From positions 95,049 through 159,048 of the forward strand of contig CAZZLY010000001.1 in NCBI GenBank assembly GCA_964655175.1: a stretch of DNA of 64,000 bases. Direction: 5' to 3'. This document shows, piece by piece, positions 1 to 64,000 of this stretch. Position 1 is the first letter of the stretch. Each line of letters starts with the position of its first letter. The translations under genes and the position numbers were made by a program. The notes beneath the pieces are model-generated. The model saw only the letters and a list, made by a program, of their open reading frames with translations. It had not been told where the DNA came from and ran no database searches. This DNA is from an uncultured bacterium. Lineage in GTDB: Bacteria; Eisenbacteria; RBG-16-71-46.

Positions 1-11
1 CCATCGAGCAG

Positions 12-1193
12 GTGTGGCGCACCGCGCGCGCCGAATCACTGGGGGTGCAGTGGGTGTCGCTGGCGCTGCGCATCGTGGGCGGACTCACCGCGTTGCTCGC
101 GTTCATCGAACTGTTCCTGGGGGTGATGGGCACCCGTGAGCTGTCGGGCGCCTACTGGCTGTGGCGCAAGTCGAGTGCGCGCGTCGACCTGTGGAGCACG
201 CAGCTCGATCTGACCTGCTGGGCGGTGCTCGCGCTCGTGGGTCTGGTGACGTTGCTCGTCTCGCGCCGGCTCGCGCGCGATCTGGACCGCCGCATGCAGG
301 GCGGGGACCCGGCCGCGCTGCAACAGCGGCTGGGACGGGTCGCGCTCACCGCGGCGCTGTTGCACGTGGGGGTCTGGATCATGGGCTGGCCGTGGCCGCA
401 TCGCTTCTCGGCGGCCATGGTGCTGCTGCTCGCGCTCGCGTGGCTCGCCGGTCGACCGGGCCGATCGGGGCGCTGGATGCGCGGACTCGCGATCGGACTC
501 ATGCCCGAGACGAGCGGGCGCGGCCTGTGGAACGGGCAGGCGCGTCGGCGCATCCTCGAACGCATCGTCGCCGCCGGGGACGGCCGTTCGCTCGCCGGGC
601 CGGGCACCGCGCTGGTGGTGAGCGCCCTCGCGATCGACTCCGGTCGCATCGGGCATTTCGTGAGTTGGCCCGACCCCGACCCGACGTTCGAGGCGCACCT
701 CGTGCAGGAACTGGGTGAGGTCATCCCGGTGCGCGATGCCGCCGGCATGGTCTCGGCCGCCGTCGCTTCGTCGGCCATCCCCGGTCTGTTCCAGCCCGAA
801 CGCATCGGGGGGCGCGACTTCGTGGACGCGGGAGGCTTCTCGAACCAGCCGCTGCACGTGGCGATCGCCAGCGGGGCGGACGCGGTGCTGGTGGTGCTGC
901 TGTCGCCGAGCGCGGCGCCCACCGACGTCCCGCCGCCGCCCGACGTGGCGACGCTCGGCGGGCGCCTGCTGGAACTGGCGAACTGGCGCGACCTGCAGAC
1001 CGAGTTGCGTCACCTGCCCGAGGGCTGGGGGCGCGAGGGCGTGCCGGCGCGCGTGTGCGTGGTCGAGCCGCCCGCACCGTTGCCCGCGTCGCTGCTGTCG
1101 TTCGATCCCGAGGGGGCCGGGACGCTCATCGAACTGGGCGAACGCGACGCGTGGCGGGCGCTCGCCGAGGCCGGCTGGCTCGAGCGCGCTTGA
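12..1193 (+). CDS. Patatin-like phospholipase with N-terminal membrane segment; may be 5'-truncated by window edge (frame open to position 3)
   Basis: Translated ORF contains patatin signature region (…DFVDAGGFSNQP…, oxyanion/DGG-type motif) and hydrophobic N-terminus; codon usage consistent with GC-rich host. Confidence 0.6.
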   Translation: MWRTARAESLGVQWVSLALRIVGGLTALLAFIELFLGVMGTRELSGAYWLWRKSSARVDLWSTQLDLTCWAVLALVGLVTLLVSRRLARDLDRRMQGGDPAALQQRLGRVALTAALLHVGVWIMGWPWPHRFSAAMVLLLALAWLAGRPGRSGRWMRGLAIGLMPETSGRGLWNGQARRRILERIVAAGDGRSLAGPGTALVVSALAIDSGRIGHFVSWPDPDPTFEAHLVQELGEVIPVRDAAGMVSAAVASSAIPGLFQPERIGGRDFVDAGGFSNQPLHVAIASGADAVLVVLLSPSAAPTDVPPPPDVATLGGRLLELANWRDLQTELRHLPEGWGREGVPARVCVVEPPAPLPASLLSFDPEGAGTLIELGERDAWRALAEAGWLERA

Positions 1194-1224
1194 GGTCCTC
1201 GGCGCGGGCGGTTAGGTTGCGGTC

Positions 1225-1650
1225 ATGACCCCCGACATCCTCGCCGTCTGGACGCTCCGCTGTGACGGAGGCTCGCGTGGCAATCCCGGCCCGGGTGCGC
1301 TCGGTTTCGTGCTGTGCGACGAGACCGGTCGCGAGGTCGAGGCCAAGGGCGAGTTCCTGGGCGTGTGCACCAACAACGTCGCCGAGTACCGCTCGCTCAT
1401 CGCGGGCCTGCACGCGGCGGCGCGTCACGGGGTGCATTCGCTCGTCGTGCGCATGGATTCCGAACTGGTCGTGCGACAGATGCTCGGCCAGTACAAGGTC
1501 AAGAACGAAGGTCTCAAGCCGTTGCACGCCGAGGCCCGCATGGCCGTCATGAAGGTGGGCGCGGTGCGATTCGAGTCCGTTCCCCGCGACGACAACGGTC
1601 GCGCGGACGGGCTGGTGAACGAGGCGCTCGACCAGGCGCTTCGCAGGTAG
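1225..1650 (+). CDS. rnhA: Ribonuclease HI (RNase H-like, 141 aa)
   Basis: Motifs VWTLRCDGGSRGNPGPGALGFVL…TNNVAEYRSLIAGL…VRMDSELVV match RNase HI catalytic DEDD fold (DGG…E…D). Confidence 0.75.
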   Translation: MTPDILAVWTLRCDGGSRGNPGPGALGFVLCDETGREVEAKGEFLGVCTNNVAEYRSLIAGLHAAARHGVHSLVVRMDSELVVRQMLGQYKVKNEGLKPLHAEARMAVMKVGAVRFESVPRDDNGRADGLVNEALDQALRR

Positions 1651-1651
1651 T

Positions 1652-2063
1652 CCCGAGTTCCACAGGTGATCGCGCGGAGTGTCCCGACGATCGTGCCGCA
1701 AGGTGCTGTCCGAGGGCGCTTCGTGAGGAAAGTCCGAACTCCATAGGGCAGGACGCCGGGTAACCCCCGGGGGGCGTGAGTCCACGGAAAGTGGAACAGA
1801 GAGCAGACCGCCAACGGGCGGCGCCGCGAGGCGCCGCTGCGGGCAAGGGTGAAACGGTGAGGTAAGAGCTCACCAGCGGTGACGGCAACGCCACCGGCTC
1901 GCTAAACCCCGTCCGGAGCAAGACCGCATAGAGGGGGAGGGGTGTGTCCCGCCCCGCCATCACCCCAGGGTCGGTCGCATCGAGGCGATGGGAGACCATC
2001 GCCCCAGACAAATGATCATCACGGAGCGATCCGTACAGAATTCGGCTTACGGGGAACTCGGGA
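1652..2063 (+). ncRNA. rnpB: RNase P RNA (bacterial type A)
   Basis: Conserved blocks GAGGAAAGTCCG…(P4 5' strand), GGTGAAACGGTGAGGTAAGAGCTCACCAG, ACAGAATTCGGCTTAC (P4 3' strand); 5' CCCGAGTTCC (1652-1661) pairs with 3' GGAACTCGGG (2053-2062) forming P1. Confidence 0.85.
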
Positions 2064-2213
2064 TGCAGTCGTGGCGCCCGCCGACGATTCGTCGGCGGGC
2101 GTTCGCGTGTCCGGTCGTCGCGCCATGAGCCGTACCTTGCCGCAGGGCGCGGCGCACCCGTAGACTGCGGGTTCTCGCCTCCGCCCACGCGTCCCCTCCG
2201 ACCCGGGAACCCC

Positions 2214-4001
2214 ATGTCGCCCAGCACGACCGCCTCCTCCAAGAAGTGGGAGAGCCTCCAGCGGGAGGGCTCGGAGGCTGCCGCCGAGCGGCTCGCCGGG
2301 GCCACGGAACTCAAGCTGGCGATGGCCCAGGTCCTCGTGAACCGCGGCATCCGCACCGCGGACCAGGCGAAGCAGTTCCTCGACCCGCACGAGGGGGACC
2401 TGCACAAGCCGTCCGAGATGCTGGGACTCGAGCGCGCCGCGCAGCGCATCCTCGCGGCCATCGATCGCGGTGAGCGCATCTTCATCCAGGGCGATTACGA
2501 CGTGGACGGCATCACCTCCACGTTCCTGCTCTACCGCGTGTTGCAGCGCGAGCTCGGGGCCACGGTCGAGTACCGCATCCCGAACCGGCTCACCGACGGC
2601 TACGGCCTTTCCATCGAGGCGGTCGACCAGGCCGTCGAGAAGGGCTGTCGGCTCATCGTGACCGTGGACTGCGGCATCACCGCGAACGAGGCGGTGGACT
2701 ACGCCGCCACGCGCGGCATCGACGTCGTGGTCACCGACCACCACGAGCCGCCCGAGGTGCTGCCGGCGGCACACGCGATCGTGAACCCGCTCCAGCCGGG
2801 TTGTTCGTATCCGTTCAAGCACCTCGCCGGCGTGGGCGTGACGTTCAAGCTCGTGCAGCAGCTGCTCGACGCCCGTCAGGGCGAACTCGCGTTCGATCTG
2901 GGCGAGGACGCGAAGACCTACCTCGACGTGGTCGCGCTCGGCACGATCGCCGACGTCGTGCCGCTGGTGGGCGAGAACCGCGTGCTCGCGCGTCTGGGCC
3001 TCGACCGCCTGGGCCTGAACACGCGGCTCGGGCTCAAGGCGCTGCTCGACGAGTCGCCCAAGCGCTTCACCGCGCGCAACGGTTCGGCGGCGAAGCCGCT
3101 CAACAGCACGCACGTGGCGTTCGTGCTCGCGCCGCGCATCAACGCCGCCGGGCGCATGGGTAAGGCCGAGCGCGGTCTCGAGCTGCTGCTCGCCGAGCAG
3201 CCCGACGAGGCCAAGCGCCTCGCCAAGGAGCTCGAGGGCCTCAACGACGATCGTCGCGTGCGCGACGGTGCGGTGCGCGAGGCGGCCAACCAGATCGCCG
3301 ACGGGCAGCTCACCGCGCATCCCGAGCAGCGCAGTCTCGTGCTCTGGGACGAGGCCTGGCATCAGGGCGTCATCGGCATCGTGGCCTCGCGGCTGGTCGA
3401 GCGCCTGCACCGGCCCACGGTGTTGATCTCGCTCCACGACGGCATCGGACGCGGTTCGGGCCGCAGCATCCCGGGCGTCGATCTCACGCGCATCCTGCAG
3501 GACTGCGACGACCTGCTGGTGACCCACGGTGGTCACGCGTTCGCCGCGGGGCTCACGGTGGAGCGTGACAAACTCGAGGCGTTCAAGGCGAGGTTCGAGC
3601 AGCTCGTGGCGGAGGCGCTGGAGGGTCGCGACGCGCTGCCTCCGATCGAGTACGAGGCCGAGCTCACGCCCGAGGACTGCGACCTCGATCTGGTCGAGCA
3701 GCTCGAACGCCTGGCCCCGTTCGGCCTGCGCAACACCGAGCCGGTGTTCCGCATGAACCAGGTCCGCATCCTCCACGCCAAGGAGGTCGGGCAGGGCAAG
3801 CACATCCGCTTCGACGTCGTCTCGGCGCGCGAGGAGCGTGGCAGCAGCCTCGAGGCGATCGGCTTCGGTCTGGCCGAGCATCACAGCCTCGACCACTTCC
3901 GGTCCGGCCGCAGCGCCGACCTGCTCGTCGTGCCCACGCGCAACGACTATCGCGACCAGACGCGCGTGCAGCTCAAGGTCCGCGACATCAAGTTCAACTG
4001 A
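2214..4001 (+). CDS. recJ: Single-stranded-DNA-specific exonuclease RecJ (DHH/DHHA1)
   Basis: DHH-family motifs IFIQGDYDVDGITS…, …VVVTDHHEPPE…; length 595 aa typical of RecJ. Confidence 0.9.
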   Translation: MSPSTTASSKKWESLQREGSEAAAERLAGATELKLAMAQVLVNRGIRTADQAKQFLDPHEGDLHKPSEMLGLERAAQRILAAIDRGERIFIQGDYDVDGITSTFLLYRVLQRELGATVEYRIPNRLTDGYGLSIEAVDQAVEKGCRLIVTVDCGITANEAVDYAATRGIDVVVTDHHEPPEVLPAAHAIVNPLQPGCSYPFKHLAGVGVTFKLVQQLLDARQGELAFDLGEDAKTYLDVVALGTIADVVPLVGENRVLARLGLDRLGLNTRLGLKALLDESPKRFTARNGSAAKPLNSTHVAFVLAPRINAAGRMGKAERGLELLLAEQPDEAKRLAKELEGLNDDRRVRDGAVREAANQIADGQLTAHPEQRSLVLWDEAWHQGVIGIVASRLVERLHRPTVLISLHDGIGRGSGRSIPGVDLTRILQDCDDLLVTHGGHAFAAGLTVERDKLEAFKARFEQLVAEALEGRDALPPIEYEAELTPEDCDLDLVEQLERLAPFGLRNTEPVFRMNQVRILHAKEVGQGKHIRFDVVSAREERGSSLEAIGFGLAEHHSLDHFRSGRSADLLVVPTRNDYRDQTRVQLKVRDIKFN

Positions 4002-4003
4002 CG

Positions 4004-6199
4004 ATGTCGAACGGCAGCCCGCACCCCGAACTCCGCGCCGCGCTGATGAGCGCGTTGGTCGAGAAGGCGCCCAAGGTGGACCGGGATCGGATCGGCGCGT
4101 GCTTCGACTTCGCGGGGCACGCGCACGGGGAGCAGCGGCGCGACTCCGGGCAGCCGTTCTTCAGCCACGTCGTCGAGGTCTGCCGGATCCTCGTGGACCT
4201 GTTCGAGGCACGCCTCGACACGACGTTGGCCTGCGCGGCGCTGCTGCACGACGTCGTCGAGGACACCGACGTCACGCTCGCGGACGTCGAGAAGCACTTC
4301 GGCAAGGAGGTCGCCTCGCTCGTCGAGGGCGTCACCAAGCTGTCGGGGTTGCACTTCGACAGCCGCGAGGAGGCGCAGGCCGAGAACTTCCGCAAGATGC
4401 TGCTGTCCATGTCGCGCGACCTGCGGGTCATCTTCATCAAGCTCGCCGATCGGCTGCACAACATGCGCACGATCGAGTTCCTCAAGGGCGACCGCGCCCG
4501 GCGCATCGCCGAGGAGACGCGCGACATCTACGCGCCGCTCGCGCATCGACTGGGTATGGCCGGGATCAAGCGCGAGCTCGAGGACCGCGCCCTCAAGGTG
4601 CTCGAGCCCGAGGCCTACGCCGAGCTCGCCAAGCGCATCCAGATCCGCATCGCCGAACGCGACGCGTTCCTGGCCGGGGTGAGCGAGCGGCTGCGCGACG
4701 CGCTCAAGGCCGTCGGGCTCAAGGCCGAGGTCATCGGGCGCCCCAAGCACTTCTACTCGATCTTCAACAAGATGAAGTCGCGCCCGCTCGAGGAGATCTA
4801 CGACCTGTTCGGGCTGCGCGTGCTGCTGCATTCGCGCAACGATTGCTATCGCGCGCTGGGCGTGGTCCACGACCAGTTCAGCCCGGTGCCCGAGCGGTTC
4901 AAGGACTACATCGCGACGCCCAAGAGCAATCTGTACCAGTCGCTGCACACGACCGTGCTCACCGAGACCGGTGAGATGGTCGAGGTCCAGATCCGCACGT
5001 GGGAGATGCACCGCATCGCCGAGACCGGCGTCGCGGCGCACTACGTGTACAAGCAGGGCGGCCGCGTCGACGAGGAACTCGATCGCCGGCTGGGCGGGTT
5101 CGTGACCCAGATCGCCGATTGGCAGAACGAGGCGACCAACGACGAGTACATGGACTACCTCCGCACCGCGCTGCACCAGGAGGAGGTGTTCGTCTACACG
5201 CCGCGCCGCGAGCTCAAGCGGCTCGCCAAGGGCGCCACGCCGCTCGACTTCGCGTTCCTCATCCACACCAAGGTCGGCGAGCGCACGGTGGGCGCACGCG
5301 TCAACGGCGAACTCGTGCCGCTGCGGCACGAGCTGCGCAACGGCGACATGGTCGAGATCATCACCTCGCCGCAGGCGCAGCCGCACGAGGACTGGCTCAA
5401 GATCGCGCGCACGACGCAGGCCAAGACCAAGATCCGGCATTGGCTGCGGCAGAAGCGCCTCACCGACAGCGTGCAGTTGGGCCGCGAGATGCTGTTGCGC
5501 GAGCTCAAGCGCCTGCGCGTGAAGGCCGGCGACGCCGAACTGCAGCCGATCGCCAAGGACGAGGACTGTCCCGACCTCGAGACGCTGTACGCGCGCATCG
5601 CGGAAGGACAGATCTCGCTCGCGAGCATCGCGCGGCGTTTCACGCCCGAGAAGGAGGGCCTCGCCGAACGGTTGGTCAAGGGCCCGCTCGAAGCGCTCGG
5701 CGTCGGCCGCAAGCCCACCGGCGGGGTGCGCATCCAGGGCATCGACAACGTCATGGTGACCTACGCCCGATGCTGCCAGCCGGTCCCCGGCGACCCCGTC
5801 GTCGGACTCATCACCGTGGGCCGCGGCGTGTCGGTGCATCGGCAGGACTGCCCCAACACGTTCGGCGACAAGGCCGCGCCCGAGCGACGCATCCCGGTGG
5901 ATTGGGACGCGCGCCCGCAGGACACGTTCCCGGTGCGGCTGGTGATCTCGGGGCAGGACCGACCCTCGCTGCTCGCCGACATCGCCAAGGTGCTGTCGGG
6001 TGCGGGCGTCAACGTGCGCACCGCCGGCATGCAGTCCGAGCATCACATGGTGCGCGGCGTGTTCGTCATCGAGGTGCCCAACGCCGGCCGGCTCGTCGAG
6101 GTCATGAACGCGCTGCGCAAGCTGCCCGGTGTCTCGCGCGTCGAGCGGCGCCTGCGACTGCTCAAGCCCTCCAAGCGCGGTTCGAGCGACCGCTCATGA
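4004..6199 (+). CDS. rel: Bifunctional (p)ppGpp synthetase/hydrolase Rel (HD + RelA/SpoT + TGS + ACT)
   Basis: HD hydrolase motif (LLHDVVEDT), synthetase domain (…YQSLHTTV…), TGS and C-terminal ACT-like region; 731 aa. Confidence 0.9.
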   Translation: MSNGSPHPELRAALMSALVEKAPKVDRDRIGACFDFAGHAHGEQRRDSGQPFFSHVVEVCRILVDLFEARLDTTLACAALLHDVVEDTDVTLADVEKHFGKEVASLVEGVTKLSGLHFDSREEAQAENFRKMLLSMSRDLRVIFIKLADRLHNMRTIEFLKGDRARRIAEETRDIYAPLAHRLGMAGIKRELEDRALKVLEPEAYAELAKRIQIRIAERDAFLAGVSERLRDALKAVGLKAEVIGRPKHFYSIFNKMKSRPLEEIYDLFGLRVLLHSRNDCYRALGVVHDQFSPVPERFKDYIATPKSNLYQSLHTTVLTETGEMVEVQIRTWEMHRIAETGVAAHYVYKQGGRVDEELDRRLGGFVTQIADWQNEATNDEYMDYLRTALHQEEVFVYTPRRELKRLAKGATPLDFAFLIHTKVGERTVGARVNGELVPLRHELRNGDMVEIITSPQAQPHEDWLKIARTTQAKTKIRHWLRQKRLTDSVQLGREMLLRELKRLRVKAGDAELQPIAKDEDCPDLETLYARIAEGQISLASIARRFTPEKEGLAERLVKGPLEALGVGRKPTGGVRIQGIDNVMVTYARCCQPVPGDPVVGLITVGRGVSVHRQDCPNTFGDKAAPERRIPVDWDARPQDTFPVRLVISGQDRPSLLADIAKVLSGAGVNVRTAGMQSEHHMVRGVFVIEVPNAGRLVEVMNALRKLPGVSRVERRLRLLKPSKRGSSDRS

Positions 6200-6666
6200 G
6201 GGCCCTCGTGCAGCGGGTCACGCACGCCCGCGTCACCGTGGACGCGCGGGTCACGGGGGAGATCGGCACGGGCCTGCTCGTGCTGCTCGGGGCGACGCAC
6301 ACCGACGGCGAGGCCGAGGTCTCGTGGCTCGCGGCCAAGGTCGCGGGGCTGCGCGTGTTCGCCGACGACGCCGGCAAGATGAACCGCGACGTGCGCGAGG
6401 CGGGCGGCGGCGTGCTGGTGGTGCCGCAGTTCACGCTGTACGGCGACGCGCGTCACGGCCGCCGGCCCGAGTTCACCGCGGCGGCGCGCCCCGAGGTGGC
6501 CGAACCGTTGTTCGAGCGCTTCTGTCGGGCGCTCGCGGACCATGGGGTGACCGTGGCGCGCGGCGTCTTCCGCGCGCACATGGCGGTCGAGCTGCTCAAC
6601 GACGGACCGGTGACGATCGCGATCGAGACGCCGGGAGCCACGGCGGGCGAGGGGACTGCATCATGA
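6196..6666 (+). CDS. dtd: D-aminoacyl-tRNA deacylase
   Basis: MRALVQRVTHARVTVDARVTGEIGTGLLVLLG… and C-terminal SNDGPVT motif characteristic of Dtd; start ATG at 6196 overlaps rel stop (only the C-terminal 156 aa of listed ORF 4999..6666 is real). Confidence 0.85.
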   Translation: MRALVQRVTHARVTVDARVTGEIGTGLLVLLGATHTDGEAEVSWLAAKVAGLRVFADDAGKMNRDVREAGGGVLVVPQFTLYGDARHGRRPEFTAAARPEVAEPLFERFCRALADHGVTVARGVFRAHMAVELLNDGPVTIAIETPGATAGEGTAS

Positions 6667-7256
6667 AGGCGTCGCGTGCGCGACTGTTCTGGCGGGGACG
6701 CGCCCCGCTCGTGCTGGCGTCCGCCTCGCCACGACGCGTGGCGCTGCTGCGGCAGGCGGGGGCGGAGTTCACCGTCGTCGATCCGGGGCCCGATCGCGAG
6801 TGGCCCGGGCAGGCCGCCCCGCGGCACGGCGTGCGCGCGCTGGCGCTCGACAAGGCGCAGCGCGTCGCCGCGAAGCGTCCCGACGCGGTGGTGCTGGGCG
6901 CGGACACGGTCGTCGTGGTGCGCGGCGAACGCCTGGGCAAGCCCGCGAACGTGGCCGAGGCGCGCCGCATGCTGCAGCGCCTGCACGGGCGGCGGCACGA
7001 GGTCTGGACCGGACTCGCGGTGATCCACGGCCGCGAGCACCGCACGACCGCCGAGTGCACGGTGGTGCGCATGGCCCGGCTGAGCGAGCAGGACCTGGAG
7101 GCGTACCTCGCCACGGGGGAGTCGCTCGACAAGGCCGGTGCCTACGGCATCCAGGGGCTGGCGGGCCAGTTCGTGAAGGGGATCGAGGGCGATTACACCA
7201 ACGTGGTGGGGCTGCCGCTCCATCGCCTGCGCGGCCTGCTCGACGAGTTCGTCTGA
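6663..7256 (+). CDS. maf: Maf-like nucleoside triphosphate pyrophosphatase / septum formation protein
   Basis: LVLASASPRR…LL…, GADTVV…, KAGAYGIQG motifs of Maf family; ATG at 6663 overlaps dtd stop (ATGA). Confidence 0.8.
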   Translation: MKASRARLFWRGRAPLVLASASPRRVALLRQAGAEFTVVDPGPDREWPGQAAPRHGVRALALDKAQRVAAKRPDAVVLGADTVVVVRGERLGKPANVAEARRMLQRLHGRRHEVWTGLAVIHGREHRTTAECTVVRMARLSEQDLEAYLATGESLDKAGAYGIQGLAGQFVKGIEGDYTNVVGLPLHRLRGLLDEFV

Positions 7257-7377
7257 CCCCCTGCGGGCGCCGCCGCCGCGGCGGGCGCGGCCGCCGCACG
7301 CCTCGGGGGCGGTCCGGAACGGCGACAGCGGTACCGAATCCGCGGTCCCCCAAGGGGTTGCCCGGGGCCCGGCCGTC

Positions 7378-7407
7378 TTGACACCGACCGCCGCCACGGG
7401 CTATTTT
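7378..7407 (+). promoter_or_regulatory. Putative sigma70-type promoter for rplM-rpsI (TTGACA-N18-TATTTT)
   Basis: TTGACA at 7378-7383 and TATTTT at 7402-7407, ~110 nt upstream of rplM start; AT-richer than surroundings. Confidence 0.3.
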
Positions 7408-7514
7408 CCAGCGCTTCCTGTACACGGGTCCGGGCCGCTCGTCTCGGATCCTCACGACCGCATGACCCCGCGTGGGGCTCGAACGCGGTCGTTTCGGCCA
7501 TCATCGGAGGACGG

Positions 7515-7949
7515 ATGAAGACGTATTCCGCCCGCGAGAGTGACATCCAGCGGCGCTGGCTCGTCGTGGACGCTGAGGGTAAGACCCTCGGTCGTCTGGC
7601 GGCCCAGATCGCGACGGTCCTCAAGGGCAAGCACAAGCCGATCTACACCCCGCACATGGACACGGGTGACTTCGTCATCGTGGTCAATGCGGAAAAGGTC
7701 CGGCTGACCGGCACCAAGCCGGAGCAGAAGAAGTACTTCCACCACACCATGTACCCGGGCGGTGCCACGTGGACGCGGCTCACCGAGCTGCTCGCGAAGC
7801 ACCCTGAGCGCGTCATCGAGAAGGCGGTCAAGGGCATGGTCCCGCGCAATCGTCTCGGTCGCGCCATGGTCAAGAAGCTGAAGGTGTACGCGGGCCCGCA
7901 GCATCCGCACGCCGCTCAGCAGCCCGAGACCTGGACCATCGAGGCCTGA
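7515..7949 (+). CDS. rplM: 50S ribosomal protein L13
   Basis: Strong family similarity ([29 protein letters not shown]…). Confidence 0.95.
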
Positions 7950-7960
7950 AAGGGGATCCC

Positions 7961-8353
7961 ATGACGACGACGACGAAGCCCCTGACCGGCCGGCGTAAGG
8001 AAGCGGTGGCGCGTGTGCGCCTCGTTCCGGGCACGGGTCAGCGGATGGTGAATGGTAAGACCGCGTTGGACTACCTGAAGCGCGAGACGCTGGTGCTGCA
8101 CGCGTATCAGGCCCTCGTGGTGACGAATCTGACGGAGAAGTACGACGTCCACGCCCGCTGCATGGGCGGTGGTCTGACGGGGCAGGCCGGCGCCATCCGC
8201 ATGGCGATCGCGCGCGCGCTCGTTCGGCTCGACGAGTCCCTCAAGGGACAGCTCGGCCGCGAGGGCTTCCTCACGCGCGACTCGCGCATGAAGGAGCGCA
8301 AGAAGTACGGCCAGCCGGGCGCCCGCAAGCGCTTCCAGTTCAGCAAGCGCTAA
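7961..8353 (+). CDS. rpsI: 30S ribosomal protein S9
   Basis: C-terminal …[18 protein letters not shown] signature of S9. Confidence 0.95.
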
Positions 8354-8478
8354 CGCGCCGACGTCCACGCTTCACCGAACGACATCTCACACGTCCCCTC
8401 GCCGCGCCGGGGTCCCTGCACAGGGAGTGGCGCGACGAGCGCGAGGGGGCGGAGGAAGAACCCCACAGGAGGTCATCC

Positions 8479-9237
8479 GTGGCCGAGATCACGATGAAGG
8501 AACTGCTCGAAGCCGGTGTGCACTTCGGGCATCAGACGCGACGCTGGAACCCGCAGATGAAGAAGTTCATCTTCATGGAGCGGAACGGCATCTACATCAT
8601 CGACCTGCAGAAGACGCTCAAGTGCATCCAGGATGCGCGTGCGGCGATCGTCAAGGTCGCGCGCAACGGCGGGCACGTGCTGTTCGTCGGTACCAAGAAG
8701 CAGGCCAAGCAGATCGTGGGCGAGGACGCCGGCCGTTGCGGCATGTACCACGTCACCGAGCGCTGGCTGGGCGGCATGCTGACCAACTTCAAGACCATCA
8801 AGACGAGCATCAAGCGCTTGAAGGAGCTCGATGGCATGGTCGCCGACGGCACGATGGACAAGCTGTCCAAGAAGGAGGTCTCGCGCCTCACTCGTGAGCG
8901 CGTGCGCCTCGAGTTCGCCTTCTCGGGCATCAAGGACATGCCGGGTCTGCCGTCGCTGGTGTTCATCGTGGACACCAAGAAGGAGAAGATCGCGGTCGCC
9001 GAGGCCAACCGTCTGGGCATCCCGATCGTCGGCGTCGTGGACACGAACTGCGATCCGACCCTGATCAACTTCCCCATCCCGGGCAACGACGACGCGCTCC
9101 GCGCGATCAAGTTGTTCTCGGGCATGGTGGCGGACACCGTCACCGAGGCGCGCTCGATGTCCCGCGAAGGGGCCGATCAGGCGACCGTCTCGTTCGGTGG
9201 TGATGCCGCCGAGGCCGAGGCCGCTGCCCGCGGCTGA
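8479..9237 (+). CDS. rpsB: 30S ribosomal protein S2
   Basis: [32 protein letters not shown]… S2 signature; AGGAGG RBS upstream. Confidence 0.95.
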
Positions 9238-9264
9238 CCGCTGAAACCCTGAATCGAACATCCG

Positions 9265-9295
9265 CGCCCGCCCGCATCGAACGTGTGGGCGGGCG
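9265..9295 (+). terminator. Stem-loop (9-bp perfect stem CGCCCGCCC/GGGCGGGCG) in rpsB-tsf intergenic region; possible attenuator/partial terminator
   Basis: Perfect inverted repeat 9265-9273 / 9287-9295 with 13-nt loop; no strong U-tract. Confidence 0.3.
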
Positions 9296-9321
9296 TTCCA
9301 ACACGCAGGAGAGACGACGAC

Positions 9322-9915
9322 ATGACGATCACCGCGCAGATGGTGCAGCAGCTCCGTGAGATGTCCGGGGCGGGCATGATGGAGTGCAAGAAGGCCCTCG
9401 TGGAGACGAGTGGCGACCTGCAGAAGGCCATGGACACCCTTCGCAAGGCCGGCATCGCCAAGGCCGAGAAGCGTGCCGACCGCGCCGCGTCGCAGGGCCG
9501 CATCGAGTCGTACATCCACGACAGCCGCATCGGCGTGCTGATCGAGGTGAACTGCGAGACGGACTTCGTCGCGCGCACCGACGACTTCGCGAAGCTCGTG
9601 CGTGACCTCGCGATGCAGGCGGCCGCCGCGAACGCCGACTACGTGCGTCGCGAGGAGGTGCCCGCGGATCGCGTCGAGCGCGAGCGCGCCATCTACGCCG
9701 ACCAGCTCAAGAACGAGGGCAAGCCCGCGAACATGATCGACAAGATCACCGAGGGTAAGCTCAACAAGTTCTACTCCGAGGTCTGCCTCATGGAGCAGCC
9801 CTTCATCAAGGACGACAAGAAGTCGATCGGCGACCTGGTGAAGGAGACCTCCTCCAAGTGCGGCGAGAACATCGTCGTGCGCCGCTTCGTCCGCTTCCGC
9901 CTCGGCGCGGAGTGA
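9322..9915 (+). CDS. tsf: Elongation factor Ts (short form)
   Basis: [29 protein letters not shown]…; ATG at 9322 preceded by AGGAGAG RBS (listed ORF begins earlier at 9283). Confidence 0.9.
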
Positions 9916-9919
9916 CGGA

Positions 9920-10633
9920 GTGACGCGGAAGCCGCAGCGCATCCTGCTCAAGCTCTCCGGCGAGTTGCTCGCCGGGGAGGGCGGTCAGGGCATCGACGAG
10001 GCGATCCTCGCGGGGCTCGCCGATGAGGTCCGGGACGTGCACGCCCTCGGCGTGCAGATCGGCATCGTGCTGGGTGGGGGCAACATCTTCCGTGGCGTCG
10101 CGGGCAGCGCCCGCGGCATGGACCGCGTCTCCGCGGACCACATGGGCATGCTCGCCACGGTGATCAACGCGCTGTCGCTGCAGGACGCGCTCGAGAAGCG
10201 CGGGCTGTTCACGCGCGTGCTCTCGGCCATCCGCATGGATCAGGTCGCGGAACCCTGGATCCGCCGCCGCGCGGTGCGCCACCTCGAGAAGGGGCGCATC
10301 GTCGTCATGGCGGCCGGCACGGGGAATCCGTACTTCACGACCGACACGGCGGCCGTCCTGCGCGCCGTCGAGATCGGCGCCGACGTGGTCCTCAAGGGGA
10401 CCAAGGTGGACGGCGTGTACTCGGGCGACCCCAAGAAGGACGCGTCCGCGACCTTCTTCCCTCGCATCGGCTACATGGATATCCTGAACAAGGACCTCAA
10501 GGTCATGGACGCGACCGCGATCTCGCTGTGTCGTGACAACAAGCTCCCGCTCATCGTCTTCAACGTCGGCGTGCGCGGGAACCTGGTCCGGATCGTCAAC
10601 GGTGAATCGGTGGGCACGACGGTAGGGGAGTGA
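9920..10633 (+). CDS. pyrH: Uridylate kinase
   Basis: RILLKLSGE…, amino-acid-kinase fold motifs; conserved tsf-pyrH-frr order. Confidence 0.95.
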
Positions 10634-10637
10634 CACG

Positions 10638-11195
10638 ATGGCCTCCAAGACGCTGACTGAAGCCGAAGACCGCATGAAGAAGGCGGTGGATCACGTCCGC
10701 CACGAGTTCGTCGGGATCCGCACCGGCAAGGCGAGCCCGCAGCTGCTCGACACGGTGAAGGTCGATGCCTACGGCAGCATGGTGCCGATCCAGCAGGTCG
10801 GCAGCGTGAGCGCGCCCGAGGCCCGGCTGCTCGTCGTGCAGCCCTGGGACAAGAGCCTCATCAAGGCCATCTGCAAGGGCGTGAACGAGGCCAAGCTCGG
10901 GCTCAACCCGACCGACGACGGCAACGTCGTGCGCATCCCGATCCCGACGCTGACCGAGGAGCGCCGCAAGGACCTCGTCAAGCTGATCGCCAAGTTCGCC
11001 GAGGAGGGCCGCGTGGCCATCCGCCAGATCCGTCAGGACGCGAACAAGGATCTCAAGGCGCAGGAGGACGCCGGCACGCTGCCCGCCGACGACTCCAAGC
11101 GTCAGACGGCCGAGGTCCAGAAGCTGACGGACAAGTACACCGGCACGGTGGACGAGATGCTCAAGAAGAAGACCGCCGAGGTCATGGAGGTCTGA
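10638..11195 (+). CDS. frr: Ribosome recycling factor
   Basis: 185 aa, typical RRF sequence (…VRIPIPTLTEERRKDLVK…). Confidence 0.95.
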   Translation: MASKTLTEAEDRMKKAVDHVRHEFVGIRTGKASPQLLDTVKVDAYGSMVPIQQVGSVSAPEARLLVVQPWDKSLIKAICKGVNEAKLGLNPTDDGNVVRIPIPTLTEERRKDLVKLIAKFAEEGRVAIRQIRQDANKDLKAQEDAGTLPADDSKRQTAEVQKLTDKYTGTVDEMLKKKTAEVMEV

Positions 11196-11252
11196 CGTGG
11201 TGCCGCGCCGTGGGGATCCCGCGGCGCCCCCGTCCTTCCTCCCGAGTGCTCC

Positions 11253-11993
11253 GTGGCGACCCGATCCGGTCCCGAGGCGCTGATCGCGCGCGGCAACGTG
11301 CCGCGTCACATCGCGATCATCATGGATGGCAACGGCCGCTGGGCGAAGGCCCGCGGCGTGCCGCGTGTCATGGGGCATCGGGCGGCCCGTGAGGCCGTCC
11401 GTGAGGCGGTGCGCGGCTGCACCGCGTTGGGCGTCGAGGTGCTCACGCTGTACACGTTCTCGGTCGAGAACTGGCAGCGTCCCGCGCGCGAGGTCAGCGC
11501 GCTCATGACGATCCTGCGCGAGACCCTGCGCGCCGAGCGCAAGGAGCTCGACGCGAACAACGTCCGCCTCCAGGTCATCGGCCGCATCGACGACCTGCCG
11601 GCCGCGGCGCGCGCCACCATCGCCGAGACGCAGGAGTACCTCGCCGACAACACCGGCCTGCAGTTGAACCTCGCGCTCTCGTACAGCGGGCGGGCCGAAC
11701 TCGTGGACGCCGCGCGCCGTCTCATGCGCGACGCGCTCACGATGGGCCTCGATCCGGCCAAGGTCGACGAGGAGTTCCTGGGCAGCTATCTGTACACCGC
11801 GGGCCTGCCCGACCCCGACCTGCTCATCCGCACGAGCGGCGAGATGCGGCTGTCGAACTTCATGCTCTGGCAACTCGCGTACACCGAGCTGTGGATCACC
11901 GACATCCTGTGGCCCGACTTCCGCCGGCAGCACCTGTACGACGCGGTCGCCGACTTCCAGGGCCGCGAGCGCCGCTTCGGGCGTTCGGACTGA
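11253..11993 (+). CDS. uppS: Undecaprenyl diphosphate synthase (cis-prenyltransferase)
   Basis: HIAIIMDGNGRWAK…, …TLYTFSVENW… signature motifs. Confidence 0.9.
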   Translation: MATRSGPEALIARGNVPRHIAIIMDGNGRWAKARGVPRVMGHRAAREAVREAVRGCTALGVEVLTLYTFSVENWQRPAREVSALMTILRETLRAERKELDANNVRLQVIGRIDDLPAAARATIAETQEYLADNTGLQLNLALSYSGRAELVDAARRLMRDALTMGLDPAKVDEEFLGSYLYTAGLPDPDLLIRTSGEMRLSNFMLWQLAYTELWITDILWPDFRRQHLYDAVADFQGRERRFGRSD

Positions 11994-12037
11994 GCCGGGG
12001 GGACGCACTGGACGCCACGCCGCCACCCGCCGGTCCC

Positions 12038-12919
12038 GTGACCCCGACCCCGCCCGCGAAGCGCACGCAGTGGGCGCTGCGCCTGCGTGTCGTGAGCGGC
12101 GTCCTGTTCGTGCCGCTGCTGATCCTGCTCGCGCGTGCGGGCGGCATGGCGTGGCTGGGCTTCGTCGCGCTGCAGACCTTCCTCGGGCTCGAGGAGTTCT
12201 TCCGCATGGCGCGCTCGAAGGCGCTCGTGCCCGTGCGTGCGCTGGGGCTCGTGACCGGACTCGCGCTGCTGGGGCTGGCGTACCGACCGCAGACGCCGTA
12301 CGCGTCGCTGCTCGCCACCGCGGTGTTCCTGCTGCTGCTCGCCTGGTCGCTGCGCCGCGCCGGACAGCCGCGCATCCTCGAGAGCGCGGCCGTGACCGTG
12401 TTCGGCGTGCTGTACGTGGGCGGACTCTCGGCGCACTTCGTGCTGCTGCGTGAACTGCCGTGGCAGGCGGGGCTCGCGTATCGCGACGGTGCCTCGCTCG
12501 TGCTGTACACCTTCCTCGTGACCTGGGCGTGCGACACCGGCGCGTATCTGACCGGGCGGGCGTTCGGACGCACCCGGCCCTGGGCGAGCATCTCGCCGCG
12601 CAAGACCCTCGAGGGCTCGCTCGGTGGATTCGTGTTCGCGCTCGTGGCCTCGTTCATCGCTTCGCGCACGTTCCTGCACGCGCAGGGGGGCGGGCCGTTG
12701 CTGACGGGCGTGCATCCGTGGCTGCTGGGCGCGCTCGTCGGCGTGTTCGGGCAGGTGGGCGACCTGGTCGAGTCGCTGTTCAAGCGCGATGCGGCGAGTG
12801 GCGATTCGTCGGATCTGATCCCCGGTCACGGCGGTGTGCTCGACCGCTTCGACAGCCTCTATTTCGGCGCGCCGATCGTGTACCACTACCTGCGCGCCGT
12901 GATCCTGCAGGTCCCGTGA
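12038..12919 (+). CDS. cdsA: Phosphatidate cytidylyltransferase (CDP-diglyceride synthase); start codon uncertain (GTG 12038 chosen just downstream of uppS stop)
   Basis: Multi-TM protein with C-terminal CdsA signature …SxxKRxxGVKDxGxxIPGHGGxLDRxDS… (KRDAASGDSSDLIPGHGGVLDRFDS). Confidence 0.75.
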   Translation: MTPTPPAKRTQWALRLRVVSGVLFVPLLILLARAGGMAWLGFVALQTFLGLEEFFRMARSKALVPVRALGLVTGLALLGLAYRPQTPYASLLATAVFLLLLAWSLRRAGQPRILESAAVTVFGVLYVGGLSAHFVLLRELPWQAGLAYRDGASLVLYTFLVTWACDTGAYLTGRAFGRTRPWASISPRKTLEGSLGGFVFALVASFIASRTFLHAQGGGPLLTGVHPWLLGALVGVFGQVGDLVESLFKRDAASGDSSDLIPGHGGVLDRFDSLYFGAPIVYHYLRAVILQVP

Positions 12920-14076
12920 GCGACGTCCGCACGCTGGCGGTGCTCGGCTCGACCGGGTCGATCGGCGAGCAGACGCTCGACGTCGCCTCGCGCGAGCGTG
13001 AGCGCCTGCGCGTCGTCGCCCTGGCGGCGGGCCGTTCGCTCGTGAAGCTCACCGAGCAGGTGATCGCCTGGCAGCCGTCGTACGTGGCGCTGGAGCAGGC
13101 CGAGGATCCGATCGCCGCACGGGCGCAGTTGCAGGCCGCCGCGCCCGGGGCGGACGTCGAGGTGGGCGAGGGCGCGGCCGCGCGTCTGGCCGCGCGCTGC
13201 GGCGCCGACGTCGTCGTCAACGGCATCGTCGGCGCGGCCGGTCTTGCGGCCTCGCTCGCGGTTCTGGAACGCGGGGCCGCTCTCGCGCTCGCCAACAAGG
13301 AGACGTTGGTCATCGGCGCGCCGCTCGTGCACGCGGCGCTCGCTCGGCACGGCGGGAGCATGTTGCCGATCGACAGCGAGCATTCCGCCTCCCTGCAGTG
13401 CCTGCTCGGACGCCCGAGCGCCGAGGTGGCGAAGCTCACGCTCACCGCTTCGGGCGGTCCGCTGCGACGGCATCCCGATTGGCGGCGCGCCACGCCCGCC
13501 GAGGTGCTGGCGCATCCGGTCTGGGCCATGGGCCCGCGCATCACCACGGACTCGGCCACGCTCTTCAACAAGGGGCTCGAGATCCTCGAGGCGCACGCGT
13601 TGTTCGGACTCGGCTTCGACCAGCTGGATGCCGTCATCCAGCCGGGCGCCGTGCTGCACGCGATCGTCACGTTCCGCGACGGCTCGTTGATCGCGCAGGC
13701 GGCGCATCCCGACATGCGGTTGCCGATCCAGTTGGCGTTGTCGTGGCCCGAGCGTTGGGGCCCGGCGGTGCCCGCGATCCCCGTGACCGCGCTCGCAGGG
13801 CTGACGATCGAGCCGATCGAGGCCGGCCGGTTCCCCGCCTACGACTGCGCACTCGCGGCCGGTCGGGCCGGAGGCACCGCACCGTGCGTGCTCAACGCCG
13901 CCGACGAGGTCGCCGTGCAGGCGTTCCTGGACGGGGCGATCCCGTTGGGTCGCGTCCCCGAGGTGCTCGCCCGCGTGCTCGACGCGCACACGGTCGAGCC
14001 GGTCACGTCGTTCGAGCAGTTGCGCGGGGTGGACGCCTGGGCGCGCGCGGCGGCCCGGGAGGCGGTGCGCGCGTGA
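12916..14076 (+). CDS. dxr: 1-deoxy-D-xylulose 5-phosphate reductoisomerase
   Basis: LAVLGSTGSIGEQTLDV… NADPH-binding motif, …LANKE…, full-length Dxr similarity; GTG 12916 overlaps cdsA stop (GTGA). Confidence 0.9.
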   Translation: MSDVRTLAVLGSTGSIGEQTLDVASRERERLRVVALAAGRSLVKLTEQVIAWQPSYVALEQAEDPIAARAQLQAAAPGADVEVGEGAAARLAARCGADVVVNGIVGAAGLAASLAVLERGAALALANKETLVIGAPLVHAALARHGGSMLPIDSEHSASLQCLLGRPSAEVAKLTLTASGGPLRRHPDWRRATPAEVLAHPVWAMGPRITTDSATLFNKGLEILEAHALFGLGFDQLDAVIQPGAVLHAIVTFRDGSLIAQAAHPDMRLPIQLALSWPERWGPAVPAIPVTALAGLTIEPIEAGRFPAYDCALAAGRAGGTAPCVLNAADEVAVQAFLDGAIPLGRVPEVLARVLDAHTVEPVTSFEQLRGVDAWARAAAREAVRA

Positions 14077-15083
14077 GCGCGCCGATCGTCGCCGTGCGTC
14101 TGCGGGCGCTCGGCGATCTCGTGCTGAGCACGGCCGCGTTCCGTTCGCTCGCCGAAGGACATCCCGGTTCGCCGCTCCACGTGGTGACCGACGCGCGCTT
14201 CGCGCCGCTGCTCGAGGGGCAGCCGGGCATCGCCCGCGTGTGGCCCGTCGCGCGCACCCATCGCGCCACGTTCGCCACCGCGTGGGGGCTGCGTGCGCTC
14301 GCGCCCGCGCTGGCGGTGGATTTCTTCGGGAACTCGCGCAGTGCGCTCATCGCCCGCGGTTCGGGGGCGGGCACCGTGTGGGGCTACGACATGCGCGGTC
14401 GTGGGCGGCTGTACCACCGCACCGTGCCGCGTGTCGCGCACACCGACGACGATCGTCGTGAATACGCGGCCGCCTCGCTCGTGCGGCTGGCGCGTGCCGC
14501 CGGTGGGGCGGACGTCCCCGCGTTCCCGCGTCTCGTGCTCACCGACGCGATGCGCCGTGCGGGGGAGGCGGTGCTCGAGCGAGCCGGCGTGACCGACCCG
14601 GCGCGCACGGTGGCCTTGGTCGCAGCCGGCTCTTGGCCCAGCAAGACCTGGCCGCTCGCGAACTCGGCGCAGTTGGCGCTCGCGCTGCGTGCGGCCGGTC
14701 ACCCGGTGGTCGCCATCGGTGGGCCCGGCGAGGAGGGCGTGCTCGCGCGACTCGCCGCGCTGGCGCCCGGCACGCCGGTGCTCACCGCGCCGGACGTGGC
14801 CGCACTCGCGGGTGCGATCGCGCCCCTGCGCGCTCTGGTGGGCACCGACAGCGGACCGCGACATCTGGCGATCGCGTTCGGGCGACCGACCTTCACGTGG
14901 TTCGGTCCCGCGCATCCGGCCGCCTGGACCCCCGACGATCCGCGTCACGGGCTGTGGCGCACGAGCTTGCCCTGCCGCGCCTGCGAGCGCACCGTGTGTC
15001 CGCATTGGAACTGTCTGCCCGGGCTCTCGGCCCGCGCGGCCACCGCGCTCGTGCTCGAGCATCTGGAGCGTCATGGACGATAG
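14073..15083 (+). CDS. ADP-heptose:LPS heptosyltransferase (GT9 family)
   Basis: GT9 features: N-terminal …RLRALGDLVLSTAAFRSL…, C-terminal …GTDSGPRHLAIAFGRPTFTWFGP…; GTG start overlaps dxr stop (GTGA). Confidence 0.75.
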   Translation: MSAPIVAVRLRALGDLVLSTAAFRSLAEGHPGSPLHVVTDARFAPLLEGQPGIARVWPVARTHRATFATAWGLRALAPALAVDFFGNSRSALIARGSGAGTVWGYDMRGRGRLYHRTVPRVAHTDDDRREYAAASLVRLARAAGGADVPAFPRLVLTDAMRRAGEAVLERAGVTDPARTVALVAAGSWPSKTWPLANSAQLALALRAAGHPVVAIGGPGEEGVLARLAALAPGTPVLTAPDVAALAGAIAPLRALVGTDSGPRHLAIAFGRPTFTWFGPAHPAAWTPDDPRHGLWRTSLPCRACERTVCPHWNCLPGLSARAATALVLEHLERHGR

Positions 15084-15846
15084 GCTGCCCCTGAGCGTGC
15101 TGCTGCTCGTGCGCGACGAGGTCGCGGACGTGGAGGCCCTGCTGCCGACGCTGTCGTTCGCGCGTCAGGTGGTCGTGGTCTGGGATCCGCGTGGCGATCG
15201 CGCGGCCCGTGCTGCCGCCGAACGGCTCGGCGCCGAGGTCCATGAACGCGTCTTCGACGGCTTCGGGCCACAGCGCGCGGCCGCGCTCGCGGCCTGTCGC
15301 GAGGACTGGGTGCTGTGGCTCGACGCCGACGAGCGTCTCGATGCGCGCGCCGTCACGGCCCTGCGCACGGCCCTCGCCACCCGGTCGAGCACGACGCACT
15401 TCCGGTTCGCGCGTGCGACCTGGTTCCTGGGGCGTCGCATCCGCTTCTGCGGCTGGCAGGGCGAGCGGCTCGTGCGGCTGTTCCGCCGTGCCGAGGCGCG
15501 TTTCGACGATGCGCCGGTGCACGAGCGTGTCCACGTCGCGGGGGAGGGGCCCGGGGAACTGCCCGGGACGATCGAGCACCTGAGTTATCGCACGTGGGAC
15601 GATTGCGTGGCCAAGATGCTGCGCTACGCCCCCGCCAACGCGGACAAGGCGTACGCCCTCGGGCGCCGCGCGGGGCTGCTCGACGTGATGCTGCGGCCAC
15701 CGTTGCGATTCCTGCGGCAGTACGTCCTGCAGGGGGGTGTGCTCGACGGTGCGCACGGGTTCGTGCTGTGTGCGCTCGCGTCCACGCAGGTGCTCCTCAA
15801 GTACGCGGCGTTGTGGCAGCGCTCACGCGAGGAGCGTGGCGCATGA
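15073..15846 (+). CDS. Family 2 glycosyltransferase (LPS-core type, WaaE/KdtX-like)
   Basis: LSVLLLVRDE…, …WVLWLDADERL… (DxD-type), 257 aa; overlaps upstream gene by 11 nt. Confidence 0.75.
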   Translation: MDDRLPLSVLLLVRDEVADVEALLPTLSFARQVVVVWDPRGDRAARAAAERLGAEVHERVFDGFGPQRAAALAACREDWVLWLDADERLDARAVTALRTALATRSSTTHFRFARATWFLGRRIRFCGWQGERLVRLFRRAEARFDDAPVHERVHVAGEGPGELPGTIEHLSYRTWDDCVAKMLRYAPANADKAYALGRRAGLLDVMLRPPLRFLRQYVLQGGVLDGAHGFVLCALASTQVLLKYAALWQRSREERGA

Positions 15847-16922
15847 CGCGGATCGCGCTCCTCGGCGCGTGGGATCCGGCCTATCCGCGCAATCGCGTCG
15901 TGCGCGACGGCCTGCGGCTCGCGGGGCACACGGTGCTCGAGGCGCGCGTGCGCGATCGGCGTGCGTTCCGTCGCTATCCGGCGCTGTTGCGGGCGTGGTC
16001 GCGCGTGGCGCGTCACAGCGATGCGATCCTCGTCCCCGAGTTCCGGCACAAGGACGTCCCGTTGGCGCGCCTCGTGGCCGGTCGCCGTCCGTTGCTCTTC
16101 GATCCGCTCGTGTCGCGGTGGGACACGCTGGTCGGGGACTGGCGTCTGCACGCCGAGCGCTCCGCGCAGGCGAGGTGGAATCGTGGGATCGACCGCTGGG
16201 TGTTCCGTGCCGCCGACCGCATCCTGTGCGACACGTGGGCGCACGGCGAGTTGTTCGTCGAGTTGGGGGCCGCCCGCGAACGCTTGAGTCGCGTGCTCGT
16301 GGGTGCCGAAGCGGTGTTCTTCGACGTGCCGTCGCCGCCCCCCGACGGTCCGGTGCGCATCCTGTACGTGGGTGGTTTCCTGCCGCTGCACGGGGTGGGC
16401 ACCATGCTCGAGGCGTTCGCCCGACTGGAGCGCGACCCGCTCCTGCGCGATCGCTACCAGGTGCAGTTGGTGGGCACCGGCATCGAGTACGCCGAGGCGC
16501 GCGCGTTCGTCGAGCGCGAGGGCCTCGAGCGCGTCGGGTTCACCGGGCGACTGTCGTACACCGACCTGCCGCGCGTGCTCGAGGACGCGCACGTCGTCCT
16601 CGGTGCGTTCGGCCGCGGCGCCAAGACGGGCCGCGTCATCCCGCACAAGCTGTGGCAGGGACTCGCCGCCGGACGCGCGGTGGTCACCGGCGATGGTCCG
16701 GGGCCGCGCGAATTGTTCACCGACGGCCGTGAACTGCGTCTCGTCCCGCGTGGGGACGCGGCCGCGTTGGCGGAGGCGTTGGCAGGCCTCATCGTGGAGC
16801 CCGCGCAGCGCACCGCGCTCGGCGAAGCGGGCCGCGCGGCGGCGCGCGCCCATGGTCATCCCGAGGCGATCGGCCGCCAGCTCGACGAGGCGCTGCGAGC
16901 CTGTGCGCGGGAGGGACGTTGA
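15843..16922 (+). CDS. Glycosyltransferase family 1 (GT4-like)
   Basis: C-terminal GT-B Rossmann region (…ILYVGGFLPLHGVG…, …E…E motif GTGIEYAEA); ATG overlaps GT2 stop (ATGA). Confidence 0.7.
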   Translation: MTRIALLGAWDPAYPRNRVVRDGLRLAGHTVLEARVRDRRAFRRYPALLRAWSRVARHSDAILVPEFRHKDVPLARLVAGRRPLLFDPLVSRWDTLVGDWRLHAERSAQARWNRGIDRWVFRAADRILCDTWAHGELFVELGAARERLSRVLVGAEAVFFDVPSPPPDGPVRILYVGGFLPLHGVGTMLEAFARLERDPLLRDRYQVQLVGTGIEYAEARAFVEREGLERVGFTGRLSYTDLPRVLEDAHVVLGAFGRGAKTGRVIPHKLWQGLAAGRAVVTGDGPGPRELFTDGRELRLVPRGDAAALAEALAGLIVEPAQRTALGEAGRAAARAHGHPEAIGRQLDEALRACAREGR

Positions 16923-18028
16923 TGCGGATCGCCCATCTCGACACCGGTCGCACCTGGCGCGGCGGGCAGGGACAGTGCCTGTTGCTCATGCGCGAGCTGC
17001 GAGCCCGCGGTCACGAGCAGTGGTTGTTGGCCCCCGCAGGGCCGTTGCTCGATCGCGCGCGCGCCGAGGGCTTCCAGGTGCAGGCGTGGCGACCGCACGG
17101 CGAGCTCGACGTGTTCGCGATGCTCGCGGCCGCACGGGGCCTTCGGCAGGCGGGTGTCGAGGTCGTGCACGCGCACAGCGCGCACGCCCACGCGGTGGGC
17201 GTGCCCGCGGCCCGGTGGGCGGGGGTGCCCGCCGTGTTCGTGTCGCGTCGCGTGGATTTCAAGGTGCGCACCAACCCGTTCAGCGCCCTCAAGTACGCGC
17301 TGCCGGTGGACCGTTACCTGTGCATCAGTGAAGGCGTGCGCGCCGCGATGCTCGCCTCCGGGGTGCCCGACGCCCGTCTGCGGCTGGTGCCGAGCGGGGT
17401 GGACTTCGTCGAGGTGCGCGCGGCGGGAGCGCGCCCCGCTCCGTCCCTGCGCGAGTGGTTGGGGCTGCCCGCCGACGCCGAGATCGTGGGCACGGTCGCT
17501 TCGCTGGCGCCGCACAAGAACCACGCCCTGTTGCTCGAGGCGGTACCCGCGGTGCTGCGCACCCGACCGCGAGCGCACTTCGTGTGGCTCGGCGAGGGCG
17601 AGACGCGCACGGCCCTCGAGCGCCGTCGTGCCGAACTCGGGCTCGAGCGTCACGTGCACCTGCCGGGCTTCCACGCCGAGGCCCGCGCGCTCATGCGGCA
17701 GTTCGACCTGTTCGTGCTGTCGAGTCACCTCGAGGGGCTGTGCACGTCGCTGCTCGACGCGCAGGTGCTGCACGTGCCGATCGTGGCGACCGCGGTGGGT
17801 GGGGTGCCCGAGGTGGTGCGCGACGGTGTCACCGGTCGGCTCGTGCACGAGCTCGCGCCCGCACCGCTGGCGGCCGCGATCGTCGAGGCGCTGGCCGACC
17901 CGGCCCTGCGCGGCGAATGGGTGGCGCAGGGCGTGCGTGCGGTCGAGGCGTTCGGCATCGGGAACACCGCGGAACGCACGCTCGAGGCCTATCGCGAGGT
18001 CCTTCGGGAGCAGGCCCCGAAGGCTTGA
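16919..18028 (+). CDS. Glycosyltransferase family 1 (GT4-like)
   Basis: …HAHSAHAH…, …LPGFHAEARALMRQFDLFVLSSHLEGLCTSLLDAQVLHVPIVATAVGGVPEVV… typical GT4 EX7E region. Confidence 0.8.
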   Translation: MMRIAHLDTGRTWRGGQGQCLLLMRELRARGHEQWLLAPAGPLLDRARAEGFQVQAWRPHGELDVFAMLAAARGLRQAGVEVVHAHSAHAHAVGVPAARWAGVPAVFVSRRVDFKVRTNPFSALKYALPVDRYLCISEGVRAAMLASGVPDARLRLVPSGVDFVEVRAAGARPAPSLREWLGLPADAEIVGTVASLAPHKNHALLLEAVPAVLRTRPRAHFVWLGEGETRTALERRRAELGLERHVHLPGFHAEARALMRQFDLFVLSSHLEGLCTSLLDAQVLHVPIVATAVGGVPEVVRDGVTGRLVHELAPAPLAAAIVEALADPALRGEWVAQGVRAVEAFGIGNTAERTLEAYREVLREQAPKA

Positions 18029-18146
18029 CGGGTTCGTCACGAAAGCGGCGCTCCCGGGGTGCCGATGCCAAGACCCAAGTGTTTGACGCACAACGAGTCA
18101 CGCGGTTAGCCTCACGCGTCGTCCGACATCCTTCCCGGGGGTCCCC

Positions 18147-19550
18147 GTGGCATTCCCGTTGTTCCACAGCATCGTGAGCTTCTGGCCCGTGATCCCGCTG
18201 TTGGGGATCGTCATCTTCTTCCATGAACTCGGGCACTTCCTCGCGGCCAAGTGGCGCGGCGTGACGGTGATCAAGTTCTCGCTGGGCATGGGTCCGGAGA
18301 TGATCGGATTCAGCCACGCCGGCACGCGTTATTCGCTGTCCTGGGTGCCGCTCGGCGGCTTCGTCCAGATGGCCGGCGACCAGTTGCAGGAGGACGGCAC
18401 GTTGCCGCCGGGCGGCCCCGAGCAGTTCCTCACGCATCCGTGGTACGGCCGTGTGATCATCGCGCTGGCGGGTCCGGCCGCGAACCTCGTGACCGCGTGG
18501 GTCGTGGTCATCCTCACGCTGGTGATCGGTTTCTCGCGCCCCGACTTCCCCAACGTCATCGGCGCGGTGCGTGAGGACGGTCCCGCCTGGGCCGCCGGGG
18601 TCCGCGAGGGCGACCGGTTCGTCGCGGCCGAGGGCGTCACGGTCGAGAACTGGCACGGGCTGGTGGACGTGCTCGAGGCGGCCGACTCCACGAAGGCGGT
18701 CACGGTCGCGTTCGAGCGCGCCCAGGGTCACGAGCGCTACGACGTGCAGGTGGCGCCCGGGCAGGCGGCGGCGTGGATGGTGGGCTTGGAGCCCGTGGGC
18801 CTGCGCGCCATCGTCGGCGCGGTCACGCCGGGCATGCCCGCCTATCGTGCGGGGGTCAAGGAGGGCGACCGCTTCGTCGCCATCGATGGCCTCCCGGTGC
18901 AGTGGTTCCACGAGGTCCACGAGCGGCTCAAGGGCCGCGCCGATCGCCGCGTGGTGTTCACGATCGAGCGCGAGGGCCGGCGCTTCGATCTCGCGATCAC
19001 GCCCATGCGCGCCGATCCCGAGCAGCCCGACAGCCCCGACGGAGCGATCGGCGTCATGGCGCCGCGCGAGATGGTCTACACCGAGCGCATGTCGTTCCCG
19101 CGCGCCTTCTCGTCGTCGTTCCCGCAGATCGGCAGCATGGTCGTCACCGTGTTCAAGAACCTCGGTCTCACCCTGACGCGACCGCTCTACTACAAGGGCG
19201 CCGTCGGCGGTCCCATCCTGATCGCGCAGATGGCGCGCGAGTCCGCCAAGCAGGGGCTCGACAGCTGGCTGTGGTTCCTCGCCATGATCAACCTCGCCAT
19301 CATGGCCTTCAATCTGCTGCCGGTGCCGCTGCTCGACGGCGGTCACGTGGTGCTGGCCTGCCTCGAGGGCATCCGTCGTCGTCCGGTCTCGGGCAACGCC
19401 TACATCAACTTCCAGAAGGTGGGGTTGGTGCTGGTCGGGTCGTTGTTCCTCTTCATCGTCTCGCAGGACATCCTGCGTCCGATCCTGCGCGCGCGTGCGG
19501 TCGAGCAGGCCCCCCGGGAGAGCACCACGGTTGCGCCACCGTCCCACTGA
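18147..19550 (+). CDS. rseP: RIP metalloprotease RseP (site-2 protease, M50 with PDZ domains)
   Basis: HELGHFLAAKWRGV (HExxH in TM1), PDZ regions, C-terminal LLPVPLLDGGHV motif. Confidence 0.9.
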   Translation: MAFPLFHSIVSFWPVIPLLGIVIFFHELGHFLAAKWRGVTVIKFSLGMGPEMIGFSHAGTRYSLSWVPLGGFVQMAGDQLQEDGTLPPGGPEQFLTHPWYGRVIIALAGPAANLVTAWVVVILTLVIGFSRPDFPNVIGAVREDGPAWAAGVREGDRFVAAEGVTVENWHGLVDVLEAADSTKAVTVAFERAQGHERYDVQVAPGQAAAWMVGLEPVGLRAIVGAVTPGMPAYRAGVKEGDRFVAIDGLPVQWFHEVHERLKGRADRRVVFTIEREGRRFDLAITPMRADPEQPDSPDGAIGVMAPREMVYTERMSFPRAFSSSFPQIGSMVVTVFKNLGLTLTRPLYYKGAVGGPILIAQMARESAKQGLDSWLWFLAMINLAIMAFNLLPVPLLDGGHVVLACLEGIRRRPVSGNAYINFQKVGLVLVGSLFLFIVSQDILRPILRARAVEQAPRESTTVAPPSH

Positions 19551-21528
19551 TCGCATCGGGGTCCTGCTCGGGGCCCTGATCCTCGCACTCGCCCTGCTGT
19601 TCCCCGGGATCGCGTCCGCACAGGGCGGCGGGGAACTGCCGGATCAGTTGCGCGTGATCGCGGGGGTGCGCTTCGAGGGCGTGCGACACCTGCGCGTCAA
19701 GGACCTGCGCGCGGCGAACCTCAAGACGCGCCGTCCGTCGCGTCTGCCGTGGGTGGGGCGCCCCTCGCTGCGGCTCGACTACCTGCGTGCCGACACGGCG
19801 ACGATCGTGGCGACCTATCGGCACTACGGTTTCCTCGATGCCCGCGCGAGCTGGCGGTTCGAGACCACGCGTGACCCCGAGGCCGTGCGCATCGTGTTCG
19901 TCGTCGACGAGGGCCCGAGGTCCCGCATCGCCTCGGTGGCGCTCGACGGCGTGACCGAGTTCCACGACCGCGAGCTGCGTCGCGTCCTGCTCGCGCGCGT
20001 GGGGGAGCCGTTCGACCCCGCGTTCCTACCGCTCGACACGCTGCGTCTGAGCTCGATGTACCAGGAGCGCGGACGTCGCCCGCACACGGCACCGACCGCG
20101 GCCCGCGGCGATTCGGATTCGACGCAGGTCGCGGTCCGCTACCTCATCACGGAGGGGCCCCGGTACCGCATCGGCCGCATCGACATCGAGAGCAACGGGT
20201 CGTTGCGTGAATCGCTCGCGCGGCGCGAACTCCTGTTCCACACCGGCGATCTGTATCGCCGCACCCGACTCGAGGAGTCGGTGCAGCGCCTCTACGACAC
20301 CGGGCTCTACAGTCAGGTGCAGGTCTCGACCGTGCCCGACACGACGGAGGCCACGTTGGGTCTGGCGCTGCGTGTCGCCGAACGGCGGCCGCGTTGGGTG
20401 GACCTGGGCATCGGATCGGGCACGGCCGAGCTGTTCCGATTCACCGGTGAGTGGGGACATCGCAACCTCGACACGCGCGCCCTGCGGGGGTCGCTCGCGG
20501 GCGAGTTGTCGATCGATCGCCAGCGGCGCGACGCCACCTCCGACGTCAAGGTGCTGCGCACGCGTACGCTGCGCACGAGCGCCAATCTGGTCGAGCCGTG
20601 GCTGTTGGGACTCCGGCTGCAGGGGCAGGCGTCCCTGTTCTACGAGCAGTCCAACGATGATCGCGATTTCCGTTTCCTGCACCGCCGCGACAGCCGTGGC
20701 GTCGAACTGGCGCTCGTGCGCGAGTTCTCGCGGTTGTTCCGCGGCAGCGTGACCGGTCACTTCGCGCAGGTGCATCAGAGCTACGACATCTTCCTGGACA
20801 CCGACGAGGCCACGCGCGATTCGCTGGCGCAGGTGCTGCCCAGCTACTTCGACAACGCGGTCGGGCTGGCGCTGACGCGTGACACCCGCGACGACCGGGT
20901 CACCCCCAATCGGGGTTCGATCCAGACGCTGCTCGGCGAGGTCGCGGGTGGTCCGCTGCGTGGGGCGAGCAGCTACCAGAAGATCCAATTCGTCTCGAGC
21001 TGGTACAGCCCGCGGTCCAACGGCACGCAGTGGGCGTTCCGTTTCATGGGCGGCGTCATGTCGCCGGTCGGCACGCCGTCGGAGGCGTTCTCGCCCGGTG
21101 CGGTGGACGCGCAGGTGGCGCGCGTCCCCAAGGAACGTCGGTTCTTCGTGGGCGGCGTGAACAGTCTGCGCGGCTTCGGTGAGAACTCGATCACCGGTGA
21201 CGGTGGTCTCGCGATGCTGCTCGCGAACCTCGAATGGCGCATCCCCTTGCGCGGCCCGCTCGGCCTCGAGGCGTTCGTCGACGCCGGTAACGTCTGGTCG
21301 CGGCCGACGCAGGTGCGGCTCTCGAACTTCGTCGCCCCGTGGGACGCGCGTCGTGGGCGCCCCGGCGATCTGCGCTACAGCTACGGTGTCGGTGCGCGAT
21401 TCATGCTGCCGTTCGGACCGCTGCGCATGGATCTCGCGTGGAGCCAGCACCCCGAGTTCTCGAGCGGCAAGGTGTTCGGCCGCCGCCAGCCGTTCGTGTA
21501 CCAGTTCGCCATCGGCCCGAGCTTCTGA
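19495..21528 (+). CDS. bamA: Outer membrane protein assembly factor BamA (POTRA repeats + Omp85 barrel); alternative TTG start at 19531
   Basis: Signal peptide …LLFPGIASAQ, POTRA-like repeats, C-terminal …FFVGGVNSLRGFGENSI…AIGPSF Omp85 signature ending in F. Confidence 0.85.
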   Translation: MRSSRPPGRAPRLRHRPTDRIGVLLGALILALALLFPGIASAQGGGELPDQLRVIAGVRFEGVRHLRVKDLRAANLKTRRPSRLPWVGRPSLRLDYLRADTATIVATYRHYGFLDARASWRFETTRDPEAVRIVFVVDEGPRSRIASVALDGVTEFHDRELRRVLLARVGEPFDPAFLPLDTLRLSSMYQERGRRPHTAPTAARGDSDSTQVAVRYLITEGPRYRIGRIDIESNGSLRESLARRELLFHTGDLYRRTRLEESVQRLYDTGLYSQVQVSTVPDTTEATLGLALRVAERRPRWVDLGIGSGTAELFRFTGEWGHRNLDTRALRGSLAGELSIDRQRRDATSDVKVLRTRTLRTSANLVEPWLLGLRLQGQASLFYEQSNDDRDFRFLHRRDSRGVELALVREFSRLFRGSVTGHFAQVHQSYDIFLDTDEATRDSLAQVLPSYFDNAVGLALTRDTRDDRVTPNRGSIQTLLGEVAGGPLRGASSYQKIQFVSSWYSPRSNGTQWAFRFMGGVMSPVGTPSEAFSPGAVDAQVARVPKERRFFVGGVNSLRGFGENSITGDGGLAMLLANLEWRIPLRGPLGLEAFVDAGNVWSRPTQVRLSNFVAPWDARRGRPGDLRYSYGVGARFMLPFGPLRMDLAWSQHPEFSSGKVFGRRQPFVYQFAIGPSF

Positions 21529-21529
21529 C

Positions 21530-24500
21530 ATGAGCGACGACACCCCGACCCCGACCCCGAACCCGAATCCGAACCCGGATCCCGCGCCGAACGACGAGCC
21601 CCACGGGGTCGTCGAGACGTTGCGCGAGGAGATCACGGAGGCGGTCGAACACGTCCCGCAGCCCATTCGCTGGACGGTCGGGAAGTTGTTCCGACTCGCG
21701 GGACTCATCACCGCCGGTGTGCTCCTGCTGGCGCTCGTGAGCACGGTCCTGTACTTCATGAACCGCACCGAGCTCGTGGCGCGCGAGATCACGCTGCTGC
21801 TCAATCGCACGCTCAAGGATCACAGCGACGTCGTGCTCGACCTGCGGGACATCCGCGGCAACCCGTTCACGGGCTTCCGTGCGATCGAGCCGCGCGTGCG
21901 GTTCACCGATGGCTCGCCGCTGCTGGCCGCGACCGAGATGCGGGTCAACTACTCGGCGTGGAGCCTGATCACCGGGGGCGACGGCAGCCTCGAGGTCGTG
22001 CTCGAGCGACCCCGCGTGCAGCTTCGCGGCCCGGACGGGGGCTGGCGTCTGCCCAGCTGGCATGGCGCCGAGCGTGCGCCCTCGGCGCAGCCCGCCCGTG
22101 CGCTGCAGGTGCGTCTGCACGTGCGCGGGGCGGAACTCATCGCGCCCTCGCCCTGCGACACGGTGCGCGGGGTGGAGTTCGACGTCATCGCCAACACGGG
22201 CAGTGAGACGCGGATCAGCCTGCAGCACATGCGTTATCAGCAGGGTCCGTGGCACACCCGGCTGCAGGAGTTGAACGCCGATCTGGTCGCCGATCGCAAG
22301 GGCGTGCGCCTGCGGGTCGGGGAACTGCGCACGGGGGACGTCGAGTTGCGCGCCGAGGCCTCGTGGGCCCATGCCGATTCGATCAAGCACGTCCACCTGA
22401 CCCTGGGGCGGGTCCGTTTCGCGTGGCTCGCCGAGGTGTTCGACAACAAGACCTTCGCCGTGCCGGGCGAGGGCGCGTTCGTGGTCGACGCGAAGGGCGA
22501 CGAGGACTGGACCGGTCGCTTCCGCACGACGCTCTCGTGGGACGGTCTGCCCGCCGAGGGGTCGGGGCTCGCGTCGTGGGCGCACGGCGAGCTGCGGCTG
22601 GATTCGCTGCTGGCGCGGTCCGATGCCGGCGACGTGCGTGGTTCGCTGCGCTGGGCCGAGTCGGGGTGGGAGATCCGGGCCGCGGTCGAGGACGCCGATC
22701 CCTCGGATTGGCACCTCCTGCATCTCGACGGTTGGCCGGCCGGCAGTCTGAACGGGCAGGTGCGTTACACCGAGGACACGCGCGTGAAGGATCGTGCGGT
22801 GGGTCTGCTCGTGGCCGAACTCGGACCGTCCGAACTCATGGGTTGGCGCGTGGACAGTGCCATGGTGCGCGTGGACCTGCCGCCCTCGAAGGCCGATTCG
22901 TTCCAGGTCGTGGGGCTGCGGCGAGGCGGGCGCTTCACGTTGCGCGGTGGCAGCCATGCCAAGGGCTGGGGTGGTGTCTACACGATCCGCGAACTGCCTC
23001 TCGAGGAGTGGCCGGACGGTCGTGCGACCGGGCTCACGGGCATGCTCGAGCGCGGCGAGGGCACGATCGAGGACCGCGACGGGCAGCTGCGCGTCACCGG
23101 CGATCTCGAGGGCCGTGGGACGCATTGGGCGTCGGCGTCGTTCGCGCGTTGGTCGCTGGCGAACCTCGAGGGGCGCATGTTGCCGACCCCCGATCTCGCG
23201 GCCGATGCCTCGGTCGAGGACGGGTTCTTCACCGGGCTCCATCTCGATCGCGCGTCCGGTCCCATCGTGCTCGGCGAGCAGCTCGTGCGTTTCGAGCCGC
23301 TCACCGTCGAGGCCGGGGACACCACCGTGGTGCTGCGCGGCGTGGCGACCTACGACGAGAAGAACTGGGCCATGACGCTGAGCCACGCCGAACTCTCGAG
23401 CCGGCAGTTCCATTTCGTGGCCGATCCGCCGCTGCGTCTGGCCGGCGATGCGCAGGGGACGATCATGGAGCGCGTCATCGCCGAGGACCGTGGCGCCCGC
23501 ATCGAGGCCCACGGGCGCTGGGCGGCTCCCGGCGGTCCCTACGACTTCCGCTTCACCGGGCGCGGGCTCGATCTATCGCGCGTCGGCATGGATCCGGAAC
23601 TCGGCCTCGGCGGACGGGCCGACGTGGACCTGACCGTGACCGGGCGTTCGGGGCGTCCCGATTGGCGTTTCGAGGCCCGCACGCACGCGCCCGCGTTCGG
23701 GGGGCACGTCGCGGACTCCCTGGCGCTGACGCTGCACGGCGGGCCGCATCGTCTGGAGCTCGAGGATGGCGTGTTCCGTCTGGGCCGGGGGACCGTACGT
23801 GCCTCGTTGCTCGTGGACCGCGCGGGCCACGCGTTCCCGGACTCGCTCTCGCCGACCGCGGTCGTGCGTTGGTTGCAGGACGCGGGGGAATGGCGGGGGC
23901 AGGCGACCGCGGATGCCCTGCCGCTCGGCCGCATCACCGGGATCGTGGCCGAGGCGAAGGGCTGGGATGGGAACCTGTTCGGTTCGATCGCGTTGTCCGG
24001 GCGACCGTCGGCCCCGATCGTCGAGGTGCGCACCCAGGCCGATCAGTTCGGCTGGCGCGACATCCGCACCGATTACCTGACCGTGAAGGCGCACTACGAG
24101 GACGGGCGGCTCGAGGTGCAGGACGCCCGTGCGCGCATGCGTGACGTGGAGTCGCGCGCGAACCTGTCGGTGCCGCTGCGGATCGCGCTCGGTCGCGAGA
24201 CGGTCGTGCCCGATGAGCCGCTGCGGGGGCGTGTCGACATCCCGTCGGGCGATCTCAAGGTGCTGCCCATGATGGTGCCGCAGCTGCAGTACGCGCGCGG
24301 ACGCTTCGAGCTCGCGGCCGAAGTGGGGGGCACGGCACGGGCCCCCCGGCTCGCCGGCAAGGGACGCATCCGGGACGGCGTCGTGCGGCCGGTCAATCGC
24401 AGCGAGGTCATCGAGGGGCTGTACGCCGATCTGCACTTCGATCAGGACCGCATCACGCTCGACACGCTCTCGGCGCGTCAGGGGCGCACCGGTCGGCTGT

Positions 24501-25582
24501 GGTCGCGCGGGGTCGTCAACCTCGAGGGCGCGCTGCCGCGCAACTACCGCTTCGATCTCGGTATGCGCAACTTCGCCGCGTCCGAGGAGGGCATGTACGC
24601 CGTGCTCTTCGATGGCGACTTCGTGGTGAGCGACGGTCCCAAGCTGGCCGGCGAGCCGGCGCCTTACGTGACCGGGCGCGCCCGGCTCAAGAAGGGCGTC
24701 GTCGAGTTCGACTTCGCCAACCAGAGCGAGGTTCAGCGTCGCGCCGCCACGACGCAGCCGCTGTTCTGGACCTATCGCATCAAGGCCGATGCCAAGAGCA
24801 ACATGCGCTGGCGCACGCAGGATGCCGACATGGAGTTCGACTGCGACGTCGATCTGCAGCAGACGGCCGACTCGCTGCTCATCTACGGCGAGATGCACCT
24901 GCTGCGCGGGCAGTACTGGTTCCTGGGCAGTCGCTTCCGCATGTCGCGGGCCGACCTCGTGTTCGACAACCAGCAGGGGGTCGATCCGCTCGTGGACATC
25001 GCGGCCGAGACGCGCCTGCCGTCGGCGCCGGGCGCGCCGCTCGAGACGATCACCGCCCAGCTCACGGGACGGGCGAGCAAGCCGGTCATCCTGCTCACGA
25101 GTTCCGCCAACTCGGACCAGCGGACCATCCTCGCGGCCATCACGCGCGGTGCGGTCACCGACGAGCAGGATCGCGTCTCCGTCTCGAGTCCGCTCGACAA
25201 CTACGTCACCCGGCAGCTCAACGCGCAGCTGAGCGCCAGCCTGTCGCAGTTCTTCCGCGGTGCCATCGACGAGTGGGAGCTGCGCCGCGATCGCGGTGGC
25301 CTGCTCACCGGCGAGGGCGGCATCGTCGTCGGAGTGGGTTCGCAGGTCACCAACAACCTCGCGTTCCGGTACCGGCAGCGACTGCCCATGAACGAGCGCC
25401 CGGTCAATTACGGGCGTGTCGATCCGACCGACCTGTTCGACCAGAACATCGAGGCGGAGTACCGCCTCAATCGCTTCATCTACTTCACGAGCGGTGTCTC
25501 GCGGCGACACATCGGGCAGGGTGGGCCGACGCCCATCAACACCGATTACAACGTCAATCTCAAGGCGCGCTGGGAGTACTGA
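21530..25582 (+). CDS. tamB: TamB-like translocation and assembly module protein (AsmA-like, DUF490 C-terminus), ~1350 aa
   Basis: N-terminal TM anchor (…LAGLITAGVLLLALVSTVLYF…), long beta-rich body, C-terminal DUF490-like …FIYFTSGVSRRHIGQG…NLKARWEY; ATG at 21530 immediately after bamA stop (N-terminal 117 aa of listed ORF 21179.. is out-of-gene overlap). Confidence 0.8.
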   Translation: MSDDTPTPTPNPNPNPDPAPNDEPHGVVETLREEITEAVEHVPQPIRWTVGKLFRLAGLITAGVLLLALVSTVLYFMNRTELVAREITLLLNRTLKDHSDVVLDLRDIRGNPFTGFRAIEPRVRFTDGSPLLAATEMRVNYSAWSLITGGDGSLEVVLERPRVQLRGPDGGWRLPSWHGAERAPSAQPARALQVRLHVRGAELIAPSPCDTVRGVEFDVIANTGSETRISLQHMRYQQGPWHTRLQELNADLVADRKGVRLRVGELRTGDVELRAEASWAHADSIKHVHLTLGRVRFAWLAEVFDNKTFAVPGEGAFVVDAKGDEDWTGRFRTTLSWDGLPAEGSGLASWAHGELRLDSLLARSDAGDVRGSLRWAESGWEIRAAVEDADPSDWHLLHLDGWPAGSLNGQVRYTEDTRVKDRAVGLLVAELGPSELMGWRVDSAMVRVDLPPSKADSFQVVGLRRGGRFTLRGGSHAKGWGGVYTIRELPLEEWPDGRATGLTGMLERGEGTIEDRDGQLRVTGDLEGRGTHWASASFARWSLANLEGRMLPTPDLAADASVEDGFFTGLHLDRASGPIVLGEQLVRFEPLTVEAGDTTVVLRGVATYDEKNWAMTLSHAELSSRQFHFVADPPLRLAGDAQGTIMERVIAEDRGARIEAHGRWAAPGGPYDFRFTGRGLDLSRVGMDPELGLGGRADVDLTVTGRSGRPDWRFEARTHAPAFGGHVADSLALTLHGGPHRLELEDGVFRLGRGTVRASLLVDRAGHAFPDSLSPTAVVRWLQDAGEWRGQATADALPLGRITGIVAEAKGWDGNLFGSIALSGRPSAPIVEVRTQADQFGWRDIRTDYLTVKAHYEDGRLEVQDARARMRDVESRANLSVPLRIALGRETVVPDEPLRGRVDIPSGDLKVLPMMVPQLQYARGRFELAAEVGGTARAPRLAGKGRIRDGVVRPVNRSEVIEGLYADLHFDQDRITLDTLSARQGRTGRLWSRGVVNLEGALPRNYRFDLGMRNFAASEEGMYAVLFDGDFVVSDGPKLAGEPAPYVTGRARLKKGVVEFDFANQSEVQRRAATTQPLFWTYRIKADAKSNMRWRTQDADMEFDCDVDLQQTADSLLIYGEMHLLRGQYWFLGSRFRMSRADLVFDNQQGVDPLVDIAAETRLPSAPGAPLETITAQLTGRASKPVILLTSSANSDQRTILAAITRGAVTDEQDRVSVSSPLDNYVTRQLNAQLSASLSQFFRGAIDEWELRRDRGGLLTGEGGIVVGVGSQVTNNLAFRYRQRLPMNERPVNYGRVDPTDLFDQNIEAEYRLNRFIYFTSGVSRRHIGQGGPTPINTDYNVNLKARWEY

Positions 25583-25673
25583 GTCGGGGACAGCGGGAAC
25601 GACCGCCACCTCGACGGTGTAGACTGGTGGAGTCGCGAGGGTCGTGGTGGACCGGGAAGAAAGGACCTGCGGG

Positions 25674-28600
25674 ATGTCACGTCGAGGGTGGAGCGCCATG
25701 CGGTTGGTGGGGGCGCTGCTGTGCTCGTGTCTGGCGACGGTCGCCCATGCCCAGTACTTCGGCCAGAACAAGGTCCAGTACCGGGACCACGACTGGAAGA
25801 CGATCCGCTCGGATCACTTCGAGGTGTTCTTCGACGCCGGTGCCGACAGTCTGGCCATGCGCACGCTGGATCTGTCCGAGAAGACCCAGGCGCTGTTCCA
25901 GACCCGCACCGGGCACCGCCTCAGCAAGCGCATCCCGATCATCCTGTACGCCTCGCACCAGGAGTTCGCGCAGACCAACATCACCAGCGAACTCATCGAT
26001 GGCTCCACGGGCGGCTTCACGGAGGCCCTGCGCGACCGGGTCGTGGTGCCGTTCTCGGGATCCTACGAGGACTTCCGCCACGTCCTCGTGCACGAACTCG
26101 TGCACGCGTTCCAGTTCGACATCTTCTACAACTCCCCCGGGGTCTCGCTGCTCTCGGGGCAGGGCTTGTTCGGGGTGCCGCTCTGGTTCGCCGAGGGCAT
26201 GGCCGAGTACTTCTCGCTCGGCATGGAGCCGAACGCCGAGATGTACGTGCGCGATGGCACCCTGACGGGGTATCTGCCGCCGCTCGAGTACGCGGGCGGT
26301 TACCTCGTCTACAAGATGGGCCAGTCCGCCCTCCAGCACCTGATCGAACGCTATGGCGAGGACCGCTTCCGCGAGGTGCTCAAGCGCGTGCGGCAGCAGC
26401 GCAACTTCGAGCGCGCCTTCCAGCGCACCTATGGCATGTCGACGCGGCGCTTCGACGAGCAGTGGCGCGAACACCTGCGCAAGACCTATTGGCCCACGGT
26501 GGCGCACCTCGACCACCCGGAGCGGTTCGCACGCCGGCTCACCGATCATCGTCGGGACGAGAGCGTGCTCAACTTCTGGCCCTCGATCTCGCCGGACGGC
26601 GACCGCGTCGCCTACTTCAGCGATCGCCGGCAGTACAACGACGTGTACGTGATGTCGGCCTTCGACGGCCGGGTGCTCAAGCGCGTCCTGCGTGCCGAGC
26701 GCAACGTCATGTTCGAGGCCATCCCGCTGCTGCGCACCTCGATCGCATGGTCGCCCGAGGGCGATCGTCTGGCGCTCGTGGCCTCGAGCGGGGGACGGGA
26801 CCGCCTCTACGTGGTGGACGCCGACGATGGTCGTCTGCTCCAGCAGTTCGAGATCCCGGCGTCCGAACTGTCGTTCCCGGCCTGGTCGCCGGTGTCGGAC
26901 TCCATCGTCGTGTCGGGCCTTTCGGGCGGGCGCTCCGACCTGTATCTGGTGGATGCCAAGACGAGCCGGGTCGAGCGGCTGACGAACGACGCCTGGGACG
27001 AGAAGGAACCCACGTGGTCGCCGGACGGCCGCCAGCTGGCGTTCGCCTCGGATCGGCTGGCCCCGGTGGTGCTGGAACCCCTCAAGCGCCGCGACGGGTT
27101 CGGACGCTACGGTCTGTATTCGATGGACGTGGCCTCGCGCGAGATCCACTTCATCCTCGACACCTTCGGGGAGGACCACGCGCCGGCGTGGTCGCCGGAT
27201 GGCCGCAAGTTGGCGTTCATCACCGACGCGTCGGGCGCCTCGAACCTCGCGCTCTACGACCTCGACGACAGCACGATCACGCAGCTGACCGACCTGACCG
27301 GCGGCGTCATGTCGCTGTCGTGGTCGCGGCGCAACGACCGGCTCGTGTTCGCGGCCTTCGATCGCGGCGGCTACGACCTGTTCGCGGTGCAGGAGCCGCT
27401 CACCTCCTCGAGCATGCTGCAGCGCCTCAAGCAGCACGTTCCCATGGCCGTGACCCCGCTCGCCGTCGCGCCGCTCGAGGTCGAACGGGTCGCCCACGAG
27501 GCTCGCGGTCGCGGGGCGCTCCTGGGTAATTGGCCCGATTCGACCACCACGCCGGACACGACCACCGCGATGGGCGGGCGTCGAGGACGCGCCGGGCGCG
27601 GCGCGGATCCGATGCTGGGCGAGATGCCGCTGTGGGGCTCGCGCGGCGGCTATCCGCAGCCCCTCGCCGACGTGGGTGCGGACACGGCGCGTGCGGCGGA
27701 GCCCGTGCTCACGCCCCTGCTCGATCGCGGGGGCGCGTTCGCGCTCTCGGATTCCGTCCTCGGACAGGAGCCGCGGCCCTACCGGTGGAGGCTCGCGCCC
27801 GAAGCGGTGCAGGTCGGCGCGATCGCCGCGAGCAGCTTCGGATTCGCGGGTTCGACGCAGTTGGTGTTCAGCGATTTCCTGGGTGACCACAGCCTGTATC
27901 TGGCCGGCGACGTGTTCTCCAACTCGATCTCCGACGCCAACGTGATCGGCATCTACAGTGTGCTGCCTCGCCGCACCGACTGGAGCGTGGGCGCGTTCCA
28001 CCTCAAGAACTACTACCAGTCGCGCGTCACCACGCTCGGCGAGCAGCTCTCGGGCGCCAAGCTGTTCTCGGAGCGGTCCTTCGGCGCGCTCGGGGGCCTG
28101 AGCCATCCGTTCGATCGCTTCCGTCGCGTCGAGATGCAGTTCACGCAGATGTTCGTGGACCTGCAGTTCTACGAGGAGCGTCCGAACGGCGATTTCGTGC
28201 GCACGACGCGCGACTATCGGGCCGTGTCGTCCCCGTCCGTGTCGCTGGTCGGTGACAACTCCCTCTTCGGCGAGTTCGGCCCCGTCAACGGGGGCCGTTG
28301 GAACCTCACGTACAGCCCGGCGTTCGCGCTGTTCCCCAAGAGCCTCGCGTACCACACGGTCACGTTCGACCGCCGCCGCTACGTCGATCTGACGCACGGT
28401 TACTCGCTCGGCGTGCGGACCTTGGCGGGGGTGAGCACGGGCCGTGACGCGCAGGCCTTCCGCGTGGGCGGGTACTCGACGATCCGGGGGTACCGCGATT
28501 TCGACCTCATCGGGACGCGCCTGCTCATGGGCAACGTCGAGCTTCGCTTCCCGTTCATCGACCAGCTGGGCATCGTGGGCCCGCTGCCGCTCGGCACGCT

Positions 28601-28835
28601 GCGTCTGCGTGGCGCGCTGTTCGCGGATCTCGGGGCGATCTGGGACCGCGGGGAGAGTCCGAGGTTCTGGGTGAATCGCAACGGCCGCCGTCTGCAGGAC
28701 CCGTACTTCAGCTTCGGCACCGGCATCCGCTCGTGGTTGTTCGGCCTGCCCATGAAGCTCGACGTCGCCTGGGCGAGCGACCTGCAGGATGCGCGCCGTC
28801 CGCGCTGGCACTTCAGCATCGGACCCGAGTTCTAG
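25674..28835 (+). CDS. Omp85-family outer membrane protein with N-terminal gluzincin (peptidase MA-like, HExxH…E) domain and PD40/TolB-type beta-propeller repeats
   Basis: Signal peptide (…CLATVAHAQ); HVLVHELVHAFQFD…LWFAEGMAEYFS (HExxH + downstream E); repeated …SPDGxxxAF/…WSPDG… PD40 motifs; C-terminus …GGYSTIRGYRDFDLIGTRLLMGNVELRFPF…WHFSIGPEF matches bacterial surface antigen (D15) barrel. Confidence 0.7.
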   Translation: MSRRGWSAMRLVGALLCSCLATVAHAQYFGQNKVQYRDHDWKTIRSDHFEVFFDAGADSLAMRTLDLSEKTQALFQTRTGHRLSKRIPIILYASHQEFAQTNITSELIDGSTGGFTEALRDRVVVPFSGSYEDFRHVLVHELVHAFQFDIFYNSPGVSLLSGQGLFGVPLWFAEGMAEYFSLGMEPNAEMYVRDGTLTGYLPPLEYAGGYLVYKMGQSALQHLIERYGEDRFREVLKRVRQQRNFERAFQRTYGMSTRRFDEQWREHLRKTYWPTVAHLDHPERFARRLTDHRRDESVLNFWPSISPDGDRVAYFSDRRQYNDVYVMSAFDGRVLKRVLRAERNVMFEAIPLLRTSIAWSPEGDRLALVASSGGRDRLYVVDADDGRLLQQFEIPASELSFPAWSPVSDSIVVSGLSGGRSDLYLVDAKTSRVERLTNDAWDEKEPTWSPDGRQLAFASDRLAPVVLEPLKRRDGFGRYGLYSMDVASREIHFILDTFGEDHAPAWSPDGRKLAFITDASGASNLALYDLDDSTITQLTDLTGGVMSLSWSRRNDRLVFAAFDRGGYDLFAVQEPLTSSSMLQRLKQHVPMAVTPLAVAPLEVERVAHEARGRGALLGNWPDSTTTPDTTTAMGGRRGRAGRGADPMLGEMPLWGSRGGYPQPLADVGADTARAAEPVLTPLLDRGGAFALSDSVLGQEPRPYRWRLAPEAVQVGAIAASSFGFAGSTQLVFSDFLGDHSLYLAGDVFSNSISDANVIGIYSVLPRRTDWSVGAFHLKNYYQSRVTTLGEQLSGAKLFSERSFGALGGLSHPFDRFRRVEMQFTQMFVDLQFYEERPNGDFVRTTRDYRAVSSPSVSLVGDNSLFGEFGPVNGGRWNLTYSPAFALFPKSLAYHTVTFDRRRYVDLTHGYSLGVRTLAGVSTGRDAQAFRVGGYSTIRGYRDFDLIGTRLLMGNVELRFPFIDQLGIVGPLPLGTLRLRGALFADLGAIWDRGESPRFWVNRNGRRLQDPYFSFGTGIRSWLFGLPMKLDVAWASDLQDARRPRWHFSIGPEF

Positions 28836-28849
28836 GAGGTCGCGAGCGC

Positions 28850-30547
28850 ATGGACGCGTTCGATCACGCCTCGCGACTCGAGGCGCGCGAGGTTCCCGGC
28901 TTCGCCACGCCCGAATGGGCCAAGCACGCGGTCTGGTACCAGATCATGGTGGACCGATTCCGCCGCGGTGCCGGCGCTCCGCCGCGCGCACACGTGCGCG
29001 ACTGGCGTCAGGCGTGGGACGAGCCGAGCCCGTGGGAGGCCGCCGACCCGCGCGATCCGTATCGCGGCTGGATCTGGGAGCGGCAGTTGGGCGGCGACCT
29101 CGCGGGGTTGCGTGAGGCGTTCCCGTACCTGCGCGAGCTCGGGGTGAACGCGCTCTACCTGCTGCCCGTGTTCCAGGCCGAGAGCCCGCACAAATACAAC
29201 GCCACGAACTACCTGCACATCGACGAGCGCTATGGCACCGGCGCGCCCTATGCGGCGAACGAGGCGGTCGAGGACCTGCTCGATCCATCGACGTGGCGAT
29301 TCGATGCGAACGACCGGTTGTTCCTCGAGGTGCTGCGCGACGCCAAGCGCGCCGGCTTCCGCGTGATCCTCGACGGGGTGTTCAACCACGTCGGGACCGC
29401 GCACCCGGCGTTCCGGGACGTGCGCGAGAAGGGCCCCGCCAGCCGCTACGCGGATTGGTTCGAGATCGAGTCGTGGGAGCCGTTCCGCTATCGCGGCTGG
29501 TTCGGGCACGGCTCGCTGCCGCAGTTCGCCAAGGACGAGGAGCACGGCCTCGCCAGTGCGAGCCTGCGTCAGCACGTGTTCGACGTGACCCGGCGCTGGA
29601 TGGATCCCGACGGGGATGGCGATCCGTCGGATGGCATCGACGGGTGGCGTCTGGACGTGCCCAACGAGGTCCCGATCGCGTTCTGGCAGGAGTGGCGTCG
29701 ACTCGTGAAGTCCATCAATCCGGAGGCCTACATCACCGGCGAGATCTGGACCCCGGCGCAGCCGTGGCTGCAGGGCGACGCCTTCGACGCGGTCATGAAC
29801 TACGAGTTCGCCACGCCGGTCGTGGCGTGGGTGTTCGACCGTCGTCTGCGCATCCGGGCGCGCGAGTTCGACCGGCGACTGCACGAGGTGCGCGACCGGC
29901 ATCCGAGCGAGTCCACTTACGTGATGCAGAATCTGCTCGACAGTCATGACACCGATCGCGCGGTGAGCATGGCGCGCAATCCCGACCGCGTGTACAACAA
30001 GCTCAATCGCGTGCAGGACACGCCCGAATACGTCGGGGCCAAGCCCGGACCCGAGGAGTACCGACGGCTGCGGCTCGCGGCGCTCATCCAGATGACCTAC
30101 GTGGGTGCGCCCATGATCTGGTACGGCACCGAGGTCGGCATGTGGGGCGCCAACGATCCGCACAATCGCCGTCCCATGCTGTGGCCGGAACTCGAGCCCT
30201 ACGGCGACGCGCCGGACAACGCGATCATGCCCGACCTGCTCGCGTGGTACCGCCGCGTCATCGCCCTGCGCAACGCGCATCCCGCGCTGCGCATCGGCAG
30301 CTTCCGCACGGTGTTCGTGGACGACGTGCTGGACGTGTGGGCCTTCGTCCGCGAGTCGCAGGGCGAGGAACTCCTGGTCGTCACCAGCATGGCCGAGCGC
30401 GCGCAGCGCGTGCCGCTGCCCATCGAACTCGGGGGCGGGTGGACGCCGGTGTTCGGCGAGGAGCCCGCCGGCATGGTCGATCGCTTCCCCGACGTCGTCG
30501 TGGGACCGATCACCGGCCGCGTCTGGCATCGCGGCGGCGAGCGATGA
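28850..30547 (+). CDS. Cytoplasmic GH13 alpha-amylase family enzyme (neopullulanase/cyclomaltodextrinase-like)
   Basis: GH13 regions I-IV (…VILDGVFNHVGTAH…, …GWRLDVPNEV…, …ITGEIW…, …LLDSHDT…); no signal peptide; AGGAGG RBS at 28835-28840. Confidence 0.85.
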   Translation: MDAFDHASRLEAREVPGFATPEWAKHAVWYQIMVDRFRRGAGAPPRAHVRDWRQAWDEPSPWEAADPRDPYRGWIWERQLGGDLAGLREAFPYLRELGVNALYLLPVFQAESPHKYNATNYLHIDERYGTGAPYAANEAVEDLLDPSTWRFDANDRLFLEVLRDAKRAGFRVILDGVFNHVGTAHPAFRDVREKGPASRYADWFEIESWEPFRYRGWFGHGSLPQFAKDEEHGLASASLRQHVFDVTRRWMDPDGDGDPSDGIDGWRLDVPNEVPIAFWQEWRRLVKSINPEAYITGEIWTPAQPWLQGDAFDAVMNYEFATPVVAWVFDRRLRIRAREFDRRLHEVRDRHPSESTYVMQNLLDSHDTDRAVSMARNPDRVYNKLNRVQDTPEYVGAKPGPEEYRRLRLAALIQMTYVGAPMIWYGTEVGMWGANDPHNRRPMLWPELEPYGDAPDNAIMPDLLAWYRRVIALRNAHPALRIGSFRTVFVDDVLDVWAFVRESQGEELLVVTSMAERAQRVPLPIELGGGWTPVFGEEPAGMVDRFPDVVVGPITGRVWHRGGER

Positions 30548-31965
30548 GCCGTCCACCCGGGTTGTTCGATCGTCGTCGTGCGGGCGTGCTGCTCCACCTG
30601 TCGAGTCTGCCCGGCCCGCACGGGATCGGGGGGCTCGGGCCCGAGGCGCTGCGCTTCGTCGACTGGTGCGCGACGGCGGGGCTGTCGCTCTGGCAGATGC
30701 TGCCGATCGGACCCGTCGGGGGCGGCGAGAGTCCGTACTCGGCCACCAGCAGCTTCGCCGGCGAGCCGTTGTTCGTGAGCCTCGAATGGCTCGCCGACGA
30801 CGGCCTGCTGCCGCGGGCGCGCCTCGCGGCGCCGGTCGCGTTCGGCCGCGGCCCGGTGCGCTATGCGGCCGCGCGAGCCTTCAAGTGGGCCCGCTTCACC
30901 GAAGCGCACGAGCGGTTCGAGCGCAAGGGCGGCCCCTCGTCGCGGACCTACCGTGCGTTCACCCGCACGCACGCCTCGTGGCTGCCGGGTTGGTCGCGCT
31001 TCTCGGCCCAGCGTCACGGCGGCTCCGAGGCGCTGCAGGCGTTCGTGCAGTACGTGTTCGCCACGCAATGGGAGCGCCTGCGCGTGCACGCCGGGCTGCA
31101 GGGCGTGCATCTGGTCGGGGATCTGCCGATCTTCGTCACGCAGGATTCCGCCGACGTGCAGGACCGCCCCGAACTGTTCCGGCTGGGCAAGGGAGGGCGA
31201 CCGCGCGTGGTGACCGGGGTGCCGCCGGACTGCTTCTCGGCCGACGGCCAGCTCTGGGGGCATCCGCACTACGCCTGGGCCGCGCATCGGCGCGAGCGGT
31301 TCCACTGGTGGATCGAACGCGTGCGTTTGGCGCTCGAGCGCTTCGATGCGTTGCGCATCGATCATTTCGTGGGGTTCGTCCACGCCTACGAGATCCCCGG
31401 CGATGCGACCTCGGCGCGGATCGGTCGTTGGCGGCCCACGCCGGGTCGTGAACTGCTCACCGCGGTACGTCGTGCGCTCGGGCCGCTGCCGCTCATCGCC
31501 GAGGACCTGGGCAACGTGACGCGCGAGGTGGTGCGTCTGCGCGAGGATTTCGGGTTGCCCGGCATGAAGCTGCTGCACAACGCGTTCTACGACCCCGACC
31601 ATCCCGACCTGCCGCATCACCATCCGCTCGATGCCGTGGTCTATCCGGGCACGCACGACAACGACACCTCGCGCGGTTGGGTGAGGGGGCTGTCGCGCGA
31701 GGTGCGGGAGCGGTTCGTACGTGTGGCGGGTGGGGACGTGCGCCGTCCCGAGGAGGCCCTCGTGCGCATGGCCTGGGGCAGTACCGCCCGCACCGCGATC
31801 GCCTCGATGCAGGACCTGCTCGGGCTGGGCCCGGAAGCCCGGCTCAACGTGCCCGGGGTGGCCGAGGGCAACTGGGTCTGGCGCATGGCTCCGGGGGCGC
31901 CCACAGGGCCTCTGGCGGCCCGTCTGCGGGCTCTGACGGCCGATACCGGCCGGCTGCCCGGCTGA
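30544..31965 (+). CDS. malQ: 4-alpha-glucanotransferase (amylomaltase, GH77)
   Basis: MSRPPGLFDRRRAGVLLHLSSLPGPHGIGGLGPEALRFVDW…SPYSATSSFAGEPLFVSLE… GH77 N-terminal signature; ATGA overlap with upstream GH13. Confidence 0.85.
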   Translation: MSRPPGLFDRRRAGVLLHLSSLPGPHGIGGLGPEALRFVDWCATAGLSLWQMLPIGPVGGGESPYSATSSFAGEPLFVSLEWLADDGLLPRARLAAPVAFGRGPVRYAAARAFKWARFTEAHERFERKGGPSSRTYRAFTRTHASWLPGWSRFSAQRHGGSEALQAFVQYVFATQWERLRVHAGLQGVHLVGDLPIFVTQDSADVQDRPELFRLGKGGRPRVVTGVPPDCFSADGQLWGHPHYAWAAHRRERFHWWIERVRLALERFDALRIDHFVGFVHAYEIPGDATSARIGRWRPTPGRELLTAVRRALGPLPLIAEDLGNVTREVVRLREDFGLPGMKLLHNAFYDPDHPDLPHHHPLDAVVYPGTHDNDTSRGWVRGLSREVRERFVRVAGGDVRRPEEALVRMAWGSTARTAIASMQDLLGLGPEARLNVPGVAEGNWVWRMAPGAPTGPLAARLRALTADTGRLPG

Positions 31966-32025
31966 GGCCCCGTCGGCGCGCCTGCGGGCGTGCTGGCGCG
32001 TTCAGACCGCGGCCCAGAGGAAACA

Positions 32026-32062
32026 GGACGGCCCCCGTCGGGATCCCGACGGGGGCCGTTCC
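32026..32062. terminator. Bidirectional rho-independent-type hairpin between convergent malQ and GH13 genes
   Basis: GGACGGCCCCCGTCGGG-ATC-CCGACGGGGGCCGTTCC near-perfect 17-bp inverted repeat. Confidence 0.6.
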
Positions 32063-32076
32063 GTGATGCGGTGACG

Positions 32077-34614
32077 TCAGAGGCGAACGAGCCGGGCGGT
32101 ACGCAGGCCCTCGGGGGTGCGCAGCTGCACGAAGTAAAGGCCCGGGGCGCTCGTGTGACCGCGGCCGTCGCGGCCGTCCCACGCCAGCAGGTGGTCGCCG
32201 CTCTCGTACACGCCGTCCGCGACCACCGCGACCTCACGGCCGGACACGTCGTGCACCGACAGGCGGACCGCCGCGCGGGTCGGGAGCGTGAACGACAGCG
32301 CCGAGGCGCGGTTCGTCGGGTTGGGCCACGGCGCGGCCAGCGCGAGCGTGGACGCCCGCGGGGCCGGGGGCGCGACACCGACGAACGAGTTCGGAGCGAG
32401 CACGATGAACGCCATCTTCGGCACCTTGAGCGTGATCGACTGATTGAAGCCGTCGTACGCACCGCCGTTGGCGAGCAGCGTGCCGGCGTTGGACGGACCC
32501 GAACCGCCGTAGCGCGTGTCCTGGCTGTTCACCAGTTCGGTCCACGTGCCGCCCTGCGGCATACCGATCTGGTAGATGGGGTAGTCGGTGTTCGACCAGT
32601 TGGCCAGGATCACGATCGGGTTGCCGCTCCCGTCCGTGCGGCGCCAGCCGATGACGTTGCCGGCCTCGTTGACGTGGAACACGTGCGTCGCACTGTTCGC
32701 GAACAGCGGCGCGAGCGACGTGCGCAGCGAGATGAGGCGGCTGAAGAACGCGTACACGCCCGCGCCCACGGTGCCCGTCTTCTTGGACCAGTCGAGACGG
32801 CCGGTGTTGTCGGGGGCGGGGTTGAACGGGTTGGACTCGAGCCATTCGTCGCCCTGCAGCATGGCCGGCACGCCCATCGAGGTGAGCGTGGTGCCGAGCG
32901 CCAGCAGCGTGCGGCCGCGCGCCCAGACGTCGTCGTGCGGTGCGGTCGAGTCGATGGTCTTGCACAGGCGCTGGCCACCGGTGGACGGCCACGCCTCGTC
33001 GTGCAACTGCACGTAGTGGTACGCGCGCTGCTGCTGCACGTAGTACCCGGCACCCAGGAGCGCGGTGCGGACGTCGTTCATGCTCGGATCGCCGAAGGCG
33101 GCCGCGAACACGGCGTTCCGGATGTTGTCGCGGAACTGCATGCTGTACTGGCTGTCGAAGCCGGCGCCGCCCAGGCTCGTGGGCGTCGAGACGGCGGCTT
33201 CGGTGGGCAGGTTCTCGGCGATCGTGACCTTGTCCACGAAGCGCTGGTTCTTCTCGTTGTTGAACCGCTGCATGATGGACCAGCCCGACGAGACGTTGGG
33301 GCCGACCTTCATGAACGCGGTGCCGTCCATGCGGAAGCCGTCGAGGTGGTACTCGTTCATCCAGACGTGCGCGCTGTGCGCGATCTGCTCGGCGACGGCG
33401 GGGCGGCTGAAGTTGGGCTGCGAACCCCAGGGCGTCGAGGCGTCCGGCGTGCAGAACCACGACTGCGTACCGTCGTAGTTCCACAGGTAGTTGTCGGTCG
33501 GCGAGTAGTGGTTCCAGACGAGGTCGAGCAGCACCGCGATGCCGTTGCGGTGGAGCGTGTTCACCATGGCCTTGAACTCGTCCGGCGTGCCGTAGCTGCC
33601 CTCGGGCGCGAAGAACGTCACCGGGTTGTAGCCGGCCGAGATGTTGGACGGGTACTCGGTGATCGGACACAGCTGCACCGCGTTCACGCCGAGCGCCTTG
33701 AGGTGCGCCACGCGCGCCGTCACGTCGGCGAAGCGCGACGGGTTGGGCGTCGTGCCCGCCGGGTCGTTGAGGCCGGCGAACGTGCCCACGTGCATCTGGT
33801 AGATGACCATGCGGTCGAGCGACGGCGTCGTCCAGCTCGTGTCGGTCCACGTGTAGCGGAACGGGTTCTCGACGATCGAGTTGTAGCCCGCCGGGGCGTT
33901 GAATGCGCGCGCGATCGGGTCCGGCGCGTAGCCGCCGTCGGCGGTGCGCGTCGGGAAGTAGAACTTGTACTCCGAGCGGTCGGTGACGTTGAGCCCGCGC
34001 GCGGTGAACCACTCGCCGGTCTTGGTCATGGCGAGCGTGTTCCAGTTGTTGAACGCGCCGCGCACGTAAGCCGTCGCGACGTCGGGCGCCCAGACCTTGA
34101 ACACGGCGGCGCCGCCGTTGACGAGGGTGGCACCCGGCGGCGCGTGCTCGAACGTCGTGAAGTTGATGCCGAAGCCTGCGGCATCGGCGGGCACGGTGGC
34201 GGTGATGCCGTTCGTGCTCAGGTAGGCGTTGTTGGCGCCGTCCGTGTACTGGATCCAGTACCGCTCGGTGGTGGAGGCCGTGGCCGGGATCTGCGCGGCC
34301 CACAGGTCGTAGGGCCCACGCGTGCCGATGCGCGAGGCCGCGATCGTGGAGGAGGTCGCGCCGACGATCAGGCGCACCGAGGCGGACGTGAGGTCGTTGC
34401 GATACGACTGGAAGCGCACCTGGAACGATTCGCCGTTCACAGGACACAGGGGCCGACGATCCTGCCAGGGGTAGTGCGAGAGGCCGTTCCACTCGACGTT
34501 CCCATCCGCGGACGCGGCGAACGACGAACCGACCGACAGGCACAGCAGGAGGCCCGTGAGGACCGAGGTCATTCTCTGGTGCAGGCGCATGCATCCTCCA
34601 TGGAGTGGCTTCAA
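32077..34614 (-). CDS. Secreted GH13 enzyme with CBM48 module (branching/debranching-enzyme-like, GlgB-type catalytic core) and C-terminal FlgD-Ig/T9SS-type sorting domain
   Basis: Signal peptide; CBM48 (…VFKVWAPDVATAYVRGAFNNWN…YKFYF); GH13 core (…MHVGTF…, …AVLLDLVWNHYS…, …YHLDGFRMDGTAFM…); C-terminal …VRLSVHDVSGREVAVV…LAWDGRDGRG…GLYFVQL… CTD. Confidence 0.8.
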   Translation of the reverse strand: MKPLHGGCMRLHQRMTSVLTGLLLCLSVGSSFAASADGNVEWNGLSHYPWQDRRPLCPVNGESFQVRFQSYRNDLTSASVRLIVGATSSTIAASRIGTRGPYDLWAAQIPATASTTERYWIQYTDGANNAYLSTNGITATVPADAAGFGINFTTFEHAPPGATLVNGGAAVFKVWAPDVATAYVRGAFNNWNTLAMTKTGEWFTARGLNVTDRSEYKFYFPTRTADGGYAPDPIARAFNAPAGYNSIVENPFRYTWTDTSWTTPSLDRMVIYQMHVGTFAGLNDPAGTTPNPSRFADVTARVAHLKALGVNAVQLCPITEYPSNISAGYNPVTFFAPEGSYGTPDEFKAMVNTLHRNGIAVLLDLVWNHYSPTDNYLWNYDGTQSWFCTPDASTPWGSQPNFSRPAVAEQIAHSAHVWMNEYHLDGFRMDGTAFMKVGPNVSSGWSIMQRFNNEKNQRFVDKVTIAENLPTEAAVSTPTSLGGAGFDSQYSMQFRDNIRNAVFAAAFGDPSMNDVRTALLGAGYYVQQQRAYHYVQLHDEAWPSTGGQRLCKTIDSTAPHDDVWARGRTLLALGTTLTSMGVPAMLQGDEWLESNPFNPAPDNTGRLDWSKKTGTVGAGVYAFFSRLISLRTSLAPLFANSATHVFHVNEAGNVIGWRRTDGSGNPIVILANWSNTDYPIYQIGMPQGGTWTELVNSQDTRYGGSGPSNAGTLLANGGAYDGFNQSITLKVPKMAFIVLAPNSFVGVAPPAPRASTLALAAPWPNPTNRASALSFTLPTRAAVRLSVHDVSGREVAVVADGVYESGDHLLAWDGRDGRGHTSAPGLYFVQLRTPEGLRTARLVRL

Positions 34615-34746
34615 GGATAGCGATGCGAACGGGTCCGCAGCAAGGGCCGACCGCGGTCGGGCACGGCCATAAGGGATGCGATAACCTATTCAGCGTCGGT
34701 AAGATACGGCAATCCGGCAAGTGCACCCGAACAGGAGGGCTCCGCC

Positions 34747-35937
34747 ATGCGCGCAAGGTACGGTTGGGCGATCGGTGCGGTGGTCTGCGGCGTCGTGGGC
34801 CTCTCGTCGGGCGCCGCCGCCGCGGTCCGGTTCGAGGTCCGCGTGCCGGCGAGCACGCCGCCCGACGCGGTGCTGCAGATCTGCGGGGACCGGACCGAGC
34901 TGGGGATGTGGAGCGGCCGCGGCGTGCGGCTGACGCGACTCGAGGACGGCCGGCACGTGGGCGAGGTCGAGCTGCCCGCGGGGACCCCGTTCCAGTTCAA
35001 GGTGACCCGGGGCGGCTGGGACACGGTCGAGAAATCGGCCACGGGCGAGGAGATCGCCAATCGTCAGGCCGTCGCCACCGGTGGGGCCGATACGATCGCG
35101 ATCGTGGTCGCCGGATGGCGCGACGGACTCGAGAAGCCGGTGGTGCGCCGCAGTACGATCACCGGGGACGTCCGCCGTCATGCCGCGTTCCCGTCCCGGT
35201 TCGTGTCCGCGCGCGACGTGCTCGTGTGGTTACCGCCGGGCTACGACGCCCAGCCGCGCCGCCGTTACCCCGTGGTGCTGTTCCACGACGGGCAGAACGT
35301 GTTCGACGGCGCGACGAGTTTCCTGCCGGGCTTGGAGTGGGGCGCCGACGAGACCGCCGACCATCTGATCCGCAGCGGTCGCATGGCCCCGTGCATCGTG
35401 GTGGCGGTCGCCAACTCGCCGCAGCGGCGCGACGACTACACGTTCGAGGTGGACGGCCGATACGGTGGCGGTCGGTCGGCCGAGTACGCGCGCTTCCTGA
35501 TCGAGGAACTGTTGCCGTTCCTGGATCGCACCTATCGCACGCGCACGCAGGCCGCCGATCGTACGGTGATCGGTTCGTCGCTCGGCGGGCTCGTCTCGCT
35601 CGACCTGGGATTGCAGCATCCCGAGGTGTTCGGCCGGGTGGGCGTGATCTCGCCGGCCGTGTGGTGGGCCGATCGCGCGATCGTCGCGCGCGTGACGGCC
35701 ACCGGGCATCGGCCGCTGCGCGTCTGGCTCGACGTCGGGACCGAGGAGAGCACGCCGACCGCCGATGGGCATCGCGAGTGGCTCGAGAGTGCGGAGGCGT
35801 TGCGGGCCGCGCTCGTGGGTGCGGGCTGGCGGGAGGGACGGGACCTGCATTACGAGGTCGTCGAGGGCGCCCGGCATCAGGAGCCCGCGTGGGCGGCACG
35901 GCTCGAGCGCGTCCTGGAGTGGCTGCAGGCTCGGTGA
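34747..35937 (+). CDS. CBM20-like starch-binding module fused to alpha/beta-hydrolase 'putative esterase' (PF00756-like) domain
   Basis: Signal peptide; N-terminal …VRFEVRVPA…LQICGDRTELGMWSGRGVRL…FQFKVTRGGWDTVEK…NRQ (CBM20 hallmarks LGxW, YKF-like, W-E…NR); esterase motifs …YPVVLFHDGQNVFD…, …GSSLGG…. Confidence 0.7.
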   Translation: MRARYGWAIGAVVCGVVGLSSGAAAAVRFEVRVPASTPPDAVLQICGDRTELGMWSGRGVRLTRLEDGRHVGEVELPAGTPFQFKVTRGGWDTVEKSATGEEIANRQAVATGGADTIAIVVAGWRDGLEKPVVRRSTITGDVRRHAAFPSRFVSARDVLVWLPPGYDAQPRRRYPVVLFHDGQNVFDGATSFLPGLEWGADETADHLIRSGRMAPCIVVAVANSPQRRDDYTFEVDGRYGGGRSAEYARFLIEELLPFLDRTYRTRTQAADRTVIGSSLGGLVSLDLGLQHPEVFGRVGVISPAVWWADRAIVARVTATGHRPLRVWLDVGTEESTPTADGHREWLESAEALRAALVGAGWREGRDLHYEVVEGARHQEPAWAARLERVLEWLQAR

Positions 35938-35963
35938 CCGGGGCCGGGGGGCGGACGCGACAA

Positions 35964-35992
35964 GGCCCCGCGGGTCGGTGACCCGCGGGGCC
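35964..35992. terminator. Bidirectional hairpin terminator between convergent genes
   Basis: GGCCCCGCGGGT-CGGTG-ACCCGCGGGGCC perfect 12-bp stem. Confidence 0.6.
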
Positions 35993-36011
35993 TCGCGTGT
36001 GTTCGAGCCGC

Positions 36012-38672
36012 TCAGCGCGTGATGCGGTAGATGCGTCCCGTGCTCGCCGGGAGGTCCAGCTTCACGGTGCCGCTCCACGACTGCGCCGCGCCACCCTCGA
36101 GGGCGTCCACCGCGCGGACCGTGCCGCCCAGCACGCTCGCGTCGAAGCTCACCTGCGCGGGACCGCGGCCGGCGTTGAGCACCACGACGAACTGCGACTG
36201 CGCGTCACGACGCAGGAACGCGAACGTCTGGCCCTGCGTGGCGAGGGTGCGGAACTCGCCCGTGCGCAGCGCCGCGTTCTGCAGGCGCAGGTTGGCGGCC
36301 TTCGTGTAGTAGGCGTGCACCGCCACGCGCTTGGGATCCTTCTCCCAGTCCCACGGGAACGGGCGCCGGCAGTCGGGGTCGCGCTGACCCTCGAGCGCGA
36401 CCTCATCGCCGTAGTAGATCGCCGGGGCGCCCACGTAGGTCATCTGGAACAGGGCCGCCAGCAGCAGGCGGCTCACGTCACCGTTCGCCTGCGTCAGGTA
36501 GCGCACCGTGTCGTGGCTGTCGATCAGGTTCATCTGCACCGCGACCGACTGGCGCGGGTACGTCAGACGGCCGGTGGCGAGCGCCGCATCGAACTCGGCC
36601 GCCGTGCCCTGGCCGTTGCACAGGAACTTGAGCACCGGGTCACGGAAGAAGGCGTAGTTCATGACCGCGTCGTACATGCCGGGCTTCACGTAGTCCGAGG
36701 CGTTGCCCCACAGCTCGCCCACGATGTAGGCGTCGGGCTTGACCTTCTTGACGCGCTTGTTGAACAGCTTCCAGAACCAGAAGGGCACCTCGTTCGGCAC
36801 GTCGAGGCGCACGCCGTCGGCGTCGGCCTCCTTGAGCCAGTACTCGGTGGCGTCGAGCAGGTAGTTGACCAGTGCGACGTTGGGCTGCGCGTCCTTCACG
36901 TCGCGGACCGGGATCTCGGCCTTGTCGTCGCGCGACAGGTCGAAGTTCAGGTCGGGCAGATCGCCGAAGCCCCACCAGCAGTTGTAGTAGTCGCCGGGCT
37001 TCCAGGCGTAGCCCACGTTGGGCCAGCCCTGCGGGAGCGGATACTGCTTGAAGGTGAACCAGCTGTAGTAGGGCGAGGCGGGCCCCTTCTCGACGGCGTC
37101 CTTGAACGCCCAGTGGGCGTTGCCGCTGTGGTTGAACACGATGTCGAGGATGATGCGGATGCCGCGCGCCTTGGCCTCCTTCGCGAACGTCTTGAACTCC
37201 TCGTTCGTGCCGAAGTGCGGGTCGATCTTGCGGTAATCCGCCGCGTCGTACTTGTGCGTCGACTTGGCCTCGAACAGCGGATTGAAATAGATGATGGTCA
37301 CGCCGAGCGACTGCAGGTAATCGAGCTTCTGGCGGACGCCCTCGAGGTCGCCACCGTAGAAGGCCATCCAGTCGCGGCGATCGTTCGTGTGCGGCGCCTG
37401 CGTGAGCGCGGCGACATCGTCCCACTTCACGAGGTGGTAGTACTCCTGGAAGTCGGTGTTGATGCGACCCGAGGCGGGCAGGGTGCGCTTGCCCTCGTAG
37501 TACCACTCCTTGAAGTCGGGGTCGTTCGCCGGGTTCCCGTTGCGGAACCGGTCGGGGAAGATCTGGTAGATGATGCCGTTCTTGACCCAGTCCGGCGTGA
37601 CGAACGCGGGGAAGCGGCTGCTGTCGTAGGTGAACGCCTCGCCCTTGGCGCGCGTCGTCGACAGACCCTTGGGGCCCAGCCACGGCCCCGGCGTGCCGTC
37701 CTGATACTGGAACACGTACTGCGCGCCCTCGGGCAGCTTCACCTCGGTGCGGAAGTAGTCGTACACGCGATCGCGCTCGACCGGCGTCATCGCCACGCGC
37801 GTCTCGGTGCCCCCCGGCGCCCACCAGATCAGGTCCACGCCGGTCACGTCGTCGAGGTGCGCGCGCGTGGTGAGCTCCACCAAGCCGCCGCCGAGCGCGT
37901 TGAGTTCCTGCGCGCCCTGCGTGTGCTCGACGCCGTCGGGGAAGACCTTGCCGTCGCCGCGCTTCACTTCGATCGCGGCGAAGCGCTCGTCCACGTTCTT
38001 GATCGAGTTCTTGCCGCCGAAGCCGTCCTCGGCCTCCGCGTCCTGCCCGGCGGTGTCCTGCGTCCAGCCGTTGGAGTTCACCACGAACTTGTACTGGTAC
38101 GACCCCGGCGCGAGCAGCAGGGTGGCCGTCCACACGCCGTCGCCATCGGCGTCGCTCATGGGCGTCTTGCCCACGGTCCAGTCGTTGAACGTGCCCGCGA
38201 CGCACAGCGCATCGGGCTTACCCGTGGGGCGGAACGAGAACGTCACGGTGCGCAGGCCCAGCTTGGGCGCATCGGCCTTCTTGAGCGTGGTGCCCTGGCC
38301 CAGCGTGACCGGCTGGTCCTTGAGCGTGGCGACGGCGTTCTGGCCGCCGAAGCCGTCGGACGAGGTCTCGACGGCGTTGTCATCGGTGAACCACTGATCG
38401 CCGTTGACGACGAACTTGTACTCGATGCGGCCGGCCGGCAACTCGAACGTGGCCGACCAGATGCCGTCCTTGTCGGCATCGGCGAGCGGGTTCGCGGTCG
38501 CGTTCCAGCCGTTGAAGCTACCGGCCACTGAAACGGCGTTCACGCCGCCGATGACGGGCTGATAGCGGAACGTGACCTTGGCCGCCGAAGCGAGGCCCGT
38601 CATGCACGCGAGCAGCACGGGCACGAGGGCGAGGGCGAGGCGCGCGAGGCGCTTGGGGGTGCTGGACCGCAT
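36012..38672 (-). CDS. Secreted multi-domain GH13 alpha-amylase/neopullulanase-like enzyme with several N-terminal glycogen-binding (CBM48/AMPK-GBD-like) modules
   Basis: Start ATG at 38672 (AGGAGA RBS) with signal peptide MRSSTPKRLARLALALVPVLLACMTGLASA; repeated …GSFNGWN…YKFVVNG…W..D..N…DGFGG.N modules; GH13 core …GGDLEGV…LDYLQSLGVTIIYFNPLFEA…, …RIILDIVFNHSG…, …GVRLDVPNEV…. Confidence 0.85.
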   Translation of the reverse strand: MRSSTPKRLARLALALVPVLLACMTGLASAAKVTFRYQPVIGGVNAVSVAGSFNGWNATANPLADADKDGIWSATFELPAGRIEYKFVVNGDQWFTDDNAVETSSDGFGGQNAVATLKDQPVTLGQGTTLKKADAPKLGLRTVTFSFRPTGKPDALCVAGTFNDWTVGKTPMSDADGDGVWTATLLLAPGSYQYKFVVNSNGWTQDTAGQDAEAEDGFGGKNSIKNVDERFAAIEVKRGDGKVFPDGVEHTQGAQELNALGGGLVELTTRAHLDDVTGVDLIWWAPGGTETRVAMTPVERDRVYDYFRTEVKLPEGAQYVFQYQDGTPGPWLGPKGLSTTRAKGEAFTYDSSRFPAFVTPDWVKNGIIYQIFPDRFRNGNPANDPDFKEWYYEGKRTLPASGRINTDFQEYYHLVKWDDVAALTQAPHTNDRRDWMAFYGGDLEGVRQKLDYLQSLGVTIIYFNPLFEAKSTHKYDAADYRKIDPHFGTNEEFKTFAKEAKARGIRIILDIVFNHSGNAHWAFKDAVEKGPASPYYSWFTFKQYPLPQGWPNVGYAWKPGDYYNCWWGFGDLPDLNFDLSRDDKAEIPVRDVKDAQPNVALVNYLLDATEYWLKEADADGVRLDVPNEVPFWFWKLFNKRVKKVKPDAYIVGELWGNASDYVKPGMYDAVMNYAFFRDPVLKFLCNGQGTAAEFDAALATGRLTYPRQSVAVQMNLIDSHDTVRYLTQANGDVSRLLLAALFQMTYVGAPAIYYGDEVALEGQRDPDCRRPFPWDWEKDPKRVAVHAYYTKAANLRLQNAALRTGEFRTLATQGQTFAFLRRDAQSQFVVVLNAGRGPAQVSFDASVLGGTVRAVDALEGGAAQSWSGTVKLDLPASTGRIYRITR

Positions 38673-38743
38673 GCTTCGTCTCCTGCTCGCAGGGGGGCGG
38701 CGAGTCTGGCTCGGGGAGGTCCCGGCGGGTGCCGGGGCCGGGT

Positions 38744-40132
38744 TCACTTCACGACGAGGACGGAGTTGAGACCGCCGAAGTCGTCCTCTTGAGTGGTCTT
38801 GTTCGCGACGTCCGTCTTCCAGGTCTTGCCGTCGATGAGGAACTTGTACGTGTGCGTGCCGGCGGGCAGCTTGCGGGTGACCGTCCAGGTGCCGTCGGAC
38901 TGCTGCGTCATGGGGTCGGTGTTGATCGCCCAGTCGTTGAACGAACCGCACAGGGCCACCGACGAGCCGGGACCGGCATACGTGAACGTCACACCCGCGG
39001 CGGCGATCTGCGGCGCGCGCGGGCTGCCCGTGACCTTGATCGCGCTCGCGACGGGCGCCGCACCGGCCCCTGCGGTACCCGCGACGACCATGATGGCGTT
39101 CTTGCCGCCGAAGCCGTCGTCCACGGTCTCCTTGGCGGTGGGGTCTTCCTTCCAGTTCGAGCCGTCCACCACGAACTTATAGGCGTAGCGGCCGGGCGCG
39201 AGCTTCTTGGTGATCGACCAGACACCGTCGGCGCCCTTGGTGAGCGCATCGGCGCTGGTGCTCCAGCTGTTGAACTCGCCGGCGAGGTTCACCGAGTTGG
39301 CGGCCCCCGCGTAGCGGAACGTCACGCCGTCGCCGGTGACGGTGGAGCCCGCCGACTTGGCGGCTGCGGGCGCGGCCGCGGCGGGAGCGGCGGTGCCGCC
39401 CACGACGACGATGGCGTTCTTGCCGCCGAAGCCGTCGTCCACGGTCTCCTTGGCGGCGGGGTCTTCCTTCCAGTTCGAGCCGTCCACGACGAACTTGTAG
39501 GCGTAGCGACCGGGCGACAGCTTCTTGGTGATCGACCACGTGCCATCGGCGCCCTTGGTGAGCGCATCGGCGCTGGTGCTCCAGCTGTTGAACTCGCCGG
39601 CGAGGTTCACCGAGTTGGCGGCCCCCGCGTAGCGGAACGTCACGCCGTCGCCGGTGACGGTGGAGCCCGCCGACTTGGCGGCTGCGGGCGCGGCCGCGGC
39701 GGGAGCGGCGGTGCCGCCCACGACGACGATGGCGTTCTTGCCGCCGAAGCCGTCGTCCACGGTCTCCTTGGCGGCGGGGTCTTCCTTCCAGTTCGAGCCG
39801 TCCACGACGAACTTGTAGGCGTAGCGACCGGGCGACAGCTTCTTGGTGATCGACCACGTGCCATCGGCGCCCTTGGTGAGCGCATCGGCACTGGTGCTCC
39901 AGCTGTTGAACTCGCCGGCCACGTTCACCGCGTTGCCCTCGCCCTTGTAGCGGAACGTCACGCCATCGGCGGACACCGCCGAGCCAGCGGCAGGGGCTGC
40001 CGCGGTCGCCGTCGGGGACGCGACGTCGTCACCGGCCCACTGCGGCGGGACACCGTTCCGCCAGCCACCGGCGCAACCCAGGGCGGGCAGGAGGAGGGCG
40101 ACGAGAGCGAGGGAGCGGAACGCGCGGGTCAT
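38744..40132 (-). CDS. Probable lipoprotein composed of four tandem glycogen/starch-binding (CBM48/AMPK-GBD-like) domains
   Basis: Signal/lipobox-like MTRAFRSLALVALLLPALGC; four repeats of …GVTFRY.G…V.LAGEFNSWS…YAYKFVVDGSNWKEDP…DDGFGGKNA…, three of them nearly identical. Confidence 0.8.
   Translation of the reverse strand: MTRAFRSLALVALLLPALGCAGGWRNGVPPQWAGDDVASPTATAAAPAAGSAVSADGVTFRYKGEGNAVNVAGEFNSWSTSADALTKGADGTWSITKKLSPGRYAYKFVVDGSNWKEDPAAKETVDDGFGGKNAIVVVGGTAAPAAAAPAAAKSAGSTVTGDGVTFRYAGAANSVNLAGEFNSWSTSADALTKGADGTWSITKKLSPGRYAYKFVVDGSNWKEDPAAKETVDDGFGGKNAIVVVGGTAAPAAAAPAAAKSAGSTVTGDGVTFRYAGAANSVNLAGEFNSWSTSADALTKGADGVWSITKKLAPGRYAYKFVVDGSNWKEDPTAKETVDDGFGGKNAIMVVAGTAGAGAAPVASAIKVTGSPRAPQIAAAGVTFTYAGPGSSVALCGSFNDWAINTDPMTQQSDGTWTVTRKLPAGTHTYKFLIDGKTWKTDVANKTTQEDDFGGLNSVLVVK
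39092..40069. repeat. Tandem direct repeat, period 318 bp (106 codons), three near-identical copies plus a diverged fourth copy (38747-39091), all in-frame within the 4xGBD lipoprotein gene
   Basis: Nucleotides 39322-39567 are identical to 39640-39885 (overlapping antisense-frame ORFs give identical peptides); protein repeats identical over ~100 aa. Confidence 0.8.
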
Positions 40133-40989
40133 GGCAGTCTCCTGGTCGGGATCGACCGAGCCGGTGCGGCGGCACGCAGGGCCGCGACGCCGGGGGCGTG
40201 GTACTCGGTGATGCTGATGCTGAGGCGGCGCTCGTCGAAGACGAACGCGAACGTGTCGGTCGTGGCGAAGTGCACCACGAGGTCGGTGGCGGGCGTGGTG
40301 CCGAAGCGGGCCGGTGCGTCGGTGAACGGCGCGGACAGCGTCTGCGAACCGTCACCGCCCCAGCCGATCAGGTTCCCGATCGTCGAGGAGGCGTCGGTCA
40401 CGAACTTGAGGCGATAGGTGCCCGCGGCGATCGTCGGCATGGGGGAGGCGTACAGGTTGTAGTCGTTGTCGAGCCGCCACAGGCCCGCCGACGTGCCGAT
40501 GCACAGCGTCGTGAACGTGAGGAGCTCGTCGGGCGAGTAGCCCGGCATGGTGCCGATGACGAACACGTTCGAGGCGAGCGAGTCGGCCGTGTTGGCGATG
40601 AGCTTGAGGTCGCCGGCGTCCCGCGTGCGATCCACGACGCGGAACGGCCCGTACGCGCGCGGCGAGAACGCGTGCGAGCGCGCCACCAGCCCGTAGTCGC
40701 CGGGCTTGAGGCGGGCGAACGTGAACGCGGGCGAACCGGGCGTCGTGAGGGTCTCGGCCACCACGAGGCCCCCCTGCGTCATCTGGACGCGCACGGGCGG
40801 GAACGGGGCGCGGTCGAGCCCGGGGTAGGCCGTCGTGTCGAACACCACGACCCCGGTGAGTCCCCCGGTCGGCACCGCGGGCGCGGGGCGGATCCCGGTG
40901 GGCACGAGCACCTGACCCTTCTCGTTGCGACCGCAGCCGACGAGAGCGACGAGCAGGGGGAGCGTGAGCCACAGCGAACGTGCACGCAT
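40129..40989 (-). CDS. Lipoprotein of unknown function (candidate surface glucan-binding protein); true start at ATG 40989
   Basis: MRARSLWLTLPLLVALVGC lipobox; co-directional and overlapping (ATGA-type) with neighbouring glucan-binding genes; no recognisable catalytic motifs. Confidence 0.6.
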   Translation of the reverse strand: MRARSLWLTLPLLVALVGCGRNEKGQVLVPTGIRPAPAVPTGGLTGVVVFDTTAYPGLDRAPFPPVRVQMTQGGLVVAETLTTPGSPAFTFARLKPGDYGLVARSHAFSPRAYGPFRVVDRTRDAGDLKLIANTADSLASNVFVIGTMPGYSPDELLTFTTLCIGTSAGLWRLDNDYNLYASPMPTIAAGTYRLKFVTDASSTIGNLIGWGGDGSQTLSAPFTDAPARFGTTPATDLVVHFATTDTFAFVFDERRLSISITEYHAPGVAALRAAAPARSIPTRRLP

Positions 40990-41003
40990 GGTCGGACTCG
41001 ACC

Positions 41004-41408
41004 TCACCGGACGTCCAGCAGCGAGTTGAAGCCGCCGAAGCCGTCGTTGGTGCGGTTGGGGTTGTTCGGGTCTTCCTTCCAGTTCACGCGATCGATGACG
41101 AACTTGTACTGGTAACGCCCCGCCGGGAGCCGCTCGGTGCGCGTCCAGATGCCGTCGCCATCCTCGTCCTTCATCTCGCCGACGAGGAACGACCCCGTCT
41201 GGGCCTGGCCCGCGAGCCACTTGTTCTCCGGCCAGTCGCCCGCCACCTGCACGACCTTGGCGCTCGGGGCCTCGAAGCGGAACGTCACGCCCTCGGGACC
41301 GGCGGTCGGCGGCGGGAGGCGGCGCTTGATGAAGTTGAGCGTGCTGCAGCCCGCGACCAGCGCCAGCAGCGCGAGCGCGGTGAGGATCGGACCGAGGGGA
41401 CGACGCAT
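41004..41408 (-). CDS. Small lipoprotein with single glycogen-binding (CBM48/AMPK-GBD-like) domain
   Basis: MRRPLGPILTALALLALVAGC lipobox; …GVTFRFEAPSAKVVQVAGDWPENKW…YQYKFVIDRVNWKEDPNN…DGFGGFNS…. Confidence 0.7.
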   Translation of the reverse strand: MRRPLGPILTALALLALVAGCSTLNFIKRRLPPPTAGPEGVTFRFEAPSAKVVQVAGDWPENKWLAGQAQTGSFLVGEMKDEDGDGIWTRTERLPAGRYQYKFVIDRVNWKEDPNNPNRTNDGFGGFNSLLDVR

Positions 41409-41439
41409 GTCGGGACTCCTTGGCGGCGGTGCGTGAGAA

Positions 41440-43749
41440 CTAGAAGTGGACGATCGCCTGGATCTGGATGCGCTTCTCGTTCATGAGTGCGCGCTCGGCG
41501 GCGGCGATCTGCGGGGCGAGGGACAGGTAGTCGGTCTCGGCGACGAAGCCGTTGGCGTTGCGCGCCTCGAGGTAACGCTCGCGTCCGAGCGGCGCGTACT
41601 CGTTGGTGATCGGGTCGAGCACGTTCGGGTCCACGCCGAAGCCCAGCGACAGTTCGATGCCGGGCGCCCAGCGATAGGTCGCGTCGGTGAAGAAGTCCAG
41701 ATAACCGCGTCCCAGCCCCAGCTCGGGCGTGTCGTACTTGACCCAACGCAGGTCGTGCTCGATGCGGATGGGGCGATTGAGGTCCCAGCCCAGCGTGAAC
41801 ACGGACTCGGCGTAACGGGGCTGCGTGCCCAGATGCACGCCGGTGAAGTTGCCCTTCCAGGCGAACGAGCCCTTGCGACGGGGCGCGAACGGGATCTCGA
41901 GCGAGGGGCGCACGCGCACCACGTCGGACTGTCCGAGCACGGTGAGGCGATCGGGGCCGACCAGCGAGCGCCCGCTCTCGAGCCAGAAGTTCCCGGTCGG
42001 GAACCACATCTGATACTCCCACGCGGTGCGCGGGTCGTACTCGAAGTGCGTCACCTCGAGGTCGAGCGTGGTCTTGACCTCACGGTCGAGGTAATACCGC
42101 CAGTTGCGATCCCAGCCCAGCGTGAACGTCGTGCGGGCGTTGTCGAGCTGCAGGAACGGGTCGTCCACCTGCGCGCGCTGGAACTCGACGTTGAGCACGC
42201 GCGGATGGTCGTCGGGCGGCAGGCCCGCCGGGATGATCGGCGACTGCGCCCACGCGGGATAGCGGTGCGTCTCGCGCTCGATCGTCGCACGCAGGCCGAT
42301 GTCGCCCTGCGCCAGCGTCCACGCGGCACCCAGATGCAGCTTGTCGCTCGCATCGGTGGTGAAGTGCTGCCCGTCGGCGAGCGTCGAGCCGAGACTCGAG
42401 AAGCCCGTCGCCCCGGTGGCGGCGATCGCGGACGCCTTCCAGCGCTCCTCGGTCGCGCCGTTCACCAGGTTCAGGCGACGCGCGCCGAACAGCGCTTCGG
42501 CGTCCAGACGCAGCGTGCTCGACGGCTGCCAGCGGAGCGTGCCGCCGAGGCCGTACCACTGCTGCGTCGTCTGGCCGCTGCGCACGCGGACGACGCTGTC
42601 CGAGACAGGCTCGGCGAGGACGAGCCGACCCAGCTGGAAGCCTCGATCGGTGCGCCCCAGCACGCTCGCGCGCAGGCCGCGACCGAGGTCGCGCGCCACG
42701 CGCAGGGCGAACGTGTTCTCGTTGCCGTCGCCGTACCCGAACGCCTTACCGTTGTCGCCGAAGTCGGTCGCCGACACCTTGGCGAGCTGCTGCGTGCCGA
42801 GCCGGAACCCGGTCGTGCCGCGCTCGGCGGCGAGCAGGGCGAGCGCCTTGGCGGTCGCATCCCCCTCGAACACGAAGTCGGGCAGGGGCTGGCGCGTCAC
42901 GGTGAAGCCGGGGAACGTCGTACCGCCGGCCTCGAAGTTGTCCGTGTAGAGCAGTTCCGTCTCGAAGCCCGCCTGCGGCGTGCGGAACTGGAACCCCTGG
43001 CGCTGGTAGCCGAACGGCCGCGCGTACGGTCCGATGGCGCCGACCAGATGGAACGGGTCGTCCCAGTCCGCGATCGTCTCGCTGTCGAACGCGTACAGGG
43101 ACATGCCCGGCGTGGTCATGGTCAGGCTCCCGCGCTTGAAGTTGAGGCGGCTGCGGAAGTCCTGCCCCGTCTCGTTGCGCGGATTCAGATTGGTGAGCAT
43201 GTGACCCGTGAGTGCATCCGAGAACCGCACGCCGAAGCCCAGGTCCACGTCCATCTCGGGACGACGCAGTTCGTAGCGCGAGTAGGCGGGCGTGTAGAAG
43301 CTCTGGTACAGGCCGATGATGCGCCCGTCGATGAGCACCTTGGGGCTGTAGGGGGTGTTCGAGGTGGCCTTCTGCGTGACGAGTTCGCCCTTGGCGTCCA
43401 CCGTCACCACGCTGTTGCCGAACTCGCCCTTGGTGGCGCCGTTCTCGGGATCGGCGAACCACTGGCCGTCGACGACGAACTTGTAGGTGTGCTCACCCGC
43501 CGGAAGCGCGAGCGTCACGCTCCACAGGTCCCCCGTCTTCTTCATGGGGTTCGCGCTCGAGTTCCAACCGTTGAACTCGCCGGCCCACGCCACACTGCCG
43601 GCGTTGGCGTCGCGATAGGTGAAGCGGATGCCGCCCGCGGCCTTCTCGGGGGCCGCGTGCGCAGGGGAGGCGAGGGCGAGCGCCACGAGGGCGGCCGAGA
43701 GCGTCGCCGCGAGACGACGGAGCGGACGGACGAGGACGTGGGCGCGCAT
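41440..43749 (-). CDS. Outer-membrane beta-barrel protein with N-terminal glycogen-binding (CBM48-like) domain
   Basis: Signal peptide MRAHVLVRPLRRLAATLSAALVALALASPAHA; …GIRFTYRDANAGSVAWAGEFNGWNS…HTYKFVVDGQWFADP… GBD; >650 aa of alternating beta-strand-like sequence rich in G/Y/F/W/N, C-terminal …QIQAIVHF (terminal aromatic). Listed 1293-aa ORF 41440..45321 is two genes; ATG 43747-43749 shares its A with the upstream gene's TGA stop. Confidence 0.7.
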   Translation of the reverse strand: MRAHVLVRPLRRLAATLSAALVALALASPAHAAPEKAAGGIRFTYRDANAGSVAWAGEFNGWNSSANPMKKTGDLWSVTLALPAGEHTYKFVVDGQWFADPENGATKGEFGNSVVTVDAKGELVTQKATSNTPYSPKVLIDGRIIGLYQSFYTPAYSRYELRRPEMDVDLGFGVRFSDALTGHMLTNLNPRNETGQDFRSRLNFKRGSLTMTTPGMSLYAFDSETIADWDDPFHLVGAIGPYARPFGYQRQGFQFRTPQAGFETELLYTDNFEAGGTTFPGFTVTRQPLPDFVFEGDATAKALALLAAERGTTGFRLGTQQLAKVSATDFGDNGKAFGYGDGNENTFALRVARDLGRGLRASVLGRTDRGFQLGRLVLAEPVSDSVVRVRSGQTTQQWYGLGGTLRWQPSSTLRLDAEALFGARRLNLVNGATEERWKASAIAATGATGFSSLGSTLADGQHFTTDASDKLHLGAAWTLAQGDIGLRATIERETHRYPAWAQSPIIPAGLPPDDHPRVLNVEFQRAQVDDPFLQLDNARTTFTLGWDRNWRYYLDREVKTTLDLEVTHFEYDPRTAWEYQMWFPTGNFWLESGRSLVGPDRLTVLGQSDVVRVRPSLEIPFAPRRKGSFAWKGNFTGVHLGTQPRYAESVFTLGWDLNRPIRIEHDLRWVKYDTPELGLGRGYLDFFTDATYRWAPGIELSLGFGVDPNVLDPITNEYAPLGRERYLEARNANGFVAETDYLSLAPQIAAAERALMNEKRIQIQAIVHF

Positions 43750-45314
43750 CAGAAGTTCCCCTTGAGGATGAATTTGATCTGGTCGAACTGGTCGCCGTTG
43801 CCGTTGAGGTTGCCCTCGTCGACGGGCGTCGAGCCACCACCGATGTAGTCCGGGCCGTACTGCAGGAACATCTCCATGTTCCCCGTGGGCCGGTACTGGA
43901 GCTGGGTGAACAGCCCCTTGCGCAGGATGCTGGCGTCGTTGCCGAACACGAAGCGGTTGTAGACCTTCATCTTGGGCGTCAGGTTGAGCGAGTTCTCGAT
44001 CGAGAACAGCTGCTTGCGCTCGGGCTTGCCGATGTCGCGCAGCTTGCTCTGCACGCGCAGCCATGCCAGACGGCTCTCGACCTGGAGCTCGTTGAACCAG
44101 TCCAGGTGCGACTCCTTGCGCAGGATGCCGCCGCTGGGGGAGTAGACGTCGCGGCGACGGTACGAGGTCTTGCCCGTGAACCCGTTCACGAACTCGATGT
44201 AGAGCTCGTTGTACATCTCGCGCGTCGCGTTGCGGCTGAACGTCTTGTTGGAGTACGCGAGGAACTGGTTCGAGTAGGTGATCGCCCGCTCCGGCAGCAT
44301 GTAGTAGGACTGCAGGATGAAGCCGGTCTCGTCGCTCGTGGGCCCGCCGAGGGCGTTGCGGTAGCGCGGGCCGCGGCTCCACCAGCCGGGCGCGAAGTTG
44401 AGGTAGCCGACGCGCGGGTGGCCGACCTTGAGACTGCGGATCTCGGCGTGCAGCACCGAGCGGTCCGAAAGTCGGAACGGGGTCGGGGTCTTGCCGATCG
44501 TGATCGGGCCGCGGACACCGTTGCCGTTGTGCAGCGTCGGCATGCTCTCGGCGTATTCCAGCGACAGGTCGGTGTGGCCCCAGCGGTAGCGCGAATCGAT
44601 CGCCATCACGCTCGTCCAGGGCGCGGGGCCGCTGATGCTGTCGCGGCCGGTCCAGCCCTCGAAGCGGTTGTAGGTCATCCCCAAACGCAGGCGGTCGTCG
44701 CGGAAGAAGTTGCGACGCAGGCGCATGACGTACATGTCGTCCGTGCGCAGCTCGCGCTGCGCCGCGATCGAGTCGCGCGGGATGACCGGATCGCTGCCGC
44801 TGAAGTCCTGCGGATTGAACTGACTCGACTGGTCCGCGACGATGAACGTGGCGTTGGTCTTGAAGAAACCCCACGTGTCGAGTCGCACGCCCTGCCCGTC
44901 GCCGCGGCCGTTGGTGATGTTGATGAGGTAGGAGTCCACCCAGAAGCGGTCCTGCCGCGAGAACAGATAAGCGTCGAGGCCGCGCTTGCCCATCTCCTTG
45001 CGGAATCGCAGATGCGATTCGCGGTACTGGAACTCGGGGCGCGCGCCGTTGTTGTCGTTGGGATGCCACTCGGCCTCGACCTTGAGGAACGCCTCGACGC
45101 CGCCGCGGGGCTGCGTGAACAGGCGCAACTGCGCGTTGTCGAAGTTGTCGTACGAGTTCGAGTCGAAGTTCCACGGATAGGCGCGGTTGTTCTTGCGCAT
45201 CTCCGCCATGAGCTGGTACTCGCCCTCGAGCTTGGTGACCGCGCGCGCGACCGTCGGCCATGCCGACAGCACCGCGAGGGCGAGCAGGGCGAGGGCCTTC
45301 CGACGCCGGATCAA
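43749..45314 (-). CDS. Outer-membrane beta-barrel protein (porin-like, ~520 aa)
   Basis: Signal peptide MIRRRKALALLALAVLSAWPTVARA; beta-barrel-type composition, C-terminal …IKFILKGNF; no TonB-box/plug motifs evident. Confidence 0.65.
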   Translation of the reverse strand: MIRRRKALALLALAVLSAWPTVARAVTKLEGEYQLMAEMRKNNRAYPWNFDSNSYDNFDNAQLRLFTQPRGGVEAFLKVEAEWHPNDNNGARPEFQYRESHLRFRKEMGKRGLDAYLFSRQDRFWVDSYLINITNGRGDGQGVRLDTWGFFKTNATFIVADQSSQFNPQDFSGSDPVIPRDSIAAQRELRTDDMYVMRLRRNFFRDDRLRLGMTYNRFEGWTGRDSISGPAPWTSVMAIDSRYRWGHTDLSLEYAESMPTLHNGNGVRGPITIGKTPTPFRLSDRSVLHAEIRSLKVGHPRVGYLNFAPGWWSRGPRYRNALGGPTSDETGFILQSYYMLPERAITYSNQFLAYSNKTFSRNATREMYNELYIEFVNGFTGKTSYRRRDVYSPSGGILRKESHLDWFNELQVESRLAWLRVQSKLRDIGKPERKQLFSIENSLNLTPKMKVYNRFVFGNDASILRKGLFTQLQYRPTGNMEMFLQYGPDYIGGGSTPVDEGNLNGNGDQFDQIKFILKGNF

Positions 45315-46243
45315 CGGTCACCTCCGGGAAGCGGTGCGCGCAGGGTGATGCGATAGGAGGCGCCCAGATCGTGGTCCGTGGTCGCGGTGGCGTCCACGTG
45401 ATAGCCCCGGTGGAAGACGCCGAAGCCGCCGTTGAAATCGAGTTCGTTGGGAGAGCCCTGCGTGTCCACGATGTTCGACAGGTTCGAGACGCTCGAACGG
45501 ATCGCGAACACGTTGAAGAACGTCACCTCGATCCCGGCGCTCAGCGAGGTGCGTCCACCCGCCAGCTGCGACCAGCCCAGCGAGATGGTGGATTCACGGT
45601 TCCACCGTACCGAGGCGGCGAGTTCCTGGCGTGCCGCGAGGCGCTGGCCGCCGGTGCCGGGGATGAACTCGTAGCGCGGCTCGAGCAGGTCGCGACCGAC
45701 CCACGCCAGATCCACGCGCCACGGCGTCTCATAGAGGAGCGAGGCGTCGAGCGAGGTGCGCGACTGCCGACCGTAGTCGATCGCGGTCGCGGGCGCCGAC
45801 GGGTCGGCGAACGGCGTGAAGCCGATCCGGCCCACCTTGCCCGCCAGACCCACCGACAACGTCCCGCCGTGCGGCATGAAGTCCGGGCTCATGCGGTGCG
45901 CGACGGCCAGCGTGAACAGGTCCTCGGCGTAGCTGTCCGACAGCCCCAGATGGTGCCAGCCGGCGCCGAGGCTCACCGGGCCCACCGGAGCGGCCACCGC
46001 GATGCCACCGACGTTGAGATCCGCCAGCCCATAGGGCTTGGCGTAGTCCACCGAGGCCTCGCCGCGCGTGAGGCGGGTGAGGGCGGCCGCGTTCCAGTAG
46101 TGTGCCGAGACGTCGGACACGCTCGCGATGGAACCGAATCCCATGGCGAGTCCGCGTGCCCCGACCGCGACCTCCTCGAAGTAGGCGTGGGCGGTGGCGG
46201 CCCACAGCAGCGTCAGCGCGAGTGCCCGCGACAGCGCCTTCAT
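45311..46243 (-). CDS. Small outer-membrane beta-barrel protein (310 aa), possibly PorP/SprF- or FadL-like; function unknown
   Basis: Signal peptide MKALSRALALTLLWAATAHA; alternating hydrophobic beta-strand pattern; overlaps both neighbours by 4 nt. Confidence 0.55.
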   Translation of the reverse strand: MKALSRALALTLLWAATAHAYFEEVAVGARGLAMGFGSIASVSDVSAHYWNAAALTRLTRGEASVDYAKPYGLADLNVGGIAVAAPVGPVSLGAGWHHLGLSDSYAEDLFTLAVAHRMSPDFMPHGGTLSVGLAGKVGRIGFTPFADPSAPATAIDYGRQSRTSLDASLLYETPWRVDLAWVGRDLLEPRYEFIPGTGGQRLAARQELAASVRWNRESTISLGWSQLAGGRTSLSAGIEVTFFNVFAIRSSVSNLSNIVDTQGSPNELDFNGGFGVFHRGYHVDATATTDHDLGASYRITLRAPLPGGDR

Positions 46244-47625
46244 CGCACCACCACCACGGAACGGAGCGCACGGCTCAGATTGGGCTCGATCACGGTGCGG
46301 ATCACGTAGATGCCGGGCGGTACGATGCGGCCGCGCTCGTCACGGCCGTCCCACGCATCGCGCAGGTCGGTCTCGGAGGCCGCATCCCAGAACGAATCCC
46401 CGGGCTGGCCGCGCACGACGTTGCGCGTCTGGCCCTGATACAGCGCACGCACGAACCTTCCGCGCAGGTCGTAGACGTTCGCGGTGAGGTTGTACTGCCG
46501 CACCTTGGCGATCGGATCGGTGGGATCCAGCTTCTTGTCGAGTTCGACCCGGAACGACACCTTGTCACCGGCGTCGGGTGAGAACGCGGGGCGATCGAGG
46601 TGCACTTGGTCCGCCGCGAAGCGCAGCGCCACGACGGGCGGCTGGAACCGGAACGTGATGCGATCCTTGGGCGAGACGTTCCAGTCGGCCACGCCATCGG
46701 GGCCGGGCGCACCGTTGTTCAGCCCCGTGTCGTTGTTGCGGTCCAGATCGAGGATCGCCCAGTTGTCCAGGAACACGAGGTCGCCCGAGTTGTCCGTGTG
46801 CCCGCGCAGGTTGTCCGGGGCCGAATCGGGCCCACCGGTGCCGTCGCCGCCGGCGGTCACGACCGCGCACACCTTGATCTTGGTCCCCGGCGGGAACAGG
46901 CGGAAGGTGTCCGCGACGCCGGCCACGGTGAGGAACGTGTCGCGCGTGCCCACGCCGGCCGAGCCCAGGAACAGCGAGCGCCAGGGGATGCGCAACTCCA
47001 TGGCGCGCTCGGGATTCCCCTGCAGGAAGGTGGCGGCGGCGTTGAACGTGGCGCCGACGCGCTGATCGTCCACCTGGTTGCCCGCGATCTGGACGATGAG
47101 GCGCGGCGAGGTGTTGCCATCCCACGTGGCCGCGAACAGGTCGGGGGCGAAGCCCTTGCCCTGCGCGGTGCCGGTGGTGTCGAAGTCGAAGTTGCGCTTC
47201 CACGAGTTGAGCTGCGTCATGGACGTCAGACCACGATTGGGCACGGTGTCGAACAGCAGCACCATGTTGTTGTCCCAGATGCGGCCCTCGCCGGCGACGT
47301 ACAGGAACTGCGCGTCCCAGGTGATGCGGATCTGGTTGACGTCCTCGTTCACGCCCCAGCGCGAATCATCGGGCGCTTCCTCTGGGGCGTTGGCGGCGTT
47401 GTTGAAGCCGAACATGGCCTCGTCGGTCTGATAGTCCGTCGTGAAGCCGTCCACGCGGATGCGCGCGGACAGATCGCGCGCGGTCACGGCGTGACCGATG
47501 CCGGGCAGCGCGAGGACGAGCGGCAGTGCGAGACAGAGGGAGCGCAGACGCACGGGAGCCCACCGGGATTGGGGAGGGAACGTGACGAACAAAGTCCAGG
47601 ACGGTGCGCATACTCGCCGTGTCAC
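46240..47625 (-). CDS. Secreted protein with CBM9/DOMON-like N-terminal carbohydrate-binding-type domain and C-terminal FlgD-Ig/T9SS-type sorting domain; start codon uncertain (signal peptide begins ~24 codons into listed ORF)
   Basis: …RLRSLCLALPLVLALPGIGHA signal; N-domain …IRVDGFTTDYQTDEAMF…QFLYVAGEG… paralogous to 48086 and 50677 proteins; C-terminal …NVYDLRGRFVRALYQG…DAWDGRDERGRIVPPGIYVIRT… CTD. Confidence 0.65.
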   Translation of the reverse strand: MTRRVCAPSWTLFVTFPPQSRWAPVRLRSLCLALPLVLALPGIGHAVTARDLSARIRVDGFTTDYQTDEAMFGFNNAANAPEEAPDDSRWGVNEDVNQIRITWDAQFLYVAGEGRIWDNNMVLLFDTVPNRGLTSMTQLNSWKRNFDFDTTGTAQGKGFAPDLFAATWDGNTSPRLIVQIAGNQVDDQRVGATFNAAATFLQGNPERAMELRIPWRSLFLGSAGVGTRDTFLTVAGVADTFRLFPPGTKIKVCAVVTAGGDGTGGPDSAPDNLRGHTDNSGDLVFLDNWAILDLDRNNDTGLNNGAPGPDGVADWNVSPKDRITFRFQPPVVALRFAADQVHLDRPAFSPDAGDKVSFRVELDKKLDPTDPIAKVRQYNLTANVYDLRGRFVRALYQGQTRNVVRGQPGDSFWDAASETDLRDAWDGRDERGRIVPPGIYVIRTVIEPNLSRALRSVVVVR

Positions 47626-47711
47626 GCGATGGGGTCAAGGCTCCCGCACCTCACCATGAGCGGCGCGTGTTCCGGCGTCCGATGGCGTGTTGAGCCCTCG
47701 CCCTGAGGTTG

Positions 47712-47742
47712 CTTGAATGCATAGATATTGCGTTGATTCAAG
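47712..47742. promoter_or_regulatory. AT-rich inverted repeat CTTGAAT-N17-ATTCAAG in divergent promoter region (candidate operator)
   Basis: Perfect 7-bp inverted repeat at 47712-47718/47736-47742 inside the only AT-rich stretch (…tgcatagatattgcgttgattcaa…) of a 460-bp intergenic region between divergently transcribed secreted-protein genes. Confidence 0.25.
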
Positions 47743-48085
47743 GACCTGCTGAACACGTCCTCGGGCTCGGAAGGACGGGCTCCCCCGCGGATCGCACAGG
47801 GCTCGCCGGCGGAACCGAGGGATGCGGGGCGGGGGGCGTCCACAGCGCGGCTTGAGCCGATGTCCGTCGCAGCGTCGCCCGCCGTGAAGGGCGGGCGAGC
47901 GGGTCCGGGTTGCCGATGCGAACCTGCAATCGGGCATTGAATCCCGGTCCTCGTCCTCTTTATTATCGGGGGCGGACTTTGTTCGTAGCACCCTCCGGCA
48001 CACTGCTCCTCGCTCATGCGCGCCCGGCCGGGCCCTGGTCGCGTCATGCTCCGTTCCATGCACGGCCCCCGGGAGACCCGCATCC

Positions 48086-50551
48086 ATGAAGAGGCTACTC
48101 GCCCTCCTTCTCGTCGCGCTGGCGTGTTCGTTCGCCGCTCAGGCGCAGGCCGCGACGCCGCAGACCATCGTCGTGGACGGTGTCAACGACTTCCTGCCGG
48201 GCAACCTGCTCAAGGACGATCGAGCGGACACGCAGAGCAACTGCGGCGTCGGCATCTACCCGATGGATCTGGGTCGCGTGTACGTCACGAACGACGCCAA
48301 CTTCCTGTACGTCGGCATCGAGTTCTCGAAGACGTGCTACTGCGACATGAACCTCGGTATGGCGATCGACGTCGGCACCGCGACCGGCGGCACCACGGAT
48401 GCCTTCGGTCGCAAGATCGGTTGGGCCAACGTGCCGTTCAAGCCGGATTGGTACCTCTACGACGTGACGCCGACGAACTGCAACTCGTTCAACTACGAGG
48501 CGATCTACCGCGACACGCTCGGCACGTGGCAGAACCGCTCGAGCCTGTTCAACCCCTCGTACAGCACCGGTGCCAACGGTCTGGGCATCGTGGACTCGCT
48601 CAACTTCAAGGAGTTCAAGCTCCCGCTCGCCACGCTCGGGGCGCCCGCGGGCACGGCGATGCACCTGGAGTTCTGGGTCACGCAGGACAGCCCCACGAAG
48701 GGCCCGCTCGACGCGCTGAGCAGCGACAACGTCCAGATGTCGCGTGCGACGACGACCACTTACGACACGACCGCTGTGGTGCAGATGACGAGCATGATCA
48801 CCTACACCGTGCTCAACGCCACCGACAACGCGCCGCCGACGCTGCTCTCGGCGGAGGCGGTGGGCTTCGCGGTGCAGGCCAACAAGCAGTTCGGCCTGCT
48901 CACCACCAAGGTGGACGTCAAGTTCAGCGAGCCCGTCGATCTGACGAGCGCCCAGACCGCGGCCAACTACGCGTACTCCGGTCCGGCGCCCGCGCGCACG
49001 ATCACGAGCGCGGTGCGTGATGCCGCCGCGCCGGACATCGTGCATCTCACGCTGAGCACGCCGATCACCGCCAACGCCGCCGCGTTCGGGATCACGGCGT
49101 CGAACGTGAAGGACGTCGCCAACAACACGATCGTGGCGAACGGCGTGACCAACAAGGCGCAGTTCTTCCTGCAGAACCTGCAGTTCAACGGCAACTTCGC
49201 GCTGGGCCTGTGCAGCGGTGCGTTCACGGCCGCCGACACGTTCGCGGTCGAGGGTAGCCTCGCGCCGCTCACGTTCGGCCTCTGCGACAACGGCCTCATG
49301 TACGACGCCAACGCGGACTCGGTCTACACGCTGTCGGTGCCGTTCTCGCTGTCGCTCAACCGGGCGACGGGCAAGGGCGAGGCCGATCTCGAGTGGAAGT
49401 TCAGCAACAAGTGCACCACCTACGAGTCGCTCGCCGGTAACCGCTTCTTCCACCTCACCAGCGACAGCGGCTCGACCGCCCGCATCACGGCCGCCTGGAA
49501 CAACGACGACCCCGCGAACTACACCTCGCGTGCGGTGGACGTGATCTTCAAGGTCAACGCGGCGCTGCGGAACCCCGGTCCCGCCGACGTCATCACGCTG
49601 CTGGGGGATCGCGGTCCGCTGTCGTTCAACCAGCCCGGCGTGGCGATGCTCGACAACGGCGTCGCGCCGGATGCGGTCGCGGGCGACAAGATCTACACGG
49701 CCCGCGTCACGTTCCCCAAGTGCTCGTTCCGCACCGTGGGCTGGAAGGTCGATTTCAACGGTTCGTTCGAGTGCGCCGGCCAGGGCAACCGCACCGTGTA
49801 TCTGAACGACGCGCTCTACAGCACGACGACGCCGATCGTGCTGCCCGCGCGCGGCATCGATCGCTGCGAGGTCACGGACAAGGCGCTCACCGTGGTGTTC
49901 TCGGTGCGGGCCGACCAGTTCTACCCGCCGTCGGGCCCCACGGACACGCTGTCCATCCGGGGTGACGTGGCGCCGCTCGACTTCGGGACGGACGCGGTGA
50001 TCATGAAGGACGACGGTGCGGGTTACGACGCCCGCGCCAACGACGGCGTGTTCACCAAGGCCGTGACGTTCCCCGACTCGTCGCGCTTCAACGTCTCGTT
50101 CAAGTACTTCACGCTCGGTAACTTCGAGTGCGCGGGCTTCGGCAACCGCACGCTGACGCTCAACGACGTCACGATGGCGACGGCCACGCCGCTCGTTCGT
50201 CTGCAGGACGTGTTCGACTACTGTTCGGACCTCGCGGGCGTGGGCCCGGGCGTGCGCCCCGGCGATGCCGCGTCGTTCGCGGTGCTCCGTCCGGTGATGC
50301 CGAACCCGATCCGCCGCTCGGCGCGGTTCTCGTTCGAGCTCCACCGTCAGGGACGCGTCGCGCTCGACGTCTACGACGTCACCGGTCGTCGCGTGGCGCG
50401 CGTCGCCGAGATGGAACTGGCGCCGGGCGTGCACACCGTGGCGTGGGACGGCCGTGATTCCCGTGGCGTCCGCCTCGGAGCCGGCCTGTACGTCTACCAG
50501 CTGTCCATGGGCGGGGAGCGCGTCTCGAGCCGCCTGATCGTCACCCAGTGA
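48086..50551 (+). CDS. Secreted protein with CBM9/DOMON-like N-domain, three CBM20-like starch-binding repeats and C-terminal FlgD-Ig/T9SS-type sorting domain
   Basis: Signal peptide MKRLLALLLVALACSFAAQAQA; three repeats containing …G(D/S)..PL.FG…DG…D…YT…V.F…W/FKx.F…E(C/S)…GNR… (CBM20-like); C-terminal …VALDVYDVTGRRVARV…VAWDGRDSRG…GLYVYQL…. Confidence 0.75.
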   Translation: MKRLLALLLVALACSFAAQAQAATPQTIVVDGVNDFLPGNLLKDDRADTQSNCGVGIYPMDLGRVYVTNDANFLYVGIEFSKTCYCDMNLGMAIDVGTATGGTTDAFGRKIGWANVPFKPDWYLYDVTPTNCNSFNYEAIYRDTLGTWQNRSSLFNPSYSTGANGLGIVDSLNFKEFKLPLATLGAPAGTAMHLEFWVTQDSPTKGPLDALSSDNVQMSRATTTTYDTTAVVQMTSMITYTVLNATDNAPPTLLSAEAVGFAVQANKQFGLLTTKVDVKFSEPVDLTSAQTAANYAYSGPAPARTITSAVRDAAAPDIVHLTLSTPITANAAAFGITASNVKDVANNTIVANGVTNKAQFFLQNLQFNGNFALGLCSGAFTAADTFAVEGSLAPLTFGLCDNGLMYDANADSVYTLSVPFSLSLNRATGKGEADLEWKFSNKCTTYESLAGNRFFHLTSDSGSTARITAAWNNDDPANYTSRAVDVIFKVNAALRNPGPADVITLLGDRGPLSFNQPGVAMLDNGVAPDAVAGDKIYTARVTFPKCSFRTVGWKVDFNGSFECAGQGNRTVYLNDALYSTTTPIVLPARGIDRCEVTDKALTVVFSVRADQFYPPSGPTDTLSIRGDVAPLDFGTDAVIMKDDGAGYDARANDGVFTKAVTFPDSSRFNVSFKYFTLGNFECAGFGNRTLTLNDVTMATATPLVRLQDVFDYCSDLAGVGPGVRPGDAASFAVLRPVMPNPIRRSARFSFELHRQGRVALDVYDVTGRRVARVAEMELAPGVHTVAWDGRDSRGVRLGAGLYVYQLSMGGERVSSRLIVTQ

Positions 50552-50676
50552 TCCACCCGGCGTCGTCCGGGGCCGCGTGCCCCGGACGGCGTTCCGGTTC
50601 ATGCCGCACCGCTGTACGACCACGGCGGCCCGCTCGAGGTGGGCAGGCCGCTTCTTCGGACGAGGAGAACCCCATC

Positions 50677-51570
50677 ATGCGCAATGCGACCACGATCCTC
50701 GCGACCGGCCTGTTGCTGGCCTTCGCGGGCTCGGCGCTCGCGGCGACCGTCGACGGCACGCTCGACGGGGCCTACGGTGCCGCGCTGTCCACGCAGACCA
50801 CGCAGACCCAGTTCGGGGATGCCAACATCAGCCTGACCGACTACGCGAACGGCTCGGAGCTCGATGCCGCCTACGGTTACATCAGCGGCGGCGTGCTCTA
50901 CCTGTTCCTCGCGGGCAACCTCGAGTCGAACTTCAACAAGCTCGAGCTGTTCCTCGACACCAAGACGGGTGGGCAGAACCAGCTGCGCAGCGACAATCCG
51001 AACGTCGACTTCAACGGTCTCAACCGTCTCGCCGGCCTCAAGTTCGATGCCGCGTTCAGCCCGGATTACTACATCGGCTGGAGCGGTGGCTACGACGGCA
51101 GCGGCTACCGTCTGTTCGCCAACTGGGCCGAGCTCCTGACGGCCGGTGGCGGCGCGGGCAACTACCTCGGCAGCAACACCGCCGCGACCTCGGGCCCGCT
51201 GTCGGGCGGCACGAACCCGGACGGCATCGAGATCACGATCAACAACAGCAACGCCGGTGGCGTGGGCGGTGGCTGCTCGGCCGCCAGCGGCGCGGGCGTG
51301 AGCACGGGCGCGGAGTACGCGATCCCGCTGTCGGCGATCGGCAGCCCGTCGAGCGGCTGCATCAAGGTGCTCGCCGCCGTCAACGGCAGCGGTCACGACT
51401 ACTTCTCGAACCAGTTCGCGGCGCCGCTGCCGGCGGGCACCTGCAATCTGGGCGAGCCGTCGGTCGTGGACCTGTCGCAGATCGCGGGGGACCAGTACTT
51501 CCAGATCTGTCTGCAGACGGTGTCGGCCAAGAAGAGCACCTGGGGCAACGTGAAGTCGCTCTATCGGTGA
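50677..51570 (+). CDS. Secreted protein paralogous to N-terminal domain of 46240 and 48086 proteins (CBM9/DOMON-like); start ATG at 50677
   Basis: Signal peptide MRNATTILATGLLLAFAGSALA; …TVDGTLDGAYGAAL…GVLYLFLAGNLE…; GGAGAA RBS upstream; listed ORF begins earlier (50548) in non-coding leader. Confidence 0.6.
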   Translation: MRNATTILATGLLLAFAGSALAATVDGTLDGAYGAALSTQTTQTQFGDANISLTDYANGSELDAAYGYISGGVLYLFLAGNLESNFNKLELFLDTKTGGQNQLRSDNPNVDFNGLNRLAGLKFDAAFSPDYYIGWSGGYDGSGYRLFANWAELLTAGGGAGNYLGSNTAATSGPLSGGTNPDGIEITINNSNAGGVGGGCSAASGAGVSTGAEYAIPLSAIGSPSSGCIKVLAAVNGSGHDYFSNQFAAPLPAGTCNLGEPSVVDLSQIAGDQYFQICLQTVSAKKSTWGNVKSLYR

Positions 51571-51592
51571 TCGACGTCGTTGGAACGTTAGA

Positions 51593-51621
51593 GCCCCCGG
51601 CGAGCGCGACTCGCCGGGGGC
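51593..51621. terminator. Bidirectional hairpin terminator between convergent genes
   Basis: GCCCCCGGCGAG-CGCGA-CTCGCCGGGGGC perfect 12-bp stem followed by TTCGTGTTG. Confidence 0.6.
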
Positions 51622-51646
51622 TTCGTGTTGCCGGGCGTCGTCCGGG

Positions 51647-52486
51647 TCAGCCCTTCACGGAGCCCAGGGACAGGCCGCTCACGATGGCCCGATTGAGCAC
51701 CACGAACAGCACCATCACCGGCACGCACACGATGAGCGAACCCGCCGCGTAGTTGGCCCATTCCGTCTGGAACTGGCCCGCCAGACTCTCGAGCCCGAGC
51801 GGCAGCGTGTACATGGGCTGCCGCGAGATGACGATGCGCGCGACCATGAACTCGCTCCAGGCGGCCATGAACGAGAACAGTGCGGTGATCGCGAGCGCGG
51901 GCGCCGCGAGCGGCAGCGTCACCTTGGTGAACGCCTGCCACGGGGTGCAGCCGTCCAGGAGCGCCGCCTGCTCGAGTTCGACGGGGATCGTCCGGTAGTA
52001 GCCGCGCATGGTCATGACGCAGAACGGCAGTGCGGTGGCGGTGTACGCCAGCGCCAGACCCGCGAACTGGTCCAACAGGTGCAGGGCGCGCAGCAGGACG
52101 TACAGCGGCAGCATGGTCATGGTGGCGGGGAACATCTGCGTGAGCAGGAACACGCTGATCATGGCGTTGCGGCCGCGGAACGAGAACCGGCTCAGCGCGT
52201 AAGCGGCCGTCGACGCGAGCGTGACCCCGAACAGCGTCACCGCGGCCGAGATCACGAACGAGTTGAACAGCCAGCGCAGGAACGGCTTCTCGAACAGCAT
52301 GACGCGATAGGCGTTGAGCGAGGCCCCGTTCGGGAGGAGCGCCAGCGAGGTCGAGTAGAGCTGGTCGTTGGGCCGCAGCGACACGGTCACGATCTGCAGG
52401 ATCGGGTACACGGTCGCGAACGTGAACAGGATCAGGAACGCGTGGACGAGCACGCGTCCGGGCGTCCAGCGCATGCGGTCGCTCAT
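51647..52486 (-). CDS. ABC sugar transporter permease (CUT1 family, MalG/UgpE-like)
   Basis: 6-TM permease with EAA-like loop (…QAALLDGCTPWQAFTKVTLPLAAPAL…); ATG at 52486 overlaps upstream permease stop (ATGA). Confidence 0.85.
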   Translation of the reverse strand: MSDRMRWTPGRVLVHAFLILFTFATVYPILQIVTVSLRPNDQLYSTSLALLPNGASLNAYRVMLFEKPFLRWLFNSFVISAAVTLFGVTLASTAAYALSRFSFRGRNAMISVFLLTQMFPATMTMLPLYVLLRALHLLDQFAGLALAYTATALPFCVMTMRGYYRTIPVELEQAALLDGCTPWQAFTKVTLPLAAPALAITALFSFMAAWSEFMVARIVISRQPMYTLPLGLESLAGQFQTEWANYAAGSLIVCVPVMVLFVVLNRAIVSGLSLGSVKG

Positions 52487-53370
52487 CGGGCCTCCGCGTC
52501 GTCGCCGGTGCGTCGCATGACGTACAGGACGAAGCCCAGCAGCAGCACGAACACGACCACGGACAGCGCGGCCGCGTAGGAATAGCGCGAGTAGGTGAAC
52601 GCCGCCTTGTAGATGTACGTCACCAGGATGTGCGTGTGGTCGGCCGGCATGCCGCCGTTCGAGACCAACCACACGACCAGCATGGAGTTGAACGTCCACA
52701 CCGTGCCCAGCAGGATCGCCGGCGTCATCGTGGGGGCGAGGCCCGGCAGCGTGATGCGCACCAGCTTGTCCCAGCCGCTCGCGCCGTCGAGTTCGGCCGC
52801 CTCGTACTGGTCGCGGGGGATGGCGGTGAGCCCGCCCAGGGCCACGACCATCATGAACGGGAAGCCCAGCCACAGGTTGGTGAGGATCGGCGCCACGAAC
52901 GCCCAGAACGGGTCCGAGAGCCATGGCACGGGCGGCAGGTGGAACCACTGCTGCAGGATCAGGTTCACCGCGCCGTACTCGTAGTTGAACATGCCGCGCC
53001 AGGTGAGTGCCGAGATGTACTGCGGCATGGCCCACGGCAGGATGAGCAGCGTGCGGAACCACGTGCGCCCCACGACGCGGCCGTTCAGCAGCAGCGCCAG
53101 CGCCACGCCCACGACCACGTGCCCGACCACGTTGACCACGGTCCAGACGAGCGACTTGCCCAACAGCTCGTAGAACACGGGCTCGCGCAGGATGGTCGCG
53201 AACTGCTGCAGACCCACGAACGTGTGGTCGCGGAACCGGTACAGGCTCATGTTCCGGAACGCGAGATGGAAGTTGTAGAGCAGGGGGAACAGCACGACGC
53301 CGAGCAGCACCAGTAGCGCGGGTGCCAGCAGCAACCACGGGAACCGCTTCGGCGCGCGCAGCAGACTCAC
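52483..53370 (-). CDS. ABC sugar transporter permease (CUT1 family, MalF/UgpA-like)
   Basis: …YEAAELDGASGWDKLVRITLPGLAPTM… EAA motif; GTG at 53370 overlaps SBP stop (GTGA); N-terminal 148 aa of listed ORF 52483..53817 are spurious. Confidence 0.85.
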   Translation of the reverse strand: MSLLRAPKRFPWLLLAPALLVLLGVVLFPLLYNFHLAFRNMSLYRFRDHTFVGLQQFATILREPVFYELLGKSLVWTVVNVVGHVVVGVALALLLNGRVVGRTWFRTLLILPWAMPQYISALTWRGMFNYEYGAVNLILQQWFHLPPVPWLSDPFWAFVAPILTNLWLGFPFMMVVALGGLTAIPRDQYEAAELDGASGWDKLVRITLPGLAPTMTPAILLGTVWTFNSMLVVWLVSNGGMPADHTHILVTYIYKAAFTYSRYSYAAALSVVVFVLLLGFVLYVMRRTGDDAEAR

Positions 53371-54596
53371 TGCTTCATCCCCGCGATCTGGGTGACGGCC
53401 GACGTCTGCATCTCCTTCGCGGCGGCAGCCGCGGTCGCCGAGCCGTTCATGACCTTCTGCAGACCCGGTCGCATGGTGTCCCAGATGACGCGCATCTCGG
53501 GGCGCACGGGCATGCGGCGGCCGAGTGCGTAGCCCTCCTGCGACGCCTTGAGCATCGGATCGTTCTGGATCGTCGCGTCGTTCCACGCGTCGCGGTGGCT
53601 CGGCAGGATGCCGAGCGTGGTGGCGTCCTTGAGCGTGGCTTCGGGGCCGGTCAGGTAGGTGACGAGTTCGATCACGGCCGGCAACGCGTCGTCCTTCACG
53701 TTGACGTTGATCGAGTAGCCCTTGCTCGCCGTCATGGGGTGCGCGCGCTCGCCGTTGGGCAGCGTCCAGATCGGGGCGATGCCCAGATCGATACCGGCCG
53801 CGCGATAGCCCGCCCACGACCAGGGCCCGTTGATGATCATCGCCGCCTTGCCCTCCTTGAAGAGCGTCTCGGCGATCTGGTAGTCGGACTCCTTGGGCAT
53901 GATGCCCTCGCGGTTCTTGAGCCCCGCGAGGTACTCGAGCGCCTGCGTCATGCCCGGCGTGTCCAGGGTCGGCGTGCCGTCGGCCGACATCACCCAGCCG
54001 CCGTAGCCCGCGAGGAACGGGGCGAGCCAGTAGGGCTCGGTCACGTTCATGGCGAAGCCGTAGCGCCCGCCGCCGGTGTTCGCCTTGGCGGCCTTGAGGA
54101 ACTCCTCATGTGTGGTGGGAGCGGACGGGACCAACGCCTTGTTGTAGCACAACATGAGGTGGTTCCCGACCTGATCCGGCGCGGCCCAGAGATGGCCGTT
54201 CAGGGTGTCGAGCGCCTGCGGCACGAAGCGCTCGAAGAAGCCCGTCGGCAGGGTCTCGTCGAGCGGCTTGAGCAGCTGCAGGAGCGACAGAGGCCCGACC
54301 TGGTCCGACGGTCCGAAGATCAGGTCGGGGCCCGAGCCGCCGGCCGCTGCGGTCTGGAACTGCTGGCGCAGGTTCTCGGTGTCGTAGGGCACCGCGGTCA
54401 CCTTGAGACCCGGATGGTCGGCCATGTAGCGCACGAGCGTCGAGTCGAGACGCGTGCGCTCGGCCGGGTCCATCTGCATCCACAGCACGATCTCCTGCGG
54501 TCCGGAGGACTTCTTCGGCGCCTTGCTGCACGAGGCGAGGGCGAGCACCGCCAGGGCGAGAACGAGGAGTCGCGGGGAGGGGACGAACGACCGCAT
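53367..54596 (-). CDS. ABC transporter periplasmic sugar-binding lipoprotein (maltose/maltodextrin-binding family)
   Basis: Lipobox …LALASCSKAPKK; family 1 solute-binding protein features. Confidence 0.85.
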   Translation of the reverse strand: MRSFVPSPRLLVLALAVLALASCSKAPKKSSGPQEIVLWMQMDPAERTRLDSTLVRYMADHPGLKVTAVPYDTENLRQQFQTAAAGGSGPDLIFGPSDQVGPLSLLQLLKPLDETLPTGFFERFVPQALDTLNGHLWAAPDQVGNHLMLCYNKALVPSAPTTHEEFLKAAKANTGGGRYGFAMNVTEPYWLAPFLAGYGGWVMSADGTPTLDTPGMTQALEYLAGLKNREGIMPKESDYQIAETLFKEGKAAMIINGPWSWAGYRAAGIDLGIAPIWTLPNGERAHPMTASKGYSINVNVKDDALPAVIELVTYLTGPEATLKDATTLGILPSHRDAWNDATIQNDPMLKASQEGYALGRRMPVRPEMRVIWDTMRPGLQKVMNGSATAAAAAKEMQTSAVTQIAGMKQ

Positions 54597-54696
54597 GGGG
54601 GCCTCCGTGCGGGACGTCGAGTCCCGCGGGGTGTCGTGCGCGGCCGACCGGACGGGGCCGGGACGGGCCCGGAACGTGGTCGACTTCGAGGAATCG

Positions 54697-54721
54697 TGTG
54701 ACGGCGCGGGGCAGGTTCACA
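54697..54721. promoter_or_regulatory. Palindrome TGTGA-N15-TCACA in divergent promoter region between sugar-binding protein gene and glnA(III)
   Basis: Perfect 5-bp inverted half-sites at 54697-54701 and 54717-54721, ~100 nt upstream of the SBP start. Confidence 0.2.
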
Positions 54722-54981
54722 GACGACGCGCGCCCATGCAAGCGGAAGAGGGGGGCCGGATTCCGGCGATGGACCCGGTCGCGGAAGGGGCCCGGCAGGA
54801 GGGCGGGCGGTGCCGGGGGCCGCAACGGGCTCAAGCGGCGCCGTGACCCCGGCCGATGCTTCCGTTACACTGTCCCGGTGGTGGTCGTGCGTGGGTCATT
54901 CCGACTCGCGACGGCCGCGTCCCGAGTCCCGATCCCGAGGGGTGGTTCCCACTCGTCGTGGTCAGAACCCAAGGAGTTCCC

Positions 54982-57198
54982 ATGTCGTCACCGCGCAACG
55001 CGGTGCGCCTCGACGTGAGCGCGCGCCAGCCCCGCACTTTCGACGTCCCGCGCAACCCGGACGGCCATCGCGCCCCGGTGAGCAGCTTCTTCGGCCGGCA
55101 CGTCCTCGACCTCATCAAGCTGCGCGAGAAGCTCCCGCGCGAGGTCTACAACGCCCTCCTCTCGACGCTGCGCAACGGCACGCCGTTGACGCGCGAGGTG
55201 GCCGAGACGGTCGCGTCCGTCGCGCGCGATTGGGCCGTGTCGCACGGCGCGACGCACTTCACGCACTGGTTCCAGCCCATGACCGGCCTGACGGCCGAGA
55301 AGCACGACAGCTTCGCCGATCTCAACGTGCAGATGCAGGGCGAGCTGCGCGTGCTCGAGAAGTTCTCGGGTTCGCAGCTGTGGCAGAGCGAGCCGGACGC
55401 GAGCTCGTTCCCCTCGGGCGGCATGCGCAGCACCTTCGAGGCGCGCGGCTACACGGCGTGGGACCCGAGCAGCCCGATGTTCCTGGTCGAGAGCACGAAC
55501 GGCCGCACGCTGTGCATCCCGAGCGCGTACATCAGCTATCACGGGCATTCGCTCGATCACAAGACGCCGCTGCTGCGTTCGATCGAGGTGCTGAGCAAGC
55601 ACGCGACCGCGTTCCTCAAGCTCCTCGGCGACGTCGACGTGAAGGCGGTCGCCACGACGCTCGGCTGCGAGCAGGAGTACTTCCTCGTGGACCGCTCGCA
55701 CCACGCGCTGCGGCCCGACCTCGTGCTGGGCGATCGCACGCTGCTGGGTGCGGCGTCGGCCCGGCATCAGCAGTTCGAGGACCACTACTTCGGCACGATC
55801 CCGGCGCGCGTGCTCGCGTTCATGGAGGAGATGGAGTACGAGCTCTATCGCCTCGGCATCCCGGTGCGCACGCGGCACAACGAGGTCGCGCCGATGCAGT
55901 TCGAGATGGCGCCGATCTTCGAGGACGTGAACCTCGCCAACGACCACAACGTGCTCGCCATGGACGTGGCGCGCCGCGTGGCGCTGCGGCACGACTTCGT
56001 GTGCGTGCTGCACGAGAAGCCGTTCGCCGGCATCAACGGCAGCGGTAAGCACTGCAACTGGTCCATGGCCACGGACCGTGGCGAGAACCTGCTCGACCCG
56101 GGCAAGACGCCGCACCAGAACCTGCGCTTCCTGGCGTTCCTCGCGGTCTGCCTCAAGGCCGTGCACGATCACTCGGTGGCGCTGCGTTGGTCGGTCTCGG
56201 GCGCGAACAACGACCTGCGTCTGGGCGCGAACGAGGCCCCGCCGGCCATCCTGTCGGCGTTCGTCGGCGCGCAGCTGACCGACATCATCGAGCGCCTCAT
56301 GAAGGGCGAGGCCGCCAAGGACCCCGAGCACTTCATGCTCGAGATGGGCGTGGGCAAGCTGCCGACGCTCGCCAAGGACAACACGGATCGCAACCGCACC
56401 TCGCCGTTCGCGTTCACGGGGAACAAGTTCGAGTTCCGTGCCGTGGGCAGCTCGCAGAACTGCGCCGTGCCCATGACGATCCTGAACGCCGCCGCCTCGG
56501 ACGCGCTGCACCAGATGACCGAGCGCCTCAAGAAGAAGCTCGACGCCAAGCCGGGTCACCGCGATCAGGCCGTGGTCGAACTGCTGCGCGAGGTGTTCAC
56601 CGAGAGCGCCGCGGTGCGCTTCGAGGGCAACGGCTACAGCGAGGAGTGGAAGGCCGAGGCCGCCAAGCGCGGTCTGCCGAACCTGGCCGACACGCCGGCC
56701 GCGATCGCCGAGGTCATGAAGAGCGAGCACCACGCGTTCCTCGTGAGCACCGGCGTCCTGTCGCAGCTCGAGGTGGACGCGCGCTTCAACGTCGCGGCGG
56801 AGCGTTACCTCAAGCAGGTCACGCTCGAGGCCGAGACGCTGGTGGACCTGCTCAACACCGCGGTCATCCCGGCCGTCGAGCGTCAGCTGGCCGCCACCGG
56901 GTCCGCGTGGCGCGTCGTGTCGGAGGCCGCCGGTTCGGCCAAGGGCTCGGCCTACGGCAAGCGGGTCACGGCGCTCGCGAACGGTCTCGAGGCGCTGCAG
57001 GACGGCGTCGCCAAGGTCGAGAAGCTGCTCGCCGGTCTGCACGGTGGTCACGACGAGGTCGCGGCCTGTCGCATGCTGGGTTCGCAGGTCCGTCCGCTCA
57101 TGTCGGAACTGCGCGCCACGGCCGACCATATGGAGTCGTTGATCGACGACGAGACCTGGCCGCTGCCCAAGTACCGCGAGATGCTGTTCGTGAAGTGA
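54982..57198 (+). CDS. glnA: Glutamine synthetase type III (GSIII, ~738 aa)
   Basis: GSIII N-terminal region (…HFTHWFQPMTGLTAEKHDSF…), catalytic region (…VAPMQFEMAPIFE…, …HEKPFAGINGSGKHCNWS…); ATG 54982 with AAGGAG RBS. Confidence 0.9.
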   Translation: MSSPRNAVRLDVSARQPRTFDVPRNPDGHRAPVSSFFGRHVLDLIKLREKLPREVYNALLSTLRNGTPLTREVAETVASVARDWAVSHGATHFTHWFQPMTGLTAEKHDSFADLNVQMQGELRVLEKFSGSQLWQSEPDASSFPSGGMRSTFEARGYTAWDPSSPMFLVESTNGRTLCIPSAYISYHGHSLDHKTPLLRSIEVLSKHATAFLKLLGDVDVKAVATTLGCEQEYFLVDRSHHALRPDLVLGDRTLLGAASARHQQFEDHYFGTIPARVLAFMEEMEYELYRLGIPVRTRHNEVAPMQFEMAPIFEDVNLANDHNVLAMDVARRVALRHDFVCVLHEKPFAGINGSGKHCNWSMATDRGENLLDPGKTPHQNLRFLAFLAVCLKAVHDHSVALRWSVSGANNDLRLGANEAPPAILSAFVGAQLTDIIERLMKGEAAKDPEHFMLEMGVGKLPTLAKDNTDRNRTSPFAFTGNKFEFRAVGSSQNCAVPMTILNAAASDALHQMTERLKKKLDAKPGHRDQAVVELLREVFTESAAVRFEGNGYSEEWKAEAAKRGLPNLADTPAAIAEVMKSEHHAFLVSTGVLSQLEVDARFNVAAERYLKQVTLEAETLVDLLNTAVIPAVERQLAATGSAWRVVSEAAGSAKGSAYGKRVTALANGLEALQDGVAKVEKLLAGLHGGHDEVAACRMLGSQVRPLMSELRATADHMESLIDDETWPLPKYREMLFVK

Positions 57199-57352
57199 CC
57201 CCCGCTGTCCGTGGGCCGGGGGAGGACGTCGCGAGGGCCGTCGGGGCGACCCGACGGCCCTTCGCGTCGGTGGCTGCGCGTTCTGGAGTGACGTCGCGGC
57301 ATGCGATAGATTCGGGGTTCGCACGACCCACCTCCCCGCATCGGAGTCCCTC

Positions 57353-59677
57353 TTGGCCGTCGTCTCCCTGAATCCCGCACAGCTCGAGGCCGTCGAACAC
57401 GAACGCGGTCCCGCCCTCGTCATCGCCGGCGCCGGTTCGGGCAAGACCCGTGTGCTCACCGGTCGCGTGGCGCGATTGCTCGAGCGCGGCGTGCCCGCCG
57501 AGGCCATCCTCGCGTTCACGTTCACGAACCGCGCCGCCAAGGAGATGCGCGAGCGCATCCTGCACCAGCTGGGACCCGGCGCCGCCGGCGTGTGGATCGG
57601 CACCTTCCACGCCACCGCGATGCGCATCCTGCGGCGCGAGGCGGGCACGTTGGGGCTGCCGCCGGGCTTCAGCATCTACGATCGTGACGATCAGGAGGGC
57701 GTGATCCGCCAGCTCGTGCGCGAGTCGGGTCTGCCCGACACCCTGTACAAGACCGGCATCGTGCTCGGCCGCATCTCGGACGCGAAGAACGCACTCGTGC
57801 GTCCCGACGAGATGGCGCGCGTCGCGCTCTCGGACTTCGATCGCAACGTCGCGACCTTCTACGCCAAGTACCAGACCGCGCTGCGCAAGGCGGGCGCGCT
57901 CGACTTCGACGACCTCATCGGCGAGACCGTGCGGCTGTGGATCGACTTCCCGCAGGCGGGCGAGCGCTGGTCGCGGCGATTCCAGCACCTGCTCGTGGAC
58001 GAGTACCAGGACACGAACCACGCGCAGTTCCGGCTCGTGCAGGCGCTGGGCAACGTGCACGGCAACGTCTTCGTGGTCGGCGACGACGACCAGAGCATCT
58101 ACGGCTGGCGCGGTGCGGACCTCGCCAACGTGCTCGATTTCGAGCGCGCGTTCCCGGGCGCGGTCACCATCCGGCTCGAGCAGAACTACCGCAGCACGAG
58201 CAACATCCTCGATGCCGCCAACGCGGTGATCGCGAACAACGTCGCCCGCAAGGGCAAGACGCTGTGGAGCACGCGCGGCGCCGGTGCGCCGATCCAGTTC
58301 GTCCTCACGCCCGATGAGACGTTCGAGGCGCGTCGCATCCGGCATTGGCTGCAGAAGCAGCAGGTGCGCGGGCGGCGGTTGACCGATTGCGCCGTGCTCT
58401 ACCGCACCAACGCCCAGTCGCGCGCCCTCGAAACCGAGATGCGCCAGAACGGCGTGCCCTACGAGATCGTGGGCGGCGTGTCGTTCTTCCAGCGGCGCGA
58501 GGTCAAGGACATGCTCGCGTATCTGCGGCTGGCGGTGAACCCGCTCGACGCGACCTCGTTCTTCCGCGTCTGGAACACGCCGCGCCGCGGCCTCGGGCCC
58601 GCGGTCGAATCGCAGGTGCGTGCCCGGCTCGTGCTGCCCGGCATGGACCCGACCACCGCGTTGCGCGGGCTGCTGCAGGACGGGGCGCTCAAGGGCGCGG
58701 CGCGCGCGGGCGCTGGGCAGTTCCTCGCGCTCATGGACGAGCTGCGCGCGCGTGTGAACGATCCCGTGGATCAGGTCATGGCGCTGCTCCTCGAGAAGAG
58801 CGGCTACCTCGAGCATCTCGATGCGGCCGGTGAGGAGGACCTCGCCGAGCGCCGCTCCAACGTCGAGGAACTCGGCGTGGCCGCCGCGCACTTCGCGGCG
58901 TTGCACGCGGCCGACGACCCGGCGCAGCGCAACCTGCTCGCCTGGTTGTCCGAATGCTCGCTGCTCACCGACGCCGATCGCGTCACCGACGGCGAACGCG
59001 TGCTGCTGCTCACCGTGCACAACGCCAAGGGCCTCGAGTTCGATGCGGTCGCCATCGCCGGACTCGAGGAGGGCCTCATGCCGCACGCCTCGTCGCTCGA
59101 GTCGTCGGACCAGCTCGAGGAGGAGCGGCGACTCTTCTACGTGGCGCTCACGCGCGCGCGTGACGAGGTGCTCCTCACCGCGGCCGCCTATCGCCGTCGC
59201 TACGACGGTGCGTGGGGTTCGGCCGTCTCGCGCTTCGTCTCGGAGATCCCCGACACGCTCGTGGAGCGTGAGGAGGGTGCGGCCGGAACGAGTGATCGTG
59301 TCGGGGCGGGTGCGGGTTCGCGATACGGGGGCGGCGCGAGCGGTGGCCCGCGTCGCGACTGGAGCGATCGCTCCGGCCCGCCGAAGCGCATCCCCGCGGG
59401 CAGCGCGCGACCGTCGTTCGCGCAGCGCGAGGGGGACGAGTGGGACAGCGGGGATCCGGGCGACAAGGAACCCATGATGATCCCGACCGTGGGCGGCGGG
59501 CGCAGCGCCAGCGCCAAGCGCGCGATCGGCAAGCGGGTCATGCACGAGAAGTTCGGCGTCGGCAAGGTCGAGGACGCCGAGGGTGACGGACCGGACATGA
59601 AGCTCACCGTGCGGTTCGCGACCTCGATCAAGAAGGTGCTCGCACGGTTCGTGACGGGGGTGGGCGATGGCGATTGA
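57353..59677 (+). CDS. ATP-dependent DNA helicase, UvrD/PcrA/Rep family
   Basis: LNPAQLEAVEH…ALVIAGAGSGKTRVLTGR (Walker A), …LLVDEYQDTN… (motif II), C-terminal UvrD-like region; TTG-type start. Confidence 0.85.
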   Translation: MAVVSLNPAQLEAVEHERGPALVIAGAGSGKTRVLTGRVARLLERGVPAEAILAFTFTNRAAKEMRERILHQLGPGAAGVWIGTFHATAMRILRREAGTLGLPPGFSIYDRDDQEGVIRQLVRESGLPDTLYKTGIVLGRISDAKNALVRPDEMARVALSDFDRNVATFYAKYQTALRKAGALDFDDLIGETVRLWIDFPQAGERWSRRFQHLLVDEYQDTNHAQFRLVQALGNVHGNVFVVGDDDQSIYGWRGADLANVLDFERAFPGAVTIRLEQNYRSTSNILDAANAVIANNVARKGKTLWSTRGAGAPIQFVLTPDETFEARRIRHWLQKQQVRGRRLTDCAVLYRTNAQSRALETEMRQNGVPYEIVGGVSFFQRREVKDMLAYLRLAVNPLDATSFFRVWNTPRRGLGPAVESQVRARLVLPGMDPTTALRGLLQDGALKGAARAGAGQFLALMDELRARVNDPVDQVMALLLEKSGYLEHLDAAGEEDLAERRSNVEELGVAAAHFAALHAADDPAQRNLLAWLSECSLLTDADRVTDGERVLLLTVHNAKGLEFDAVAIAGLEEGLMPHASSLESSDQLEEERRLFYVALTRARDEVLLTAAAYRRRYDGAWGSAVSRFVSEIPDTLVEREEGAAGTSDRVGAGAGSRYGGGASGGPRRDWSDRSGPPKRIPAGSARPSFAQREGDEWDSGDPGDKEPMMIPTVGGGRSASAKRAIGKRVMHEKFGVGKVEDAEGDGPDMKLTVRFATSIKKVLARFVTGVGDGD

Positions 59678-59966
59678 TCGCGCCGAAGCCGCGCGCATCG
59701 CGGAGCTCGCGCGGATCGAGCTGCCCGAGTCCGAGCAGGACACCGTGGCGCGGCAGTTGTCGCAGGTCCTCGAGTTCGTGGCGACGCTCGACGAACTCGA
59801 TCTGAGCACGCTCGAGCCCACGGTGCTCACGCCCGAGCACGCGGTCCCGCGTGCGGACGCGCCGGACGGCCGGACGCTCGATGCCGACCGCGCCACCGCC
59901 AACGCCCCCGAGTCCGAGCACGGGTTCTTCCTCGTGCCGCCGGTGGTCGAGAGCCTCACGTCGTGA
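59667..59966 (+). CDS. gatC: Asp-tRNA(Asn)/Glu-tRNA(Gln) amidotransferase subunit C
   Basis: 99 aa, …IAELARIELPESEQDTVARQLSQVLEFV… GatC pattern, precedes gatA/gatB. Confidence 0.85.
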   Translation: MAIDRAEAARIAELARIELPESEQDTVARQLSQVLEFVATLDELDLSTLEPTVLTPEHAVPRADAPDGRTLDADRATANAPESEHGFFLVPPVVESLTS

Positions 59967-61432
59967 CCGTCTGGTCGCGTCGTTCGGCCCGGGCCGTCGC
60001 GGCGGGGGTGCGCGCGGGAACGGTCACGCCCGAAGCGGTGGTCGCGGAGGCGTTCGACGGGATCGCGCCGCGCTTCGAGCCGCAGGTGAACGCGGTCGTG
60101 CACACCGACCCCGAGGCGCGTCATGCGAACGCCGTCGCCGCGCGTCGCGACGGCCCGCTCGCCGGTGTGCCGGTGCTGGTGAAGGACAACCTGTGCAGCA
60201 CCGACTTCGCGACCACCTGTGGTTCGCGCATCCTGGGCGACTTCCGCGCGCCCTACGACGCCACCGTGGTGGCGCGGCTGCGCGAGGCCGGCGCGGTGGT
60301 GGTGGGCAAGGCCAACATGGACGAGTTCGCGATGGGCTCGTCCACCGAGTTCAGTGCGCACGGCCCGACCCGCAATCCCTACGACCTCGCGCGCGTGCCC
60401 GGCGGTTCGTCGGGCGGTTCGGCCGCCGCGGTCGCCTACGGCCTCGTGCCGGTGGCGTTGGGGAGCGACACCGGTGGTTCGGTGCGGCAGCCGGCGGCGT
60501 TCTGCGGCGTGTACGGCCTCAAGCCCACCTACGGACGCTTCTCGCGCTACGGTCTGGTCGCGTTCGGCTCCTCGCTCGATCAGGTGGGCGTGTTCGCGCG
60601 TCACGTGGACGACGTCGCGACGATGTTCGAGGTGTTGGCCGGGGAGGATCCTTTCGACGCGAGTTCGCGCACGACGCCCGTCCCCGACGTCTCGGGTTGG
60701 GACTCGGGGGTCGCCGGTCTGCGCTTCGGTTGGCCCGCGAACCTGTGGCGCGAAGGGGTGGACCCCGCGCTCGTCGAGGCGCTCGAACGTGCGGCCGCAT
60801 CGCTCGAACGCGCGGGCGCGGTGCGCGTGCCGTTCGACTTCCTGCCCGGACGCTACGCGGTCGCGGCCTACTACTTGATCGCGACCGCCGAGGCGAGCAG
60901 CAACCTGGCGCGTTTCGACGGCGTGCGTTACGGCGCGCGCGAGGGCGGCGACGACCTCATGTCGCTCTATCGCCGCACGCGCGGCGAGGGCTTCGGGCCC
61001 GAGGTGCGGCGCCGCATCCTGCTCGGGACCTACGCGCTCTCGGCGGGTTATCACGACGCGTACTACGCCAAGGCGCAGCGCGCACGCACGCGCATCGTGC
61101 AGGAGTACCGCGAGGCGTTCGCGCACTGCGACCTCATGCTGCTGCCGACGACGCCGACGCTGCCGTTCAAGATGGGCGAGAAGACCGACGATCCGTTGGC
61201 GATGTACCTGTCCGACGTGTTCACGATCGGCGCCAATCTGGCCGGCATCCCCGGACTCACCGTGCCCATGGGACTCGAGCCCGGCGGGCTGCCGGTGGCG
61301 GTGCAGTTGCTCGCGCCCGCGGACGGCGAACCCGCGTTGCTGCGCGCCGCGCGTGCGCTCGAGATGGACGGCGACACGGCGCGCCTCGCGCGCGGCCCGG
61401 AACGGGAGGTGGCATGGCCTGGGAGGTCGTGA
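59963..61432 (+). CDS. gatA: Asp-tRNA(Asn)/Glu-tRNA(Gln) amidotransferase subunit A (amidase)
   Basis: Amidase signature …GGSSGGSAAAVA…, …LGSDTGGSVRQPAAFCGVYGLKPTYG…. Confidence 0.95.
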   Translation: MTVWSRRSARAVAAGVRAGTVTPEAVVAEAFDGIAPRFEPQVNAVVHTDPEARHANAVAARRDGPLAGVPVLVKDNLCSTDFATTCGSRILGDFRAPYDATVVARLREAGAVVVGKANMDEFAMGSSTEFSAHGPTRNPYDLARVPGGSSGGSAAAVAYGLVPVALGSDTGGSVRQPAAFCGVYGLKPTYGRFSRYGLVAFGSSLDQVGVFARHVDDVATMFEVLAGEDPFDASSRTTPVPDVSGWDSGVAGLRFGWPANLWREGVDPALVEALERAAASLERAGAVRVPFDFLPGRYAVAAYYLIATAEASSNLARFDGVRYGAREGGDDLMSLYRRTRGEGFGPEVRRRILLGTYALSAGYHDAYYAKAQRARTRIVQEYREAFAHCDLMLLPTTPTLPFKMGEKTDDPLAMYLSDVFTIGANLAGIPGLTVPMGLEPGGLPVAVQLLAPADGEPALLRAARALEMDGDTARLARGPEREVAWPGRS

Positions 61433-62874
61433 TCGGGCTGGAGTGCCACATCCAGCTGGCCACCCGCAGCAAGATGTTCTGCGGCTGCCCGGTGGCGTTC
61501 GGCGCGGAGCCGGACACGAACGTGTGCCCGGTCTGTCTGGGCCTGCCCGGGGCGTTGCCGCGCGTGAACGCTCGCGCGATCGAGGCGGCGATCGCGCTGG
61601 GGACGGCGCTCGGTTGTCGCATCGCCGGGACGAGCGTGTTCGCGCGCAAGAACTACTTCTATCCCGACATGCCCAAGAACTATCAGATCACGCAGTACGA
61701 TCGGCCGATCTGCCTGGGCGGTGCGGTGCCGGTCACGCTCGAGGGCGCGGCGCACGAGGTCGTGCTCACGCGCATCCATCTCGAGGAGGACGCGGGCAAG
61801 TCGTTCCATCCCGAACGGCACGGTGATCGACGGCTGTCGCGCGTGGATTACAACCGCGCCGGGGTGCCCCTGCTGGAACTCGTGACCGAGCCGGTGCTGC
61901 GGTCGCCCGCGGAATGCGCCGCGTTCCTCACGCAACTGCGCCGCCTCGTGCGCTGGCTCGGGATCTCCGGCGGCGACATGGAGAAGGGCCAGCTGCGGTG
62001 CGACGCCAACGTGAGCCTGCGCCCCGTGGGCGCGACGACGCTGGGCACCAAGACCGAGCTCAAGAACCTCAACACGATCAAGGGGGTCGAGCGCGGCGTC
62101 ACCGCCGAGATCGCCCGACAGACGGCGTTGCTCGAGGCCGGCGAGCGCATCGTGCAGGCGACGCTGCTGTTCGACGCCGATCGCGATGCGCTCGAGATCA
62201 TGCGCACCAAGGAGCAGGCGCACGATTACCGGTACTTCCCGGATCCCGACCTGCCGCCGGTCGAGGTGAGCGAGGCCGCGTTGTCCGCGGCGCGCGAGAG
62301 CGCCCCCGAATCGCCGTGGGCGCGCGAGGCGCGCTATCGCGAGCAGTGGTCGCTGCCCGCCTACGATGCGCAGGTGCTCACCGAGAACCGGGACGTCTCG
62401 GAGTATTTCGAAGCGTGTCTGCCGTCGAACGACCCGGCGGGTGCCAAGCTCGCCAGCAATTGGGTCATGCGCGACGTCCTCGGGGCCTTGAACACGCGTG
62501 GCTGGAGCATGGCCGACTGGGCGGAGCGCGTGCCCGCGTCGCGATTGCGCGAGATGCTCGTGCGGCTCGCGGCCAGGGAGTTGCCCGGACCCGTCGCGCG
62601 CGAACTGTTCGCGTGGTTGCAGGACGAGGACGGCACCGTCGCGGAACTGCTCGAGCGCCACGGGGTCAAGGTGTCCGGCAGCGCCGACGAACTGCGTCCG
62701 ATCGTGCGCGCGGTGCTCGACGAGAACCCCGGCCCCGTGCAGCAGGTGCTCGAGGGTCGCGAGGCCACGTTCGGGTTCCTCGTGGGTCAGGTCATGAAGC
62801 GCAGCCGCGGCGCCGTACCGCAGGTCGTCAACCAGCTGCTCCGCGAGGAGCTGGCGACGCGGAAGCCGTCGTGA
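61414..62874 (+). CDS. gatB: Asp-tRNA(Asn)/Glu-tRNA(Gln) amidotransferase subunit B
   Basis: MAWEVVIGLECHIQLATRSKMFCGC… GatB N-terminal signature; GGGAGG RBS; overlaps gatA 3' end. Confidence 0.95.
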   Translation: MAWEVVIGLECHIQLATRSKMFCGCPVAFGAEPDTNVCPVCLGLPGALPRVNARAIEAAIALGTALGCRIAGTSVFARKNYFYPDMPKNYQITQYDRPICLGGAVPVTLEGAAHEVVLTRIHLEEDAGKSFHPERHGDRRLSRVDYNRAGVPLLELVTEPVLRSPAECAAFLTQLRRLVRWLGISGGDMEKGQLRCDANVSLRPVGATTLGTKTELKNLNTIKGVERGVTAEIARQTALLEAGERIVQATLLFDADRDALEIMRTKEQAHDYRYFPDPDLPPVEVSEAALSAARESAPESPWAREARYREQWSLPAYDAQVLTENRDVSEYFEACLPSNDPAGAKLASNWVMRDVLGALNTRGWSMADWAERVPASRLREMLVRLAARELPGPVARELFAWLQDEDGTVAELLERHGVKVSGSADELRPIVRAVLDENPGPVQQVLEGREATFGFLVGQVMKRSRGAVPQVVNQLLREELATRKPS

Positions 62875-63515
62875 GCCTGGCGGGCGAGGGGTTCCGCGAG
62901 CGAGTGACCGCTGCGGTGGGCACGCCCATCGACGGCACGTTGGGTTCGCGGTTCGTGGCGCCGCTCGTGACCTGGCTCGTCGCCGACGCGTCGGCCGGCG
63001 ACGAACTCGCGGACGCGCTCGCCGGCACGATGCGCGCACTCGAGCGCGTCGGGGTGTTGCGTGGCCGACAGTTCGTGCTGCTCGGCGGGGAGGCGTCGGC
63101 CTCGGTCGAGGCGCGCGCGCGCGCCCGGGCCCTGCGCGCGATCCTCGGCGTCCCCGTCCTGGTGCACGATCCCGCCCGCGAGGGTTTCGTCGCGGGCACG
63201 TTGGCCGACGGGACCGCGATCGAGCTCGACGACGAACTGCGTGAGGCCGAGGCCATCGTGGTGGTGGCGGGCGGAAGCCCCGAGGCGATCGCCGGTGCGG
63301 TGGTCCCCGGCGTCTCGTGCGCGGGCACGCGCGCCGCCTGTGCGCGCGCCGTTGCGCACGGCGTGGTGGCGCACTGGGCGTTCGTGCGCGCCGCCGAGGC
63401 GCAGGCGCCGATCGACCTGATGGTGTGGTGGGACGCTTCGGGTGCGGTCTCGGCCGCGTCCGGTCGCGAGGCGCTCGCGCGCTTCGCGCAGGCCGGCTCG
63501 CCGGAATCCGCGTGA
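62871..63515 (+). CDS. Hypothetical protein (214 aa), translationally coupled to gatB (GTGA overlap)
   Basis: Open frame with host-like codon usage (third-position GC) filling the gatB-purD gap; no recognisable motifs. Confidence 0.45.
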   Translation: MSLAGEGFRERVTAAVGTPIDGTLGSRFVAPLVTWLVADASAGDELADALAGTMRALERVGVLRGRQFVLLGGEASASVEARARARALRAILGVPVLVHDPAREGFVAGTLADGTAIELDDELREAEAIVVVAGGSPEAIAGAVVPGVSCAGTRAACARAVAHGVVAHWAFVRAAEAQAPIDLMVWWDASGAVSAASGREALARFAQAGSPESA

Positions 63516-63566
63516 ATCGCGTGCGAGGCTTGACCCTCCGCGCGCCGCGCACCTAGATTGCGCGCC

Positions 63567-64000
63567 ATGACCCTGCGCATCCTGGTCCTCGGCTCCGGTG
63601 GTCGTGAACACGCGCTCGCGTGGCGACTCGCCCGCGACCCCGAGCGGCCCGAGGTGATCGTGGCGCCGGGCAACGACGGCATGGCGCAGCAGTTCGCGCG
63701 GCTCGCGGTGTCCGAGACCGATCCGTCCGCGGTGGTCGCGTTGGCGACCCGGGAACGCATCGGCCTCGTCGTCGTCGGCCCCGAGGCTCCGCTCGCCGCC
63801 GGCGTCTCGGATGCACTCGTCGCGGCCGGTATCCCCGTTTCGGGCGCATCGCAGGCGGCCGCGCGACTCGAATCCAGCAAATGGTTCGCCAAGACGGTCA
63901 TGCAGGCGGCCCACGTGCCCACCGCACGCGCCGAGGTGTTCGACCGACTGGCGGACGCGGTCGCCGCACTCGAGGGGTTCGGACCGACGTGGGTGATCAA
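63567..64000 (+). CDS. purD: Phosphoribosylamine--glycine ligase, N-terminal fragment (runs off window end)
   Basis: MTLRILVLGSGGREHALAWRLA… PurD N-domain signature; no stop within window. Confidence 0.85.
   Translation, partial: MTLRILVLGSGGREHALAWRLARDPERPEVIVAPGNDGMAQQFARLAVSETDPSAVVALATRERIGLVVVGPEAPLAAGVSDALVAAGIPVSGASQAAARLESSKWFAKTVMQAAHVPTARAEVFDRLADAVAALEGFGPTWVI

Follow-up and report, generated by a model that had tools for sequence, protein, structure and literature searches.

Textbook routes for glycans across the outer membrane are of two kinds, namely small specific porins (LamB, ScrY, ChiP, and CymA) and energised SusCD/TonB-dependent transporters. How large glycans pass this membrane beyond Bacteroidota is poorly known. 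LamB and ScrY are TonB-independent and sugar-specific, offer an aromatic-lined path, and have their transport directed by a periplasmic binder (MalE with LamB), all of which would recur in the uptake route proposed below. According to a passage of PMC6173795 that cites Dumas et al. (2000), the N-terminal periplasmic extension of ScrY was proposed to lengthen the sugar slide. In the FCB superphylum, the Sus system of Bacteroides (SusC/SusD/SusE/SusF/SusG) is a co-transcribed starch locus. It combines a barrel in the outer membrane with a set of starch-binding lipoproteins, a GH13 lipoprotein that bears CBMs, and, downstream, an inner-membrane importer.

Here, we describe a gene cassette that resembles Sus in each of these traits and yet uses neither textbook option. 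It lies in a window of 64,000 nucleotides (the whole stretch of DNA that was analysed) from an uncultured member of Eisenbacteria. Where Sus has SusC/SusD, this locus encodes a PorV-like barrel and two plug-less barrels of ~24 strands that are unrelated to each other. It further differs in that its CBM is part of a barrel protein, probably on the periplasmic side, and in that proteins with T9SS-type C-terminal domains belong to the locus. The scan of cassette and flanking proteins matched neither SusC, a 22-strand TonB-dependent barrel with a plug, nor SusD. We found no description of this outer-membrane starch cassette in the literature, and it looks like an undescribed route that takes starch fragments through the outer membrane and needs neither SusC/SusD nor maltoporin. 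Its features and neighbours are as follows.

D, 46240..47550, minus strand: secreted ~430-aa protein with a predicted T9SS-type (FlgD-Ig-like) C-terminal domain
C, 45311..46243, minus strand: 310-aa putative outer-membrane barrel of the FadL/PorV/PorQ superfamily, probable anchor for D
B, 43749..45314, minus strand: 521-aa plug-less barrel of ~24 strands with signal peptide, C-terminal Phe, and TTG start
A, 41440..43749, minus strand: 769-aa protein with signal peptide, CBM48, 19-aa linker, and ~24-strand barrel
A, predicted CBM48/AMPK-type glycogen-binding module, 43396..43650, minus strand: residues 34-118
A, barrel domain, 41443..43344, minus strand: residues 136-769
A, conserved aromatic-rich long loop, 43003-43086: residues 222-249
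A, conserved aromatic-rich long loop, 41929-42042: residues 570-607
A, conserved aromatic-rich long loop, 41476-41637: residues 705-758
e, 41004..41408, minus strand: 134-aa lipoprotein with one CBM48
f, 40129..40989, minus strand: lipoprotein with a CarboxypepD_reg-like Ig domain
g, 38744..40132, minus strand: 462-aa lipoprotein with four CBM48 modules
GH13 lipoprotein, 36012..38672, minus strand: neopullulanase/maltodextrin-glucosidase-like, with two CBM48 modules
821-aa surface protein, 48086..50551, plus strand: T9SS-type C-terminal domain (choice-of-anchor X), divergently transcribed
ABC sugar importer of the MalG/MalF/MalE type, 51647..54596, minus strand: two permeases and a solute-binding protein
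Amylase, 32077-34614: T9SS-type C-terminal domain

Conservation and setting of the cassette

The order D-C-B-A-e-f was invariant across 46 loci, which came from Eisenbacteria, Cloacimonadota, Neomarinimicrobiota, and two MAGs labelled Gemmatimonadota. The cassette is a starch-utilisation unit of six to eight genes whose order is kept among uncultured FCB-group candidate phyla, and soils, sediments, and digesters commonly harbour its host phyla. In three of the loci (L001, L002, and L044), separate gene calls and Pfam hits concur on cassette content, and genes for a MalEFG-type importer also adjoin it. The importer proteins of the window match BPD_transp_1 (twice), SBP_bac_1, and SBP_bac_8; the 821-aa protein matches FlgD_ig, TIGR04183, and NF041940, and most loci have a homologue of it beside the cassette. 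Starch-related genes of the window further include GH13, GH77, CTD-amylase, CBM20-esterase, and MalEFG. A promoter and terminator scan of 35500-48300 gave signals no better than those of shuffles, and the operon ends are not defined.

An earlier, sequence-only reading had proposed a unit of three tandem outer-membrane barrel genes in a starch setting. The barrels themselves were confirmed; the predicted structures of A and B match only barrels, and C has matches below cutoff to PorV/FadL-type profiles. The setting held as well, with GH77, MalEFG, a T9SS-type amylase, and lipoproteins that carry GH13 or several CBM48 modules nearby. The three-gene unit, in contrast, had to be replaced by the conserved D-C-B-A-e-f cassette. 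In the explanation that we favour, to which we give an even chance as a whole, the three barrel genes would supply the central outer-membrane parts of a conserved cassette for the use of alpha-glucan (starch, glycogen, or maltodextrin), D-C-B-A-e-f(-g-GH13).

Barrels A and B

By profile and structure comparison, the N-terminal module of A is a CBM48/AMPK beta glycogen-binding domain and hence a predicted binder. It matched PF16561 (E=4.4e-14; 52.9 bits vs. a gathering cutoff of 26.8) and PF02922 (30.8 bits vs. a cutoff of 22.4) and aligned with AMPK beta GBD structures in the PDB (E~4e-10), so that the fusion of the first barrel to a glycogen-binding domain, as read from the sequence earlier, stands. 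W61, K89, and W96 were invariant among 78 homologues of A and N111 was conserved in at least 90%. The module shares the carbohydrate-contact positions of AMPK beta (the Trp of FNxW, the Lys of YKF, the Trp of DGQW, and an Asn near the C-terminus), whose roles we take to be those in the AMPK beta1-cyclodextrin structure. A barrel-only profile of A found 237 representatives among 1.84 billion proteins. All ten of the distant members sampled carry either one to three N-terminal copies of CBM48 or two of CBM20, and tandem CBMs (two to three copies) occur in family members P0434, P0461, and P0497. Because one starch CBM is replaced by another on the same barrel, the A barrel appears to be tied to alpha-glucan; its family is permanently fused to starch-binding modules and linked with type-IX-style surface anchoring. 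A CBM that acts as a fixed lumenal plug, in the manner of a TonB-dependent transporter or an usher, is unlikely, since both the copy number (1-3) and the family (CBM48 or CBM20) of the module vary and the 19-residue linker has low confidence in the predicted structure.

A and B have the marks of BAM-inserted outer-membrane proteins, with a Sec signal peptide (a helix at the N-terminus and then an Ala-X-Ala site), an all-beta barrel, and a C-terminal aromatic residue that is invariant in both (F768 in A and F520 in B). Neither matched a TonB-dependent plug (PF07715) or TonB_dep_Rec profile at E<=0.01, nor did 79 members of the B family and 15 of the A-barrel family at E<=0.1. This agrees with the earlier remark that a plug and a TonB signature are missing; the N-terminus of A is the CBM48, and B opens directly with strand 1. 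Neither protein is a 22-strand barrel like the TonB-dependent transporters and SusC, or an 18-strand barrel with a LamB profile match. Whole-family Pfam scans at E<=0.1 assigned no family to the A barrel or to B, and sequence searches of the PDB returned only CBM structures for A and no match for B. Foldseek comparison of the two models, which covered solved structures (PDB), gave TM of about 0.3 and no close solved relative. Fused barrels of the CBM9-DUF5916 type are present in databases. With hhalign, the A and B families matched at a probability of 17%, that is, homology was not detectable. The two proteins are thus plug-less barrels of ~24 strands each, unrelated to one another, and, as far as profiles tell, stand for two barrel families without a Pfam or NCBIfam model, which are worth curating for their firm functional context whatever the mechanism.

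The strands of A were assigned by DSSP on a predicted model; the models were confident, and the alignments came from a narrow clade. The raw count was 25, and it falls to ~24 core strands once the hairpin 499-530 is discounted, because the segment that holds the "strand" 520-528 is deleted in about one-third of homologues. Turns C-D, E-F, and G-H are tight and invariant in length (2-4 aa), whereas loops D-E, F-G, and H-I are long and of variable length; turns I-J (6-15 aa) and K-L (4-9 aa) vary more than expected for periplasmic turns. Because tight invariant turns face long variable loops, the first barrel strand would start at the periplasmic face, which by default puts the CBM48 probably on the periplasmic side, unless the 19-residue linker threads the pore. 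The three longest loops of A do not vary in length, carry 12 aromatic positions with at least 90% conservation, and probably fill the lumen. DSSP, loop lengths, and conservation are the basis for placing the CBM and for judging the pore size and what occupies the lumen. The sequence-only reading had seen in A a substrate-binding module on an outer-membrane channel, as a compact alternative to SusC/SusD or to LamB with separate binding proteins. A dedicated alpha-glucan role outside both families fits our results, but placing the CBM at the surface conflicts with the loop and turn pattern.

The predicted structure of B consists of a barrel only, with 24 strands in textbook alternation. Three of its periplasmic turns are at 93% conservation, and its conserved turns read PERA, FVNG, and SRL. 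Its loops total ~180 residues, a mass that seems too small to close a 24-strand lumen. The chaperone-usher pore (FimD/PapC) also has 24 strands, a likeness in barrel size only; the plug and the periplasmic N- and C-terminal domains of ushers are absent from B, Pfam found no Usher profile in B or its family, and identity to the chaperone-usher pore was 12%.

Protein C, its partner D, and the lipoproteins

PorV and PorQ are FadL-like barrels of 14 strands whose N-terminal segment folds into the lumen. C matched the NCBIfam models PorVQ2 (E=3e-11) and PorV_fam (E=2e-7), both in its N-terminal part and below cutoff (43 vs. 325 bits and 31 vs. 90 bits). All members of the C family (35/35) matched NF052325 and NF033709, over the N-terminal ~70 residues only and far below cutoff; weak matches were also found to Toluene_X (FadL) in 20/35, to TraF_2 in 6/35, and to UPF0164. 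The C profile also matched PorV in the PDB (6h3i_F) at a marginal E=0.04. A signal peptide is present in C and a terminal aromatic residue is absent. Strand counting by beta-periodicity recovered 11 of the 24 strands of B and was therefore set aside for C. Going by these profile matches, C is a putative PorV/PorQ/FadL-type barrel and the probable anchor of D; the generic third channel for which the 310-aa protein had been taken is thus replaced by a barrel encoded directly after a protein with a predicted T9SS-type domain.

The D gene, whose start is uncertain (the ORF extends to 47625), overlaps C by 4 nt and lies upstream of it in every locus with enough flank. Across the D family alignment (n=24), PF13860 (FlgD_ig) was found in 15 members, CHU_C in 3, and Por_Secre_tail in 3; the window copy alone had no Pfam match at E<=0.05. 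The D profile matched FlgD and the C-terminal domain of PorU in the PDB, and hhalign aligned D with the C-terminal domain of the 821-aa protein encoded next to it (probability 88%, E=3e-6). These matches suggest that D carries a T9SS-type C-terminal sorting domain, Ig-like and of ~80 aa. Known pairs of sorting-domain cargo and barrel (PorZ/PorQ, PorU/PorV, and type-B-CTD/PorP-SprF) have clustered genes and surface-retained cargo (PMC10202324), and the genes for D and C likewise lie side by side. D and C differ from these pairs in that C scores far below the family cutoffs, the D domain is FlgD-Ig-like and not clearly type A or type B, and association with a sugar-uptake cassette is not described for the known pairs.

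Lipoprotein e (lipobox VAGC) has a conserved mature N-terminus, CSTLxF[IV]KRRLPP, matches AMPK1_CBM and X25, and is encoded directly after A in all loci. It is followed across loci by f (LVGC), which has a weak PF13620 match that is stronger in the Cloacimonadota orthologue. Lipoprotein g (ALGC) matches AMPK1_CBM over four stretches (E=3e-59). The GH13 lipoprotein (LLAC; start read as ATG at 38672) matches PF00128 (E=3e-62), AMPK1_CBM twice, and NF008051 (E=4e-109), and a GH13 gene sits beside the cassette in most loci. The FCB superphylum commonly has surface lipoproteins (PMC12611786), and those of the cassette may likewise face outward, as in Bacteroidota, a placement that would speak for a Sus-like surface complex; no acidic export-signal-like motif was found after their lipobox Cys. 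A separate observation is a 318-bp tandem repeat inside g.

Proposed uptake of alpha-glucan and competing readings

We propose that T9SS-delivered surface proteins (D, the 821-aa protein, and the T9SS-type amylase) would begin starch attack by binding and nicking starch outside the cell, D staying on C through its retained C-terminal domain. A, probably with B, would then provide a TonB-independent passage for long maltodextrins, in which loops 222-249, 570-607, and 705-758 of A would fold into the lumen as a constriction and sugar slide. Hanging on its flexible 19-residue linker at the periplasmic mouth, the CBM48 of A, together with lipoprotein e, would capture emerging chains and thereby bias diffusion inward. 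As far as the passage in PMC6173795 goes, ScrY is a precedent for such a periplasmic sugar-binding extension on a glycoporin. Captured chains would be handed to the CBM48-bearing GH13 lipoprotein, whose products would enter the cell via MalEFG. This whole account of alpha-glucan uptake, cassette and mechanism together, could equally well be right or wrong. More speculative, and to our minds doubtful, is the idea that A and B make up a third kind of glycan importer, a TonB-independent two-barrel conduit of ~24-strand barrels for polymers, which would reel long alpha-glucan chains or cyclodextrins inward with the tethered periplasmic CBM48 as a Brownian ratchet, coupled on the surface to T9SS-anchored capture proteins on a dedicated PorV-like barrel. 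If the cassette is an importer, it would represent a new transporter class, a means to trace in metagenomes how Eisenbacteria and Cloacimonadota turn over starch and glycogen, and a testable case of a binding domain that works on the periplasmic side of a channel.

It is conceivable, although unlikely, that A is instead a self-contained surface receptor and channel, a fused SusC/SusD analogue whose CBM48 lies exposed on the cell, either on a linker that passes through the pore or owing to an unusual topology, and captures starch to feed its own barrel. At 19 aa, the linker could span a 24-strand pore; however, the loop and turn pattern puts the start of strand 1 on the periplasmic side, the conserved loops probably fill the lumen, and the two to three tandem CBMs of P0434, P0461, and P0497 would need several folded domains to be exported through the pore. 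Surface exposure would also run against the characterised outer-membrane proteins, whose N-terminal soluble domains are, to our knowledge, periplasmic or lumenal save for autotransporter passengers. Lipoproteins are also served by large barrels, as with Slam and the neisserial surface lipoproteins, or sit inside them, as in LptD-LptE and MtrB-MtrA/C. A and B could serve as translocons that bring the CBM48 lipoproteins (e, f, g, and GH13) to the surface, or as scaffolds that keep them there, and not as solute channels, which we consider rather improbable. Four lipoprotein genes follow A (e and f in all loci, GH13 adjoining in most), e has an invariant basic N-terminal tether, the conserved periplasmic turns of B (93%) suggest protein docking, its loop mass seems too low for self-plugging, and the FCB superphylum is rich in surface lipoproteins (PMC12611786). 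Yet a glucan-binding module has no obvious role in lipoprotein export, the lipoproteins carry no acidic export-signal-like motif past the lipobox Cys, and A and B resemble Slam/DUF560, LptD, and MtrB as generic barrels only; homology to LptD-LptE and MtrB-MtrA/C was not detected, and occupancy of A or B by e or the CBM as a partner is purely conjectural.

That all three barrels are accessory type IX secretion or attachment parts for D, the 821-aa protein, and the amylase, with no direct passage of sugar, would account for the PorV/PorQ likeness of C and the T9SS-type C-terminal domains of D and other neighbours, and genes for cargo and cognate PorV-like barrels are known to cluster (PMC10202324). 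We nevertheless think it very improbable, as A and B have no similarity to any NCBIfam or Pfam model of a T9SS component, associate with e, f, and GH13 no less closely than with D and C, and would be left with a starch CBM on A unexplained. AlgE, PgaA, and BcsC serve as models of barrels with periplasmic N-terminal domains, and A might be akin to them if the cassette exported or anchored a self-made alpha-glucan of a capsule or biofilm. Export is scarcely credible here, because the neighbouring genes encode hydrolases and an importer.

Layout and conservation of the starch cassette

The window has a GC content of ~69%, and its proteins are identical or close to those of Candidatus Eisenbacteria MAGs. 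Positions 28.7-54.7 kb form an alpha-glucan locus encoding GH13, a GH77 4-alpha-glucanotransferase, a CTD alpha-amylase, a CBM20-esterase and MalE/F/G-type ABC genes. The cassette consists of eight closely packed minus-strand genes, from ~47550 down to 36012.

Genes of the cassette and its neighbors (window positions)
46240 to ~47550, minus: D, secreted protein with T9SS-type C-terminal domain
45311-46243, minus: C, 310 aa, PorV/PorQ/FadL-type
43749-45314, minus: B, 521 aa, TTG start, plug-less barrel, 24 predicted strands
41440-43749, minus: A, 769 aa, CBM48 and barrel
41004-41408, minus: e, predicted lipoprotein
40129-40989, minus: f, predicted lipoprotein
38744-40132, minus: g, predicted lipoprotein
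36012-38672, minus: GH13 enzyme, predicted lipoprotein
32077-34614, minus: alpha-amylase (PF00128 + Alpha-amylase_C) with FlgD-Ig/T9SS-type C-terminal domain
34747-35937, plus: CBM20 fused to PF00756 'putative esterase'
48086-50551, plus: 821-aa 'choice-of-anchor X' protein with T9SS-type tail, divergent from the cassette
50680-51570, plus: 296-aa secreted protein without known domains, divergent from the cassette

Read directly in the sequence, the junctions consist of a common ATGA (D/C), a common TTGA (C/B) and one common base (TGATG; B/A), so the coordinates, lengths and 1-4-nt overlaps that the sequence-only reading gave for three tandem barrel genes are correct. These genes are part of a conserved unit that extends beyond them. 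An alignment of only the barrel of A, run against GTDB with each species represented by one genome, picked up 46 loci, mostly from Eisenbacteria, with six from Cloacimonadota, one from Neomarinimicrobiota and two from MAGs labelled Gemmatimonadota. When family HMMs and jackhmmer profiles were applied to six-frame ORFs of all 46 loci, the order D-C-B-A-e-f was found in every locus with a long enough contig; the GH13 gene adjoins the cassette in most, and proteins sharing the C-terminal domain of the 821-aa protein flank it. Separate gene calls and Pfam agree for two loci from Eisenbacteria, whose A proteins are 45% and 38% identical to the one in the window, and for one from Cloacimonadota. The alpha-amylase is likely the enzyme that this locus secretes or displays on the surface. 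Both divergent proteins recur beside the cassette in many Eisenbacteria loci, and an esterase of the same family adjoins it elsewhere in this group (L002 1-1226, with CBM20; L001 20091-21335, where the Esterase match alone was recorded).

The CBM48-barrel protein A

Protein A begins with a Sec signal peptide ending AHA/AP. The module that follows matches PF16561 (AMPK glycogen-binding domain) above threshold (E=4.4e-14) as well as PF02922 (CBM48), and aligns through its FNxW, YKF and DGQW motifs with solved AMPK beta domains, which bears out the glycogen-binding domain originally proposed. Across 78 homologues, the motif Trp, Lys and Trp never vary and the Asn reaches at least 90% conservation. 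The remaining 640 residues of A, the barrel part, match nothing in Pfam or NCBIfam; B is likewise without a family in either, and both are without a close solved structure. Neither A nor B has a plug or TonB-dependent receptor signature, as the sequence-only reading had held.

A profile restricted to the barrel (A residues 128-769), in which the CBM could not drive matches, retrieved 237 proteins at E<=1e-3 from 1.84 billion cluster representatives, with source names including Eisenbacteria and Krumholzibacteriia. The barrel starts at residue 120-150 in nearly all full-length matches, and Pfam scans placed starch modules N-terminally in all of the ten distant members covered (one to three CBM48/AMPK or, in one case, two CBM20). 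To judge from these sequences, the CBM-barrel fusion is obligatory in the family. That the same barrel carries one starch-binding family in some members and another in others argues strongly for a barrel role concerning alpha-glucan. The barrel stays constant while CBM number and type are shuffled: P0497/P0514 (Eisenbacteria) and P0434 and P0461 (Krumholzibacteriia cluster) carry two CBM20, three CBM48 or two CBM48, not one.

The DSSP strings of the predicted model give a raw count of 25 strands. Because 'strand' 520-528 sits in a 30-residue segment that about one family member in three lacks, it is, on this model, a loop hairpin, leaving about 24 core strands. The lengths of the long loops 222-249, 570-607 and 705-758 are invariant or nearly so, and the sequence of two of them is highly conserved; across the three, twelve aromatic positions reach a conservation of 90% or above. 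Maltoporin has loops that enter its lumen and serve there as constriction and sugar slide; by analogy, we infer that these loops may do the same.

Topology was read from the DSSP strings and from loop-length statistics of the alignment. In the N-terminal third of the barrel, connectors C-D, E-F and G-H are 2-4 residues long, with no length variation, and D-E (7-17), F-G (28) and H-I (25-73 residues) are long. Judged by B, which shows this short/long pattern unambiguously, the short connectors would be periplasmic turns, so that the first strand would start at the periplasmic face and the periplasm would be the default location of the CBM48. The pattern in the C-terminal third agrees with this and would place the C-terminus in the periplasm; turns I-J (6-15 aa) and K-L (4-9 aa) vary more than would be ideal.

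Proteins C and D and the lipoproteins

PorV/PorQ NCBIfam models matched the N-terminal motif of all 35 sampled C family members, below cutoff, with weak FadL/Toluene_X matches in 20 and TraF_2 matches in six of them, and the family profile found PorV in the PDB (E=0.04). C is best described as a putative divergent FadL/PorV-superfamily barrel. The last ~80 residues of D form a FlgD-Ig-like domain: PF13860 matches 15 of 24 family members, the D profile matched the PorU C-terminal domain, and hhalign against the neighboring T9SS-type domain gave a probability of 88%. In Bacteroidota, retained C-terminal domains keep PorZ/PorQ and PorU/PorV pairs on the cell surface, and likewise type-B cargo with PorP/SprF barrels; the genes of the latter are usually clustered (PMC10202324). 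Gene D followed by gene C fits this pattern, so C is more likely an anchor than the third channel originally envisaged.

Lipoboxes occur in e, f, g and GH13 and are conserved in orthologues. The mature N-terminus of e, CSTLxF[IV]KRRLPP, is almost invariant in the window and its orthologues (L004-L038); such a conserved basic tether directly after the lipid anchor is unusual. In g, a 318-bp tandem repeat (39084-39972; 2.8 copies, 95% identity, no indels) encodes near-identical CBM48 modules, and because its copies are so alike the duplication looks recent.

A candidate uptake route and nearby membrane genes

All functional statements on the cassette draw on its sequence, the predicted folds and the conservation of its gene context, from which we propose an uptake mechanism that, taken whole, has an even chance of being right. 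Starch would be bound and nicked outside the cell by T9SS-delivered proteins, and A, probably together with B, would let long maltodextrins pass without TonB energy. At the periplasmic mouth, the chains would be captured by A's tethered CBM48 and lipoprotein e and handed to the CBM48-bearing GH13 lipoprotein, the products of which MalEFG would import. A periplasmic sugar-binding extension has a precedent in the glycoporin ScrY (Dumas et al. 2000, as cited in PMC6173795).

A surface-exposed CBM48 on A, as in the sequence-only reading, is unlikely, as the connector pattern puts the barrel start at the periplasmic face and a 19-residue low-confidence linker would have to pass through the pore. 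Nor is a fixed lumenal plug likely, since the same barrel occurs with different numbers and families of CBM. Less probable than surface exposure is a role of A/B as translocon or scaffold for the cassette lipoproteins. Protein B lends this some color: its loop mass (~180 residues) is too small to fill a 24-strand lumen, and its periplasmic turns 340-343 (PERA), 374-377 (FVNG) and 413-415 (SRL) show 93% conservation among 79 homologues, far above that of the external loops, which hints at a docking surface for a partner. Against it, e, f, g and GH13 have no acidic surface-export motif after the lipobox Cys, although that rule comes from Bacteroidota and may not transfer here. A purely T9SS-accessory role is improbable, and alpha-glucan export more improbable still.

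In function, the cassette appears to resemble both Sus and LamB/MalE. However, its barrels show neither the plug, 22-strand barrel and profile match of Sus nor the 18-strand barrel and profile match of LamB. The proposed alternative to SusC/SusD or LamB thus holds in that the barrels belong to neither family, but not as to the CBM, which would by default be periplasmic. Our literature search found no description of this system, and we rate the cassette as a glycan-utilisation locus with a putatively new set of outer-membrane components.

Elsewhere in the window, a 1063-aa protein (25644-28835, plus strand) combines Peptidase_MA_2, PD40 beta-propeller repeats and a C-terminal Omp85-type barrel, an unusual architecture; its neighbors are a TamB-like gene (21179-25582) and a BamA-like gene (19495-21528).
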